From a virus (Duplodnaviria; Caudoviricetes): a stretch of DNA of 64,000 bases. The notes below the pieces were generated by a model. That model had not been told where the DNA came from, searched no databases, and saw only the letters and a list, made by a program, of their open reading frames with translations. The DNA is taken from positions 56,786 through 120,785 of the IMG/VR virus record IMGVR_UViG_2529292751_000006. The stretch is one strand, 5' to 3'. Shown here piece by piece: positions 1-64,000 of the stretch. Positions within the stretch are counted from its first letter, which is position 1; every line of letters begins with the position of its first letter. A program made the translations under genes and the position numbers.

Positions 1-290
1 TAAATATAAGTTGCACCATCTTTCATACCAGTATCAGTGTATGTAGTTGTTGAAGCATTAACAGAGCCAACTAATGCAAACGTTCCACCTGATGTTTTCT
101 TTCTAAAGATGCGATAACCTTGTAAATCATCAATTACAGTATCATCAGCATTCTTTGTAACAGCAGACCAAGTTAGATTTACTTTACCTTGGTTTACAGT
201 ATAAGCTAATCCTGTTGCTTTACCTGGAGCAACACTATCACCAGCTGTAGCAAAGGCTTGAACAGAATATAAGGATTCTAAAGCACTCAT
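1..290 (-). CDS. Fibronectin type III domain virion protein (partial, runs off the left end)
   Basis: Manually translated MSALESLYSVQAFATAGDSVAPGKATGL...VNLTWSAV...GYRIFRK...YTDTG; RBS GAGGTG before ATG at 290. Confidence 0.75.
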   Translation of the reverse strand, partial: MSALESLYSVQAFATAGDSVAPGKATGLAYTVNQGKVNLTWSAVTKNADDTVIDDLQGYRIFRKKTSGGTFALVGSVNASTTTYTDTGMKDGATYI

Positions 291-322
291 TACTTTCACC
301 TCTTATTTGTATTTTATATATG

Positions 323-820
323 TTAAGCTACATTTTCATAGCTAAACAGTTTTGTTAAGTATGGTGATGCCGCCAATTGTCCAGGAGTTACATCTCCATC
401 TTCACAATTCGGAACAAGATCAATTCCAATATCGTTATAAATGTTATCAACAATTTCTGAGCAAACAACTTTATTTGCTTCTTCAAAAACCGTAGAAGTA
501 TGAAACACCTTTTGCAATGCAAATGAAATAATATGTCTCCAATCATAACCTTTATTAAGTTTTGCTCTTCGAATTGCTTGTTTAATAATTTTTATTCTTT
601 GCTCACCAGTAAGTCCCTTTGTATAACGATAAATATCGTATACTTCATGTTTCATAGGGCGTATAGCTAGGTCTTTATTAATATCAATTTCTAATATTAA
701 ATCCGCTGCCACTATCAGCCCAACATGTGTATAATCTGAGCCTGTAACCCACCTTATTAATCTAGAGATAATAGGTGTATTGCCTTTCACTAAAACAATA
801 TCTCCTGTTTGTAGCTTCAC
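323..820 (-). CDS. Permuted papain-like NlpC/P60 (YiiX/YebB-like) amidase
   Basis: GDIVLV, THVGL (His first), GYDW, CSE (Cys last), TPGQL. Confidence 0.85.
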   Translation of the reverse strand: MKLQTGDIVLVKGNTPIISRLIRWVTGSDYTHVGLIVAADLILEIDINKDLAIRPMKHEVYDIYRYTKGLTGEQRIKIIKQAIRRAKLNKGYDWRHIISFALQKVFHTSTVFEEANKVVCSEIVDNIYNDIGIDLVPNCEDGDVTPGQLAASPYLTKLFSYENVA

Positions 821-850
821 AGAATAACCTCCCTCCTGCGATTCTAATAA

Positions 851-879
851 ATTATATACTGATTAAACTCTACATACAA
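851..879 (-). promoter_or_regulatory. Putative sigma-A promoter for the YiiX-like gene
   Basis: TTGTAT-17 nt-TATAAT on the minus strand, upstream of the GGAGG RBS. Confidence 0.55.
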
Positions 880-898
880 AATGCATAGGAAGCCATTG

Positions 899-1345
899 TC
901 AGACAGTTCCCATGATATTTTGCTTCCTAGCTATATGTTCTTTTCTATTTTCTAATATTTCTTTCGCTTTTGCTTCTGCATATCCCATATAGTCAAATAA
1001 CCAATCAGATTTAGCAAGGGATGTATCTGTGATTTGATGCATACTTGCTATATGTTCTAAATTCTGTTCGATTTCTTTCTCATCCACTGAGAGACTCAAA
1101 CCATTTACTTTTTTATTCATTATTCGCATAAAGCCAAACAAAACAAACTCTAGTGTGGATGATCCTATGTTAGGATTTATTTTTTCTGAAGCCATATTGA
1201 ATAATATCTGATTTACTTTTATTTGTTCTTCTTCAGATAGATTATTAAAGTTTTCTGCATTAATTTCTCCTGACAGAATCCTAGATTCTAGCGTCTCTTC
1301 TTTTCTTACATCATCTGATACAAATGAAATACGTTCTCTAACCAT
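899..1345 (-). CDS. Hypothetical helical protein, possibly a fibre assembly chaperone
   Basis: 148-aa ORF with AAGGAG RBS directly after the fibre cassette. Confidence 0.6.
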   Translation of the reverse strand: MVRERISFVSDDVRKEETLESRILSGEINAENFNNLSEEEQIKVNQILFNMASEKINPNIGSSTLEFVLFGFMRIMNKKVNGLSLSVDEKEIEQNLEHIASMHQITDTSLAKSDWLFDYMGYAEAKAKEILENRKEHIARKQNIMGTV

Positions 1346-1364
1346 ACTTAATCTCTCCTTTGTT

Positions 1365-2456
1365 TTATGCCCATGTTAATGAGTAGTTCTCTAGTTCCAC
1401 ATTAGCTGGCAATTCTATCTTCAATTTTAATTTCTTTCCTTTTGGGTGAGCTTTATCATCAAATATGAAAAGCTCCTCAGGTAAAATCGCTATCCAAGTT
1501 TCACCGTTATCACGAGAAATATAATAATTTATGTTCTTGGTGCTTTCAGGGATTTCTGCGCCCATCATTTCTATTTCGGCAATATTCGGTAAGGTATGCT
1601 CTCCAGAAATTTCAGTAATCAATAATCTATAATATTTAAAAGCACTTCTATTTTCAAGAATATACTCCTTCTTTTCTCTTTTATTAAATTTGGTGCCTTC
1701 AACCAAATGAAGATCGCTATATTCCTTTCCGTTAATACTCCCTTGGAATTTCCAGCTAACTGGATGAAAGCTATCAGAGTTCGCTTCACCTTTAATAGTA
1801 TACTTGCCAATTACAGTTAATCCTGTGAATTTATAACCAATCCAGCTTGGATCAGGTCCGTAAACAAAATTAGCGCCCCATATTGAATCAACATTCCCAT
1901 CAAAAGCCTCATATGCAGAAGTATGAGGTTTTTCTCCTTGATTTGTATTACTAGCAAACGCTTCTCCAGAAGGAGTTATATTGGAAGTCATTTTTGGGAT
2001 TAAGTTCTTATCTGAAGATGCAGAGGCTTCTTTTACATTAGCGATTAAAATAAGCTTAGAAGGAATACTCTCCAACTCTTCAGTAGTTGTTTCAATAACA
2101 CATTCTTCAGTTGCTATTAATGACCCTTGCTCAGGATTATGAATATAACCTTTACTCTTTTCTGCATCAATTCCACTTACATCTAATAGATCATCAAACA
2201 TCATATTTTGCATATTGTATTTTAGAGTTTTAGCAATGCTATTTAATTTAACATGTGCCTTCATAATGTTTACCGCATCATGAACAATAAGCTTATTTGC
2301 TCTTAATGACAAACCTTCTAAGTATTTTTCTAAACTATCAATACGCTCTTTTACGTTTATAAATTTACCTTCTACACCAGAAGATAATGTTTGATTACGT
2401 AAGCTGGATTCTGCATCTTTTGTTTTATTCGCAATACCATAACTAATAGTATCCAT
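1365..2456 (-). CDS. Fibre/receptor-binding protein with a discoidin (F5/8 type C-like) domain
   Basis: LIPKMTSN..AYEAFDG..W..WIGYKF..WKFQGS..YYRL..IAEIEM; shares N- and C-terminal modules with neighbours. Confidence 0.75.
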   Translation of the reverse strand: MDTISYGIANKTKDAESSLRNQTLSSGVEGKFINVKERIDSLEKYLEGLSLRANKLIVHDAVNIMKAHVKLNSIAKTLKYNMQNMMFDDLLDVSGIDAEKSKGYIHNPEQGSLIATEECVIETTTEELESIPSKLILIANVKEASASSDKNLIPKMTSNITPSGEAFASNTNQGEKPHTSAYEAFDGNVDSIWGANFVYGPDPSWIGYKFTGLTVIGKYTIKGEANSDSFHPVSWKFQGSINGKEYSDLHLVEGTKFNKREKKEYILENRSAFKYYRLLITEISGEHTLPNIAEIEMMGAEIPESTKNINYYISRDNGETWIAILPEELFIFDDKAHPKGKKLKLKIELPANVELENYSLTWA

Positions 2457-2471
2457 TTAGCACCATCCTTT

Positions 2472-3890
2472 CTATAGCCATGAGTATGAAATTGCATGAA
2501 GCTCTTTTCTGTTTTTTAGAACGACCTTAACAAGTAATTCTTTACCCTCTGGGAGTTTATCTAAACTAACAAGCTTATCTTTCTCAATCCTCATCCATGA
2601 ATCATTATTACGAGATACATAATATTCTAGACTATCTTCTACATTATCTTCAGTAACTGATGACAATAAAAACAGTGTAGGAATAGTCTCTATAGACTCA
2701 ACGGTTGTAATCAATATAGCTGCCTGTGTCTTGTCCTTTGGCGTTACTTTATGATTTTGCTGATCATGAATAACATTCTTTGAATTTATCAAATCAATGC
2801 CAGTGCTATCACCAAAATCATCTATAATCATATCTTTCATGTTATAACGCTTTTTATCCAAAAGTGAATTTACTCTTAAATTATGTTTATTGAGATTTAT
2901 ATGGATATTCGTTTCTAAGTCTGATACACGATTAGGCAATGGACGATTCTGATAAGAGATTGCCACATTATTAAACTTATAGGCTTTATCAAGAACAGTG
3001 ACTTGTATTTGTAAGTCCTTTGAAAACTTACTTACTATTTCAAAACTATCTCCTACATCAATAAAATCATCTGTTGTTTTTACAGACACTTTTACTTTGT
3101 CTCTTGGTAATTCTGCTGCTACATCATTATCAAAGTAAAACTCCAATTCATCAATATTAACAGGAAAGACTTCGCCCTCTTGGAGCCCATTTGTTTCTGA
3201 AACCCAAAGTACATAGGCCCTGTATTCTGAATTGTTTTTAAAAGAGTACTCTCTTTCTTCATACTCACCCCAGTTCACTTGATTTACTTGTTTATCAAGG
3301 TCAATCCATTCATTAGTACCTAACGGTAGCCCTCTAAATATCCAGCTCTTTGGTGATTGATTTACATACTGCGGATTATTTCGAGCTCTGATTTTATACT
3401 TATTTACAACTTTTGTTATAGTTGCCCACTCATACATAATATAATGTGGAAGAGCTGCATTCTCAGCTGATTGCCATCCTCTTCCTTCGTTTCTCATCCC
3501 ATCAAATGCTTTAGCAGGATTATAGTTGTCACCAACGCTTCTAGATGAACTCGCACTAACAATTCCACCTTTTGCTAGGTTTTCGCTTTTTGACATTAAT
3601 GATCCTGTAACTTTTAATGCTTCTAACTCCAATGCATCTTCTCCTAAATGAATTATATTAGAAGTCCAAACACCATTAGTGATGCTACCTTCTTGAGCTG
3701 AAACAACCTTAATTTTATCAATCAATCCTTGTCGCTTCTTTTCTAATTCATCTATACGAGCTTTAACATTAGCAAAGGTCCCTTTTACATCTTTGTCTCC
3801 ATTTTTGTAGTCACCTGTACCTAGACGCTTATTCAGTGAATCTAGATTCTTCCTTCCTTGCATTGCTTTAGAATAACTTACAATATCCAT
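2472..3890 (-). CDS. Fibre/receptor-binding protein with a discoidin domain
   Basis: KAFDG..GWQS..PKSWIFRG..IDELEF; C-terminal ISYSWL module. Confidence 0.75.
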   Translation of the reverse strand: MDIVSYSKAMQGRKNLDSLNKRLGTGDYKNGDKDVKGTFANVKARIDELEKKRQGLIDKIKVVSAQEGSITNGVWTSNIIHLGEDALELEALKVTGSLMSKSENLAKGGIVSASSSRSVGDNYNPAKAFDGMRNEGRGWQSAENAALPHYIMYEWATITKVVNKYKIRARNNPQYVNQSPKSWIFRGLPLGTNEWIDLDKQVNQVNWGEYEEREYSFKNNSEYRAYVLWVSETNGLQEGEVFPVNIDELEFYFDNDVAAELPRDKVKVSVKTTDDFIDVGDSFEIVSKFSKDLQIQVTVLDKAYKFNNVAISYQNRPLPNRVSDLETNIHINLNKHNLRVNSLLDKKRYNMKDMIIDDFGDSTGIDLINSKNVIHDQQNHKVTPKDKTQAAILITTVESIETIPTLFLLSSVTEDNVEDSLEYYVSRNNDSWMRIEKDKLVSLDKLPEGKELLVKVVLKNRKELHAISYSWL

Positions 3891-3911
3891 TGTTTCACTC
3901 CTTTCTTTTTG

Positions 3912-4970
3912 TTAAGCCCAAGCATAAGAGATTGCTGTTAAGGTTGCTGAATCTGTTGGCAAATTAATGCGGATTTTAAGTTGTTTACCAGATTGTGTTG
4001 AGATATCTATTACATCCCCTGATTGAAAGGCATTCCAAGTACTTCCGTTATCTAAAGAATATTGGAATGTGCATTCTTGATGATCTGCTGTTATGACAAG
4101 TGTTTTGCGATATACTGGTAACTCTTCTGTATCCGTCTCTATCATACCAGTTCCACGATATAATTTATCTTCTGAATTATAGAGATAATGCTGTGAAATG
4201 CTTGCTGCAAATTGCTTTTCAGTTTCTGTATAAGCTAGTATCTTAGAATTACTCGGGAGTGCTTTCCATTGTTCCTCTGTAATGCTATTTAATGAAAACA
4301 TACCATGGTCTTTAAACATTTCGTATGTGACTGGTGCTGTGCCTACATCTTCCCATATGCTATTAATTTTTTTGATTATATTTTCAGATTGAATGAGAAA
4401 CATTTGGATATTAGGTATTTTCACGTCATTATATAATCCGACTGGATCATTTGATACATCTGCGAATTTAGAATCAATATTATTAATCTTGAACCCTGTT
4501 ATTCCAAGTTCAGTAAATCTGACTTCGCTACTTCCTGACCCAATACTAATTCCCCCGTTATCTTTAAAGTAATAGCGAATACCATTACAAAATATCCAAC
4601 AGTCAATAGGACCATAAATCATTCTAACTTTGTCCTCATTGTTGTTTTCTACTCGTTTCCATTGATTTGTATCTGTATCACGGTATTCGACATAGGTAAT
4701 AAAATCCTCCTTCCCAAGACCCTCATCAGGCCATCCATATGGTTTGATTTTTGTAATAAGAACAGGAAAATCAAACTCAATTCCCATCCAAGCAGAAGTG
4801 GCTTCTCTTGCAAACCAAAAAGAACGATCAGAAGTACTTTTGTTCCCATCATTTAATGAAGACGGATTATAACTGCTGCTTGTAACCCATGGTGGTGATG
4901 ATTTTGCTACGCCTATTGTTTGCAAATTATCATCATATATTTCCTTGTCATTAAAATCAATACGTGACAT
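3912..4970 (-). CDS. Fibre protein with a divergent discoidin-like N-terminal domain
   Basis: SLNDG..FW..WMGIEF..FTELGI; central FKDHGM module; C-terminal ISYAWA module. Confidence 0.65.
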   Translation of the reverse strand: MSRIDFNDKEIYDDNLQTIGVAKSSPPWVTSSSYNPSSLNDGNKSTSDRSFWFAREATSAWMGIEFDFPVLITKIKPYGWPDEGLGKEDFITYVEYRDTDTNQWKRVENNNEDKVRMIYGPIDCWIFCNGIRYYFKDNGGISIGSGSSEVRFTELGITGFKINNIDSKFADVSNDPVGLYNDVKIPNIQMFLIQSENIIKKINSIWEDVGTAPVTYEMFKDHGMFSLNSITEEQWKALPSNSKILAYTETEKQFAASISQHYLYNSEDKLYRGTGMIETDTEELPVYRKTLVITADHQECTFQYSLDNGSTWNAFQSGDVIDISTQSGKQLKIRINLPTDSATLTAISYAWA

Positions 4971-5819
4971 TTATTTCACCTCTACTTTCTTTATATTTGT
5001 TATGGATGCAAGATTTAATTCAGACACCTTACCTGATCCTAATTTTACTGTATTAGAAAACGTAACTTCTCGCTTTTCTTCTCCTGCACCTGAAGAAGAA
5101 ATAATTTTCATATTATCCGTTTCAAACGTATCTATTACCATGTCATGCATTTTATATTTTTCTGATTTAAGTAATGCATTACTTTTGAAATTGAGTTTTG
5201 CCATATTAATTGCATTAATTCGTTCTAGCTCTTTTAAACGCCCTTCAATCGTTAAGCTATTTGTTTCAATTTTAATGCTATGTAATTTGGGTGAGTTGCT
5301 TACAACTGGCACTGTCTCATATGATAATTTATCAATTAATAACGTATCTGTAACTGCATTTAAATCTAAATAATATGCTAAACGTAACTTCATTTCAGAT
5401 AAAAAGGGCTTCCATGCTACCTGTGTAATGCCATTAAATGTAGCAATATCCATACCTTTTGACTTTACATCATCTAGGTCATTTATATCAACAGAACTCC
5501 AAGATAATCCATTAAATGCTTTCCATGTTGTGCCACTGTCATTAGACGCAATAATCTTGAGGACACTTTCATTTTGTACAGTTCCCGTTAATGTAAAGGA
5601 TTTAATAGGCTTCTCAAATATCATATCTGTTTCTTGCAGAATTAATTGTTGCTTTGGTATAGCAGTTACATTTACAGACGCACTATTAATGCTTGTATCT
5701 TTCGTGAGAACTAGTATTTTAATATTATCTGATTCTAATTGATTCCATGCTGATTCAGGTATTACACTTAAATCTGTCATACCATGTTGCTTAAATTCAT
5801 CTACTGTGGGCATATTCAT
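4971..5819 (-). CDS. Fibre adaptor/structural protein
   Basis: Begins with the FKQHGM..W..L module; SNDSGTTW; coiled-coil motif shared with the 363- and 472-aa proteins; true start may be the second Met (5813). Confidence 0.65.
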   Translation of the reverse strand: MNMPTVDEFKQHGMTDLSVIPESAWNQLESDNIKILVLTKDTSINSASVNVTAIPKQQLILQETDMIFEKPIKSFTLTGTVQNESVLKIIASNDSGTTWKAFNGLSWSSVDINDLDDVKSKGMDIATFNGITQVAWKPFLSEMKLRLAYYLDLNAVTDTLLIDKLSYETVPVVSNSPKLHSIKIETNSLTIEGRLKELERINAINMAKLNFKSNALLKSEKYKMHDMVIDTFETDNMKIISSSGAGEEKREVTFSNTVKLGSGKVSELNLASITNIKKVEVK

Positions 5820-5825
5820 TCCTCC

Positions 5826-7589
5826 TTATATGGTTTGCCATGTGTTATTTTTATATGTTTTTATTATATCACCCTCTTGAATAAGTAATAATTGTTTTCG
5901 TACAGTAAATACTGCACTTTCTTGATATGCAGATGCGGATGATTTATCATCTACTGCTCGTACTCTTATTCTAGCATTTGTAATATTCAATCCATCGGGA
6001 AGCTTATATTCTATTGATACATCCGTTATCTTTGCAACAATTGACACCCAAGAAGAACCGTTGTAGAAATCTACATCGTATGTAATTGCATCCCCCTCTG
6101 GATCCGTAGATGCATCCCATGATACTGTAATGGTTTCACCTGTTAGGTATACACTATTTGTGCTTGCTGTTACTTTTAGATTTGTTGGCACTGTCGGTGG
6201 CATACTTCCTAATTCAACAAGTTGAATTTTAACATATCCATCACCAGATTTTCCTGTTGTTGCAGATGTGTTTTCCCCAGATATATAGGAACCACCACCG
6301 CCACCTCCATATCCATCATTGTAACCGCCGCCACCTCCAGAGTAGCCACCACCGCCGCCGCCAGGATAATTACCATTACCACCACCACCGCCAAATCCAC
6401 CTACACTTGCGTCAGAACGTGCATAACCACCCAGTCCACCATTAATAAAAGCTTGTCCACCTTGTACAATGCTATTTTTTCCATCCGCTTTCCCCCAGCT
6501 TACAACTGTCTGTGTTGCATATTCAACAGATTGTCCCTCACTATAAAAGCCACCACCGGATCCAGCAGGATAACGTCCAGAAGGAACTGATTTCCCTCCT
6601 TGTCCTGATGAACCTCCATACGGAGTCGTCGAACCGTAAGATGATGACCCAGAAGTAGATGTACTTCCATCTCTTCCGTATCCATTAGTATTATCATTAG
6701 AACCGCCACCACCACCACCGCCGACAATCAATGGTATAGTCGATGATAAAACACTCCCTTTGGCTACGAAACTGCCACCACCGCCACCACCACCTTGCGG
6801 ATAGCCCATGCCTTGCTGTCCTACTAATACTTGAATTACGTCACCTTGTTTTAGTTCAATTTTCCCACTAGCAATTGCACCATATCCACCCCTTGCAGTA
6901 AGGCTTGAATTTGATGTTTTCCCACCTTGTGCGCCTGCTGCTGTAATCTGATATTTCCCACTCATAGGAACTATCCATTTCATAATTGTCCCTGAACGAC
7001 CAGTAGACGTTGGGTTGAAATGAAGAGTATCATTTAATGCTAGTGCTTCTGGGTATTTAGTTACACCAGAATTTAAAGTATTAACTGTATGTGTTGTCAT
7101 GATTTCCTCCACTTTGTAAGAGTAATAAGCCGAGAACATTGTTCCTGTTCTTCCCCAGTATACCGTTGCATTTGCAGGAACTACTACACGGATTGCTTCT
7201 CTTGTATCTAGTCTGCTGAAATATCGCTTTTCATTCAAGGTTCTTCCATCGTTATATGCAATTCCGACAATCGTCTTACAGTCTTGGAATCCACCTATTT
7301 GTGAGTCCCCATTCTCTAAGAGAAGAGAAAGCGGTTCGCCAGTATTATTTGTCAATCGAATAACATCCGGACTGCCCGGTGTAGTCCTAAATTCATTGGC
7401 AGGAACATATGTCGGTTCACTAGAATCGTTATAAGCAATTAATGCACCGCCTGTTGATATCTTCTGATATAATGGCTTCCCATCTCCATTCCTGTCGCCT
7501 GCTGTCCAGTGTCCAAACTTATCTGGACCTTTTTCTAAATCCTTAAAATAGAAAGTTTGATTAACAGGAATGCTTGATATGTTGCCCAT
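5826..7589 (-). CDS. Glycine-rich fibre/receptor-binding protein with C-terminal FN3 domain
   Basis: AAGAQGG, GGGGGGSFV and GGFGGGG polyglycine motifs; WDASTDPEGD FN3. Confidence 0.75.
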   Translation of the reverse strand: MGNISSIPVNQTFYFKDLEKGPDKFGHWTAGDRNGDGKPLYQKISTGGALIAYNDSSEPTYVPANEFRTTPGSPDVIRLTNNTGEPLSLLLENGDSQIGGFQDCKTIVGIAYNDGRTLNEKRYFSRLDTREAIRVVVPANATVYWGRTGTMFSAYYSYKVEEIMTTHTVNTLNSGVTKYPEALALNDTLHFNPTSTGRSGTIMKWIVPMSGKYQITAAGAQGGKTSNSSLTARGGYGAIASGKIELKQGDVIQVLVGQQGMGYPQGGGGGGGSFVAKGSVLSSTIPLIVGGGGGGGSNDNTNGYGRDGSTSTSGSSSYGSTTPYGGSSGQGGKSVPSGRYPAGSGGGFYSEGQSVEYATQTVVSWGKADGKNSIVQGGQAFINGGLGGYARSDASVGGFGGGGGNGNYPGGGGGGYSGGGGGYNDGYGGGGGGSYISGENTSATTGKSGDGYVKIQLVELGSMPPTVPTNLKVTASTNSVYLTGETITVSWDASTDPEGDAITYDVDFYNGSSWVSIVAKITDVSIEYKLPDGLNITNARIRVRAVDDKSSASAYQESAVFTVRKQLLLIQEGDIIKTYKNNTWQTI

Positions 7590-7603
7590 TTTATAACCTC
7601 CCT

Positions 7604-8884
7604 TTAAATAGATTCCCAGTTTCCATTTTTATAAGCCTTGCTTACATCTCCATCTTTAATTATATACAACTGCTTGGCTATCGTGAATACGTTACTTGAT
7701 ACATAATCAGATGCATTATTTTCACCATCCATTGCTCGCACTCTAATCTGTGCTTTATCTGTTGCAATTGATGGAAGGATGCAGTCATACTTTGTGTCTG
7801 TAATTTTTGCTGAAATATTTGACCATGCAGAGCCATTATAAAATTCAACCTCATATGTGATAGCACTTCCATCTGGGTCAGTTGATGCATCCCATGATAC
7901 AGAAACTATTTCTCCTGACATGTATATATTATTTACACTTGATGTTACTTTTAGATTTGTCGGTACTGTTGGAGGAAGACCTTCAAGTTTTATTAATTGA
8001 ATCGTGACATAACCATTTGATGAATTATATCCTGCTGATGCAAATTCTGTAACTCTGTCAGGGCTTGCGTATGAACCGCCGCCACCTCCTCCTTCATTGT
8101 TACTTTTTCCACCTGATCCACCAGAATATCCACCGCCACCTCCTCCTCCAAAATAACCGTTACCAGCACCGCCGCCAAATCCACCTTCGCCACCTGCACT
8201 CTGTGCAGATGCAACTCCATATCCTCCTGTTCCACCTCTGCGAAAAGCTTTACCACCTTGAGTGTAACTGCTTGTAGGAGAAGATACAGTTTCCCAGCTT
8301 ACTATTTTACCATCTGACCCATATGAAACAGTGTGCCCATCTGTATAGAATCCGCCGCCACCACCGCCAGGGCAAGATCCACAAGGTATAGAGTTTCCAC
8401 CATTACCGTTAATACCGCCAATTGGTTCGGATTGTCCAGGTGAAGTTCCTCCTGAATTAGATATTGTTCCAACTCCTGCGCTCGTAGTATAACCAGCGCC
8501 GCCACCACCACCAGCAATCATAATTGGAACTGAAGATGACAGGGACCCAAGTGCAGTGAAACTACCGCCACCGCCAGCTCCTCCATTATCATAAGAGCCG
8601 CCAGCATGACCTACTAGCACCTGAACAACTTCCCCTTTCTTTAAGGTTACTGTTCCAGTAGTAGCTATACCTTGACCACCAGAAAATCCTTTCTTAACAG
8701 CAGTTCCACCTACTGCACCTGCTACTGTAAATTTATACTTGCCAGCAGTCGGAACAGTCCATGCCATAATTACTCCATTACGACCATAATCCGTTCTATT
8801 AAATTGAAGAATATCATTTACCAAAAGTGATGCAGGGTATTTTACTACTGCACTTCCAGCAGTGTTTACTGTATAAGTTGCCAT
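7604..8884 (-). CDS. Glycine-rich fibre/receptor-binding protein with C-terminal FN3 domain
   Basis: Paralogue of the 587- and 398-aa proteins with the same motifs. Confidence 0.75.
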   Translation of the reverse strand: MATYTVNTAGSAVVKYPASLLVNDILQFNRTDYGRNGVIMAWTVPTAGKYKFTVAGAVGGTAVKKGFSGGQGIATTGTVTLKKGEVVQVLVGHAGGSYDNGGAGGGGSFTALGSLSSSVPIMIAGGGGGAGYTTSAGVGTISNSGGTSPGQSEPIGGINGNGGNSIPCGSCPGGGGGGFYTDGHTVSYGSDGKIVSWETVSSPTSSYTQGGKAFRRGGTGGYGVASAQSAGGEGGFGGGAGNGYFGGGGGGGYSGGSGGKSNNEGGGGGGSYASPDRVTEFASAGYNSSNGYVTIQLIKLEGLPPTVPTNLKVTSSVNNIYMSGEIVSVSWDASTDPDGSAITYEVEFYNGSAWSNISAKITDTKYDCILPSIATDKAQIRVRAMDGENNASDYVSSNVFTIAKQLYIIKDGDVSKAYKNGNWESI

Positions 8885-8899
8885 ACTATCTTCTCCTTT

Positions 8900-10096
8900 C
8901 TAAATAACTGTCCATACTCCATCTTTATATGTTTTCACATTATCTCCGTCTCGCACTAATGCAAGTTGAGCGGCAACTGTAAACACATTACTCATTGTGT
9001 ATGGAGATGCATCATTTTCATTATCAAATGCTCGAACTCTAAATTGTGCATTGCTTGTATTACAAATTGGAAGTATACCGTCGTATGTTGAACCTGTAAT
9101 ATCTTTTGCAATGCTTACCCATGTAGAACCATTATAGAAATCTATTTCATATCTAATAGCATTTCCTTCAGGGTCTGTTGATGCAGTCCATTCCAATGAT
9201 ATTGTTTCATTGGATAGATTCATACTATTAGAGACTGGCTGTTTTACAAGTGATGGATCTGTTGGTGGTTCATTTGCAGAGCCAATAAATGTAATTTGAA
9301 CTAGACCATGACCTGATTTGTAACCTCTTGTATTTGTTTGATTTTCTCCTATATTATAAGAACCGGCTCCAGCTGAAATAGGGGACCCCATATTACCTGC
9401 GCCGTGACCACCAGTATATCCGCCACCACCGCCACCGCCAGAGTAGCCTCCTCCTCCTCCTCCGCCAAATCCACCATGACAATCGTTATATCCTTTTCCT
9501 CCAAGTCCTCCTGAAAGAAAACGAATACCGGCAGAGCCATAACTTTCACCATATTGGGTATCATTAAAGCCATTTGTATTAAATCCTGCCCCACCTGCTC
9601 CTCCTGTCCCTCCTCCATGACTCGCCCCATTGCCTTCACCTTTTGATGGCTTTCCTCCAGGAACTTCACTTGCCAGTTTTGAAATTTCTCCAGGATATCC
9701 GTCTAAATCCCTCCAAGTATAAGTGTATCCACCACCACCACCTGCAATTAAAAGTGGTAGATTTTCTTTTGCTATAAATGTTCCACCACCACCTCCTCCA
9801 ATTTTATATGTAGACTCACTATAAATTCCTCGATGCCCAATAAGAATACTGAGAACTTGATTTTTTCGCAAGATAAAGTCACCTGACATTAATGCTCCTT
9901 TACCTCCATTAGCACCACCACCTTGAGCACCCATTGCTACAATTCGATATACACCATCATTAGGAATTGTCCATTTTAATATCGCTCCTGATTGCCCAGT
10001 ACTAGTGTTGTAAATATTCATTACATCTCCACGCTTTAAGCTTGCTGGAAATGTTGCTGTGGCACTGCCTGACTGATTCACTGTATAAGTTGTCAT
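8900..10096 (-). CDS. Glycine-rich fibre/receptor-binding protein with C-terminal FN3 domain
   Basis: GAQGG, GGGGGTF, GGFGGGG; WTASTDPEGN FN3. Confidence 0.75.
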   Translation of the reverse strand: MTTYTVNQSGSATATFPASLKRGDVMNIYNTSTGQSGAILKWTIPNDGVYRIVAMGAQGGGANGGKGALMSGDFILRKNQVLSILIGHRGIYSESTYKIGGGGGGTFIAKENLPLLIAGGGGGYTYTWRDLDGYPGEISKLASEVPGGKPSKGEGNGASHGGGTGGAGGAGFNTNGFNDTQYGESYGSAGIRFLSGGLGGKGYNDCHGGFGGGGGGGYSGGGGGGGYTGGHGAGNMGSPISAGAGSYNIGENQTNTRGYKSGHGLVQITFIGSANEPPTDPSLVKQPVSNSMNLSNETISLEWTASTDPEGNAIRYEIDFYNGSTWVSIAKDITGSTYDGILPICNTSNAQFRVRAFDNENDASPYTMSNVFTVAAQLALVRDGDNVKTYKDGVWTVI

Positions 10097-10111
10097 GCTA
10101 TCTTCTCTTTT

Positions 10112-11458
10112 CTAAATAATTTTCCATATGCCATCTTTAAATGACTTCACTATGCTGCCGTCTTGCACTAATAAAAGACGAGTTGAGATGGTGAACGTAT
10201 TACTTACTGTATAATCTGATTTCCCTCCTTTATCATCACCAGCTCTCACACGAAACTGTGCTTTGTCTGTATCTAACTTTGGAAGAATAGCAGAGTAAGA
10301 ATTTGCTGTTACATTTGACGCTACTGGACTCCAAATAGAACCATTATATAATTCTATCTCATATGAAATTGTATCCCCATCTGGGTCAGTAGATTCATCC
10401 CATTGAATCTCCACTGTTTCGCCAGAAAAATTTACACTATTGGTAGAAGGATGTTTTTTAAAAGATAACGGGTTTGAAGGAATTTCATTAATTTCTAATG
10501 AATAATACCCTGCTATACTCGCTATATTATATTCGGGTTCACCAATACGAATAATATCCCCAGTTTTTATTTCAATAATAACTGCTTTCATACCACCGCC
10601 AGAAGGAGAATATGATTTAATAACATTGTTTACTGATAAGAAGGCTTCTATCCCTAAATATGCCGAAGAAGGTCTTCCTCCAAAAATAAACATGTAGCGG
10701 CCACTCGGGTGATTCCATACTTTCTCTATATAAGATCCAGTGCTATTCTTCATTCCATTAACAACTGTAGGGCTAGAAGTATCTCCATAAAATGTAATGC
10801 AAGATTGAGCCGAATCCCATTCCCCTAAAACTTGCTCATTTAATCCTGTATACTTTGACTTACCATTCATTACAAGGCATTGATTAAAAGTCGTAGACTT
10901 TTTCCAACCATCTGCGCTTAATTGAGTATCCGCATTTCCACTATAAGTTGGATAACTTAATCCGAATCTAATATCAGTTCCTTTGACAGTACCTAATGTA
11001 TAATCAAACTTCCACTCAGGAAACTGACCTGCAGATTTACCATACTTTCGACTAGCTGCTGCAATTATTAGATGCTCATTTGATAATCCATTAAATCGTT
11101 CCATACTTCCATGTGTGCCGTAATCAGTATTAGAAGTGTCTTGTGTTATAGTAGTGAGACTCAGTCTGTATGTTTTTCCTGAATACATTTTTACATCTTG
11201 AAAGTCTTTCCATATGTTAGAGCTAACAGTTTTACGATTGTTATCTGTAATTGCCTTATCTTCCATACTTGAAATATCATAAATAACTTGTCCCGTTGAC
11301 TCGTCACTAATTCTAAGGCGATAAATAATAGGGCCATCCCCACCGTTATACGTTTGAACATAGACCTTATTCATGATGATATTTATTTTAGGTGTCACCA
11401 ATACATCGTAAGCGGCACCCCAGTTACCTTCTGGTCTAGGTACTAATAATGAAGGCAT
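10112..11458 (-). CDS. Fibre/receptor-binding protein with an unrelated N-terminal head and the shared C-terminal FN3 module
   Basis: WDESTDPDGD FN3 plus LLVQDG..KSFKDGIW end shared with three downstream genes. Confidence 0.7.
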   Translation of the reverse strand: MPSLLVPRPEGNWGAAYDVLVTPKINIIMNKVYVQTYNGGDGPIIYRLRISDESTGQVIYDISSMEDKAITDNNRKTVSSNIWKDFQDVKMYSGKTYRLSLTTITQDTSNTDYGTHGSMERFNGLSNEHLIIAAASRKYGKSAGQFPEWKFDYTLGTVKGTDIRFGLSYPTYSGNADTQLSADGWKKSTTFNQCLVMNGKSKYTGLNEQVLGEWDSAQSCITFYGDTSSPTVVNGMKNSTGSYIEKVWNHPSGRYMFIFGGRPSSAYLGIEAFLSVNNVIKSYSPSGGGMKAVIIEIKTGDIIRIGEPEYNIASIAGYYSLEINEIPSNPLSFKKHPSTNSVNFSGETVEIQWDESTDPDGDTISYEIELYNGSIWSPVASNVTANSYSAILPKLDTDKAQFRVRAGDDKGGKSDYTVSNTFTISTRLLLVQDGSIVKSFKDGIWKII

Positions 11459-11477
11459 TTGTATTTTCTCCTTTCAT

Positions 11478-11509
11478 GAAGAAAAGCGACCATTCAAAGA
11501 ATGAATCGC
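11478..11509 (-). terminator. Intrinsic terminator-like hairpin upstream of the variable-head cassette
   Basis: GCGATTCATTC-TTT-GAATGGTCGC followed by TTTTCTT. Confidence 0.55.
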
Positions 11510-12559
11510 CTATACTACTTCTATTTTTGTAATGGATTTATATTTTGTTCGGTCAATTGGTATTTCAAATAACACTCCATCTGTGTAATTATCATTCTTA
11601 GTACCATCTATTTTATGAATGGCATTTACTTTTACGTCAGAGCCTACAGACGATAAAAATTCATTTAATACTAGTTTTGTTTCTGGATTTGCCTGGTCAA
11701 ATTCAAATACCTTCTTCTCTCCCATTTCCGTGCCGCCATCAATGATTGCACGGAACTTCAAGAATCTTTTCTGTGGAAGTTTACTTGAATTAAATAGTGT
11801 ATATGGACTAAATGTAATGCCATCATCTGATTCAGCGTATTCAACATCTACAGATCCTCCAAGCTTAAATGAAAGGTAGTTTGTATATCCAGATAAAGTT
11901 TGAAGTCCATAACGCTTATTCGAACCATTTTCCCAAGTGTTGATATAAAAAGGCATAGAGGTTGCTTTAGTGTCACTTGAATTTAATCCATATCCACTAA
12001 AATAGAATTCTATCTTATTTCTTTTAATGCGAATAGCAACAGGAAATCTGTTAGCTGAATTATTGTATTGTCCATAATATATCCAAATCAATGTAACATT
12101 TTCATCAGAATAATATCTGCTATCAAATATTTTAGTATCGGATCCATTAGAACCTTCAAAATCAAATGATATAACAGGATAAAAGCTGCCATTCACGTAA
12201 GAGCGAGAAAAACCAGAATCGTAAAAAGTATTACTAAAGCTAGTAATTTCTTTATTGAAAAATTGTATACTACCTTCTGTGCTGATACCAATCCATTTAG
12301 TAAAAGGAAAATCCTTTGAAACCAAAGGTGTATGCATAATTAAATTCCCAATACTATCGTCACCCCATGCTGTGCCAAATTTTGCATAAGCCGGGTTAGT
12401 TGTGGTACCAAACAAACCTAATGATATGTTTTCTTCATTAGCCCATTCAGCCATTTTATTATACGCAGATGTAGATTCTAAATCCGTACTTAATTCATAA
12501 GTGCCGCTCATGACTTTAGTACCTTTACTTGTCTCATATGAAAAAGGTATACTTACCAA
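11510..12559 (-). CDS. Putative fibre/structural protein
   Basis: 349 aa, beta-rich; ESDDGITFS motif; C-terminal ITKIEVV resembles IKKVEVK of the 282-aa protein. Confidence 0.6.
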   Translation of the reverse strand: MVSIPFSYETSKGTKVMSGTYELSTDLESTSAYNKMAEWANEENISLGLFGTTTNPAYAKFGTAWGDDSIGNLIMHTPLVSKDFPFTKWIGISTEGSIQFFNKEITSFSNTFYDSGFSRSYVNGSFYPVISFDFEGSNGSDTKIFDSRYYSDENVTLIWIYYGQYNNSANRFPVAIRIKRNKIEFYFSGYGLNSSDTKATSMPFYINTWENGSNKRYGLQTLSGYTNYLSFKLGGSVDVEYAESDDGITFSPYTLFNSSKLPQKRFLKFRAIIDGGTEMGEKKVFEFDQANPETKLVLNEFLSSVGSDVKVNAIHKIDGTKNDNYTDGVLFEIPIDRTKYKSITKIEVV

Positions 12560-12572
12560 ATGTCACACCTCC

Positions 12573-12914
12573 TTAATAATTCCTTTGAATTTTTACATCT
12601 AATATCTTTTGCATACCGCTTCCTAAGTCTACTACTTCGGACTCCCATACTCCTGAGCCTACAAATGCTTGTGGCCCAATTTGACGGAGTTGAATACCAT
12701 TATCTTTAAACTCTGCATCATTAAACTGACCTTTATTTAAATCTACTTCATATACTTCTTTTACTTGTAGGTTTGATGCTTGTGCTTCTATCCAATCTAA
12801 CCTTTCATCAACAGAGTTAAATCGACATTCCGCTCCCTCTCCTACCACCATCTCATTGAGCTGCTTAATATCCTGAAAGACTTTACTTGCTTTACTGAAA
12901 GAAATAATCTCCAT
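12573..12914 (-). CDS. Short fibre anchor protein
   Basis: N-terminus MEIISFSKA..F.SV.ERLD and GVWES..DLG shared with the 472-aa protein. Confidence 0.6.
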   Translation of the reverse strand: MEIISFSKASKVFQDIKQLNEMVVGEGAECRFNSVDERLDWIEAQASNLQVKEVYEVDLNKGQFNDAEFKDNGIQLRQIGPQAFVGSGVWESEVVDLGSGMQKILDVKIQRNY

Positions 12915-12925
12915 CTTATTCCCTC

Positions 12926-13702
12926 CTATAGTACAATCACTGTAATAGATGTACCAACAGATTCATTTTTACTTGTATCTACTGCTTTAAGTGTAAATAT
13001 ATGTTCTCCATTTGAAATACCGTTCAATACAATAGATGCACGTTTTGTAGAATCTATTGGAGTTTTAATATTATCAATATAAATATTAATCTTATCTAAG
13101 TCAGCATCTGTAGGGTTTACCCACTCCAGATTTACAACTCCTTGAGATGGAGAACTGCCAACTAGTCCTTTTATATCTGCAGGTGCCGTTACGTCCACTT
13201 CTGTTTGAGTTTTAATGCCTGTGATATTCCCTTTGGTATCATAAGAGTAAGTCTTCGTTACAGCGACCTTTTGCCCTTTATTATTTGCAAATGTTTGAAC
13301 TGATTTGCTTAATTCACCTGCCGCCAAGTTTCTGTAAGAATACTCTACTATCATTTCTTTATCGCCTGTTGTAGTGTGGCGAATGATATTTCCGTATTGC
13401 TCATCATACTCGAATTTTTCATCATAGTTCCCAGAGTCTGTAGTGCCTTTCAAGATTGCAGCTTCTAAATCTCGTTTCAAGTTTTCAATACGCTGGATTG
13501 TTAATATCCCACTGTTTTCATACCCACGGATTAAATCATCCACAACAGCTTTTGTATTATCATCAAATAAATCACTATTGATATGCGTAAATCGATCAAA
13601 CACAGTATCATAGACACCCATTAATTTAATAATGTCATCAATAATTTCTATTAAGCTATCTTCTAAATCATACTTTTGTATTTTTGTTGACGTTTTATTC
13701 AA
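12926..13702 (-). CDS. Virion protein with C-terminal FN3 domain
   Basis: VNLEWVNPTDADL..FTLKAVD..NES; two YD..GNI motifs; GGAGG RBS with TTG start. Confidence 0.65.
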   Translation of the reverse strand: MNKTSTKIQKYDLEDSLIEIIDDIIKLMGVYDTVFDRFTHINSDLFDDNTKAVVDDLIRGYENSGILTIQRIENLKRDLEAAILKGTTDSGNYDEKFEYDEQYGNIIRHTTTGDKEMIVEYSYRNLAAGELSKSVQTFANNKGQKVAVTKTYSYDTKGNITGIKTQTEVDVTAPADIKGLVGSSPSQGVVNLEWVNPTDADLDKINIYIDNIKTPIDSTKRASIVLNGISNGEHIFTLKAVDTSKNESVGTSITVIVL

Positions 13703-13734
13703 AATTTTTCCTCCTCATCTACTATAGAGTTCAT

Positions 13735-13763
13735 ATTTTATGATAGCATATGCATCTGTTCAA
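13735..13763 (-). promoter_or_regulatory. Putative sigma-A promoter for the fibre cassette
   Basis: TTGAAC-17 nt-TAAAAT in the intergenic gap. Confidence 0.5.
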
Positions 13764-13780
13764 GTCGTTTAAGGTTTAGT

Positions 13781-14650
13781 CTAAATAGCTTTTATGTTTT
13801 GAGGTATGATTCGTTCATCTTCTAGAATCTTATGATTTGTTAAAAGAACCGGCTCATTGTTTAGGTATAGTTTTAATATCTCGAAATCAACTATTTTGTC
13901 GTTTATATTCATGATTTCTTGCACTAAATCATTATATATAAAACTCTGCCCCATCTCGAATTTACCAAAGTGTTCTTGCAACTTATTTTGTGTTTCAAAA
14001 GATATATATGATTTTTGTTGAGCACTTGTCGATTCATGAAAAGCCAGTTGTGCTGTTATATCTATCGGAATTTCAATCGGCGTAATAATATTAGGACGAT
14101 TGCCAAACGCTTTTACTTTTAATATCTGTTCTTCTACATTATGAATCACTTCTTCTTTCTCATATCCATACTCAGGTATCACAATGAAACTAAAGCTTCC
14201 TGTTCCGTGAGTATATTCTTTACCTATTACATCTCTTACTCCATTTACTGTTAAACAAGCTAATCTTAATGCAGTATGGTTTGCAGTAGCTGATGCAGGG
14301 ACAATTTGTATTAATTCAGCACGATACATATCATCATCAATTAACTTCTCTGTTAACACTCCGTCTGACCCACGAACTTGATGAATTCTTCTTTTATAAC
14401 TGAATAATCCTCCAATTAAATCTAAATGCTCATTCACAGCTTTACTAATAACACCTTGATCTAATACATCTTGAGCAAAATCATATAGCGCTACTCTTTT
14501 GGGGTCGTCACCTGGTCCAATCTCCGGAGCAATCGCTTCTGTGATAGAACGTGCAATGCTTCCTGCTGAAAAATTTGTAATAGGTGTATTCTCAGATATA
14601 GAAACACAAGCATCTCTTATAATCTCTTGCGCACTACGTTTTAATAACAT
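13781..14650 (-). CDS. Baseplate wedge protein, gpJ/gp47-like
   Basis: ITNFSAGSIARSI, LDLIG, DD.YR, ACLTVNGV, GTGS; follows the gpW-like gene. Confidence 0.85.
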   Translation of the reverse strand: MLLKRSAQEIIRDACVSISENTPITNFSAGSIARSITEAIAPEIGPGDDPKRVALYDFAQDVLDQGVISKAVNEHLDLIGGLFSYKRRIHQVRGSDGVLTEKLIDDDMYRAELIQIVPASATANHTALRLACLTVNGVRDVIGKEYTHGTGSFSFIVIPEYGYEKEEVIHNVEEQILKVKAFGNRPNIITPIEIPIDITAQLAFHESTSAQQKSYISFETQNKLQEHFGKFEMGQSFIYNDLVQEIMNINDKIVDFEILKLYLNNEPVLLTNHKILEDERIIPQNIKAI

Positions 14651-14662
14651 AATGAAAACCTC

Positions 14663-15064
14663 CTATAATTCTAGTGGCTGCTTAACAACTACTTTTCCTT
14701 TTTTATCTGTGCTTAAAATGGCAAAGAACTCTATTGCTTCTATACTAGTAGGAACAGCTCTAACATCTATATCTGCAACCTGAAATCGACCATCGGCTGT
14801 TAATGTTTGATAAATTTGCTCCACACCTCTCAAGCCTGTTTCTCTAGTGTTTGGCTCTCCTTCTAGTAATTCTAAATCAGCACCTATCCATTTATGAGAT
14901 CGCCATTCTCCTTTTTGAGAATGCATTCGATTCGTAATGTCTTGTCTAGGAGATTCATATTGTTCTGTAAGTGCAAAATCACCCGACTCATCAACCATGT
15001 AATCTCCTTCGATTTCATTCTTAGTATCGTAAAAACGAATATCAGATTCATTATAATTTCTCAT
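14663..15064 (-). CDS. Baseplate wedge protein, gp25/gpW-like
   Basis: GDFAL..QDI..R....GEW..H..IGA.L...GEPN. Confidence 0.8.
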   Translation of the reverse strand: MRNYNESDIRFYDTKNEIEGDYMVDESGDFALTEQYESPRQDITNRMHSQKGEWRSHKWIGADLELLEGEPNTRETGLRGVEQIYQTLTADGRFQVADIDVRAVPTSIEAIEFFAILSTDKKGKVVVKQPLEL

Positions 15065-15066
15065 CT

Positions 15067-15423
15067 CTAATTCTCGCTTTCGATTTTATTGTTAGACTGT
15101 AATAAATCGTGTACGTCTTTCAGCTCATCTTTCAAATACGGGTTTGCTTTCATATCGGTATGCTTTTGAATGTTTTGTGTAAAAACATGCACACTTGGAG
15201 CAAACACCATAAGCGCTTGCTTTTTTCTACTAAAACGAAACCCTAATCCGTAATCAGCATACCCTTCTAAATCCCCATTTTCTCTAGCTAATAGACCAGC
15301 ACCACTAATAGAGTTAATTACACCCATATCATTTTCTTTTGCCTCTGTTGCTGTTTCCGTGAGAAAATCAATATCTTCTGTTGCTCTTAGATCTAAATCT
15401 GTTAGCTTTTGTTTCCAACTCAC
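15067..15423 (-). CDS. Hypothetical baseplate protein, possibly the spike C-terminal part
   Basis: 118 aa, overlaps the stop of the spike OB gene, short beta-strand pattern. Confidence 0.55.
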   Translation of the reverse strand: MSWKQKLTDLDLRATEDIDFLTETATEAKENDMGVINSISGAGLLARENGDLEGYADYGLGFRFSRKKQALMVFAPSVHVFTQNIQKHTDMKANPYLKDELKDVHDLLQSNNKIESEN

Positions 15424-15875
15424 ATTAAACCTCCTCCTGGTAATAAGTCATCAAAAAAGCCAGCAACACGTATTTTTAAATTGTTCCAAAATAGTTCTAA
15501 TTGGTCTGGCTCTCTATAATACGCTGTAGCTATTGGCATACTAGGATCACCATTAATAAATTGAATCCATACTCGGTCGTTCTTTACAAATCCTTTATCA
15601 ATAACCCCTTGTGAATAAACAAAACAAGGGACAGCACACAGGCGTTGAACCTTATTTCCCTGTAAGACATCTACATCTACTGTATGTCGCTCCCATATTT
15701 CTATTTTTCCACCTTTATGTCTACTGCAATTACAAATACCTCCTTCTGTTTTAGTGCCTGTATTAGGATGATAATCACTTACTTTCCCTATAAGACCATA
15801 AGAGCGTCGTTCTGACGCTCTATCTGCTCCTTCATCTTGTAAATCTTTTCTTATTTGGTTTGTTTCTACACCCAC
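15420..15875 (-). CDS. Baseplate spike gpV/gp5 OB-fold protein
   Basis: GKV..Y, TVDV, DRVWIQFINGDPSMPI. Confidence 0.7.
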   Translation of the reverse strand: MGVETNQIRKDLQDEGADRASERRSYGLIGKVSDYHPNTGTKTEGGICNCSRHKGGKIEIWERHTVDVDVLQGNKVQRLCAVPCFVYSQGVIDKGFVKNDRVWIQFINGDPSMPIATAYYREPDQLELFWNNLKIRVAGFFDDLLPGGGLM

Positions 15876-15890
15876 AAGAAATTCCCCCTT

Positions 15891-18800
15891 TTACTTTTTG
15901 CACAGTGGATATGAACAATGTAAATGATTCCAGTGTCCTTTCGGATCGTATTGCATTGCACTTTCTCCATATTTACCATTCATTTCTTGAATAATATCCC
16001 AATCACCAAACACTAATCCTCTAAATCCAGCCTTTAAGCAACACTCTGCAAGCTTTCTAGCCTTTTCTTTATCAGTTCCATTTGGAAACCTCATTTTCCC
16101 ATTAATAACTTTCATTGTGTTTGGCGTATCAAGATCAGCAGCCCAACCAGTGCCGTGCCATTGATTATCACCCGGTCGCCATCCACTTGTGATATTAAAG
16201 CTATCTCCAGTAGCAGCTTTGTATAATTTAGCAACTTCGATAAGCAATTCACCTGTTGCTTTACGAACTTTACTTGTACCACCACCGCCTACAATTGTTA
16301 AGCCAAAATTACGCCCAGATAAATTATGTAAGTCAATGACATCTGGAGCACCACCACTTCCTAAGTGATATTTACTCTTTCCTTCTTTCCCTGTAACTAA
16401 TGGACATGAACTTGCGCCACCAGATCCTTCACCAACAGCTCCACCACCTTTACATGCACCAGCAGGTAAATTGCCATCATAGTAACGTAAAACTCGTTCT
16501 ACGTATTTCGAATCACCATATCCTGGTGGAATTCTTGAGATTCTACCAACTTTTTTAACCATAGATTCTGAGAAGCTATAGGCTAATTCATACGTATATT
16601 TCCCACCTCGGCTTATACAGTAATCAATAAATCCGCCGCCAAAATTGTATGATTGTAGAACAAGCTTAATGTCGCCTTTTGCTCTAGCTAACTGATTCTT
16701 GAAATGCGTTACACCTTGCTTGATACTTGCATCTACATTTTTTATATATCCAATTGGTTTACCCATGGACTCAGAAGACTGCATAACGTCAGGAAGCTTA
16801 TGATAGTTTCCTCCTGATTCTTGCATTGTTAATGCTTTTAGTATTTCAGCGTATGATCCAATTCCTTGTACTTTTGCTTCAGCTTCAATTTTAGGGCCGA
16901 TTACATCAAAGTATTTCGAAAGACCTTTTGCTTTGCCATCTGTCGGCACATCCCCTTCAGGAATACAAGTACCATCATCTTTGTTGCCAAAGAAGGATGT
17001 AACTTTGTCCCACAGATCTTTAAACCAACCGGTAATTTTGTTTTTTATTTTATTCTTCCAATCTTCCCAAGTTGTTTTTTCTTCTTCATATGTTGCTTTG
17101 GTTTCTCTTTTCCCTAATAATTCTAATCTCTTATTGATTTGCTCTAAAGCTGCTTTACGATCTTTATCATAAAGCTCAGTAAGTTTTTCAAAAGCAGGTA
17201 CTTGTTTTCTAAATGTATTATAAAAGCTACTTGCCATTTTGTTTAGATCAATAGGCTGTTCTGTAGGGCCATCTGATTTCATGCCCATTTGATCTTGAAG
17301 GTCATCATTTCTAAATTGCCAAGCATCCACACCAATAAACCCTAGAAGGAATGCAGAAACATCATTTGTCATAAGCTGTTTCCAAATGTCAGGCGCATCT
17401 CCAATGACAGAACCCTTGTGTCCATTTATACCTGCTGTATACTCTAATCCGCTTTTATGCAGTGGGGATATTAAACATGCTTGTCTCATGAATAGCCATC
17501 TTTCAATAAATTCCCCTATTGTTGAAGAAATAATATGGACTCCTAATGCCTCTATAGCTAATCCTAACCAACCGACTGGGCCCGCCATTATGTGAGCACC
17601 TGTCCAAAGAGCAGTTACAACACCACGTCCACCCTTTAATACTTTACCTATAGACTTAGAACCTTTCGCAATCAGAGTGCTTCCTTTAGCTTTCATCTTT
17701 ACATTTTTAAAACTATTATAGCCAAACTCTTTAGAATTCTGGAATATATTCTTTAGATTGTTTGAACCTTCTTCTCCTGTTAACTTAGCAAGTTGTTCAA
17801 GCAATCCATTCTTAGACCACCTTGCAATATCTTTGGAAGATACACCACCTTTTCTTAACTCATCGGCGGCGGCTATTTCTTTTCCATTTGGAGCCTTACC
17901 ACCAGTTACTCGGTCTTGAAATTTTTGACCTAGTTTGCTCGTATTAAATCGCTCTTTCATCTTATCAAAACGATTTTTTGTAGAGGACCATAGAGCATTC
18001 ATAATTGGTAAATGTCCTGCGTATTTAGAAGTTCTTAGTTTTTTGCGTAATGTATGTGCAATCAATGCGCTTCCTGCCAGTGCTTGTGCGCTTGCAAGCA
18101 ATGTCATGGCACGGCGGTCTGTATTTACAACTACGACATCTGGCTTAATTAAAGTAATATAGCCTTGTTCATGATTCATAATTTGAGTCACTTCTTTTAT
18201 TTCTGCTGGTCCAGCCATAGAATTAAACTCATCGTTAATCCACATTTGATCAAATGGCTTTACAGACGGATCGCCCATAACAGTTAAATAACCATCATAC
18301 ATATCTTTTACATAATCTCTTAAACCTGCTGCTGTTATTTTTATAGCAACACCTTCATCGTAATACCACTTCGGAAGTTTATTTAACAATCCACCAATTA
18401 GAGGGATGTTTTGTACCATGCGAATACCTTGTGCATTCATTGTAGTATCAATGTTTACAACTCTTTGTTTTTCAGGCCAAATATTTGTATCTACAAATAC
18501 TGGAGAAGTAGTATCCATTTCCCCTTCATTCATATATACACCAACAGCTACGGTATACATATTGTCTTCAGTAGTTTCTATTGAATTATCAATAATACTT
18601 GTTGCACTATCATAAACATGAAATTGTCTAAATGGTTTTAAGGCAGTTCCTTTTACTTCCTCACCATCAACAGTATAATCATAATGCAATGGGAAGTATG
18701 GTTTTCCTGAAAATATAGTATTTCTAAAGCCAAATGGGTGAACCGCAACAATATGATCATCACCGACAGCTGCGCATATATTTAATACATCCCATACGGT

Positions 18801-21800
18801 CTTATCGAATAAGCCAATATTAATACCTGGCTCATCTGCTTGCCCGATGCCAAACGCATCCTTAATTTTATTCCACCAGCCATCATGTTCTTCATTTGTT
18901 AATCCAGTAGTTTGATAGATATTCATATTGATTTCACCAACTGTTCGGCTATCTTTTCCAAACGTTGCTCCACCAATAAATCCACCGGCGACACCTCCAA
19001 TAGCTGCGCCAATTGGTCCCCCAATTAGAAATCCTCCAGAAGCTCCTACTGCTGCTCCGCCAAAGAATCCTCCGAGTTCACCCCATCCTTGCGGAGCTTG
19101 CTGATGTCCAAAATGCATAATACCTAAACTATGATTTTGAAATTCATCATTAGATAAACCTGCCCAAAGGTTAGCAAAAAATCCTTTTGAATCAGTTAAT
19201 AACTCATCTACAATTTCTGTTGGCTCTTGCTTAGAAAATAAAAATCCGCCTTCAGTGGTTTCATTCACATCTGCTCTAATTTTATTTGTTAATTCAATAC
19301 CATCATCTTGCGCAATCACTGTAATAGAAACCCCATTATTTTGAATAGAAGTTATTGTTCCATTCATAATCGTAGGCATACTCATAGGGTTTGAACCATA
19401 TCCCATTCTGAAATGAATACGTGTACCTGTGCGTAGCATAATACTTTTATAATAATTTGCATTCCTATGACGAGAACGCTCTGCTTCTTTCGCTACAGCA
19501 CCAGGCATAGTTAGCATTTTAAAGACTTCACCCATACCGGTGTTTGTTAAATCCATTGCTTTTTCAGAATCATCTAACGTACCGTATATATTGCACATCT
19601 CTATCGCTAATGTACTAGAAGCTTCTTTTCTACTGTTTGTATAAGTAATATCCATAACAGCTTGATAGTTAAAGAACTGATCTGACATTTTAACAGACCC
19701 CATATATTTCCCTTCATCAATAAATGTAAGGAAGAATGTAGGAAATGCTCTTACTAACCTTCCACGCATATCATATTTCACCATGTCGTGTAACATGCCT
19801 GTATGTATTCGGTTATCGTCTTTGAAGTCACTTTCTTTCATGTTTTGTTCTGGTTTTTTTGCATTTGGACCTGTGGTTTTAAAATCTTTCACAGGCAAGC
19901 CTTTTGTTTTTTCTTTAATTGTTTGATCAGACCATTCTTGATTATTAGAAGATGAATTCAACACTTTATTAATAATATCGATAACTTCTCTAGGTGGTCG
20001 TTTATTATCTTTTAATAAATCAACATATTCTCGATCATAACCAAGATATAACATAATCACTCCAGCAAAGCGTACCTTTTGTTGGTCCCAACCATTATTG
20101 GCATTCAATCCAAAGCAAGCATATACATTTTCTTCGTTATACACTTTCTTATCACTGGCATTTGACTTGGCAAGCATTTGATTTAGTTCAGTGTAATATT
20201 GAGACATCTTACGTACACCTTGTTCAACATTATATTCAATATTTTTACCAAGTAAATTTACATTAGAACCATACATCTTTCTGACTTTCATTATCCCAAT
20301 GTATTCTCCATCTATAGAGCCATCGTTATTTACATAGTATTTAAAGTTTTTATTCATCATAGTAGGAGAACTTGTTTTGCTATTTACTACTTTATCTTGC
20401 TTTGTATTTGTTCCTACATCATAGAATTGTTTTAATTCAGAATCTAGAGCCTTAGCAAATGCAACTGTAAAGTTTTGATTAATATTAAACTGTTGTGATT
20501 TTTCCCTAATAAGAGCTTCTGCTTGAGCTACAGAAAGTTTACTTTTATCAACAAGTTCTTCTGGAATAGCGCTATAACTAACTTTATTCTTACCTACTGC
20601 ATCTTCATATTCTTTCCTGCTATTCTTTAACTCTTCAGATGTAATGTCATTTACTTTCTCAATATTACCACCATTAATGCTTGCTTCTCCGCCTTTACCA
20701 TCCCTTAATACTGTTTGATAATTTTGTTGTGCTGCATTAACCAAGTCCTCAAAGAATAACGTCCCTTTTTTATATGTAATAAAAAAGTCAGGATCTACAA
20801 ACACACCGTTATTATAATTTTCTACTTTAAAGCCAGCTTCTTCAACTTCTCCATAAGTAGGGAGCTCTAAATCAGGATATACTTCAGCTGCTGCAAAGAA
20901 CTTACGTACAGCTTCTTCATAAACAGCTTGCTTTTCTGCATCCGCTTGAACGTTAGAACCTCCAAGGAATGATTTCAGTCCAGTCCATGCTTCTTTTGCT
21001 GCGGGTCGATCAGCAACGAATTGAGCCCATCTATTTAGTGGATTATCACCTATTCCATCCTCAAACATAGTAGCTGGGTTTAAGCTTGTCAGAAGACTCA
21101 AGATCCCTTGGTTTTCATATTGATTTATATCCCACTTTGCAGTTTCAGATAACCACTTCACTTCATTCATTTTACGTTCTGCTCGATTGTATGCAATCAT
21201 TGTCAAAGTGACCTCAAATACACCTGGCATTCCTTGCACAGTATTTGTTTGCATGTCTTCGATTGTTATATTTTTTATGCCAAATAATCTTGCGAGTTGA
21301 CTATCAAACTCAAGGAAACCATTTGCCATTTCTTTGTGATATGTGCGAATCAGATAAGATGATCTTCTTATTAACGATTCTAAGCTTGCAATAGATTCCA
21401 TGTCATGAGTAGTAAACCTTGCCATGATTATTGTATCTTGAGAACCCATATACTGATGGGTAGGAGATTCATCATGTTGTAATTGAGCGGCAGTAATTGT
21501 GTTTTCAAACCCTATAGATAAATCTGTTAGCGTTAAATTGGGTATATCCCATTCTTCATAGCCTACATCATATTCAAACATAGCTTTTTCATAAGTAGCA
21601 TCTAAATCTTTATTGAATTGCTCCTCTAGCCCCTCTGCACCCCAAAAATCTTCTTTCTTTCCTTCGATATATTTCTTAATCATCTTTTTCTTATCAGAAT
21701 TCCACTTTTTCATATAAACCAAATCATCTTCAGCAGCTATTCTAAATTTAAAATTATTATCTAGCTCTTTATATAATGGCTCATAATAAGAGCGGAATGA

Positions 21801-22310
21801 TTTTGCATTCTGAGGATTTAGGTTTCTTTGATAATGCCATCTAAATAATGGCCAATCAAACATCTCATCGTATGTTCTATCCTCATCATCCGCAATATAT
21901 GAATAAGGCTCAAATGAATATAATTGTATTTGAGCTTGTAAAGTTTGCGGGAATCCTGGTGTTGTTTGAACTGTTACTCCAGATACAGTAACAGCATCAA
22001 TCTTATGAATATCGTTTAAGTAAGTATTCTCTATCGGTAAAAATGGACACTTTTTTATTTGAGACAGTAAAGGTCTAAGCTCTTCATTCATATTATCTTT
22101 ATCAGGGAAAAACAGAGTGACTTCAATCACTCTGTCAAAATACCCCGATTCTTTAGGTAAGCTATTTCTAGCACGTAGAATCTTTACACGTTCATTCTTC
22201 ATTTGACGATGTATACTAATTGCGGTAGGTGGTACAAAGAATGCTGTATCCCCTATACGCAAATGATGTTCAAGTAAGCTCCCATAAGGAGTTCTCTGCG
22301 CAACTGGCAT
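15891..22310 (-). CDS. Giant baseplate hub / tail-associated peptidoglycan hydrolase (lysozyme-like and M15-type peptidase domains)
   Basis: Hub-like RIHFRMGYGSN..GTI..VIAQDDG; lysozyme-like MQESGG..DVMQSSES..QSYNFG; C-terminal ITSGWR..H..GWAAD..HLH. Confidence 0.8.
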   Translation of the reverse strand: MPVAQRTPYGSLLEHHLRIGDTAFFVPPTAISIHRQMKNERVKILRARNSLPKESGYFDRVIEVTLFFPDKDNMNEELRPLLSQIKKCPFLPIENTYLNDIHKIDAVTVSGVTVQTTPGFPQTLQAQIQLYSFEPYSYIADDEDRTYDEMFDWPLFRWHYQRNLNPQNAKSFRSYYEPLYKELDNNFKFRIAAEDDLVYMKKWNSDKKKMIKKYIEGKKEDFWGAEGLEEQFNKDLDATYEKAMFEYDVGYEEWDIPNLTLTDLSIGFENTITAAQLQHDESPTHQYMGSQDTIIMARFTTHDMESIASLESLIRRSSYLIRTYHKEMANGFLEFDSQLARLFGIKNITIEDMQTNTVQGMPGVFEVTLTMIAYNRAERKMNEVKWLSETAKWDINQYENQGILSLLTSLNPATMFEDGIGDNPLNRWAQFVADRPAAKEAWTGLKSFLGGSNVQADAEKQAVYEEAVRKFFAAAEVYPDLELPTYGEVEEAGFKVENYNNGVFVDPDFFITYKKGTLFFEDLVNAAQQNYQTVLRDGKGGEASINGGNIEKVNDITSEELKNSRKEYEDAVGKNKVSYSAIPEELVDKSKLSVAQAEALIREKSQQFNINQNFTVAFAKALDSELKQFYDVGTNTKQDKVVNSKTSSPTMMNKNFKYYVNNDGSIDGEYIGIMKVRKMYGSNVNLLGKNIEYNVEQGVRKMSQYYTELNQMLAKSNASDKKVYNEENVYACFGLNANNGWDQQKVRFAGVIMLYLGYDREYVDLLKDNKRPPREVIDIINKVLNSSSNNQEWSDQTIKEKTKGLPVKDFKTTGPNAKKPEQNMKESDFKDDNRIHTGMLHDMVKYDMRGRLVRAFPTFFLTFIDEGKYMGSVKMSDQFFNYQAVMDITYTNSRKEASSTLAIEMCNIYGTLDDSEKAMDLTNTGMGEVFKMLTMPGAVAKEAERSRHRNANYYKSIMLRTGTRIHFRMGYGSNPMSMPTIMNGTITSIQNNGVSITVIAQDDGIELTNKIRADVNETTEGGFLFSKQEPTEIVDELLTDSKGFFANLWAGLSNDEFQNHSLGIMHFGHQQAPQGWGELGGFFGGAAVGASGGFLIGGPIGAAIGGVAGGFIGGATFGKDSRTVGEINMNIYQTTGLTNEEHDGWWNKIKDAFGIGQADEPGINIGLFDKTVWDVLNICAAVGDDHIVAVHPFGFRNTIFSGKPYFPLHYDYTVDGEEVKGTALKPFRQFHVYDSATSIIDNSIETTEDNMYTVAVGVYMNEGEMDTTSPVFVDTNIWPEKQRVVNIDTTMNAQGIRMVQNIPLIGGLLNKLPKWYYDEGVAIKITAAGLRDYVKDMYDGYLTVMGDPSVKPFDQMWINDEFNSMAGPAEIKEVTQIMNHEQGYITLIKPDVVVVNTDRRAMTLLASAQALAGSALIAHTLRKKLRTSKYAGHLPIMNALWSSTKNRFDKMKERFNTSKLGQKFQDRVTGGKAPNGKEIAAADELRKGGVSSKDIARWSKNGLLEQLAKLTGEEGSNNLKNIFQNSKEFGYNSFKNVKMKAKGSTLIAKGSKSIGKVLKGGRGVVTALWTGAHIMAGPVGWLGLAIEALGVHIISSTIGEFIERWLFMRQACLISPLHKSGLEYTAGINGHKGSVIGDAPDIWKQLMTNDVSAFLLGFIGVDAWQFRNDDLQDQMGMKSDGPTEQPIDLNKMASSFYNTFRKQVPAFEKLTELYDKDRKAALEQINKRLELLGKRETKATYEEEKTTWEDWKNKIKNKITGWFKDLWDKVTSFFGNKDDGTCIPEGDVPTDGKAKGLSKYFDVIGPKIEAEAKVQGIGSYAEILKALTMQESGGNYHKLPDVMQSSESMGKPIGYIKNVDASIKQGVTHFKNQLARAKGDIKLVLQSYNFGGGFIDYCISRGGKYTYELAYSFSESMVKKVGRISRIPPGYGDSKYVERVLRYYDGNLPAGACKGGGAVGEGSGGASSCPLVTGKEGKSKYHLGSGGAPDVIDLHNLSGRNFGLTIVGGGGTSKVRKATGELLIEVAKLYKAATGDSFNITSGWRPGDNQWHGTGWAADLDTPNTMKVINGKMRFPNGTDKEKARKLAECCLKAGFRGLVFGDWDIIQEMNGKYGESAMQYDPKGHWNHLHCSYPLCKK

Positions 22311-22321
22311 AATCGTTCCTC

Positions 22322-25300
22322 CTAAACATTTTGTTGTACTTTATCTCTATACCAAATACGATTTAATTTTTGTGTATTATCATTATGATTCACTGTGATT
22401 CGTGTTGGTCCAGCGCTCATGCCTGTGTCCCTCATGCCTTGTGCAACCATATGAGACATTTGTTCTTTGTCCATGTTATTTCCGGATGCTTGAATACTAA
22501 TAGATGCATTTTGACTTGAATAACTGTCATTTGGCATTGCTATTGCTGGCACAGGTTCCTGTTTTCTTGATCCAGAATCTTTTACCTTTGAATCATCGTA
22601 ATGCATTACAGGTTTTTCGCTACTAAGAATATTGTACGATGTTATGCCACCTAGAGCAAGTGCACCGCCCATGAACATTGCCTTTTTGGGACTCATGTTT
22701 TTTACTTTATCTAGTAAGCCACTAGCCTTCTCAGAAGCTTGTGTTACAGCACCTGAAACCCCTTCACTAGCTGCGTTTCGCATCTTATTGACAAAGGATT
22801 TCTTATTTTCATTTCTTTGTTGCATTGGAGTTCGATTTAACTCTGAAACATCTGTCATACCTGCTTGAGCACCATCTGGTAGTTCTATATTTTGATGCTT
22901 ATAAAACATACCAAGCCCAGAATTAGAAGTAATCAATTCATCGGATGCTACATTGCCATGCATAATATCTAAAAGCTTTTGAATACCCATATCAGAAGAT
23001 AAACCTGTACTAGTACCTAATTTAAATCCATCAGATCGCAATCCTTTTTTCAGATTATTTAAAGCCATTGGAAGTTCTTCTGACACTTCATTTAAAAAGA
23101 AATCTTTGGCGAATTTGCCATCAAAGTAATCCTGATCAATGGATTTCGCTAAATTCCAGTTACTATTATAAATTGCATCTATCATTTCTAGTCCAGCTGG
23201 CTTTGCTCCGTGCTTTGCATCAATTAACTTTTGCTCTAAGCCACGACCAAATTCTTTTATCTTTTCATTAGCAGGTACATTATGACTAAACTCTTGATCT
23301 GCAACCTGTCGAAGGAATAAGTTTAAGTTAGATGCTCGTCCGATTGTCATTTTACCAATCTTGGAAGCTGTTTCTTCAGATGTATTAACAAGAGGCTTTC
23401 CAATATGCCCTGTGCCATCATCAGCTACACTTTGTAAACTCGGGCCGCTATATCGTCGCTCAGACAATGGATCATTAAGTCTTTCTCTTTCAGATACTAG
23501 TCTTTCGTTTTCTTTTCTTTCATGCTCACTCCATCTTCTTTCAAATTCAGTTTCTACCCGATTATGCGCCTGTTCCCATTCTTTTTGTACAGCTTTATCA
23601 TCTATAACTGCAATATGAGAATAGTCACCATCAGAGTCTGCATTCTGTAGCATAGAAGAAAATGAGGTTGTATGAATTTCACCAGGTTTTACATCATCAC
23701 TCATAATTAGTTTTGTAAATTGCATAGCTCCATCATGGAATGTTGGATAACGAACGTTAGCAGTATACATATGCTTACCTGCTTCTAACCTTTCTTCTAA
23801 TCCCATTCTTTGAGCCATGTCTTTTGAAATTGCAGTATATTGCCCTTCGCCATAGGTTTCTTGCAATTTCATTGTTGTATTTAAATCCATTAATTTAAAC
23901 AAACCAGATGCAGAAGTGCTCATATTTGCTTTATACACTCCATCAAATAACATACCTTTGGAGGAAGTTAATTCTTTAAAAGAATGATCTACATATCGAC
24001 TTACTGCCCCTTGTAGTTGACCATGAAATTGTTTCGCTTCTTCTATTGATGTAGCTTTTGTAACAGCATCCGCTTTTTTATAAATATTTGCGATATGATT
24101 TTGTAATTCTCGCAAATGCACATCACCATTAGTAGCATCTAGATTTGTAAACGGAATAAATATCTTATCAATCTCTTTAGGTGTATTTTTACCATTAAGG
24201 TTAACCGTGATTTTCTGATTTTGACCATCATTACGCTTAACAGAAGGAAGCTCTAGCCAATATCCATGTTTATTTTTCAGTTCTGGACTTCCATATTTTT
24301 CAGCTAAACTTTCTACTTTATTTTGACTAAATACCGTACCTCCATATAAAGCTTTATCTTTATATTGTTCTGGTAAGGAGTCAAATTCATTTGCTGATAT
24401 CCCTTTGAATGATAGTTGGTCTTCTTTTCCAAGCTGACCTAAAGAGTGAATTAAATTTTGGGATTCAGTTAATTTACCTTCATTTTTCATCATCTCTTGA
24501 TAGACATGCTCAAATGTTTTTTCCATCCCTCGACCTTTTAAAACGCCCATTTCTCGATGGCCCCACTTAACACCATCATATGAACCGTGAATCGGTTGAT
24601 TATGTTCATCAAATCCTAATACTGCTCTGCCAGAAGAATCTGTAGCTTTGCTGTAGTTCTCTACTTTTGACATGATTCCTTCTAAAATACCAATTCGAAC
24701 ACCTTCACGATTATGTAATCCGTATCGATTATTCTGCATACTAGTTACATTTTCAACATTAAATCCTTTTGATTGTAAATCTGAAAAGACCTTCTCAAAA
24801 GCATTTGTTTCTATTTTTGAATTTGAGCTATTATCAATAAATGCATTAATTCGGTCATCCCAAGCAAGACCGATATTTCCACTTTCAATAATATTGATTG
24901 CATTTTTTCGTTGGTTATTTTTCTTCATACCACCAACGTAATCTGATAATATTCGTGCTTCCCCTGACATCAACATACCAAAGTCCTTATGTTTTGCGAC
25001 ATCTGGATTAACAATTGCTACAATATCTTTAGCACCTGCTACAGCTTCAATAAGTCTTCTATCCGCATTTGTGTCGGTCATCTTTTCCCCAGATAACATA
25101 AGTTTAAAAGCATTTGTCTTATGCTGAAGAATAATATCTTTATTACCTTGAATTCCATCAACAATCTTAGTATCATGAGTCCCTTCATAGCGAATAGCTT
25201 CTCTGTATCCATTGTCATGTATGCGATAACCTAATGTATCCCCAGGCTTTACTGTTTGATTTAACTCAGCACCTTGAAAATCCTCATGCCATTCAAATTG

Positions 25301-28300
25301 CTTACCTTTTTCAAAGCGCTTCTCTCCATTTACTTTTAATATCTCTGCAACATCGTCAGCCAATATTCCTTGTTGCTCATATAAGCGTGGAAGTTTTAAA
25401 TAGTTAATTGAGCCATCTGTGGTTATATATCCTAGCTCTTTTAATAGATTATTTCCTTGCTTATTTTCAAACATCTCATGAATACGACCCATGAAGTCCT
25501 CTTGTGTCATATAAGCAGTTTTCATATTGATGCTTACCTTATTTGTGTTGTTTAGATTATACTCGTATTCTCTTTGCCTTGGGGTTAGTAAAAGTCTTCT
25601 GCGATCTATTCCTTCATATTTCCCTGATGCAAGATGCCCTTCTAGTTCTTTATCAATTAAATGAGCATTCATCGCTTGTACAGAGTTACCTCGGCCATGA
25701 TTGAAGAAATGACCATATGGTGTCACTTCACGGATATCTTGTAAAGACAATATCCCTTTTTCTACATGTGAATCTTTTAATCCAGAAGTATATAAATTTA
25801 CCCCGAGTTTTTCTTGTGACCATTGTGGCATAAGCTGTAGCATTTCATAGGTTTTAGCCATTTTAATATCATCAAAGGATACGCCTGAACGGAGGACTTT
25901 CTCTCCTCTAGCATTTGTAGTAAAGACATCTTCATAGAAATCCTTATCATTTAATTTTATTAGATTCTTACCATTTTGATATCCATTATGATAAAGGTCT
26001 TCAATCATAGCATTTGCCATTTTCACGTGTGATTGCTTTAAGTTATCTGATTGGTTATTTGCAAAAACATACGTATCATTTGCACCTAAGTCCATGCTTC
26101 TTGAAATACCTGACATACTTTCAGTTTCATTTCTTAGTGTTCGCCTAGCTCTTTTATTGGCTTCTTCATAATTGCCATCATTAGCCGCATCCATAATGTG
26201 AGACATTTTTTTAGCATAGCCTTGAGCAATTTTTTCAGCACTAGATATCATTTTGACATTCTTTCCATCCAATACTGCATAACTATGAGCGTTTAATGTT
26301 AATCCATCTATCTTATGAGTGCCATTGTCACTAATCAATGGCATTGTAAGTTCTAGTGCATTTGTCGGCTTAACCCCACGATGCAATTGATTTTGTACGC
26401 TTGTACTATAAGTATTATCATATACAAATAGTTTCATTACTTCGTTTGGATCCATAGCCATAGTAATACTCTTTGTTGGGTCGTTCTTTTTTACACTAGC
26501 AATAATAGTCTCTAATGCTTGCAAATTATTTGGGCGCAATCTAGAAAATCTCTCTCTATCAAGTATTTCTATAGATTTTGCAAGTTGCTCGCTTAACTCT
26601 AATTTCTTCCCCTTTATAGCTTTGTCATGAAATGATAGGACTACATTTTCAGTATCCTGAATTGCTTGTTTAATAATTTCATTGTTTTCTAATAAGCTGA
26701 GCTTCTTTATATTTTCATTTCCGTTCATTGAGGGAACTGTCATTTCTTGTTCATATTTTCCATAGTTTCGTTTACGCATATCTATTGCCATTTCACCGGC
26801 AGTCGCCCACGGAGAACCAGAACCCGTAATCAATTTTCTGTAAGTACCGCTTTGCTTTGTGTCTATTTTCCCTTGAGACTCCAAGTTATTTACTAAGTTA
26901 ACTAACCGTTCTTTAATTAAAGCTTGTCTATTATCGCCTTCCCCTACTCCTCTTTTTGCATATCCGTAAATATTGCTACGTGCTGAATCTATAGTTTCAA
27001 AATTAATAGAGCGACTATCATTTACTTCAGCATCATAGAACGATAATTTATGCATTTCAAAATCTTTCAGTTTCCTAGCTTCTTCTGGTGACTCTACCCT
27101 ATTAGAAATCAATTGTTGATAGGTCATTAAAGCTCGATCTCTTTTTTGATTTATTCCTCTTAATGCTGCCTGTCTTTCCTTCATATTTGTCTTATTTGCT
27201 GCACGTTGAATATCTGAAGAAAATGCTTCATCAATTTTTTTTACGGTTTCATCCAAGTATGGTAGTTCATCTATTAATCTCTTATGCATTTTAAAGAAAG
27301 CATCTTTTTCCGATTCATTGAATACATATTGCTTTTTCTCATCATCCCATAAACTATGAAAATCCATTTTTTTCATAAGATTATCTGTTGTAACAGTTCG
27401 TGATATTTCCTTCTTAGCTTGATTTCTGCTATAACCCTGCTGAATCAATGCTTCTATTTTTTCAGAGCGATTCTTTCCTGATCCTTCTAAATACTCTTGC
27501 ATAATTTTTGCGTTCTCAAGCATTCGTTTTAAACCAGAAAAACCTTTTGTTCCTCTTTCTGATGTTTCACCATTAATAATATTTAATCCTTTTCCTGCTC
27601 CGTCTAAGCTGAAGAAACTATCATATTTTCTTCGTGCACGATCAGACGTGATATGATGCTTAATTTCTCTCTGCTTTTCGGCATTAATATTATCCCACGC
27701 ATAAAATCGACTTTGAACAAAGTCTTGTAGTTCAGAAAAAGCATTCTCCCCTTTTCTTACAATATAGGAGTATTCATTTTTTTCTGGCTCGAAAAATCGA
27801 AAAGCTAATTTCTTCTCATTCTCATCACTCATATCATGCACACCTGCAAACTGATAGAAGGATTTCGAATTAATTACTGTCTTATTGAATCCATTTGATT
27901 TGTTAACAATGTTTCCTTCTTCATCAAACCCAACTTTAAATGATTCATCGCCATCTCGGTATGCCTGTACACCACCTGATGTAAATAAAACTTGTCCATT
28001 TCTCAATTCTGCATCATTCCATGTCATCTTTGTTTCATGGAATTTAAATCCTTGTCCTGGTAGAGCGTGAGCAGACTCGAATTCATTCAAAATGTGCTTT
28101 CTAGATTTTGCAATTAATTCAGCTGTAGAATCTGTATCTACCGTGGCATTGTGAGCCGAATCCTGTGTATCGCTTCCCAATACATGTCGATATGCTGCTA
28201 ATTTATCTTTTCCATATGGATTTAATTCAGGATTATATTCTGGATTCATCTGCTTTTTTAATTCGTTCGAATCCATATAGGCTGTTCGAATTACGTTAAG

Positions 28301-36191: not shown

Positions 36192-36674
36192 TTAAAGCTT
36201 TATTGGTGCACTTTGTGCAACGAATCCTGATTTATCCATAATCATCTCAGATAATAGGCTTGGAATTCCCGCTCTACTCTTTAACATCTTTTCAATAGTA
36301 AAGTTTCTTGGGAATAAAACACATTTCTCTGTAAACATTTCTTCACGATCAAGAGCCGTCAATGTCTGATCTCTAATAATCTCTCGATACTCAGGGCGTG
36401 ATAATGTTCTCCATACAAATGGTTCACCTTCAAATGGAGTAAAGTAAATCCCACCATATCGTTCTTTCCATTCTTCTATTTCACAACGAGTAGGACCATT
36501 TTTCACAACTGGTGCATTCCATTCTTCCTCAGAGTATTCTGTCCCATCTACACCAGTAAAAACAGGCTGCTGCTTCTTTTCAATATGTTCTTCATTTATT
36601 TCATGTTTTTCAACTATATCTGATTGTTTATTAGTATCTTCCTGTATTGTATTCTCTTTTTTAGCTTTTTCCAT
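36192..36674 (-). CDS. Tail assembly chaperone
   Basis: IEEWKERYGGIY..FVWRTL.R.EY..CVLFP..AGIP..L...I...SGF. Confidence 0.7.
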   Translation of the reverse strand: MEKAKKENTIQEDTNKQSDIVEKHEINEEHIEKKQQPVFTGVDGTEYSEEEWNAPVVKNGPTRCEIEEWKERYGGIYFTPFEGEPFVWRTLSRPEYREIIRDQTLTALDREEMFTEKCVLFPRNFTIEKMLKSRAGIPSLLSEMIMDKSGFVAQSAPIKL

Positions 36675-36688
36675 CTTTATTCCTCCTC

Positions 36689-36704
36689 ATGTAATGCATT
36701 ACAT
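36689..36704. promoter_or_regulatory. Perfect 16-bp palindrome ATGTAATGCATTACAT, candidate operator
   Basis: Intergenic, between a TATAAT and the RBS; its core recurs elsewhere in the window. Confidence 0.5.
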
Positions 36705-36743
36705 TACAATTATAATATCTTTATCCAAGTAAAAAAAGCTGTT

Positions 36744-37622
36744 TTATTCAATTGTTCCATATTGCATTGGACGATATATAGTTTCAACTGATTGTTCTTT
36801 ATTTTCATTGTTACTTCCTTGAGACATGCTTGCCAACGATCTTCCATTTAAATCTCTAGCAATGAATGAATATTGCTCTTGTATTGGTGCCCCTTGGTCA
36901 GCTGTTGAAATAGATTTAGACATTCCTGAAAGCTGAACACCATTAATTACATCTACTGTTACATTAGGCTTATTAAACTTAGTAGACTCATAAAATTGAT
37001 TACTTATATATCCATTAGTTTCTGATATCGCCCCATACTGAACTCTGATATCAAACCCGAATTGTGAATTATAAAAATACGGAGCATCATCATAACTCAT
37101 ATAATGACCATTATCCTTTTGAGAACCCCATATAGCACTCTCGTATTCATCAGCAATTTGATCAAAAGAACTTTTACCTAGTCTTGTTAAAATCTCATCT
37201 AATTTTAGATTTTGATAGTACTGCGGCTTAATTTTCCCCTCTTTTTCTCCATTCGAAACAGCATGAAAGATAGCATTAGCATTCTGAACAACTTGTTGTA
37301 AGTAACCAACAGAAGTAAAGTTTACTGAAAAAGCTCCTTGTATTAATCGCTTTCCTCTTGCTACAGCATCCATTGTATAAGAATGGTATCCGTATATAGG
37401 TAAAACTTCTTCAGATAATTGAAAAGCAATACTTGTAATCTCATCCACCCATATATCACCAAAATATAACTTTACATCAGCATTCGAAAAGTATTCAGAG
37501 TTAAACATTTGATATTCCACTCTTGTATCTTGACGAGCATACATATCTTGTCGAGGTGTTAATGTGCTTTGTAATGACTGTTTGTTCCCGTAATATCCTC
37601 TGTTTGTTACCATATTTAACAC
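36744..37622 (-). CDS. Tail tube-like protein (paralogue 3)
   Basis: YFS.AD..I.F...EE..PIYG...ARGKR.IQG shared with the tube protein. Confidence 0.7.
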   Translation of the reverse strand: MLNMVTNRGYYGNKQSLQSTLTPRQDMYARQDTRVEYQMFNSEYFSNADVKLYFGDIWVDEITSIAFQLSEEVLPIYGYHSYTMDAVARGKRLIQGAFSVNFTSVGYLQQVVQNANAIFHAVSNGEKEGKIKPQYYQNLKLDEILTRLGKSSFDQIADEYESAIWGSQKDNGHYMSYDDAPYFYNSQFGFDIRVQYGAISETNGYISNQFYESTKFNKPNVTVDVINGVQLSGMSKSISTADQGAPIQEQYSFIARDLNGRSLASMSQGSNNENKEQSVETIYRPMQYGTIE

Positions 37623-37624
37623 TC

Positions 37625-38509
37625 CTATAAAGACTGTAATTTCATTGAACTAGATAAATTTGTACGTTGCATTGGGTCGATATCTAAGGCATAAAACTCA
37701 TATACATTCTGAGTAAAAACATCATCAATGCTCAAGACCATTCCTTCTGTGTAAGTACTAACACCATATATACTCATGGAAGATTGCGCACCGAATTCGT
37801 TGGCCATTGATAAAGTAATATCAAACATAGGCATCTCATCCATTAGCATTCGATAACCAGATTCTTTTATTTCTCTCATGCATCTATACACAATACTTTC
37901 ATCAAACACTGTAAATCCTAGCACTCCAGAAATTGTACGCATCCCTCTTGTAAACCCCTTCATACTCACACGCCCCAATGCACGAACAGGGTATTTTTCT
38001 CTAAATATTGAATACGATAAGCTAGATAATTCTCCAAAAACCACAGGACCTTTTCCAGGAACATTAATACTACAAACCATATCTGCACCAGTATATGAAT
38101 TAAAATTCTTTTGATAAGCATCTGGAGCACTCTTTGCAGGGATATTAGGAATGTCTTTCTTTTTTCTGTTTGCGTTATCATCTAATTCTTTTGTTAGCAT
38201 TTGATATTTTCTTATATCTTGTATGGTTGATTCTATGAGCCTTATAGCTGTCTCTTGCTCATTTCCTTTAAGCAACTTCATAGCAAGCGAAATAAAGCTT
38301 CTCAATACCAGTAATGCACTCTCTGAATCTAACCTTTGATTAATTTCAGTCGAAGCTATTCTTACAAATAGAATAGGATCCTTAAATTGTACACCCGTAT
38401 TCCCCATCCATTGGATCAAGTCATACGCACCATTTGGAGAAGCTGACATTACTTTTGGATTTCTAATAAACGGTATTAAATTCTTAATTAATAAATTAAT
38501 AGATTCCAT
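37625..38509 (-). CDS. Tail tube-like protein (paralogue 2) with helical N-terminal extension
   Basis: SYTGAD..GEL..LSYSI.RE..RG.RTISG.L.F..FD..D.MP.FDIT.SMANE.G. Confidence 0.72.
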   Translation of the reverse strand: MESINLLIKNLIPFIRNPKVMSASPNGAYDLIQWMGNTGVQFKDPILFVRIASTEINQRLDSESALLVLRSFISLAMKLLKGNEQETAIRLIESTIQDIRKYQMLTKELDDNANRKKKDIPNIPAKSAPDAYQKNFNSYTGADMVCSINVPGKGPVVFGELSSLSYSIFREKYPVRALGRVSMKGFTRGMRTISGVLGFTVFDESIVYRCMREIKESGYRMLMDEMPMFDITLSMANEFGAQSSMSIYGVSTYTEGMVLSIDDVFTQNVYEFYALDIDPMQRTNLSSSMKLQSL

Positions 38510-38527
38510 ATGTTTCTCCTTTTTATT

Positions 38528-38559
38528 CTAAAATAGGACAGCAATTCTGCTGTCCTATT
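38528..38559 (-). terminator. Intrinsic terminator after the major tube gene
   Basis: AATAGGACAGCA-GAAT-TGCTGTCCTATT followed by TT. Confidence 0.7.
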
Positions 38560-38564
38560 ACTTA

Positions 38565-39332
38565 TTAAAATCCGCTTGCAAGCGTATCGCCAGAAGCGAT
38601 ATTACCAGAAGCTCCACCTTCCTGACGAAGATTATCTTTTGCTTGAACACCTTTAAGTTTACGAGCAACAAAAGAATAAGCTTTTGCAGTAATTACATCA
38701 TCTACTGAGAATCCAGATGCTTCATTTAACAATTGAATTCCATAGAGTTCCATACCTGCACGTTGTCCATATTCATTTGCCATAGAAATTGTGATATTGA
38801 AAGGCATTAACTGATCGGCATACTCTGGAACGAAGAAATCTGTTAAGTTATCCGTATTGAATCCGCCATTTTGAGAGCCATCTGTACGAGCATATCCTAA
38901 GCGAGTCATTTGTTCGTCCCAAGTGTTGATACCGTATGTATTTGCACCATTTGGAGATATAGATTTCAAGCCGCTTAGAATTTCATCTTCAAGACCCATT
39001 CGTCCAGAACGAGCTCCTTGTCCATTTACGTTCGCAATATATTGTTGGAAACGCATAGGAGATGGAGCACCTTTATATTCTTTTTTCATTTCGTCAAGTA
39101 ATGCATCTCGATCAAATTGAACAAATACTAATGAGCCTTGAATGCCACGTTTACCACGAGAGAAAGAACGAGCATCTGGGCTACCCATTGTATAAACAGG
39201 TGCAACTTCACGTGCAACTGAATAAGAAATTGCCTGTAATTCTCCAATTACACGACCATTAAATGTTGCTGCAATATCCGCACCAGAAAACGTAGAAAAG
39301 GTACGAGTGTATTCTTCTTGATTAAAAGACAT
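38565..39332 (-). CDS. Major tail tube protein
   Basis: Directly downstream of the sheath gene; TFSGAD..GELQAISYS..RGKRGI.GSL; followed by a terminator. Confidence 0.78.
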   Translation of the reverse strand: MSFNQEEYTRTFSTFSGADIAATFNGRVIGELQAISYSVAREVAPVYTMGSPDARSFSRGKRGIQGSLVFVQFDRDALLDEMKKEYKGAPSPMRFQQYIANVNGQGARSGRMGLEDEILSGLKSISPNGANTYGINTWDEQMTRLGYARTDGSQNGGFNTDNLTDFFVPEYADQLMPFNITISMANEYGQRAGMELYGIQLLNEASGFSVDDVITAKAYSFVARKLKGVQAKDNLRQEGGASGNIASGDTLASGF

Positions 39333-39368
39333 AACTATTTCACCCCTTGTGAAATTTATTTATTATAT

Positions 39369-39399
39369 ACATGCAAAGGGTTACTCACCCTTTGCATGT
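39369..39399. other. Perfect 12-bp-stem hairpin between sheath and tube genes
   Basis: ACATGCAAAGGG-N7-CCCTTTGCATGT with no U-tract on the coding strand. Confidence 0.55.
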
Positions 39400-39404
39400 T
39401 ATTC

Positions 39405-42326
39405 TTACAAGCTTGCACGTAATGCTACACTTGTGTAGATTTTGCGTGTTTCATATGCAGGAACTAATTCAAGTTGAATATATGCGTTACCTAGCACACG
39501 GTCTTTAGCTGAAGTGTAGATAGAGAATTTGAAGTTTGTTAATACTCCAAGATCCTTTAACTTATCTAAACCAGCTTGGATTTCTGTTGCTAAACTATTA
39601 CGTTGAGCAATACCATTTGGTAAACCAATAAATTTATCTGCTAATTTACGAATTAATTGAACAGTAGTATGAGTGATACGTACTGTAGATAAACGTTGAT
39701 AGTCACTCATTACTCCAGCAGCAGTTACACCATCTTTTACAACAATGGAACGATTACCATTGATACTTACTTTGTTCTCAAATGTAACGTAATGCCCGCC
39801 AGCTAATTGGTTATGCTGAGCTTCAGATAAGTTATAACGTAATCCTGATACGGCGATAGGTTTATTTGTAGTAGAAACCTCTGGTCGTAATTGTGAAATT
39901 AATGCTGAGTAAATACCAGAACCACTTGCGATATACGGGCCAAGCTTTTCATTAGCTAATCCAGTTTCAGGACCGAATACAACGTTAGTGTATCGCCCGA
40001 TATCAATTGGTTCTCCCTCGTCATTAAAGATTCGTTCATTTGTTGCAAGGTTATACATGTTATGGCTATTTTGGTAATTTGGATTAATACCACGAGAAAT
40101 CCAATATTTTGCCGATTCTTCATCAACACTGATACCTTTAGTCAGTAAATCAATGTATTGTTGAATTTCACGTAAACCAATTTCAGGAGCAGCTGCCACT
40201 CCGATTACACTAATTGTTTCGAATGTTTTTGCACTAACCATTGCACAATGCTGTGCTAATTGAGTTGCAAAGTTTCGTGTGCTATCTATATGAATTGAAC
40301 CATCATCAGAAATTGAACCAATTGCTGTATTAGCAAATGCATCGCAAAGCCAGATAAGATCAACTGAATAGTTTTCTAATTTACTATAAATACCTTGCTC
40401 TACTAAATCGTATTCATCCAAAGTACCTGAAACTAGTTCATATCTACCACCAAGAACATCATATAACTCTTTCATTTCTAACAAGCTTGCTGTGTTATAG
40501 AATCCATTACCACCTAACCATGGGAAGCGGTTTTCATCATTCTCAGCTTTGTCGTCATCAACAAATAATGTATATCTAAGCTCTTCATCACTATATTTTT
40601 CACCAAGATTAATTGGACGATAATCATAGCGACCATCAATTGGACTAACTGTATAGTCAGTTACCATTAAGCCTGTTACAGCAACATCACCAGTGTTTAC
40701 AGGGACTTCTAATCGAACAATATTATTTTGCGGTAAGCTATTTACATAGTTCGCAAATTCACGAATTGTACGAATACCACGCATTTCTTTTGTTCTAAAA
40801 CGGATTTCAGTATCATTTGATGTTAATTTTTTATCTGAAGGTTTAATGAAACGCACTACACGGTTATCCATATCAAGAGTTCCATTCTCATTCACTTCGT
40901 ATTCGACAGTAAATTTAACACCATATAAACTTTCAAAATCACGATAATCTTGAATACCACCGTAAACCTTACCACCGCTCTTACCTAGTACAGTGATTTT
41001 TGCACCCTGAGTTGCACCTTCACCTGTGTTATAATGTGCAAATAATTTCGCACCAACAGGACCAACACCGGATTTAATCATTACTTTAATTCTGTCTTTT
41101 CCATCTGGATAAATAACAGTGTAATGCTCAGTAGGCTTTAAAGAGACACGTTTACCATTTAACTCGTAATACACTTCAAGAGAATCTGTTACAGGAGTGT
41201 ATTTAAGTAAGGTTTCTTTTTCAGATCCCGGAATTACATATTCTTCTGACTTTTGAATTTCTAAGTCATTGTAATAGAAATAATCCGCTGATACAGTTAA
41301 TGCTGCGGTTAATGCAGGATATGTACCTTTTGCAACTTCTTGCTGATATGCTTCAGTAAAGCGTATACCACCTTGCTTGTACTCTTCTGCAGTAATCATA
41401 TCAGTAAGTTCATTTTTCACAGCAGGGTCACCTTTACCAATACGCCATAAACGTTCACCTGATGCATTCACCATCGGAATTGCATTAACTGCTCCAAGTG
41501 TATCTTTTGTATAGATATTTACTTGGTGAACAGGATCATCTGACCAGTTTCCTACTTCTGATGAGAAGTAATTAGTCATAGTAGGACTTTGTATTAATAG
41601 GCCTAAAGTAGATGGATTTGTCTTTCCATCCATATTACGAGTAACTTCTGAGTAGTTACGCTTCTTGGCTTTGAAAGTAACTTTAATCGTATTCTTAGGA
41701 CGGAACTTATCTTTTGCAAAGTAAATTGTTTCAGATCCAGGTGTGATATCTACATTTTGATAGCCCGTTGATTCTGGGAAGGTTTTAACTGGTTCACCTG
41801 TAGTATCATTTCCTTCAAACTCATCAATTTTTTCGATTTTTACAAGACGATGATCTTTTTCAATATTTAATCGTTTTGTAAAAGCAACGTTACCCGGAAT
41901 TAAATTACTACCTAACAGATCTGATAAAGGTTCAGTAACTTCACTATTTGCATCTTTAGCAAGAATTTCGGACATAGCTGTTTTACCAGAAATACGAAGT
42001 AATCTAATATCCTCATTTCCTGCTCGAATTGCTTCCCACATCGCACGAATTAATGTACCTTGATGAGGAACACGAGCAGTTTTTTCTACTCCATTTTCAA
42101 TAATAGTTCTTCGCTCTAATAAGCCACCGAACATTTTTTCAGCAACTTTAGGCCCACCAATCTGGTTAACAGATACAGGTTCTCCTACTGGTCCGTCAAT
42201 AGCAGTACCCATAATTAAAAGAGCTTGTGTTCTAGCATCTTCTGCTTGCTTACCAGTATAAAGATTCCCATCTTCATAAGAAACTTTTACACCGGGTAAA
42301 TTTTCATACTGTTCAAATGTTGACAT
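39405..42326 (-). CDS. Major tail sheath protein with large insertions
   Basis: LPGV N-terminus, GTAIDGP, STTNK, KDGVT..SDY..LSTVRI, FIG.PN, LELVP.YE. Confidence 0.88.
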   Translation of the reverse strand: MSTFEQYENLPGVKVSYEDGNLYTGKQAEDARTQALLIMGTAIDGPVGEPVSVNQIGGPKVAEKMFGGLLERRTIIENGVEKTARVPHQGTLIRAMWEAIRAGNEDIRLLRISGKTAMSEILAKDANSEVTEPLSDLLGSNLIPGNVAFTKRLNIEKDHRLVKIEKIDEFEGNDTTGEPVKTFPESTGYQNVDITPGSETIYFAKDKFRPKNTIKVTFKAKKRNYSEVTRNMDGKTNPSTLGLLIQSPTMTNYFSSEVGNWSDDPVHQVNIYTKDTLGAVNAIPMVNASGERLWRIGKGDPAVKNELTDMITAEEYKQGGIRFTEAYQQEVAKGTYPALTAALTVSADYFYYNDLEIQKSEEYVIPGSEKETLLKYTPVTDSLEVYYELNGKRVSLKPTEHYTVIYPDGKDRIKVMIKSGVGPVGAKLFAHYNTGEGATQGAKITVLGKSGGKVYGGIQDYRDFESLYGVKFTVEYEVNENGTLDMDNRVVRFIKPSDKKLTSNDTEIRFRTKEMRGIRTIREFANYVNSLPQNNIVRLEVPVNTGDVAVTGLMVTDYTVSPIDGRYDYRPINLGEKYSDEELRYTLFVDDDKAENDENRFPWLGGNGFYNTASLLEMKELYDVLGGRYELVSGTLDEYDLVEQGIYSKLENYSVDLIWLCDAFANTAIGSISDDGSIHIDSTRNFATQLAQHCAMVSAKTFETISVIGVAAAPEIGLREIQQYIDLLTKGISVDEESAKYWISRGINPNYQNSHNMYNLATNERIFNDEGEPIDIGRYTNVVFGPETGLANEKLGPYIASGSGIYSALISQLRPEVSTTNKPIAVSGLRYNLSEAQHNQLAGGHYVTFENKVSINGNRSIVVKDGVTAAGVMSDYQRLSTVRITHTTVQLIRKLADKFIGLPNGIAQRNSLATEIQAGLDKLKDLGVLTNFKFSIYTSAKDRVLGNAYIQLELVPAYETRKIYTSVALRASL

Positions 42327-42357
42327 TAGGATTCCTCCTTTAAAGTTAATCTCTTAA

Positions 42358-43044
42358 TTAAAGAGAATTATTAATTGTTGAAGCAACTTGTACTTGTCGA
42401 ATTTCATTAGTAAATTTGACTGTTATTTTTTCAAATCGCATCTTATAGTACATAGGTCTTTTCGCTATATTAATTCTCTGATTTTGTATCACTTCATCAG
42501 CACCTTGTGAATCAAATAGAATCTCTTGGACTCCATTCTTCTTAAAGAATCCTGTATAATTTTGAATAAACTCTTCAAGGTCTAATATCATCTCATCAGC
42601 TTCTTCAGCACTTTCAGAATAGACAACAAACTCAACAGCTACATCAAAGACTTGTCCATATAGGTTTACATACTCACCATCTCGATAAGGATGTCGAATA
42701 GTCCCCCTATGCCTTGGCTTTATATCCTTAATATCCTGGTTAATTTTTCTTTCTACGACCCTATATGTAATCCGTGGAAATACTGCATCCTCTTTAATAG
42801 GTGAATAGCGAATAAATTCTCCAGATAATCCAGCCTCTTTCCAAAGTTTTTGTAAATCATCAACAAAGCTCAAAAAAGTAATAGGCTTATCAGATCTTAG
42901 CCGGTTATCTATATATGGATCTTCATACAAAGAGAGCTCATCTATTTTTTTGAGCGAATCTTTATAAGCTTCTATTTCCCCTTTTAACTCAGGAGGCATA
43001 TCTTGAGCTTCTTTTATAACGGAATATACATTTGGATTACTCAA
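42358..43044 (-). CDS. Tail terminator/completion protein
   Basis: FPRITY..KPR.R..GQ.FD..VEF.VY..EEAD; lies just upstream of the sheath gene. Confidence 0.6.
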   Translation of the reverse strand: MSNPNVYSVIKEAQDMPPELKGEIEAYKDSLKKIDELSLYEDPYIDNRLRSDKPITFLSFVDDLQKLWKEAGLSGEFIRYSPIKEDAVFPRITYRVVERKINQDIKDIKPRHRGTIRHPYRDGEYVNLYGQVFDVAVEFVVYSESAEEADEMILDLEEFIQNYTGFFKKNGVQEILFDSQGADEVIQNQRINIAKRPMYYKMRFEKITVKFTNEIRQVQVASTINNSL

Positions 43045-43061
43045 GAATCATTCCCTCCTTT

Positions 43062-44114
43062 TTATTTGTAAACTCGAACAATTGAATGCCCTGTTATTTT
43101 ATGAATAGAAAAGATAGGAACGACTTCAATATTTATCTCGATAATGCCGTATAGCTCGCTAATTTTTATAGAATAATCATACTCTCTGATCTTTTTATCT
43201 ATAATCCTTCTTAGGCATAACGCTTCAATAATATCCTCTATATTAGAGGCTTGAAATGCTACATTCGGCTTTCCGATAAATATCTCTAACCTTCTAGCAA
43301 TTTCATTTATTATTTCTTGAGCGATTCTAAAATTAGAAATATGTTTATGTACACTACCCACTGTACTTACAGCGCAGCCCGATGAAGTGCAAACAACACC
43401 TTTTTGAAAGGTATTCTTAAAACAAACTACCCCTATTTCTCTTAATTTAAGAATTTGTTCTTTTGTGAATTCAATTTCTAAATTCGTATTAGGAATAGTT
43501 TTATTGATCGGACTCACTTCAGGATTTATAGATGCTAAGATTCCAGCATAAACGGCACCCGCTTTTTTTAAACTCATTTGATTTACAACTACTGATAAAT
43601 ACTTTCCGGTTTCTTCTAATTCATCGCCAGAAAGTTCTACAGTTAAATCGGAAATCCTTTTAAATAAAGGCTCTATATCTTCGAAACTATTTTTAGCTGA
43701 TAAAGATAAAATACAGTGAATAAGATTACCCTTATCTTCTTTTATTTTTGCAAATTCAATATAGCTATCTATTAAATCGTGATGCCTATCAAAATGCACT
43801 TCATCAAGATATAGTAAGTCGAAATCAAATGATTCTAAGACAGTGAATGCTATATCGTACCGATTAGGCTCAATTCTCATAAGAAATACACATAAATCCT
43901 CATCCATAGAAATAGCATCTTCATAACATTGAATAATAGGGCCTGATTTAAAGAAATCTACAACCATATCCTTGTTATAAACAAGACTTGGTTCATAGTA
44001 TTGTCCTTTTTCAGATTCAGAAACAATGACTAATCGCTTACCTATTTCAATTTGTCTCTCTACATAAACTAATGGATGTTGTATAAAATCAACGCTTGGT
44101 GAGGGCCCTATCAT
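43062..44114 (-). CDS. Minimal sheath paralogue
   Basis: YAG.LA..SP.NK.I..EQI..L...GV..I.NFRI..FIGKPN..IEVVP matches the C-terminus of the 973-aa sheath; likely start ATG 44114 after AAGGGGG (ORF track extends to 44198). Confidence 0.7.
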   Translation of the reverse strand: MIGPSPSVDFIQHPLVYVERQIEIGKRLVIVSESEKGQYYEPSLVYNKDMVVDFFKSGPIIQCYEDAISMDEDLCVFLMRIEPNRYDIAFTVLESFDFDLLYLDEVHFDRHHDLIDSYIEFAKIKEDKGNLIHCILSLSAKNSFEDIEPLFKRISDLTVELSGDELEETGKYLSVVVNQMSLKKAGAVYAGILASINPEVSPINKTIPNTNLEIEFTKEQILKLREIGVVCFKNTFQKGVVCTSSGCAVSTVGSVHKHISNFRIAQEIINEIARRLEIFIGKPNVAFQASNIEDIIEALCLRRIIDKKIREYDYSIKISELYGIIEINIEVVPIFSIHKITGHSIVRVYK

Positions 44115-44574
44115 CTCGATCCCCCTTAAAGTCATATCGACTATATACTTGATAAAATTCTGTTCTCCCCTGTAATCCATACTTAGGTTCAACAGCACTA
44201 ATTAATAGCTTTTCTTTTATCTTGATTGGCATTTCTTTTTCATTCCAAACAACTTCTAATATTAAGTCGTTGCTTTCTGGCTTGGATAAATGATCTAGAT
44301 AATAAGTGTAAGCTTTGGGAGCAAATGCACCATATGGCTGTAATTGATTTACACCAATCAAAGTCTCAGGAATAGAAGCTTCTTTCCTTCTTGTCAGCTT
44401 CTTTTCAATCTTAACTTCATAACCAGTACCAAAACACTTAGAACAGTTTGCATTAGGCTCACCGCTTCGTTCTATATAGCATTCACATCGAAAATGCGTA
44501 TTTCTTCTAACATAAACAACTGAATGACCATATTTATCAAGGACTTGTGCGAACTCTTTACGAATATCAATCAT
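44089..44574 (-). CDS. Head closure/neck protein with zinc-binding cysteines
   Basis: CEC...CSKCFGTGY; neck position. Confidence 0.6.
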   Translation of the reverse strand: MIDIRKEFAQVLDKYGHSVVYVRRNTHFRCECYIERSGEPNANCSKCFGTGYEVKIEKKLTRRKEASIPETLIGVNQLQPYGAFAPKAYTYYLDHLSKPESNDLILEVVWNEKEMPIKIKEKLLISAVEPKYGLQGRTEFYQVYSRYDFKGDRDDRALTKR

Positions 44575-45713
44575 TAGAATCCTCGCCCTTCTGGTGAACC
44601 GGCCGCTGTTCTAAATGACCCAGAAACAGGTTTTGCATAACCTCGCTTATTGTGACCCATCATTGAATCTAACCAGAACTTAATTTCCTTTTCATTTTCA
44701 GAAATCATGGTCTGTAGCTTTTTAAGAGGGGACTCTTCTTTAACGCCCGAGTTACCACCTGACCCATTAGATGAGCTGGATTTATCTTGAACCATAAAAT
44801 CACCTAATTGAATAGTTCCACCAGATGTATTTTTAGTGATTGATCCAACACCATCATCTTGATCCTCTGAATCGTTTAAAATACGAACCATTAATCCAGT
44901 CAACAATAACCTTGATGCTTCAAATGCCACATACTTTGTTGTAGCAAAGTATGCCGTATCTCGTTCTTTTAAAGCACGATAACGACTATTATTGGCATCT
45001 GGAACCTTCCCTAGATATTGCAAAGCTTTTTGCCCTGCATCTCTTAATGCACTGTATACTTCATGAGAAGAAAAGTATTTAAATAAACTACGAATAATAT
45101 TTTTTACTTCTAAAGGAGTTGCAAATATAGGCTCATACTTAGAAGTGAAAGTTGAAATTTTCATCTCACCTAAAGAAAATCCGGAGACTGATTTAATTTC
45201 ATTTCCAAAGACAACTTGATATGTATGATTATATTTAGGCGCTTCTTTAAATGTAATTTCTACTTTATCCCCTTCAACAGATAGATCAGTTGGCACCTGA
45301 AATTCAGGAGATAAAACATAATCATCTCCATCGGAAACGACTATATTATTAGGCACTTCATCATCATTTTGAGGACTAGCTTTTAGTGAAACATCAAATC
45401 CGGAAATTGAATCTGATACAACCGTAAACTGTTCTTTTCTTGTATAAGTCTTCCCTTTGATAATGGCTTGATATGTTAGAATATGCTCCCCACTATCCCA
45501 ACTCTCAGGAATATTAAACTCACTACTATATAATGATTGCCTATCCATTGTTTCAAGTTTAACACTATCTATAGCTTCTATTCCATGTCGCTCAAGGCGT
45601 CCAATGTTTACTGTAGGTGGAAAATCAACTGTAATATGTTTGCTATTCTTATCTAGAGTTAATAATTCTAATAAAATCGTTGTTTTTTTTGAAAATTCGC
45701 CTATGTGATTCAT
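44574..45713 (-). CDS. Head-tail adaptor-like virion protein
   Basis: N-terminal Ig-like region; P.FATP..V, KYV..EA, IQLGDF.V adaptor-like C-terminus. Confidence 0.55.
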   Translation of the reverse strand: MNHIGEFSKKTTILLELLTLDKNSKHITVDFPPTVNIGRLERHGIEAIDSVKLETMDRQSLYSSEFNIPESWDSGEHILTYQAIIKGKTYTRKEQFTVVSDSISGFDVSLKASPQNDDEVPNNIVVSDGDDYVLSPEFQVPTDLSVEGDKVEITFKEAPKYNHTYQVVFGNEIKSVSGFSLGEMKISTFTSKYEPIFATPLEVKNIIRSLFKYFSSHEVYSALRDAGQKALQYLGKVPDANNSRYRALKERDTAYFATTKYVAFEASRLLLTGLMVRILNDSEDQDDGVGSITKNTSGGTIQLGDFMVQDKSSSSNGSGGNSGVKEESPLKKLQTMISENEKEIKFWLDSMMGHNKRGYAKPVSGSFRTAAGSPEGRGF

Positions 45714-45772
45714 ATCATCACCTTCTTTTAAAAATATCCCCTATTTTTATAGAGAGATAATGTACTTTTATA

Positions 45773-46708
45773 CTAGTTTCTTTCCGCTAAAACATAGCAA
45801 GAAGAAGTAGTAAGAGATTCTTTATTTAACTCTTCAGAGAACTGAACTGTGATTTTCTTAATAGAATCTAATGAATTATTTACAGATTTATTTTTAGGAG
45901 TTACACCTTTAATACTTAGATTAGATGAAGCATCATTATCTGTTATAGTTAATGCGTCTTGTAAGTTCTTGATTTGGTCCTGATCAGCTGCCCTAGTGAA
46001 TGTCTGTAAAACAACTTCATCATCCTTAGGAATATGTACATCCTCTTCTTTTGGAACCTCTACATTTGATTCTATTTTTCCATCAAAGTAGAATCTTATT
46101 GGTTTTGACCAAGAACTACATACACCCTTATCGTTTACACTTCTTGCTCTTGCGTAATATTGTGCATTTTCATATATAACATCTAATTTAGTAGTCACTT
46201 TATCTTCTAATCCATAAATCTTTTCATTATTCTTAGGCCATACTAAATTATGAAAAGTATTACTCATAGAAACTTGTAATTCATAATAAAGAGCTTCTTC
46301 TACTTTAGTTAAATGATATTCAGGTTTTTCTAGAACGATAGAGAGATCATTAGGCTGAACGATTGTAGGCGGCTTGATAGACATGATATCCTTTGTGTAA
46401 AATTCCAATTCATATGTTTCAGCCATCATTCTGCCTGTAATATCTTTAATTCCACTTTCTCCTCCAACAAGTTGAAGTTGATAATGACTATTGGGATTAA
46501 GTAGATTTAAAGATTTAACTTTTAAAACCTTACGATTATATGCAGATTTAACTGGCTCTACTCTTTGCTCACTTAAATTCAATAAGATTATATTCTCCTG
46601 ACGAAGACTATTAACATTGATATCTAGCATAAATGTTATCTCTATCTCTTGATCTAATAGAACTTTATCTTGTGTATGATGAGGGAGTGTTTTATAAACA
46701 ATACTCAT
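45773..46708 (-). CDS. Ig-like (Big_5/FN3) virion protein
   Basis: I.ITF..DIN..SL..LNPNSHYQL..GIKD.TG; YELQVS..YARAR..SSWS. Confidence 0.65.
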   Translation of the reverse strand: MSIVYKTLPHHTQDKVLLDQEIEITFMLDINVNSLRQENIILLNLSEQRVEPVKSAYNRKVLKVKSLNLLNPNSHYQLQLVGGESGIKDITGRMMAETYELEFYTKDIMSIKPPTIVQPNDLSIVLEKPEYHLTKVEEALYYELQVSMSNTFHNLVWPKNNEKIYGLEDKVTTKLDVIYENAQYYARARSVNDKGVCSSWSKPIRFYFDGKIESNVEVPKEEDVHIPKDDEVVLQTFTRAADQDQIKNLQDALTITDNDASSNLSIKGVTPKNKSVNNSLDSIKKITVQFSEELNKESLTTSSCYVLAERN

Positions 46709-46711
46709 GTT

Positions 46712-47047
46712 TTATATCTCCCTTGTATACTTATAATCTACAGCAATTACGCATGATGGTTGAGGCACTTGTCTAGGAGAAAATAAGATTTCACCAGTAA
46801 AGTAATTAATATAATAATCACCATCTGCGGTGCCTTCGTTTGAAGCCCTTTTCATTCTCATTCCATTTTTATATATTTTTTCACTATTCCTTAATGGTAT
46901 ATGCATAAAGCGAAAATTTCGATTTACACCATCCTGTGTTCCTACTAGTTGTTCTTGATCAGCTAACTTAGAACCAGAAAAGTCGGGCATTACTCCGACC
47001 TTTTTTCTGAATTTAGGATAATCAGGGTGTTGTCTAACAAAAGCCAT
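46712..47047 (-). CDS. Small beta-sandwich virion protein
   Basis: G..DG.N..F..IYKNG..DY.I....G.I.F...P...I.VDY module also repeated in the 708- and 620-aa proteins. Confidence 0.6.
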   Translation of the reverse strand: MAFVRQHPDYPKFRKKVGVMPDFSGSKLADQEQLVGTQDGVNRNFRFMHIPLRNSEKIYKNGMRMKRASNEGTADGDYYINYFTGEILFSPRQVPQPSCVIAVDYKYTREI

Positions 47048-47061
47048 TTATTACTCCCCCT

Positions 47062-47589
47062 TTATCTCCACATTAAAGCAAAATCATATACACTAGGTCG
47101 AACTGTTCCAGTGTAGGTGCATTCTACTTTAATCTGAATATATTTTCTTGGTGTTTCTAATAATATAGGCTGATCCACTCGTACTTCTTGCCAATCAGCT
47201 GTTTTAGAAGACCTGAAGTAAAACTTAACATAAGCCCCTTTACTAGGATAATCTTCAAAATTAGAAACAAGATTTATTTCTTCTGTTGGAAGAGGTAACT
47301 CTAACAAAGAGCTTTCCCATGCTCCTGAGTTAATAGAAAAACTTAGTGTATTTAATGCAGCTGTACTATTTTCATCTCGATCAGTATTATTTATAAAAGG
47401 TTCACAAAAATACATGTCATAAGGAGACACGAGGAGATACATATCATATCTCTCTCGTGTTGTTTTTAACTTAATTGCTTCTGCAATATTCTTTTGCATC
47501 ATATTTAAGTGAAAATCATGTAATACTTGACCATCCAAAAAGGCGATTCGCTTCATATAGTCAGTTGCATAAGAAGGTACTGTTGCCAT
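47062..47589 (-). CDS. Hypothetical virion structural protein
   Basis: RIAFLDGQVL....LN.MQ N-terminus resembles fibre/baseplate anchor motifs. Confidence 0.55.
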   Translation of the reverse strand: MATVPSYATDYMKRIAFLDGQVLHDFHLNMMQKNIAEAIKLKTTRERYDMYLLVSPYDMYFCEPFINNTDRDENSTAALNTLSFSINSGAWESSLLELPLPTEEINLVSNFEDYPSKGAYVKFYFRSSKTADWQEVRVDQPILLETPRKYIQIKVECTYTGTVRPSVYDFALMWR

Positions 47590-47604
47590 TTTACGTCCCC
47601 CTTA

Positions 47605-49410
47605 TTAGAATGTTACAGACCAAGTAATACGCATTCCTGTATTTTTATCTTTTGTTACTGGACCGATACCAGAGATGTTGAACATTTTCCCATCAACTTT
47701 CTCATCGAACATAGCAACTTGATATACATCATGAGTTGTTTTTTCATAGCTATGATTAATTGTTACAATGTCACCTGTGCTAATGCTATTTGGAGTAATT
47801 GTTTTTCCATCTAAGGAAATTGTATATTCATTAGACTCTAATGTTTTTGTAGAGCCAGCATGATTGACAATCACTTCCGGAACTATGAAAGCACCATTTT
47901 CTTCTTTTGCAATTGCAACATCCAAGATAATAGATGTTTGCCCCGCACCAACCGTAATTACTTTTTTCGTTTTTTCAATTGATGGAGCTGGTGTGCCTTT
48001 CGGGAAATCCGCAATGAACTTAACAGTTGTGCCTGAGTTCACCATATATTCGACTTGAATTTGACCAGGTGTATGTACTTTTGGACCACCTGTTGGCTCA
48101 GAACTGAATGTAATATGTCCAGTATTCGGATTCGATACCCAAACATCCCCTTGACTAGGGCGTAATCCATCTTGAACGATGTTATATTCACGGACATTTG
48201 TACTATCAATTGCATCAATATGACGAACAGCTACAAGTTTTACAACAGGGGCTTGTCCTAATTGATAAATTAAATGACGATTATCCAATTTTAATCGATA
48301 CTCTATTTGAACCGTGTGGCCAATAGTTATGTCACTATCAGCGAATCGAATAGAAACTCCAGAAGTTTCATTTGTAACTACTGATACGTTCGCTTTAATG
48401 TCTGTATTTGCTGTTACGTTTCGCACAGAGATAATTTCTAGTAATGTACGTCCTGTTAAACCTGAACCACTATCGTGTAAGTTTTGAAGGCTATAAACTA
48501 ATTTTTTAGTAGATCCATCACCATTATCAGTAATCGCAATTGTATTTGTTTTTGATACATTAGCAATTGGTTGAGTTGGAATAGCAGGCTCAATTTCAGT
48601 AGCGCCATTAGAAATTGTTGCTGGGTAATAAACTGGCATGCGAGATCCAGATAATTCATTTCGCATAAATGTATCTAGTCTATTTGAATTACCATATTCA
48701 ACAGGTTGATAGTTAGGATGATTTACAGTCGGTTTACCACCTAAAGCCATGAATCCTAAGCAATAACGCATATTATAGTCATAATCTACTTTGACATTCG
48801 TTACAGGTGTCTGGAATAGGACTTCACCTGTTAAGTAATCCATTTGATACTTATGAGCTTCATGATTCGCCACTTTTGCTCGCTGCCACTCAACACCAGC
48901 AACAGTAACTTTCTCTGTACCTGATATAACTTTCATATATGGATTTTTGATTTTTCGAAACTTGAATACTACTTTTTCAGTAGGTGCGACCGCAAATTTA
49001 ACTTTACCAAGCACTTCATCAGTAACGAATACATGCTCATCAATAACAAGAGCAGTCTCCCCTACTTTGACAGAACTTAGAGAAACTAAATCTTTCAATG
49101 AATCTAATTGGAATTCTATTTGTGAATTTGTTGAACCCCAATCCATATCAACCTGTACAATCTCCTCGTGCTGTACAGAAAGTGCGAATGGATATAAGGC
49201 TCTACTGTTTGCGGAAACAGCAGAAGCCCCTTTATCTGATTGTTTTACACGCAGCTGTTTTGCAGGATCAGCCATCATGTTTGCTACAACTTCGTTTGCA
49301 GATTGAACAACAAGGTTTTTCTTTTCTTTTTTATAAAAAACGCCTTTATCATTATAAAGTTCAAGTTTTACATGTCCTTTTGCTTTTAAAATCGCTTTGT
49401 CTTGTGTCAT
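47605..49410 (-). CDS. Fibre-like virion protein, paralogue of the 708-aa protein
   Basis: GHVKLE..KNLV..DP N-terminus and KD.NTG.RITW C-terminus; likely start ATG 49410 after GAGGTGG (ORF track extends to 49467). Confidence 0.65.
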   Translation of the reverse strand: MTQDKAILKAKGHVKLELYNDKGVFYKKEKKNLVVQSANEVVANMMADPAKQLRVKQSDKGASAVSANSRALYPFALSVQHEEIVQVDMDWGSTNSQIEFQLDSLKDLVSLSSVKVGETALVIDEHVFVTDEVLGKVKFAVAPTEKVVFKFRKIKNPYMKVISGTEKVTVAGVEWQRAKVANHEAHKYQMDYLTGEVLFQTPVTNVKVDYDYNMRYCLGFMALGGKPTVNHPNYQPVEYGNSNRLDTFMRNELSGSRMPVYYPATISNGATEIEPAIPTQPIANVSKTNTIAITDNGDGSTKKLVYSLQNLHDSGSGLTGRTLLEIISVRNVTANTDIKANVSVVTNETSGVSIRFADSDITIGHTVQIEYRLKLDNRHLIYQLGQAPVVKLVAVRHIDAIDSTNVREYNIVQDGLRPSQGDVWVSNPNTGHITFSSEPTGGPKVHTPGQIQVEYMVNSGTTVKFIADFPKGTPAPSIEKTKKVITVGAGQTSIILDVAIAKEENGAFIVPEVIVNHAGSTKTLESNEYTISLDGKTITPNSISTGDIVTINHSYEKTTHDVYQVAMFDEKVDGKMFNISGIGPVTKDKNTGMRITWSVTF

Positions 49411-49429
49411 GTTTTCATCCACCTCTCTA

Positions 49430-51556
49430 TTAGTTTTTTCCACCCATAAATGGTTTTCCGCCTTCATTAAGAAGCGTAATTGTCCATGTAATACGAATAC
49501 CTGTATTTACATCTTTTCTTGTGTCACCTACACGTACAAGAGAGAATGCCTTAACTGGATACTCACGGAATCCGGCGATTTTATCATCAACACGAGGTCC
49601 ATCAAATAATCCCATTTCACGGATTGTAATGTTATGAGCTGGCTTGAATTCTGGGAATTCAGCTACGAATCTTACGGAACCTTTATCTAATTCAAACCAA
49701 GGATACTCATTCACTGTCTTCGGTTTTTCAACAATGGCACGAGTATAATTTGTTGGAACCCCAGGTCGATCCGCAGAGCGATAGTTGATTTCGATATAAG
49801 AAATTGCTGTACCGTTCGCACTGTTTTTAGATAAATTGATGCACTTCTTATCAGCAGCGTCAAACATGTATTTTCCATCACCAAATTCTGCAACATTTTC
49901 TACTAATTCCAATACGTTTCCTGATTGATCAATAATGTGTACTGTTTCTTTAGTAAAAGCATGCTCAGTTTTATATTTATTACATGGAACCTTAACTGTC
50001 ATTGTCTTACTATAAGAGTAATCTACCATAATTTTTTCGTTGTAAGCTGGTGCTACGACCAATGTGAATGTACCCTTAGTTAAATCGACACTTTCAAAGT
50101 CTCCTTTAGATAGGGTCGCACTACCTTTTTTCACAAGCAATGTACCTTCTTGTATTTGTGTTTGAGTTAACTTAAAGCTGCGATTCGAAGAATTAAGAGT
50201 ACCACTTGGCGTTTCATTAGTAACAGGAAGAATTTTTGTTTCTTCTCTTGAGACATTATCATCAATCATAGTAGAAACCATTTCACTGTCATAAATTTCA
50301 CCAGTGATAGAGTATGTAACCATTACGCCTGTTAATGCACGATTAAATTCAACCACACCTCGCATATGATCAACCACATATGTTAAGTCATTTAATTGAT
50401 TACGTTCTTTTACTTCTGTAAAATCTGTACCTTCATACGATACCTTAACCGTTCCTTCCTTTATTGGATGATTCGGGATTTGTATAGTAAAAGGTCCCAT
50501 TGGTGTTGTATTATAAGCAGCTGGAGTTACAAACTCAGTTTCAAAGTTAGTAATCTCTTTAAGTAATCCATTCATATTCTTTGATAATGCATCAAATCGA
50601 ACAGCAACAATACTCATTTCTGGATTGCTTACACCTGAATCGGCACCAGAATGAACAATTTTAATTTCCGTTTCTGATGTGTTATCAAATCCATCATATT
50701 TGAATTCATGAACAGCCGGTTCGGAAAGTTCACTATCTAATGTCTCAATTGTTTCTTTTAAAACATCATTTACAAAAATATCAATTTGAGCACCTTTGTT
50801 AGACTTTTCTACTTCTAAAGCAAAGTTACTAATTTTTTGCTTAAACTTGATAGATTCACCTTCAAGTATTGCTTTTGCTTTTTCATTAGCAACTGTAATG
50901 CCCTTCGATAAAGTTAATCGATTATCAGTAAATGGAACTTTGTAATTCTCTCCCTCACCGATACCAATAAACATATTTGTATATCCAGAATAGATTTCTG
51001 CTGATAATGCAACACGATCTGCAGCTGGAGCTTTTGAAAGCGTAAATGCTTTTTTACCTAGCTCGCCAGAAACCTCTTCTTTTATATAAAGAGTTATAGG
51101 ATAGTAACCATATGATACTTCAAAATCATCGTCATTTACTTCTGCCCATAATAAATTAGGAGCATGAAGGAGTTGATTACCATCAAATAAAGGAGCTTTT
51201 TTCAACTTTGATTCAGCAATATAAATTTTATTAGTTGTTCCTGTAGATGCCTTAGGAATACGATTTTTATATAATGCACGGGTAGGATCCCCTGAAAATG
51301 CACGTAACAGAATTTCCTCTGCTCCATTTAAAACTAAGTTCTTTTGATCAGCTAACACTCCAACTACCTTACCAGCTGAATCAATTTCTTCAATTTTTAT
51401 ATGACCTCTTGGTGTTAATTCGAATGAATCACGCAAGCCATCTCCCCCTCGCTGTTTCTTTTTTGATAAATTACTTTCCAGTTTTCGCTTTAGAGCTTCT
51501 TTTTTAGGACCATCTGGAAGTAGCCCTAATAACTTCTGAATACTTTTCATACTCAT
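49430..51556 (-). CDS. Fibre-like virion protein with repeated beta-sandwich modules
   Basis: GHIKIE..KNLV..DP; IREMGLF; KD.NTG.RITW. Confidence 0.65.
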   Translation of the reverse strand: MSMKSIQKLLGLLPDGPKKEALKRKLESNLSKKKQRGGDGLRDSFELTPRGHIKIEEIDSAGKVVGVLADQKNLVLNGAEEILLRAFSGDPTRALYKNRIPKASTGTTNKIYIAESKLKKAPLFDGNQLLHAPNLLWAEVNDDDFEVSYGYYPITLYIKEEVSGELGKKAFTLSKAPAADRVALSAEIYSGYTNMFIGIGEGENYKVPFTDNRLTLSKGITVANEKAKAILEGESIKFKQKISNFALEVEKSNKGAQIDIFVNDVLKETIETLDSELSEPAVHEFKYDGFDNTSETEIKIVHSGADSGVSNPEMSIVAVRFDALSKNMNGLLKEITNFETEFVTPAAYNTTPMGPFTIQIPNHPIKEGTVKVSYEGTDFTEVKERNQLNDLTYVVDHMRGVVEFNRALTGVMVTYSITGEIYDSEMVSTMIDDNVSREETKILPVTNETPSGTLNSSNRSFKLTQTQIQEGTLLVKKGSATLSKGDFESVDLTKGTFTLVVAPAYNEKIMVDYSYSKTMTVKVPCNKYKTEHAFTKETVHIIDQSGNVLELVENVAEFGDGKYMFDAADKKCINLSKNSANGTAISYIEINYRSADRPGVPTNYTRAIVEKPKTVNEYPWFELDKGSVRFVAEFPEFKPAHNITIREMGLFDGPRVDDKIAGFREYPVKAFSLVRVGDTRKDVNTGIRITWTITLLNEGGKPFMGGKN

Positions 51557-53649
51557 GATTCGCTCACTTCTCCTTTTAAGGTATTTACGCCCAATTTAAA
51601 TAACCCTAAACTCCAGCCATTTTCCATTTCACCTAAAGCATATTGAACAACGTCTGAACCATCTATGATAAACACATCTCTTGGATTATGCTGAACTTCA
51701 GCATCAAACTTCTCTAAGTACCTATATCTATTAGGATTCCTCAAGTAATGCTTAAATAAATTGTAATAAGTATCTTCTTCTGAAAACTGTTTCGCTTCCC
51801 TATAATCAGAATACTTATTGGTATCTAAAGCATTTGCAGTATCTTCTAATAACATTAGAACTGGCTCTTTGGGATATAAGTCTTGCATTTCATGATTAAT
51901 AATAGCCATATCTTTAAGAATAATTGGCCACAATTCTATAAGCCTTTTAAAGTAATCTGATTGATGTGTGATTTTTTCATTCATGTTTGTTTGGATATGT
52001 TGTTTAATTTCACTTTTAAAAGTCTCGTAGTGTGTACGAATACTTTCTACTAAGCTTACTTTCTGAGATTCTTTTTGAATAAACGGATGACTCGTTGATT
52101 TTATATGTATCATTTCTTTATAGGCTGATGAAAATGCTTCTTTTAATGGACTAGTAAGTGTAGATTCAATTTTATAGGAATCAATAGAATGAACAGTTTT
52201 GCGCTCTTCAATAGATTTAATATACTTGTTATACTCATGTTCGAAAGATTCACCTACACCTAAAAGAACAGTTACAATCTCTTCAAAACTATAGTCTACC
52301 CACATATTTAATCTATGGTCTACACATAACTTAATGATTCTTTCTAAGATTTCCGACTCACACAAGGTCTGCAAATCTATATCATTTCTAATTAAAGATT
52401 CTACAATGTCATATACGAGTAAGTTGCGAACTTCATAGTCTTTATCATCAATTGTTGTAAACTCAAGTAGACTACTATAAGAGCTTGATTTATGCAGGTC
52501 ATCTAGTTCATGATCCAACTCCATTAGTCGAACATCCATTGCAGTTAACGGAGCGTATACAGTACGCAACGCCATTCTTAAATACCTTGCAACATTTTCA
52601 TCTTTTTGAGCCACAATATTTTCAAATATAATTGGCTCTGATATTAATTGTACTGCATCCTGCACTTTAGAGACAAAATGGTCATCCAGCGATAAAGAGC
52701 TTACTGCTTTTATTAACTCGCCTTTGATATCCAATTTATACTCACCATTCAGATAAATGCCGGTTTCTTCCTCATTCTGCAATATTACTTCAATATCAGT
52801 CTTTTCAAGTAAATCCTCCATAGAATCTACTAAGAAATATTGAAGAACCATTTCAACAAAGTCATTGTTTGTATTTTGATACTGATCAAAAATCTTATAG
52901 ATTTTCAGAAGTTGCGCAAACTCTTCTGGAGAAGACATCAACTCTTCATTAAACTTAGTTGTTAGGAAGTTAGCTATCACTGTAAATGATTCACCTAATT
53001 GAGAAACAAATTGTTCTTGGATATGATGTCCTGATTTGCTCCCGATAACGTGAAGAATTTCTTTCATTGATACTTTCTTTAATTCCCGTACATCAAGTGT
53101 TTTAAATAAGTTGGGATGCATTTCTTTTATGATATTTATAAAAGCATCATTTGTAATGTATTCCATGTATGTTTCAATCTGACTATCGTTAGCGGTTAAC
53201 AATAAATCTATAACATCATGGATCATATTATAAATAACTTCTTTCCCATCTTCATCTTTAATATCTGAATAGACCCAATCACTTTTTAGTCCTTTATCCG
53301 AAACCCCATGTGCTCTATATTGGTTAAATGAAATGGCATTATCATACTCTGATTGTTTGTGACTAACCCAGTATGACTCATTAACTCCGTTATCCTCTTT
53401 AGATAGCACTGATTTAATTCTATATATATCTTCATCGCTAGATTCTAGTGAAATATGCTTCTGCACTAATGTATTTACTTTTAATTGACCAATGTGAACC
53501 GGTGTTAAACGAAGTGTAATATCAGATTCATCTTCTATAAAGGTAATATGTTTAAATAATCTATCGTTTATAGGTTTATGAGCAACAACAGGAAATGGCT
53601 TTGCTAAACATGTAATCTCAACATATTCAGAAAACAACGATTCGAGCAT
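51553..53649 (-). CDS. Hypothetical acidic virion-associated protein
   Basis: 698 aa with RBS; ends WSLGLFKLGVNTL; translationally coupled to the next gene. Confidence 0.55.
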   Translation of the reverse strand: MLESLFSEYVEITCLAKPFPVVAHKPINDRLFKHITFIEDESDITLRLTPVHIGQLKVNTLVQKHISLESSDEDIYRIKSVLSKEDNGVNESYWVSHKQSEYDNAISFNQYRAHGVSDKGLKSDWVYSDIKDEDGKEVIYNMIHDVIDLLLTANDSQIETYMEYITNDAFINIIKEMHPNLFKTLDVRELKKVSMKEILHVIGSKSGHHIQEQFVSQLGESFTVIANFLTTKFNEELMSSPEEFAQLLKIYKIFDQYQNTNNDFVEMVLQYFLVDSMEDLLEKTDIEVILQNEEETGIYLNGEYKLDIKGELIKAVSSLSLDDHFVSKVQDAVQLISEPIIFENIVAQKDENVARYLRMALRTVYAPLTAMDVRLMELDHELDDLHKSSSYSSLLEFTTIDDKDYEVRNLLVYDIVESLIRNDIDLQTLCESEILERIIKLCVDHRLNMWVDYSFEEIVTVLLGVGESFEHEYNKYIKSIEERKTVHSIDSYKIESTLTSPLKEAFSSAYKEMIHIKSTSHPFIQKESQKVSLVESIRTHYETFKSEIKQHIQTNMNEKITHQSDYFKRLIELWPIILKDMAIINHEMQDLYPKEPVLMLLEDTANALDTNKYSDYREAKQFSEEDTYYNLFKHYLRNPNRYRYLEKFDAEVQHNPRDVFIIDGSDVVQYALGEMENGWSLGLFKLGVNTLKGEVSES

Positions 53650-53671
53650 AGATTATACACCCTCTCCTGTA

Positions 53672-54172
53672 TTATTCTTCTTCTGTTGCTTTTGCTTTAC
53701 GAGTTTTACTCTTAGCTGTAGCTTTTGATTCTTCTTCTATACTTGCAGTTTTGATTTCTTCTTTAGCTTCCTCAGGTGCTTTCTCTTCCCCTGCTTTTTC
53801 TTCAGTTACTTCTTTCTTTGAATTATCAGCAGATTTTTTATTTACCTTTTCTGGTCGATCAAATGCACGATTCGCTTCTTTTGCTGCTGCAACCATATTA
53901 CCATCCAGCCCTCTGACCTTCTTAGACATATCTGTATTAAATGGTTTTTTATACTTAGATTCCCAAGTATCGATTGCTTCTTGAGGTAATTTACCCTCAT
54001 ATAAAATTAAAGCCGGGACAGATGCACATAAAGCATGACAAATATTCGACAGCTCTTTATGATCTGTAAAATGAACAGATTGCACAGGGTTAGCTAATGT
54101 TATATATAAATTTTTAATAGGATCAAAATAACTTGTTTTATTTGGCGCTAGGCCTACTTTTAATTCAGGCAT
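53672..54172 (-). CDS. Hypothetical protein with K/E-rich tail
   Basis: 166 aa, GGAGG RBS, follows the capsid gene. Confidence 0.6.
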   Translation of the reverse strand: MPELKVGLAPNKTSYFDPIKNLYITLANPVQSVHFTDHKELSNICHALCASVPALILYEGKLPQEAIDTWESKYKKPFNTDMSKKVRGLDGNMVAAAKEANRAFDRPEKVNKKSADNSKKEVTEEKAGEEKAPEEAKEEIKTASIEEESKATAKSKTRKAKATEEE

Positions 54173-54195
54173 ATATATCCTCCTCGTTTTAACTT

Positions 54196-54234
54196 AAAAT
54201 AATAGGCGGACGAGTATGATATCGCCCGCCTATT
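54196..54234 (-). terminator. Intrinsic terminator after the major capsid gene
   Basis: AATAGGCGGGCGA-N8-TCGTCCGCCTATT followed by ATTTT. Confidence 0.75.
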
Positions 54235-54251
54235 CAGCTGCTTCTAGTATA

Positions 54252-55337
54252 TTAAGATACTAATTTTACACGATCTGGAGCTGGGTATGATTTTTCAAAT
54301 GCTAGGTTACGTGCAGTTGCAACTGCTTTACCCTGATTTAAAACACCGATACCATAACGCTCTTTAACTTTGATAGTTTGAATATCACGCATTGGATCAT
54401 CAAATTGCTCTGTTGTTAAAGGATCTTTTTCTAGTAAAATACCAACGTTTTTACGATCCACTACATACATATCAAACTTCTTAGTTTCAAAGTTGAATGG
54501 AGCAAATGGTGTAAAGTTAAGATTAATAGAGAACGGAATACGTCCCTGTACTTGATCAGGACTGATTTGTAAGTTTGTGATTTGACTTCCGCCAAGTGCA
54601 GCGTGTGTTAATGACTGCATAATGTCATTTTTAAAGAATACAGACCAACATAATGGATTCATTAGTACATCCGAAGGAGTGTATCCATTAGCCATTAGCG
54701 CAATAAATAAATCAATCATGTCCTCTGTAGACATTGTATTATTGTAGTTCCCTTCAATATCCATACCTGTTGTACCAGCTTCAGCATATTTTGCACGGAT
54801 ATCATTATCAAATACGATATGACCATGTTTAGAGAATTGAGTAAAGATTTTTTCTTCTTTTAATCGTGCCATTGCTTCCCCTGCTTTACGAACAAGGATA
54901 CCAATTACGTCCCACTGACTATCGTTAATCATCTCGTCCGTTACACGAACAACCATACCTGACTTACCAACTTTAACCTCTTGTGTGCGGTGTAATTGGA
55001 AGTCTACAGTTTCTTCTAGATAACTTTGAGATTCACCGATGTCATGTGCTCTCATAGCTCCGATAGATGGGAATTCAATTGAGCGGCCATCAGTTAAGCG
55101 AACTTTTTCTAATAAATCTGAACCGATATACATTGGCTCTGCTGCTTCACGCATCATACCTGTAATTACACGAGGAATTAAGATACTAGCATCTTGAGTT
55201 GTTAATGCTTCTGTTACTGATACCAATTGATCTTTAGGGATTTGCGTCCAATCCTCACTTAGATCTAATTGACGCTGCATACGTTTTAAAATTTTTACTG
55301 ATTCTTCTGATAGTTGATGTTCATTAATTTGCTTCAT
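54252..55337 (-). CDS. Major capsid protein (HK97 fold)
   Basis: LIPRVI..EAAEP, IGE.Q.Y, K.G..V.VTDEMI.DSQWD, MNP..W, KERYG; follows protease and decoration genes; strong terminator. Confidence 0.9.
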   Translation of the reverse strand: MKQINEHQLSEESVKILKRMQRQLDLSEDWTQIPKDQLVSVTEALTTQDASILIPRVITGMMREAAEPMYIGSDLLEKVRLTDGRSIEFPSIGAMRAHDIGESQSYLEETVDFQLHRTQEVKVGKSGMVVRVTDEMINDSQWDVIGILVRKAGEAMARLKEEKIFTQFSKHGHIVFDNDIRAKYAEAGTTGMDIEGNYNNTMSTEDMIDLFIALMANGYTPSDVLMNPLCWSVFFKNDIMQSLTHAALGGSQITNLQISPDQVQGRIPFSINLNFTPFAPFNFETKKFDMYVVDRKNVGILLEKDPLTTEQFDDPMRDIQTIKVKERYGIGVLNQGKAVATARNLAFEKSYPAPDRVKLVS

Positions 55338-55354
55338 CTTTCATTTCCTCCTTC

Positions 55355-56578
55355 TTACTTCTGTAATATGATGCGAATCGCACCGATTGACCCTTTAAAG
55401 TCCCAACCTGTTGGCACGCCAGGTAGTTGTCCTGTAGCTTTATATGTTGCTGTAACATCTTTAGGTGCTGTCCCTTTACTATTGTCATACGAGAATACAA
55501 CACGACCAGATGTAACATCTACATATTCCGGCTTAACTACGTCTCCGCCAACTTTAATTTCTACTGTGCCTTCAACTGCAGGCGTGTGAAGTAAGAAGAA
55601 ATCATGACGACCATTAACACCAACATTAACTTGACCAATCACTTCATCCTTGAATGGCACTTCAATATTAGAACCATTTGTTAATCCTGGTATTCCTTGT
55701 GGGTAATATTTATTAGAACGAGTATCCCAATTACGATATGACTTTTCATAAGGATATCCTGGGAATCCATCTTGTGATCCGATATCAGAAGTACGAGCTC
55801 CACTAGCTGTTTTCCAATCGTCATTCTTCATATCTTCGTCAGCCCATCCTACCCATTTTAACCAGCCTTGTGGTGGTAGGTTTGTTTCGACAGCCCATAC
55901 TTGACCAAATACTTGCTCTTGCATGCGAGATTGTTCTTTTAAAATGCCTTTTAGTGCTGGTAAATCAGCTGCGCCATCGATATCAGTTCGAACTTTTTCA
56001 AAGTCTGCTTTAATTACATAGCCTTGCTCATCTGCCATTACAAAGTCACCAGCTTTTACTGGACGAGTAATATCTGTATCATAGAAGCAGCCCCATTTAA
56101 GTTCATAGGCATCTTCTTTATTTGATATGTAAGGTAATTCAATATAAATTTCATTTTCAATTGTTGGCTGCATACCATTGAAACCATCTACAAACTCTTC
56201 ATATAAGTTTGCATAAGCTACACCAATTGGTATATTTGCAGAACGTGTATAACGCTCGCCATCTCGACCTGTTTCTTCAACATCTTTACCACCGTTAGCA
56301 AGTGTTATTGCGTTGTAAGGAACATTTGCATCAAAGTCATCAAAACGACCATCATCGTCTTTACCACCATTTGTAGCTGGTGCAACCACACGTCCTTTAG
56401 GAATAACTACCCAACCATCGCCACCAAAATGATATCTAAATAATCGTGGTAAACGTGGATCGACTAAGAATTTTTCACCTGGAGAATCATGCGTACCAGC
56501 TTGAAGTTTTGTATTTGTTCTAAATTTCTGATCTGGAGTATCTTGTAAAGGTCCTGTAACTCCGCCGAATAATGCCAT
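55355..56578 (-). CDS. Head decoration/structural protein
   Basis: Between protease and capsid genes; VVIPKGRVV, PIGVA, KAGDFV..D..G, GQV. Confidence 0.6.
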   Translation of the reverse strand: MALFGGVTGPLQDTPDQKFRTNTKLQAGTHDSPGEKFLVDPRLPRLFRYHFGGDGWVVIPKGRVVAPATNGGKDDDGRFDDFDANVPYNAITLANGGKDVEETGRDGERYTRSANIPIGVAYANLYEEFVDGFNGMQPTIENEIYIELPYISNKEDAYELKWGCFYDTDITRPVKAGDFVMADEQGYVIKADFEKVRTDIDGAADLPALKGILKEQSRMQEQVFGQVWAVETNLPPQGWLKWVGWADEDMKNDDWKTASGARTSDIGSQDGFPGYPYEKSYRNWDTRSNKYYPQGIPGLTNGSNIEVPFKDEVIGQVNVGVNGRHDFFLLHTPAVEGTVEIKVGGDVVKPEYVDVTSGRVVFSYDNSKGTAPKDVTATYKATGQLPGVPTGWDFKGSIGAIRIILQK

Positions 56579-56595
56579 TTTCGTTTCACTCCTTA

Positions 56596-64000: not shown

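Follow-up and report, generated by a model that had tools for sequence, protein, structure and literature searches.

How four fibre proteins with different heads came to share one C-terminal ending, and why the gene behind the last of them starts just past that ending, is the question raised by the fibre region of this phage element. The window analyzed here is a stretch of 64,000 nt (positions 56,786 to 120,785 of IMG/VR record IMGVR_UViG_2529292751_000006), taken from a 120.8-kb record that is classed as a provirus and 61% complete. On the best reading, the source is a large Bacillus cereus-group phage-plasmid of siphovirus type, and the module is its receptor-binding fibre module.

Organization of the fibre region

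The fibre region lies on the minus strand, and an ORF check of the window found every open reading frame and string where the original prediction had placed it, including the variable heads with a conserved C-terminal end, the adaptor start and the intact copy in a 352-aa protein. Four head proteins (448, 398, 426 and 587 aa) terminate in a 21-residue three-strand motif, a 282-aa protein (the adaptor) begins just past this motif, and the 352-aa protein carries both parts on one chain. The proposed C-terminal pattern was exact in three of the four heads, but the 398-aa protein has A at its first position. To compare these parts, we built a complementarity profile from 67 distant one-piece (fused) relatives; its positions are given as hmm below.

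10112..11458, minus strand: 448-aa head; N-terminal domain of no known family, Ig/FN3-like domain at about residues 324-424, terminal motif
10115-10177, minus strand: motif of the 448-aa head, residues 428-448; hmm 5-25 on the final 21 residues, E 5.5e-3; protein ends LLLVQDGSIVKSFKDGIWKII
8900..10096, minus strand: 398-aa head; glycine-rich domain (weak PF12810), FN3-like domain, terminal motif
8903-8965, minus strand: motif of the 398-aa head; hmm 7-25, E 6.7e-3; protein ends LALVRDGDNVKTYKDGVWTVI
7604..8884, minus strand: 426-aa head; glycine-rich domain, FN3-like domain, terminal motif
7607-7669, minus strand: motif of the 426-aa head; hmm 3-25, E 5.3e-2, the weakest among the four heads; protein ends LYIIKDGDVSKAYKNGNWESI
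5826..7589, minus strand: 587-aa head; N-terminal extension of 163 aa, glycine-rich domain (PF12810), FN3-like domain, terminal motif
5829-5891, minus strand: motif of the 587-aa head; hmm 4-25, E 2e-4; protein ends LLLIQEGDIIKTYKNNTWQTI
5811..5828, minus strand: 587/282 junction; TAA stop (5826-5828), GGAGGA (5820-5825) and ATG AAT ATG (5811-5819) in a single frame
4971..5819, minus strand: 282-aa adaptor; helical part, beta-sandwich, long helix, short C-terminal tail; protein starts MNMPTVDEFKQHGMTDLSVIPESAWNQL
3912..4970, minus strand: 352-aa protein; intact module, flanked by a jelly-roll-like N-terminal part and a C-terminal beta-sandwich
4218-4409, minus strand: intact module of the 352-aa protein, residues 188-251; motif and helical part; hmm 3-68, E 3e-21

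Against the gathering cut-off of 24.5 bits for PF12810 (ALK/LTK glycine-rich domain), the 587-aa head scored above (27.9 bits) and the 398-aa and 426-aa heads below (20.6 and 13.7 bits); the 448-aa head had no PF12810 match in the Pfam scan. In the PHROG scan, phrog_22713, a 401-position glycine-rich head family that ends at the motif, aligned over its full length with residues 1-398 of the 398-aa head (E 3e-148) and 164-587 of the 587-aa head (E 3e-150). It also matched the 426-aa head (E 9e-126), while the 448-aa head aligned only from residue 324 to 448 (family positions 278-401, E 3e-41). Among homologues of the 398-aa head that bear the motif, it forms the end of the protein in 35 of 35.

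The segment ahead of the motif, originally labelled FN3, probably has an FN3/Ig-like fold. Close homologues are named "fibronectin type III domain-containing" at source, two of them (P0213 and P0221) carry a precomputed PF00041, and the tails match PHROGs whose annotation is Hoc-like decoration or virion structural protein. The Pfam FN3 threshold itself was never reached: PF00041 gave no hit at E<=0.1 in the roughly 100 residues before the motif, where Pfam returned only weak Ig-like matches (Kre9_KNH, DUF4998, SusE, Ig_Rha78A_N). The motif is the sole element common to all heads, and heads of 223, 269 and 317 aa in plasmid NZ_CP132202.1 that lack the FN3-like domain keep it.

Head ends and adaptor start in one-piece relatives

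The complementarity profile ranked the four heads, the adaptor and the 352-aa protein 1 to 6 among 256 window ORFs. Profile positions 3-25 matched the heads at their final residues, and the adaptor match began at position 30 (hmm 30-72 at ORF residues 6-48, E 4e-15), placing the break in a G-T-A-P linker at positions 25-30. Among 514 ORFs of the 120.8-kb record, the profile found no further terminal match and no other acceptor-like ORF; donor, acceptor and intact classes also occur in seven related loci. The same division was seen with phrog_5811, a 571-position phage protein family of unknown function, of which positions 264-286 match residues 565-587 (the last 23) of the 587-aa protein (E 1.7e-3), 290-571 the adaptor (E 4.7e-155) and 265-402 the 352-aa protein (E 4e-6). 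The proposed likeness to the 352-aa segment was upheld by its profile match and by BLASTP with a natural fusion, P0001, which aligned across the junction (241-366 versus 190-315, E 2e-9). The helical part that usually comes after the motif occupies residues 3-48 of the adaptor; the beta-sandwich that follows contains an Asp-box-like SNDSGTTW, and the long helix is LTIEGRLKELERINAINMAKLNFKSNALL.

An adaptor profile retrieved 913 representative clusters at E<=1e-3. Among the best 150, 104 had a match starting at the adaptor's first residues (profile position <=9), and this point was internal to a longer chain in 100 and the start of the chain in 4. The upstream domain varies (CE2_N-like, LamG, discoidin, glycine-rich), and the motif or its last strand, W..(I/V)G, still precedes the helical part; by regular expression, the full motif was found in 43 and the last strand only in 34. 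One-piece Bacillota phage and prophage fibres homologous to the adaptor (E 1e-57 to 1e-85) include P0008 (784 aa), P0005 (1216 aa, "discoidin domain-containing protein", Paenibacillus) and P0007 (682 aa, "LamG domain-containing protein", Parageobacillus). Our search found no structure, Pfam family or paper describing the module.

We modelled P0001 with AlphaFold2 from a 78-row alignment. The motif was predicted as three strands (241-246, 249-254 and 257-260; pLDDT 94-96), running without a break into the helical part (pLDDT 90-94) and the sandwich (96-98), and the head, with nearly no alignment, fell below 50; the high motif pLDDT may partly reflect alignment depth.

Split and fused junctions in related elements

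The 587/282 junction reads ...ACC ATA TAA GGA GGA ATG AAT ATG in one frame, as originally claimed. The true adaptor start is likely the second ATG, 6 nt past GGAGGA; in relatives, the annotated or called adaptors have 280 aa and start with MPTV. An identical TAA junction lies behind a different head in the related element G066:C2, and NZ_CP132202.1 is split by TAG AAC. Where the junction is fused, this codon reads GAA in G066 module 2 and, twice, in B. thuringiensis lyx16 p1; P0001 has E here and P0030 has Q. The window TAA is one base away from the GAA of relatives, adaptors that are 90-94% identical occur split or fused at the same codon, and the fused genes retain GGAGGA and ATG. A tether of 6 residues from motif to adaptor is thus tolerated, and the viability of both states suggests that a head's C-terminal end adjoins the adaptor's N-terminal end in the particle.

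Free adaptors, whose N-terminus reads M(P/L)T..(E/Q)F, were found at 94, 92, 75, 64, 62, 61 and about 35% identity, and a distant MAG phage (L006) encodes a 194-aa protein with the motif at its end and a 273-aa adaptor that begins past it. Purifying selection acts on the adaptor (dN/dS 0.16 versus G066). By the free adaptors and dN/dS, the split of adaptor from head is old and maintained.

Complementarity, contiguity in 100 of 104 representatives, the one-base toggle and free adaptors down to about 35% identity make it well supported that an ancestrally contiguous module was split between head genes and an adaptor gene, at the same point every time. The original prediction spoke of an ancestral domain split into halves. 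The breaking of a contiguous module is supported, but "half of a domain" may be too literal: because the break falls within the linker, the motif may instead be a small three-strand unit that stands on its own ahead of a linker.

Proposed attachment of the heads and relation to known systems

The position of the motif suggests that head-only proteins clip onto the shared adaptor. Fission of a one-chain fibre followed by non-covalent docking is our best explanation as a whole, with an even chance of being right. In most relatives the fibre runs on a single chain from head through three-strand motif, helical part and beta-sandwich to long helix; here it is divided between two protein types, several heads that end at the motif and one adaptor that begins after it. 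The 21-residue motif of each head would bind the N-terminal part of the adaptor non-covalently, restoring the arrangement of one-piece relatives, so that one conserved adaptor could carry any of the four heads (three glycine-rich, one of no known family). The motif would travel genetically with the adaptor gene, new heads being recombined in just upstream of it, and a single stop/sense change would switch the last head between covalent and non-covalent attachment. The comparisons themselves establish the complementary positions of motif and adaptor, the ancestral contiguity, the stop/sense polymorphism, purifying selection on both heads and adaptor, and the numbers of heads and adaptors in relatives; we infer the physical binding, its stoichiometry and a receptor-binding role of the heads.

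Counting heads per adaptor, as the original prediction had proposed, gave 3-6 separate heads ending at the motif per module in the window and its B. cereus-group relatives. The heads vary far more than the adaptor does: for three of them the best identity to heads of the compared relatives is 55-61%, against 92-94% for the adaptor. Several head-only genes are kept, but three of eight related modules (lyx16 p1 modules 1 and 2, G066:C2 module 2) oppose the simple form of the idea: their adaptor is fused to its own head, yet 3-5 head-only genes remain. In such modules the cis head would fill the docking site unless the internal GGAGGA-ATG also gave rise to free adaptor, so docking needs an extra assumption of this kind. 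In a 417-aa adaptor type (NZ_CP132202.1 module 2; P0020-P0026) the helical part directly follows a discoidin domain and the motif is missing, so the helical part can exist without a motif in cis. Both observations, together with the break in the linker and the Hoc-like matches of the FN3-like tails, also suit a different reading, which we consider unlikely: fission at a domain boundary, with the motif an autonomous unit attaching heads to another part of the virion (tail tube, baseplate or the upstream 349-aa protein) or to each other, its adjacency to the adaptor reflecting ancestry only. In the one-piece family, however, the motif is tied to the helical part and not to upstream content. Large domains inserted between strands 2 and 3 of the motif (P0002, P0003, P0007) leave it adjoining the helical part, and both the tolerated tether and the lack of another acceptor-like ORF in the record point to the adaptor.

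The 587-aa protein has a mosaic break between FN3 and motif, the head being closest to a 424-aa lyx16 head (dS 0.21) and the motif to that of a 425-aa G066 head (dS 0.15 versus 1.38). The motif adjoining the adaptor is nearly constant across elements, and the head preceding it differs (587, 425, 223 and about 265 aa). Such patterns would be expected if head-only genes were mainly a cassette store, with their conserved FN3/motif 3' ends as crossover sites and only the last head mattering for the fibre, but we find this improbable. Every head gene has its own ribosome-binding site and start codon, the ORFs are intact in all four elements, and dN/dS is 0.24-0.42 for the heads. At the DNA level, the 3' ends share only about 60-80% identity and no long identical tract. 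As the original prediction had supposed, neither invertase nor diversity-generating retroelement (DGR) was apparent: PF00239 (resolvase/serine invertase) and PF00078 (reverse transcriptase) were absent from the 120.8-kb record (61% complete; the search covered these two families), no inverted repeats flank the head genes, and a single 21-nt inverted repeat pair lies in 1-13000. By these two families and the repeats, the module does not belong to an invertase shufflon or DGR system.

Covalent joining by stop read-through or coupling, giving some 587-282 fusion and head-head fusions over 15-nt spacers, is very improbable. From the 349-aa to the 363-aa gene, seven of the eight spacers between nine successive genes are multiples of 3, in-frame 15-nt spacers separate the 448, 398 and 426 genes, and three variants keep the 587/282 junction in frame. 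Tandem duplication, however, explains the shared frame of the two 15-nt spacers, which are homologous; stops are a mix of TAA and TAG, ordinary Shine-Dalgarno sites lie within the spacers, and NZ_CP132202.1 module 2 has an out-of-frame junction. We know of no read-through signal for Bacillus. That 587/282 is a single gene which a recent nonsense mutation or a sequencing error has interrupted in a decaying provirus, beside unrelated paralogues, fits the provirus class, the incompleteness and the one-base distance from GAA, but is largely refuted by the same TAA in G066:C2, the TAG variant, the free adaptors and purifying selection.

Docking on the adaptor would have partial parallels elsewhere. 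Gram-negative podoviruses provide known cases of multi-headed phages and of docking peptides, and these are put to use in phage re-targeting. In the branched systems of Klebsiella phages, the docking peptide is N-terminal. Klebsiella podophages KP32, K11 and KP34 have branched arrangements of receptor-binding proteins (RBPs) in which an RBP1 branching domain is paired with a conserved docking peptide of RBP2 (PMC13352976). The likeness lies in mounting several RBPs per virion through a short docking element and a conserved acceptor, with exchangeable heads. The Klebsiella proteins dock on a branching domain of another complete RBP, whereas here the element is C-terminal, the adaptor is dedicated, and the pair would have arisen by fission of a module contiguous in most relatives, with a one-base covalent/non-covalent toggle. 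Pfam and PHROG scans of ten fibre-region proteins found no branching-domain family, and with its conserved element C-terminal the module is not a KP32-type system, although it may work similarly. One-piece Bacillota fibres (phrog_5811) share motif, helical part, sandwich, long helix and a KY.MHDM segment with the module, but hold head and adaptor on a single chain.

In chaperone-usher pili, donor-strand complementation lets a short beta-strand of one subunit complete or extend the fold of the next. By analogy, a short beta-strand element would here join separately made proteins; there is no sequence or fold relation, and the adaptor fold is perhaps complete without the motif.

We tentatively propose, at somewhat less than even probability, that the module is a natural "tag and catcher", in which a 21-residue C-terminal tag, born of the fission of a widespread fibre module, loads 3-6 unrelated heads per module onto one adaptor, and a single stop/sense change with a kept internal start leaves the last head tethered or free. 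It would be a Gram-positive, siphovirus-type counterpart of the podovirus systems, with a C-terminal docking element, an origin in gene fission and a junction known both fused and split. A trimeric adaptor could let one fibre bear heads of different kinds, making host recognition combinatorial at the protein level. Should binding be confirmed, the motif and the N-terminus of the adaptor would form a compact, portable pair by which Bacillus phages could be given new heads, and the module would be a clean natural example of a multidomain fibre breaking into a non-covalent assembly.

Fibre-block organization

The window, covering the rightmost 64 kb of a 120,785-bp IMG/VR 'provirus' record, has a GC content of about 35% and carries all of its large genes on the minus strand. 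Downstream of the baseplate genes and a 2139-aa tape-measure-like protein, we found a minus-strand fibre block encoding, in order, proteins of 258, 113, 349, 448, 398, 426, 587, 282, 352, 472, and 363 aa. An alternative genetic code was rejected, as TAA, TAG, and TGA all serve as stops and normal ribosome-binding sites come after them.

Heads, adaptor, and one-piece protein of the fibre block (all minus strand)
448-aa head: a different N-terminal head without a known family
398-, 426-, and 587-aa heads: glycine-rich domain (phrog_22713, E about 1e-126 to 1e-150)
All four heads: Ig/FN3-like domain, then a 21-residue motif, with the stop immediately after
282-aa adaptor: N-terminus MNMPTVDEFKQHGMTDL
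352-aa protein: single chain bearing the motif plus its continuation

The motif consensus is L-L-(V/I)-x-(D/E)-G-x3-K-x-(Y/F)-K-x3-W-x2-I. Re-reading of the ORFs and strings showed that the original prediction had described the head endings, the adaptor start, and the contiguous 352-aa protein accurately. Its motif pattern holds for the heads generally, except that the 398-aa head carries A as its first motif residue; it also had the heads ending in FN3 plus motif, of which the motif stands and FN3 was unconfirmed by Pfam. In the Pfam scan, only the 587-aa head exceeded the PF12810 cut-off.

Other segments recur within the block. The 113-, 472-, and 363-aa proteins share the starting segment M-(D/E)-(I/T)-(I/V)-S-(Y/F) (module-sharing regions at window 1365-3890, 4971-5819, and 12573-12914), and the adaptor's long helix and KY.M.DM..D.F segment are seen again in the 472-aa protein (E 4e-7); inspection by eye places them in the 363-aa protein as well. 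Similar C-terminal sandwiches ending ...SY(A/S/T)W(A/L) are present in the 352-, 472-, and 363-aa proteins. By eye, the adaptor has the ending ...(S)IT.I(K/.)K(V/I)EV(K/V)* in common with the 349-aa protein encoded upstream of the heads (window 4971-5050 and 11510-11590). This ending might represent an additional terminal docking element, although BLASTP of the pair did not support this C-terminal likeness.

The spacers between nine successive fibre genes (window 1365-12559) measure 51, 15, 15, 14, 6, 0, 21, and 15 nt; since seven of the eight are multiples of three, these genes fall into two extended runs in the same frame. Two of the 15-nt spacers are explained by gene and spacer having been duplicated in tandem, while the remaining in-frame spacers may be relics of former fusions. 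Right after the block, a 165-aa ORF (window 323-820) has a homologue in the related element NZ_CP132202.1 annotated as a YiiX/YebB-like N1pC/P60 cysteine hydrolase, and its product could be a fibre-associated cell-wall hydrolase. Record positions 1-56785, to the left of the window, hold very large minus-strand ORFs of 2420, 1900, 1686, and 1188 aa.

Contiguous and split forms of the module

At E<=1e-3, an adaptor profile built from nine free adaptors matched 913 cluster representatives, of which 450 also passed E<=1e-10. Among the best 150 of the 913, the match started at profile position <=9 in 104 (the 46 with later starts were not counted). The adaptor-type start lay inside a longer chain in 100 of these 104 and at the protein N-terminus in four (P0018, P0040, P0043, and P0160, the last maybe a fragment). 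We used a regular expression to search the 100 internal cases directly upstream of the helical part, the adaptor N-terminal segment that follows the motif in one-piece relatives. The full motif was present in 43, the last strand W..(I/V/L) only in 34, and neither in 23; by eye, many cases with the last strand only or with neither show a degenerate motif, an inserted large domain, or a tandem helical unit. In P0002, P0003, and P0007, a large domain (discoidin, LamG) is inserted between motif strands 2 and 3. Across family members, the segment upstream of the motif is highly variable and the downstream segment constant.

Of the 100 internal representatives, 67, each <=48% identical to the adaptor, then went into a module profile; the other 33 were dropped by eye (2 close relatives, 8 with tandem helical units, and others with irregular upstream segments). 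The profile was run against all 256 stop-to-stop window ORFs of >=50 aa.

Matches of the module profile to window ORFs
352-aa ORF: profile positions 3-68; internal, residues 188-251; E 3e-21
282-aa ORF: positions 30-72; N-terminus; E 4e-15
587-aa ORF: positions 4-25; last 22 residues; E 2e-4
448-aa ORF: positions 5-25; last 21 residues; E 5.5e-3
398-aa ORF: positions 7-25; last 19 residues; E 6.7e-3
426-aa ORF: positions 3-25; last 23 residues; E 5.3e-2

These six fibre ORFs took ranks 1-6 of 256, and the seventh match (E 0.065) was non-terminal. Across the whole record (514 ORFs) the same six were recovered, with one further ORF, of 211 aa, scoring among them (E 4.6e-4) via weak non-C-terminal stretches only. 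The profile positions of heads and adaptor place the break in a four-residue linker (consensus G-T-A-P) between motif and helical part. On phrog_5811, the end of the 587-aa head falls at positions 264-286 and the adaptor at 290-571. BLASTP of P0001, a natural head-adaptor fusion, against the 352-aa protein gave an alignment running through the junction (E 2e-9), which, together with the profile match, upholds the similarity to the 352-aa segment on which the original prediction depended.

We modelled P0001 with AlphaFold2 from a 78-row alignment. The motif was predicted as three strands (241-246, 249-254, and 257-260; pLDDT 94-96), followed by the linker (pLDDT 82), two short helices and a strand at 270-302 (pLDDT 90-94), a sandwich (pLDDT 96-98), and a 27-residue helix at 455-481. 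The head fell below pLDDT 50 because there is almost no alignment there, and a single-sequence model of the 352-aa protein was unusable (mean pLDDT 34.7). A weaker second copy of the 'strand, W..V, helices' arrangement lies inside the sandwich at adaptor residues 97-147 (window 5380-5530; hmm 10-61, domain E 0.045; also seen by BLASTP), a hint that the strands and helices belong to a single repeated unit.

Foldseek with the P0001 model found nothing in PDB at E<=0.001 (best 0.076, a CBM61 sandwich) and four BFVD matches at that threshold, all uncharacterised phage proteins. No Pfam family spans the module, PDB held no sequence or fold match for it, phmmer of the 282- and 352-aa proteins against PDB sequences returned nothing relevant, and ESM Atlas matches were clusters without names. 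Against a phage collection, megablast of window 3900-11500 gave no match and tblastn of the adaptor gave seven records, none with coverage >=80%. Viral contigs queried with a single protein yielded no related loci, and literature searches, supplements aside, returned no account of the module or of these fibres.

A polymorphic stop at an old junction

The last head and the adaptor are joined in some relatives by a change at the stop-codon position.

Head-only proteins, adaptor form, and junction in the window and relatives
Window: 4; split; ...W Q T I TAA GGA GGA ATG AAT ATG
G066:C2 module 1: 3; split; junction string identical to the window's, after a different (425-aa) head
G066:C2 module 2: 3 plus a broken piece; fused; GAA at the stop-codon position
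lyx16 p1 (B. thuringiensis) module 1: 5; fused; GAA
lyx16 p1 module 2: 4; fused; GAA
NZ_CP132202.1 module 1: 4; split; TAG AAC GGA GGA ATG AAT ATG, after a 223-aa head without FN3-like domain
NZ_CP132202.1 module 2: 6; 417-aa adaptor with an N-terminal discoidin domain, then the helical part, without motif
L006 (distant MAG phage): 1; split
P0001: fused; E at the stop-codon position
P0030: fused; Q at the stop-codon position

Adaptors in the junction comparison are 88-94% identical to the window adaptor, and the fused GAA products are 557 and 586 aa. Contigs from four DNA contig sets are about 92-93% alike to the window over 4971-6200. TAA may be the central state, as GAA, CAA, and TAG each lie a single step away from it, a reading drawn from codon steps rather than a tree. 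Read as DNA, the fused genes of both lyx16 p1 modules and G066 module 2 retain GGAGGA and a second ATG 6 nt downstream, so a free adaptor could still start inside the fused gene.

Sequence divergence indicates that the split itself is old. Free adaptors that begin at the same residue (273-281 aa) are 94, 92, 75, 64, 62, 61, and about 35% identical to the window adaptor. In L006, a 194-aa protein ends ...WLVETEETIKYWTGAEWSPVQETG, and a 273-aa adaptor one gene beyond it starts MALPTKEQFDQFGM. Comparison of the window with G066 gave the adaptor a dN/dS of 0.16, and head pairs gave values of 0.24-0.42. The divergent free adaptors and the adaptor dN/dS exclude a recent nonsense mutation or a sequencing error.

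The 587-aa head has its nearest counterpart in the lyx16 424-aa head (dS 0.21), whereas for its motif the nearest is that of the G066 425-aa head (dS 0.15 versus 1.38, over 25 codons only; one protein difference versus G066 and eight versus lyx16). This discordance argues that the motif moves together with the adaptor gene, with head exchange taking place upstream of it. DNA identity among the four head-gene 3' ends is only about 60-80%. A shufflon or DGR was rejected, since neither a resolvase nor a reverse transcriptase was found in the record (61% complete) and window 1-13000 showed no flanking inverted repeats, in agreement with the earlier proposal of diversification without invertase or DGR.

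Proposed head docking and its alternatives

Best identities of window heads to those of lyx16 p1 and G066:C2 were 55-61% for three and 89% for the 587-aa head, compared to 92-94% for the adaptor and its closest relatives; by these comparisons the heads are far more diverse than the adaptor. Of the 120 homologues listed for the 398-aa head, 35 have the motif, always at the C-terminus, and the remaining 85 are generic glycine-rich proteins without it. Separately, lyx16 p1 (L004/L005), G066:C2 (L016/L017), and NZ_CP132202.1 (L018/L019) each have two tandem copies of the complete block (proteins of 258, 112, and about 400 aa, the heads, the adaptor, and three more fibre proteins), with heads differing between copies; the window's record has one copy.

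The original prediction had several heads serving one adaptor, and counts in the eight modules are partly consistent with this: each has one to six head-only proteins and the adaptor lacks a cis motif in five, while in three it is fused. The best explanation, which we hold with moderate confidence, is that heads would attach by the C-terminal motif to the adaptor N-terminal part, and that this docking would restore in trans the cis arrangement of relatives. The main difficulty is that the three fused modules still keep head-only genes. The main rival, in which the motif works as a self-contained attachment handle at another site on the virion, seems to us less likely. Cassette storage, pseudogene status, and read-through are minor alternatives.

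If heads do dock on the adaptor, the putative docking element would be at the opposite protein end from that of the Klebsiella podophage branching system, and no fibre-region protein matched a branching-domain family; for both reasons the window system is not a member of that type. By function, the closest known counterpart is nonetheless the branching-domain/conserved-peptide pair of Klebsiella podophages (PMC13352976), and the head/adaptor system may work in a similar way.

What the first reader, a model, noticed from the sequence alone, without database searches (positions are those of the whole stretch)
22322..36674. Tape-measure slot holds two giant non-canonical proteins: a possible ejected transcription module
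Known: the gene between tail chaperones and the hub is normally the tape measure. Seen: no canonical repetitive TMP; instead there are a roughly 2020-aa protein with an OB/thermonuclease-like domain and the RNAP-exonuclease. Both carry Gly/Ala-rich hydrophobic segments (RNAP C-terminal KAMFMGGALALGGIT; partner LGIGVAATLGAL and AGATTGLVLG..IAGGLFGLG). Inference: both are loaded unfolded in the tail or head and ejected, possibly giving a membrane-tethered RNAP that transcribes or pulls in incoming DNA, with one or both doubling as the length ruler.
Basis: inference. Interest (0 to 1): 0.78.

Follow-up and report, generated by a model that had tools for sequence, protein, structure and literature searches.

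The report
Tape-measure-slot exonuclease–RNA polymerase giant protein
In this Bacillus jumbo phage, the gene that sits where the tail tape measure normally lies encodes a 2305-residue fusion of a proofreading-type exonuclease and a complete single-chain RNA polymerase, so the phage probably carries its own first transcription enzyme in the virion, as so far shown only for Thermus phage P23-45.

Summary
Between a split tail-chaperone pair (36192-36674, 35350-36135) and a giant gp27-type hub (15891-22310) lie two giant minus-strand genes: A (29254-35346) and B (22322-29239).

Gene B encodes a DEDDh exonuclease (about residues 95-400), then a beta-like module (900-1586) and a beta'-like module (1601-2099). 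It carries an invariant RYPTFH...NADSDGD motif, a Gly-zipper helix and a roughly 70-aa tail domain. The AF2 model (pLDDT 81.8) matches RNAP beta subunits (Z 13-14.6) and beta' subunits (Z 9-10).

Protein A is also predicted to be globular (pLDDT 81.2). It contains an SNase/Tudor-SN-like OB domain at residues 1473-1593.

The module is that of Bacillus phage 0305phi8-36, where slot B was called the tape measure and both giants were found in virions by mass spectrometry.

- 30 of 31 giant representative proteins carrying the B tail domain have the RNAP motif. 0305phi8-36 gp146, the one studied member, lacks it.
- 3 of 4 near-complete relatives also encode a YonO-like second RNAP.

Closest precedent: the tape-measure-fused virion RNAP of P23-45 (PMC10770324).

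Not shown here: virion residence, a ruler role, membrane tethering.

Verdict: new variant of a known kind. Earlier scan notes exist on this same stretch only; I saw none on other DNA.

The parts
36690..36703 (.). Exact copy of the palindrome TGTAATGCATTACA. It lies 8 nt after a TATAAT and 16 nt before the start codon of the first chaperone gene. Candidate promoter or operator of the chaperone-A-B-hub transcription unit.
   Evidence: 15 sites with at most 1 mismatch in the 120.8-kb record, against 0 for the reversed control. 11 of the 15 lie in the non-structural 56 kb before the window.
36192..36674 (-). Tail chaperone-like gene 1 (160 aa).
   Evidence: phrog_29362, E 3.6e-16. Same position as 0305phi8-36 orf143. 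The split G/GT-like chaperonin is described in PMC2147016.
36164..36188 (-). Terminator-like hairpin in the 56-nt gap between the two chaperone genes.
   Evidence: 11 pairs, 4 of them GC. Consensus scan only; function not shown.
35350..36135 (-). Tail chaperone-like gene 2 (261 aa). Its N-terminal part is paralogous to gene 1.
   Evidence: phrog_29362 E 1.6e-10 and phrog_29368 E 1.6e-9. Same position as orf144.
29254..35346 (-). Giant A: 2030 aa from the TTG, probably 2019 aa from the ATG at 35313; about 234 kDa. Homologue of the 0305phi8-36 gp145 virion protein.
   Evidence: 34.7% identity to ORF145 over residues 799-2024; 86 homologues.
35167..35223 (-). A residues 42-60: N-terminal transmembrane-grade hydrophobic segment.
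   Evidence: Kyte-Doolittle 1.56.
31042..31338 (-). A residues 1337-1435: the most conserved block of the family. No fold match was obtained for it. The only Acinetobacter phage ME3 match to A (residues 1348-1468) overlaps this block.
   Evidence: Cluster of invariant columns in the 71-sequence alignment. tblastn 33.6% identity to ME3 over 1348-1468. No Pfam hit.
30568..30930 (-). A residues 1473-1593: SNase/Tudor-SN-like OB-fold domain.
   Evidence: Foldseek best E 1.2e-3, TM 0.62 on the target. VIA Z 9.2-9.8, 86-107 residues aligned, rmsd 2.3-3.1. No Pfam SNase hit.
30256..30354 (-). A residues 1665-1697: pair of Gly-zipper-like segments.
   Evidence: Kyte-Doolittle 0.6-0.8. One homologue is named 'glycine zipper 2TM domain-containing protein' by NCBI.
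22322..29239 (-). Giant B (2305 aa, about 261 kDa): exonuclease - middle domain - beta-like - beta'-like - Gly-zipper helix - tail domain. It occupies the slot of 0305phi8-36 orf146, annotated 'hypothetical tape measure protein'.
28040..28942 (-). B residues about 100-400: DEDDh 3'-5' exonuclease domain.
   Evidence: Pfam RNase_H_2 24.8 bits (cut-off 22), RNase_T 23.2 bits (cut-off 24); phrog_403. Motifs at 113-121, 280-289 and 362-368, nearly invariant in 27 sequences.
24482..26542 (-). B residues 900-1586: RNAP beta/Rpb2-like module with conserved Lys residues (GEK1386, K1416-H-K).
   Evidence: VIA Z 13.0-14.6 with 329-523 residues aligned, including the AR9 and phiKZ non-virion RNAP chains. 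The top 50 Foldseek rows are all second-largest RNAP subunits, best E 1.5e-9. Invariant columns.
22943..24439 (-). B residues 1601-2099: RNAP beta'/Rpb1-like module.
   Evidence: VIA Z 9.1-9.9 with 277-380 residues aligned to largest subunits.
23618..23638 (-). B residues 1868-1874: NADSDGD, the metal-binding DxDGD motif, preceded by RYPTFH at 1830.
   Evidence: A, D, S, D, G, D are invariant in 27 sequences. D, D, G, D are invariant in 8 more divergent sequences.
22619..22684 (-). B residues 2186-2207: conserved Gly-zipper-like helix.
   Evidence: Invariant G, L, A, Y, N, L in alignment A4. Kyte-Doolittle 1.15.
22325..22537 (-). B residues 2235-2305: C-terminal tail domain ending DNT..L.R.WYRDK. 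It is shared by slot-B proteins whether or not they contain an RNAP.
   Evidence: 49 representatives with E <= 1e-3.
15891..22310 (-). Giant hub C (2139 aa, about 240 kDa): gp27-type hub core, strong Gly-rich hydrophobic segments (1086-1118, 1576-1602), a lysozyme-like domain (1806-1921) and a C-terminal H-x6-D...H-x-H signature.
   Evidence: phrog_20474 2817 bits, phrog_167 (TMP) E 7e-10. Pfam Lysozyme_like 115.5 bits. PDB 4fdy E 1.7e-19.. The 0305phi8-36 ORF147 is annotated 'baseplate hub'.

Best explanation
The window is the structural arm of a 0305phi8-36-like jumbo Bacillus myophage, held as a provirus record. Its tail module reads: sheath, tube paralogues, split chaperone pair, giant A, giant B, giant hub.

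Giant B occupies the tape-measure slot but is an enzyme. It has an N-terminal DEDDh exonuclease, a complete single-chain beta-beta' RNA polymerase of the multisubunit type with intact catalytic motifs, then a Gly-zipper helix and a small tail domain. That tail domain is the common denominator of all slot-B proteins of this lineage.

The most likely mechanism is as follows; every step from here on is inferred.
1. B is made late, together with the chaperones and the hub.
2. It is built into the virion through its C-terminal module. The tail lumen is the most likely site, loaded in the tape-measure manner.
3. It is ejected ahead of the DNA and transcribes the first genes of the incoming roughly 200-kb genome.
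4. In relatives that carry it, a YonO-like non-virion RNAP then takes over.

Giant A is a conserved co-delivered partner, with an N-terminal membrane anchor, an SNase-like OB domain and a Gly-zipper pair. With the hub's hydrophobic and lytic domains it probably forms or lines the passage through wall and membrane and handles nucleic acid.

Whether B, A, or both also set tail length remains open.
For: B is an RNAP.
- The AF2 model of residues 900-2099 has pLDDT 81.8 and pTM 0.73.
- Foldseek against the PDB gave at least 411 hits at E <= 1e-3, and all 50 top rows are RNAP second-largest subunits.
- VIA gave Z 13.0-14.6 to beta-type chains for model residues 1-687, and Z 9.1-9.9 to beta'-type chains for model residues 702-1200.
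- NADSDGD and RYPTFH are invariant or nearly so across homologues down to 31% identity.

Exonuclease.

Slot and synteny.
- The same order (chaperones, A, B, hub) is seen in 0305phi8-36, WH1, KLEB27-3, Moorella MTATph1 and Acinetobacter ME3.
- It is also seen in the 7 distinct IMG/VR loci; the 8th, L010, is identical to L008. Two show only one chaperone-sized ORF, and L008 begins inside gene A so its chaperones are not visible.
- The genes are packed 3-56 nt apart behind one motif-bearing promoter region.

Virion link.
- GenBank notes say gp145 and gp146 of 0305phi8-36 were identified in virions by mass spectrometry.
- The full-length collinear homologues WH1 gp095 and KLEB27-3 gp034 (hmmsearch E 6e-35 and 2e-55) are annotated as structural proteins.

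Tail domain.
- A profile of the last 210 residues, searched against 1.84 billion representatives, found 49 proteins: 31 giants of 2102-2729 aa, short fragments, and one 6781-aa protein with 28 matched stretches that I take to be a low-complexity artefact.
- 30 of the 31 giants carry RxP...DxDGD. All 31 match the exonuclease profile.

Two-RNAP scheme.
- PF05183 (the YonO/RdRP family) is present in 3 of 4 near-complete relatives that also have the slot-B RNAP, and in 0305phi8-36.
- The slot-B RNAP profile finds exactly one copy per genome.

Precedent: P23-45 gp96, a tape-measure-fused virion RNAP working with a non-virion RNAP. P23-45 relatives without the fusion keep only the non-virion enzyme (PMC10770324, passages). 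That mirrors 0305phi8-36 here.
Against: - There are no virion proteomics for this phage. I could not see the basis of the 'structural protein' labels of WH1 and KLEB27-3: no paper was found.
- The one slot-B protein with stated mass-spectrometry evidence, 0305phi8-36 gp146, lacks the RNAP. It is linked to B only by position and a weak C-terminal match (BLASTP E 0.056; hmmsearch domain E 0.1).
- B's modelled 1200 residues are a compact globular fold, not the extended helices of a tape measure.
- No TMP family matches B. Its tail domain was not found on any protein of ordinary tape-measure size.
- PF05183 was not detected in WH1, KLEB27-3, Moorella MTATph1, relative G004 or the window's own record. 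The two-RNAP scheme is therefore not universal. The own record is only 61% complete.
- No sequence-level link to any described RNAP family was obtained: PDB phmmer best E 0.19, and hhalign to YonO and orf99 gave E 0.3-0.4.
- Polymerase activity, template and promoters are untested.
Confidence: 0.6

Rival explanations
1. B, and A with it, is a virion-packaged ejection protein stored in the capsid, like N4 vRNAP, crAss-like gp66 or T7 core proteins. Its place in the tail module is then historical. Tail length would be set by something else, such as the TMP-like part of the hub or the unmodelled N-terminal 830 residues of A.
For: - Both modelled parts are large globular folds.
- No TMP family hit for A or B, while the hub has one (phrog_167, E 7e-10).
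- The P23-45 paper itself notes vRNAP fusions to large proteins in crAss-like and N4-like phages.
- A's closest named BFVD match outside the family is a 'Large polyvalent protein associated domain' protein (E 7e-37).
Against: - The strictly conserved position right after the chaperone pair and before the hub holds across Bacillales, Moorella and Acinetobacter phages.
- The C-terminal module is conserved whatever the enzymatic content, which suggests a docking role in tail assembly.
- No other tape-measure candidate gene exists in the module.
Confidence: 0.25
2. B is a non-virion polymerase that acts in the cytoplasm, for example on late genes, and merely sits in the tail operon.
For: Nothing in the sequence proves packaging. 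Some relatives have no second RNAP detectable by PF05183, so B could be their only phage RNAP for all gene classes.
Against: - An enzyme co-transcribed with tail genes would arrive too late to be useful unless it is packaged.
- The conserved C-terminal Gly-zipper and tail module is shared with the virion protein gp146.
- Homologues are annotated as structural.
Confidence: 0.07
3. B is first of all the length ruler, and its RNAP fold is an inactive relic.
For: 0305phi8-36 and one representative (P0155) do without the RNAP in this slot. B's length is tightly kept: 2256-2330 aa in 8 IMG/VR loci that are 31-54% identical to B.
Against: The metal-binding DxDGD, the RxP motif and the beta-side lysines stay invariant at 31-54% identity. 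An inactive relic would not be expected to keep them.
Confidence: 0.04
4. The exonuclease plus two-barrel core works as a proofreading polymerase on DNA, in the way PolD combines a two-barrel core with an exonuclease. It might, for example, process or fill the genome ends on entry, rather than act as a transcriptase.
For: - A DnaQ-type 3'-5' exonuclease is the usual partner of DNA polymerases, not of RNAPs.
- The exonuclease is kept in slot-B proteins that lack the RNAP.
- PolD shows that a two-barrel core can make DNA (abstracts listed; those papers were not read).
Against: - The best structural matches are RNAP beta and beta' chains over 300-520 residues, and no PolD chain is among the 50 rows shown. 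A family that is not listed is not excluded.
- The motif is NADSDGD, as in beta' (consensus recalled).
Confidence: 0.04

Closest known systems
P23-45 gp96, the tape-measure-fused virion RNAP of Thermus siphophages (Chaban et al. 2024, PMC10770324; abstract, sections 6, 12 and 13, and passages read)
   Same: - A two-barrel RNAP with a DxDGD motif inside the giant gene of the tape-measure slot.
- Hydrophobic segments in the same protein.
- A second, non-virion two-barrel RNAP elsewhere in the genome of some members.
- Relatives that lack the fusion keep only the non-virion enzyme.
- The same proposed logic of transcription coupled to DNA entry.
   Different: - This is a myovirus of Bacillales, not a Thermus siphovirus.
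- The RNAP fills most of the protein and lies towards the C-terminal side. In gp96 it is the N-terminal 1200 of 5002 residues, and the remaining roughly 3800 residues carry the membrane and metallopeptidase domains.
- The fold is closest to multisubunit beta and beta' (Z 13-14.6 and 9-10). The match to gp96 itself is only Z 7.1.
- This protein has a fused DEDDh exonuclease.
- The peptidase and lysozyme domains sit on the hub, not on B.
- A second giant (A) shares the slot.
- Virion presence and activity are shown for gp96 and not shown here.
0305phi8-36 gp145 / gp146 / gp147 (Thomas et al. 2007, not held; Hardies et al. 2007, PMC2147016, passages read)
   Same: The same module and gene order. 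A is homologous to gp145 (34.7% over half its length). The hub is homologous to gp147. B and gp146 share the slot, an exonuclease motif and the C-terminal helix and tail pattern.
   Different: - gp146 has no detectable RNAP, and its exonuclease motif is in mid-protein (residue 1221).
- 0305phi8-36 relies on the separate YonO-like orf99.
- gp146 was assigned as tape measure mainly from its length.
Multisubunit-type phage RNAPs (AR9 and phiKZ non-virion RNAP; PDB 7s00, 7ogp)
   Same: Their beta-like chains are among the best structural matches: Z 14.6 with 329 residues aligned, and Z 13.9 with 345 aligned. The jumbo-phage setting, with a virion and a non-virion enzyme, is the same (PMC7824862 passages).
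   Different: Those enzymes are split into several subunits and are encoded outside the tail module. B is one chain, with an exonuclease and a tail-docking end.
YonO / QDE-1 / crAss-like gp66 single-chain two-barrel RNAPs
   Same: A single polypeptide with both barrels. gp66 is virion-packaged.
   Different: No PF05183 hit in B. hhalign to YonO and orf99 was not significant. The structural matches are weaker, and they are not strictly comparable because they span both halves: QDE-1 Z 9.6, gp66 Z 6.0.
Polyvalent proteins of phages and conjugative elements (Iyer et al. 2017; recalled, not read here)
   Same: Giant multidomain proteins thought to enter the host with the DNA. A's best named BFVD match carries a 'Large polyvalent protein associated domain' label.
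   Different: No LPD Pfam family hits A or B. The fixed tail-module position is not typical of polyvalent proteins.

Membership tests
Two-barrel RNA polymerase, multisubunit (beta/beta') type | beta' double-psi beta-barrel with the metal-binding DxDGD motif (consensus NADFDGD, recalled) | tested here: met
   NADSDGD at 1868-1874 after RYPTFH at 1830. Invariant in 27 sequences; D, D, G, D invariant in 8 more divergent ones. Present in 30 of 31 giant representatives.
Two-barrel RNA polymerase, multisubunit (beta/beta') type | Fold of the second-largest and largest subunits beyond the barrels | tested here: met
   AF2 pLDDT 81.8. Foldseek top 50 rows all beta/Rpb2-type, best E 1.5e-9. VIA Z 13.0-14.6 (329-523 aligned) for residues 900-1586, and Z 9.1-9.9 (277-380 aligned) for 1601-2099.
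Two-barrel RNA polymerase, multisubunit (beta/beta') type | beta-barrel lysines that contact the substrate | tested here: inconclusive
   GEK1386 and K1416-H-K1418 are invariant or nearly so. Their equivalence to the beta lysines was judged by eye against a recalled motif, not by superposition.
Two-barrel RNA polymerase, multisubunit (beta/beta') type | Template-dependent RNA synthesis | not testable with these tools
   Needs a biochemical assay.
Tail tape measure protein | Gene lies between the tail chaperones and the baseplate hub | tested here: met
   A and B share this slot.
Tail tape measure protein | Match to a TMP sequence family | tested here: not met
   No TMP family for A or B in PHROGs or Pfam. 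The B tail-domain profile found no protein of ordinary TMP size. Only the hub has a weak phrog_167 hit.
Tail tape measure protein | Long, mostly helical, extended architecture | tested here: not met
   B 900-2099 and A 831-2030 are compact alpha/beta models with pTM 0.73 and 0.77. B 1-899 and 2100-2305, and A 1-830, were not modelled.
Tail tape measure protein | Protein length scales with tail length; the protein lies in the tail lumen | not testable with these tools
   The only tail length known is 486 nm for 0305phi8-36 (PMC4113786). At 0.15 nm per residue, gp146 gives 381 nm and B gives 346 nm.
Tape-measure-fused virion RNAP (P23-45 gp96 kind) | The RNAP-bearing protein is present in virions | not testable with these tools
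   Indirect only: mass-spectrometry notes for 0305phi8-36 gp145 and gp146, and 'structural protein' labels for WH1 gp095 and KLEB27-3 gp034.
Tape-measure-fused virion RNAP (P23-45 gp96 kind) | A separate non-virion RNAP in the same genome | tested here: inconclusive
   PF05183 was found in 4 of 9 records searched: G001, G002, G003 and 0305phi8-36. It was not found in the own record (61% complete), WH1, KLEB27-3, Moorella or G004.
Tape-measure-fused virion RNAP (P23-45 gp96 kind) | Homology to gp96 | tested here: inconclusive
   VIA Z 7.1, 289-309 residues aligned. That is within the range the tool calls common. No sequence match.
DEDDh (DnaQ/RNase T-like) 3'-5' exonuclease | Profile match and ExoI-III acidic/His motifs | tested here: met
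   RNase_H_2 24.8 bits (cut-off 22). RNase_T 23.2 bits, just under its cut-off of 24. phrog_403. Motifs at 113-121, 280-289 and 362-368, nearly invariant.
Staphylococcal nuclease (thermonuclease) for protein A | SNase OB fold | tested here: met
   Residues 1473-1593. Foldseek E 1.2e-3, target TM 0.62. VIA Z 9.2 to SNase and 9.4-9.8 to Tudor-SN-type domains.
Staphylococcal nuclease (thermonuclease) for protein A | SNase sequence family and catalytic residues | tested here: inconclusive
   No Pfam SNase hit even at E <= 1. The catalytic residues were not mapped by superposition. By eye, several seem to be replaced.
YonO/QDE-1 RdRP-type RNAP (PF05183) | Pfam PF05183 match | tested here: not met
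   No hit in B or anywhere in the own record. hhalign to YonO and orf99 gave E 0.3-0.4.

The most novel reading that the evidence does not exclude
The half-micrometre tail of this lineage is a cargo hold. A, B and the hub would be loaded by the split chaperone pair as a three-protein ejectosome. On ejection their Gly-zipper segments would build a membrane-anchored portal. At that portal a sigma-independent beta-beta' RNAP with its own DnaQ-type 3'-end editing nuclease would transcribe the entering genome and help pull it in. The same polypeptide would also serve as the tail-length ruler. That would make it a proofreading, tethered, single-chain 'cellular-type' RNAP, a combination not described for any polymerase.
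Probability: 0.15. Interest if true: 0.88.

Novelty: new variant of a known kind. Interest (0 to 1): 0.68.

Why it matters
This would be the second case of an RNA polymerase built into the tape-measure slot. It would be the first in a contractile-tailed phage, the first of the multisubunit (beta/beta') clade, and the first joined to a DEDDh exonuclease.

It is not a one-off. At least 30 clusters at 50% identity carry it, on roughly 190-230-kb phage or plasmid-like contigs named from Bacillus, Priestia and Paenibacillus.

It also changes how the founding phage of the lineage is read. 0305phi8-36 gp146, called a tape measure from its length, is the exceptional member that lacks the polymerase.

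The family offers a natural comparison: slot-B proteins with and without the RNAP, and genomes with and without the YonO-like enzyme. That comparison can address how large phages start transcription on entry, how a 260-kDa enzyme passes through a tail tube, and what a proofreading-type nuclease does next to an RNAP.

Tried and rejected
- **Nucleotide search.** Megablast of the region against the phage collection found nothing.
- **Sequence-only links of B to known RNAPs failed.** PDB phmmer best E 0.19, to an exonuclease domain. hhalign of the family profile against YonO and 0305phi8-36 orf99 gave E 0.3-0.4. tblastn of B hit only the N-terminal exonuclease part in 3 phages. The RNAP call therefore rests on fold and motifs.
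- **A complementary pattern was considered and rejected.** I first thought that a genome has either the slot-B RNAP or a YonO-like RNAP, but 3 of 4 near-complete relatives have both.
- **SNase by sequence.** My first Pfam scan used the wrong stretch, residues 1330-1500. The repeat on 1460-1600 was also negative.
- **PDB phmmer of A** gave only chance-level rows.
- **Sigma-70-type promoter scan of 21000-40000.** It gave fewer sites than the shuffles (50 against 81), so it is not informative.
- **No sigma factor domain (PF04542)** in the own record.
- **ESM Atlas on the hub's first 1450 residues** gave only leads below 0.9, such as baseplate hub and late control D.
- **Literature.**
  - No paper was held for WH1 or KLEB27-3.
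  - Thomas et al. 2007 is not held.
  - The searches found no description of an RNAP in the tape-measure slot other than in the P23-45 group.
- **Not tested.**
  - Whether stand-alone or split forms of the RNAP core exist; the 'shorter' and 'longer' searches were not run.
  - Expression; the run tools were not used.
  - Binding of the B tail to the hub.

Full report
**1. What is in the sequence**

All genes of the window run on the minus strand. The window is the last 64 kb of a 120,785-base IMG/VR provirus record that is estimated to be 61% complete.

The finding covers four ORFs:
- 36192-36674, 160 aa
- 35350-36135, 261 aa
- 29254-35346, 2030 aa from a TTG ('A')
- 22322-29239, 2305 aa ('B')

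A probably starts at the ATG at 35313, which gives 2019 aa. The homologue consensus starts there, the closest homologue is 2019 aa long, and an RBS-like GGAAGAGAG precedes it.

Directly downstream lies a third giant, 15891-22310, 2139 aa ('C'). Gaps between these genes are 3-56 nt. No tandem repeats occur in 15800-36700.

**2. What lineage this is**

Megablast found nothing. Protein searches tie the module to Bacillus phage 0305phi8-36 and its relatives:
- A matches ORF145, a 'virion structural protein', at 34.7% identity over residues 799-2024. It also matches Moorella phage MTATph1, KLEB27-3, WH1 and Edson over 69-87% of its length.
- C matches ORF147, the 'baseplate hub protein', and phrog_20474 at 2817 bits.

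In 0305phi8-36 the order is: sheath, tube, tube paralogue, orf143/144 ('hypothetical tail chaperonin'), ORF145, ORF146 ('hypothetical tape measure protein'), ORF147 hub. The GenBank notes say gp145 and gp146 were identified in virions by mass spectrometry.

In the window:
- the sheath is 39405-42326 (phrog_16991)
- three tube-like paralogues follow (phrog_9206, which PHROGs labels 'major head protein')
- the two small genes share phrog_29362.

Hardies et al. 2007 (PMC2147016, passages) describe the two-gene chaperonin. [quoted passage not shown]

The same gene order is seen in other phages:
- WH1: proteins of 2025, 2515 and at least 2320 aa.
- KLEB27-3.
- Moorella MTATph1.
- Acinetobacter phage ME3, where A is 1263 aa and B is 1603 aa.
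- The 7 distinct IMG/VR loci; L010 is identical to L008. There A is 1939-1985 aa where unsplit, B is 2256-2330 aa and C is 2060-2147 aa. Two of these loci show only one chaperone-sized ORF, and L008 begins inside gene A, so its chaperones are not visible.

**3. B is an exonuclease-RNA polymerase fusion**

*Exonuclease.* Pfam gives an RNase H-like/DEDD exonuclease domain near residues 245-375: RNase_H_2 24.8 bits against a cut-off of 22, and RNase_T 23.2 bits against 24. PHROGs gives phrog_403. The ExoI, II and III motifs lie at 113-121, 280-289 and 362-368 and are nearly invariant in a 27-sequence alignment.

*Catalytic motif.* At 1830-1874, B reads RYPTFH...NADSDGD. This is the pattern of the beta' catalytic barrel (consensus recalled). 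A, D, S, D, G, D are invariant in 27 sequences. D, D, G, D are invariant in 8 loci that are only 31-54% identical.

*Fold.* An AlphaFold2 model of residues 900-2099, built from the 27-sequence alignment, has mean pLDDT 81.8 and pTM 0.73 and is a compact alpha/beta structure.
- Foldseek against the PDB gave at least 411 matches at E <= 1e-3. All 50 rows shown are second-largest RNAP subunits: Pol I A135, bacterial beta, Pol III, vaccinia and ASFV. The best E is 1.5e-9.
- The Foldseek-independent aligner split the model into two halves. Residues 1-687 of the model (B 900-1586) align to beta/Rpb2-type chains at Z 13.0-14.6 with 329-523 residues aligned, including the beta-like chains of the AR9 and phiKZ non-virion RNAPs. 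Residues 702-1200 (B 1601-2099) align to largest subunits at Z 9.1-9.9 with 277-380 residues aligned.
- Single-chain two-barrel enzymes match more weakly: QDE-1 Z 9.6, P74 gp62 Z 8.3, P23-45 gp96 Z 7.1, crAss-like gp66 Z 6.0. Because these span both halves, the numbers are not strictly comparable.

*Other features.* Conserved GEK1386 and K1416-H-K lie in the beta-like half. Their identification with the beta lysines is by eye. Sequence-only methods did not link B to any described RNAP and B has no PF05183 hit.

So B is a single-chain beta-beta' polymerase of the multisubunit type with its catalytic signature intact. Its activity is inferred, not shown.

**4. The C-terminal end of B and the tape-measure question**

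The last 210 residues contain three elements:
- a conserved Gly-zipper-like helix (G..LAL.G..GYN.L; Kyte-Doolittle 1.15)
- a Pro-rich linker
- a roughly 70-residue domain ending DNT..L.R.WYRDK.

BLASTP of B against 0305phi8-36 gp146 finds only this helix region (E 0.056). A full-length family HMM gives gp146 a marginal C-terminal domain (E 0.1) and Moorella CDS0031 E 3e-4. WH1 gp095 and KLEB27-3 gp034 are collinear full-length homologues (E 6e-35 and 2e-55).

A profile of the 210 residues was run against 1.84 billion representatives and found 49 proteins at E <= 1e-3. Of these, 31 are giants of 2102-2729 aa. The others are short, apart from one 6781-aa protein with 28 matched stretches, which I take to be a low-complexity artefact. 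I take the short ones to be fragments, without checking. None has the size of an ordinary tape measure.
- 30 of the 31 giants carry RxP...DxDGD at a constant distance from the end.
- All 31 match the exonuclease profile, one of them in mid-protein.
- 28 of the 31 match the beta' profile at E <= 1e-3.
- gp146, examined alongside, has an ExoI motif at residue 1221 but no RNAP signal.
- ME3's slot-B protein has neither domain, but has a hydrophobic segment about 100 residues from its end.

The constant features of slot B are therefore its position and a C-terminal hydrophobic-plus-tail module. The Bacillales branch adds the exonuclease, and nearly all of it adds the RNAP.

The tests that bear on 'tape measure' gave mixed results:
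- The position criterion is met.
- The family match is not met.
- The extended helical architecture is not met for the modelled parts.
- Length scaling is not testable. The 0305phi8-36 tail is 486 nm (PMC4113786). At 0.15 nm per residue, gp146 gives 381 nm and B gives 346 nm.

The only weak TMP-family hit in the module is on the hub (phrog_167, E 7e-10, residues 1035-1540). The hub also has the strongest hydrophobic segments (Kyte-Doolittle 1.47-1.72), a lysozyme-like domain and a C-terminal H-x6-D...H-x-H signature, read by eye from the invariant columns.

A rough volume estimate is possible. I assume a lumen of 4 nm diameter, which is a recalled typical value, and the 486-nm tail of 0305phi8-36. 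The lumen would then hold about 6100 nm3. Three copies each of A and B need about 1800 nm3. Tail-lumen storage is therefore not excluded on volume. This is inference.

**5. Protein A**

No Pfam or PHROG family matches A. There are 86 homologues of mostly 1930-2060 aa. They are more conserved than B on the same contig: on one 216-kb contig, 69% identity for A against 50% for B.

The model of residues 831-2030, from 71 sequences, has pLDDT 81.2 and pTM 0.77 and is globular. The only domain with clear PDB matches is 1473-1593:
- staphylococcal nuclease by Foldseek, E 1.2e-3 and target TM 0.62
- SNase and Tudor-SN-type domains by VIA, Z 9.2-9.8.

Catalytic competence is not established.

In the viral structure library, the matches are presumably family members such as WH1 and 0305phi8-36 (these accessions carry no names). 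Beyond them is a 'Large polyvalent protein associated domain-containing protein' at E 7e-37, and an uncharacterised protein of a virus that also has a YprB RNase H-like giant.

Other features of A:
- a transmembrane-grade N-terminal segment (42-60, Kyte-Doolittle 1.56)
- a weaker Gly-zipper pair (1665-1697)
- a very conserved block at 1337-1435, with no fold match obtained and overlapped by the ME3 match at 1348-1468.

**6. A second RNAP in relatives**

PF05183, the YonO/RdRP family, was found in 4 of 9 records searched. It is present in 0305phi8-36 as orf99 (also PMC2147016 and PMC7824862 passages) and in relatives G001, G002 and G003, which are 97-100% complete and also have the slot-B RNAP. 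It was not found in G004, WH1, KLEB27-3, Moorella or the own record.

In G001 the PF05183 gene lies about 52 kb upstream of gene B. If gene order is collinear, the equivalent position here would fall beyond the end of the truncated record. This is inference.

The slot-B RNAP profile finds a single copy in the own record, G001, KLEB27-3 and WH1, and none in 0305phi8-36 or Moorella.

The pattern resembles P23-45. [quoted passage not shown]

**7. Transcription context**

An exact copy of the palindrome TGTAATGCATTACA lies at 36690-36703. It is 8 nt after a TATAAT and 16 nt before the first chaperone gene.

With at most one mismatch, the motif occurs 15 times in the record, against 0 for the reversed control. 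Eleven of the 15 lie in the 56 kb before the window. The lead came from an earlier scan note.

The chaperone-A-B-hub block therefore seems to be a transcription unit of its own, carrying a phage-wide signal. A terminator-like hairpin sits between the two chaperone genes.

**8. Reading**

*Shown:*
- the gene order
- the exonuclease and RNAP folds and motifs
- the SNase-like fold in A
- conservation and distribution of the family
- the second RNAP in some relatives.

*Inferred:*
- virion residence, from the mass-spectrometry notes on the 0305phi8-36 counterparts and from annotations of true homologues
- ejection and early transcription, by analogy with P23-45, N4, crAss-like and phiKZ-like phages
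- tail-lumen loading, from position and the conserved C-terminal module
- membrane insertion, from the hydrophobic segments.

*Open:*
- which protein is the ruler
- what the exonuclease does.

The exonuclease is kept even where the RNAP is absent, so it has a role of its own.

It is not established for this phage.

**9. Novelty**

The principle of an RNAP in the tape-measure gene was published in 2024 for P23-45. Searches of the held literature found it described only for that group. The jumbo-phage survey PMC7824862 (passages) lists only the YonO-like enzyme for 0305phi8-36.

The present family differs in several ways:
- virus morphotype
- RNAP clade
- domain order
- the fused exonuclease
- the partner giant.

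I therefore class it as a new variant of a known kind. One caveat applies: supplementary tables that I could not open may already include it.

Noticed in passing
window 36690-36703; own record G000 positions listed: The palindrome TGWAATGCATTWCA occurs 15 times with at most 1 mismatch in the 120.8-kb record, against 0 for the control. Eleven of the 15 lie in the non-structural 56 kb before the window. Within the window, one exact copy sits just upstream of the chaperone-A-B-hub block, 8 nt after a TATAAT, and three 1-mismatch copies lie at about 16700, 22597 and 60161. It is a candidate phage promoter or operator.
   Followed up: partly
window 36164-36188 (minus strand): A terminator-like hairpin lies in the 56-nt gap between the two chaperone-like genes. 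It might set the ratio of the short chaperone to the downstream products, in place of the G/GT frameshift. Consensus scan only.
   Followed up: no
L008/L010 44-7276; L006 15989-23142 (KLEB27-3 gp031-gp033); proteins P0096, P0112: Gene A is interrupted in some relatives. In L008/L010 it reads 1400 aa + a 300-aa inserted ORF + 620 aa. In KLEB27-3 it is gp031 / gp032 / gp033. Two distant homologues carry a LAGLIDADG domain (PF14528). Mobile elements seem to target this gene.
   Followed up: no
L005 21721-29077 (Moorella phage MTATph1): The slot-B gene is split by an inserted transposase and a second ORF that looks, by eye, like an ATPase (Walker A motif GPPGVGKT). The N-terminal piece is 1309 aa with an exonuclease motif. 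The C-terminal piece is 313 aa and has the tail domain.
   Followed up: partly
window 15891-22310: The hub is a 2139-aa, 240-kDa fusion. It combines a gp27-type core, a Gly-rich loop (1086-1118), a second hydrophobic segment (1576-1602), a lysozyme-like domain (1806-1921) and a C-terminal H-x6-D...H-x-H peptidase-like signature (read by eye). It is the most conserved of the three giants, at 44-66% identity in 6 relatives.
   Followed up: partly
window 36744-39332: Three consecutive genes (292, 294 and 255 aa) all hit phrog_9206, which PHROGs labels 'major head protein'. By position they correspond to the tail tube and tube paralogues of 0305phi8-36, so the PHROG label looks wrong here.
   Followed up: no
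L017 (Acinetobacter phage ME3, KU935715.1 19607-43981): A jumbo phage of a Gram-negative host has the same module: sheath, tube, chaperonins, A, B, hub. Its A (1263 aa) and B (1603 aa) are much shorter, and its B has no exonuclease or RNAP motif.
   Followed up: partly
protein P0123: A 6781-aa representative matched the Gly-rich part of the B tail profile in 28 stretches. I take it to be a low-complexity repeat protein and not a relative.
   Followed up: no
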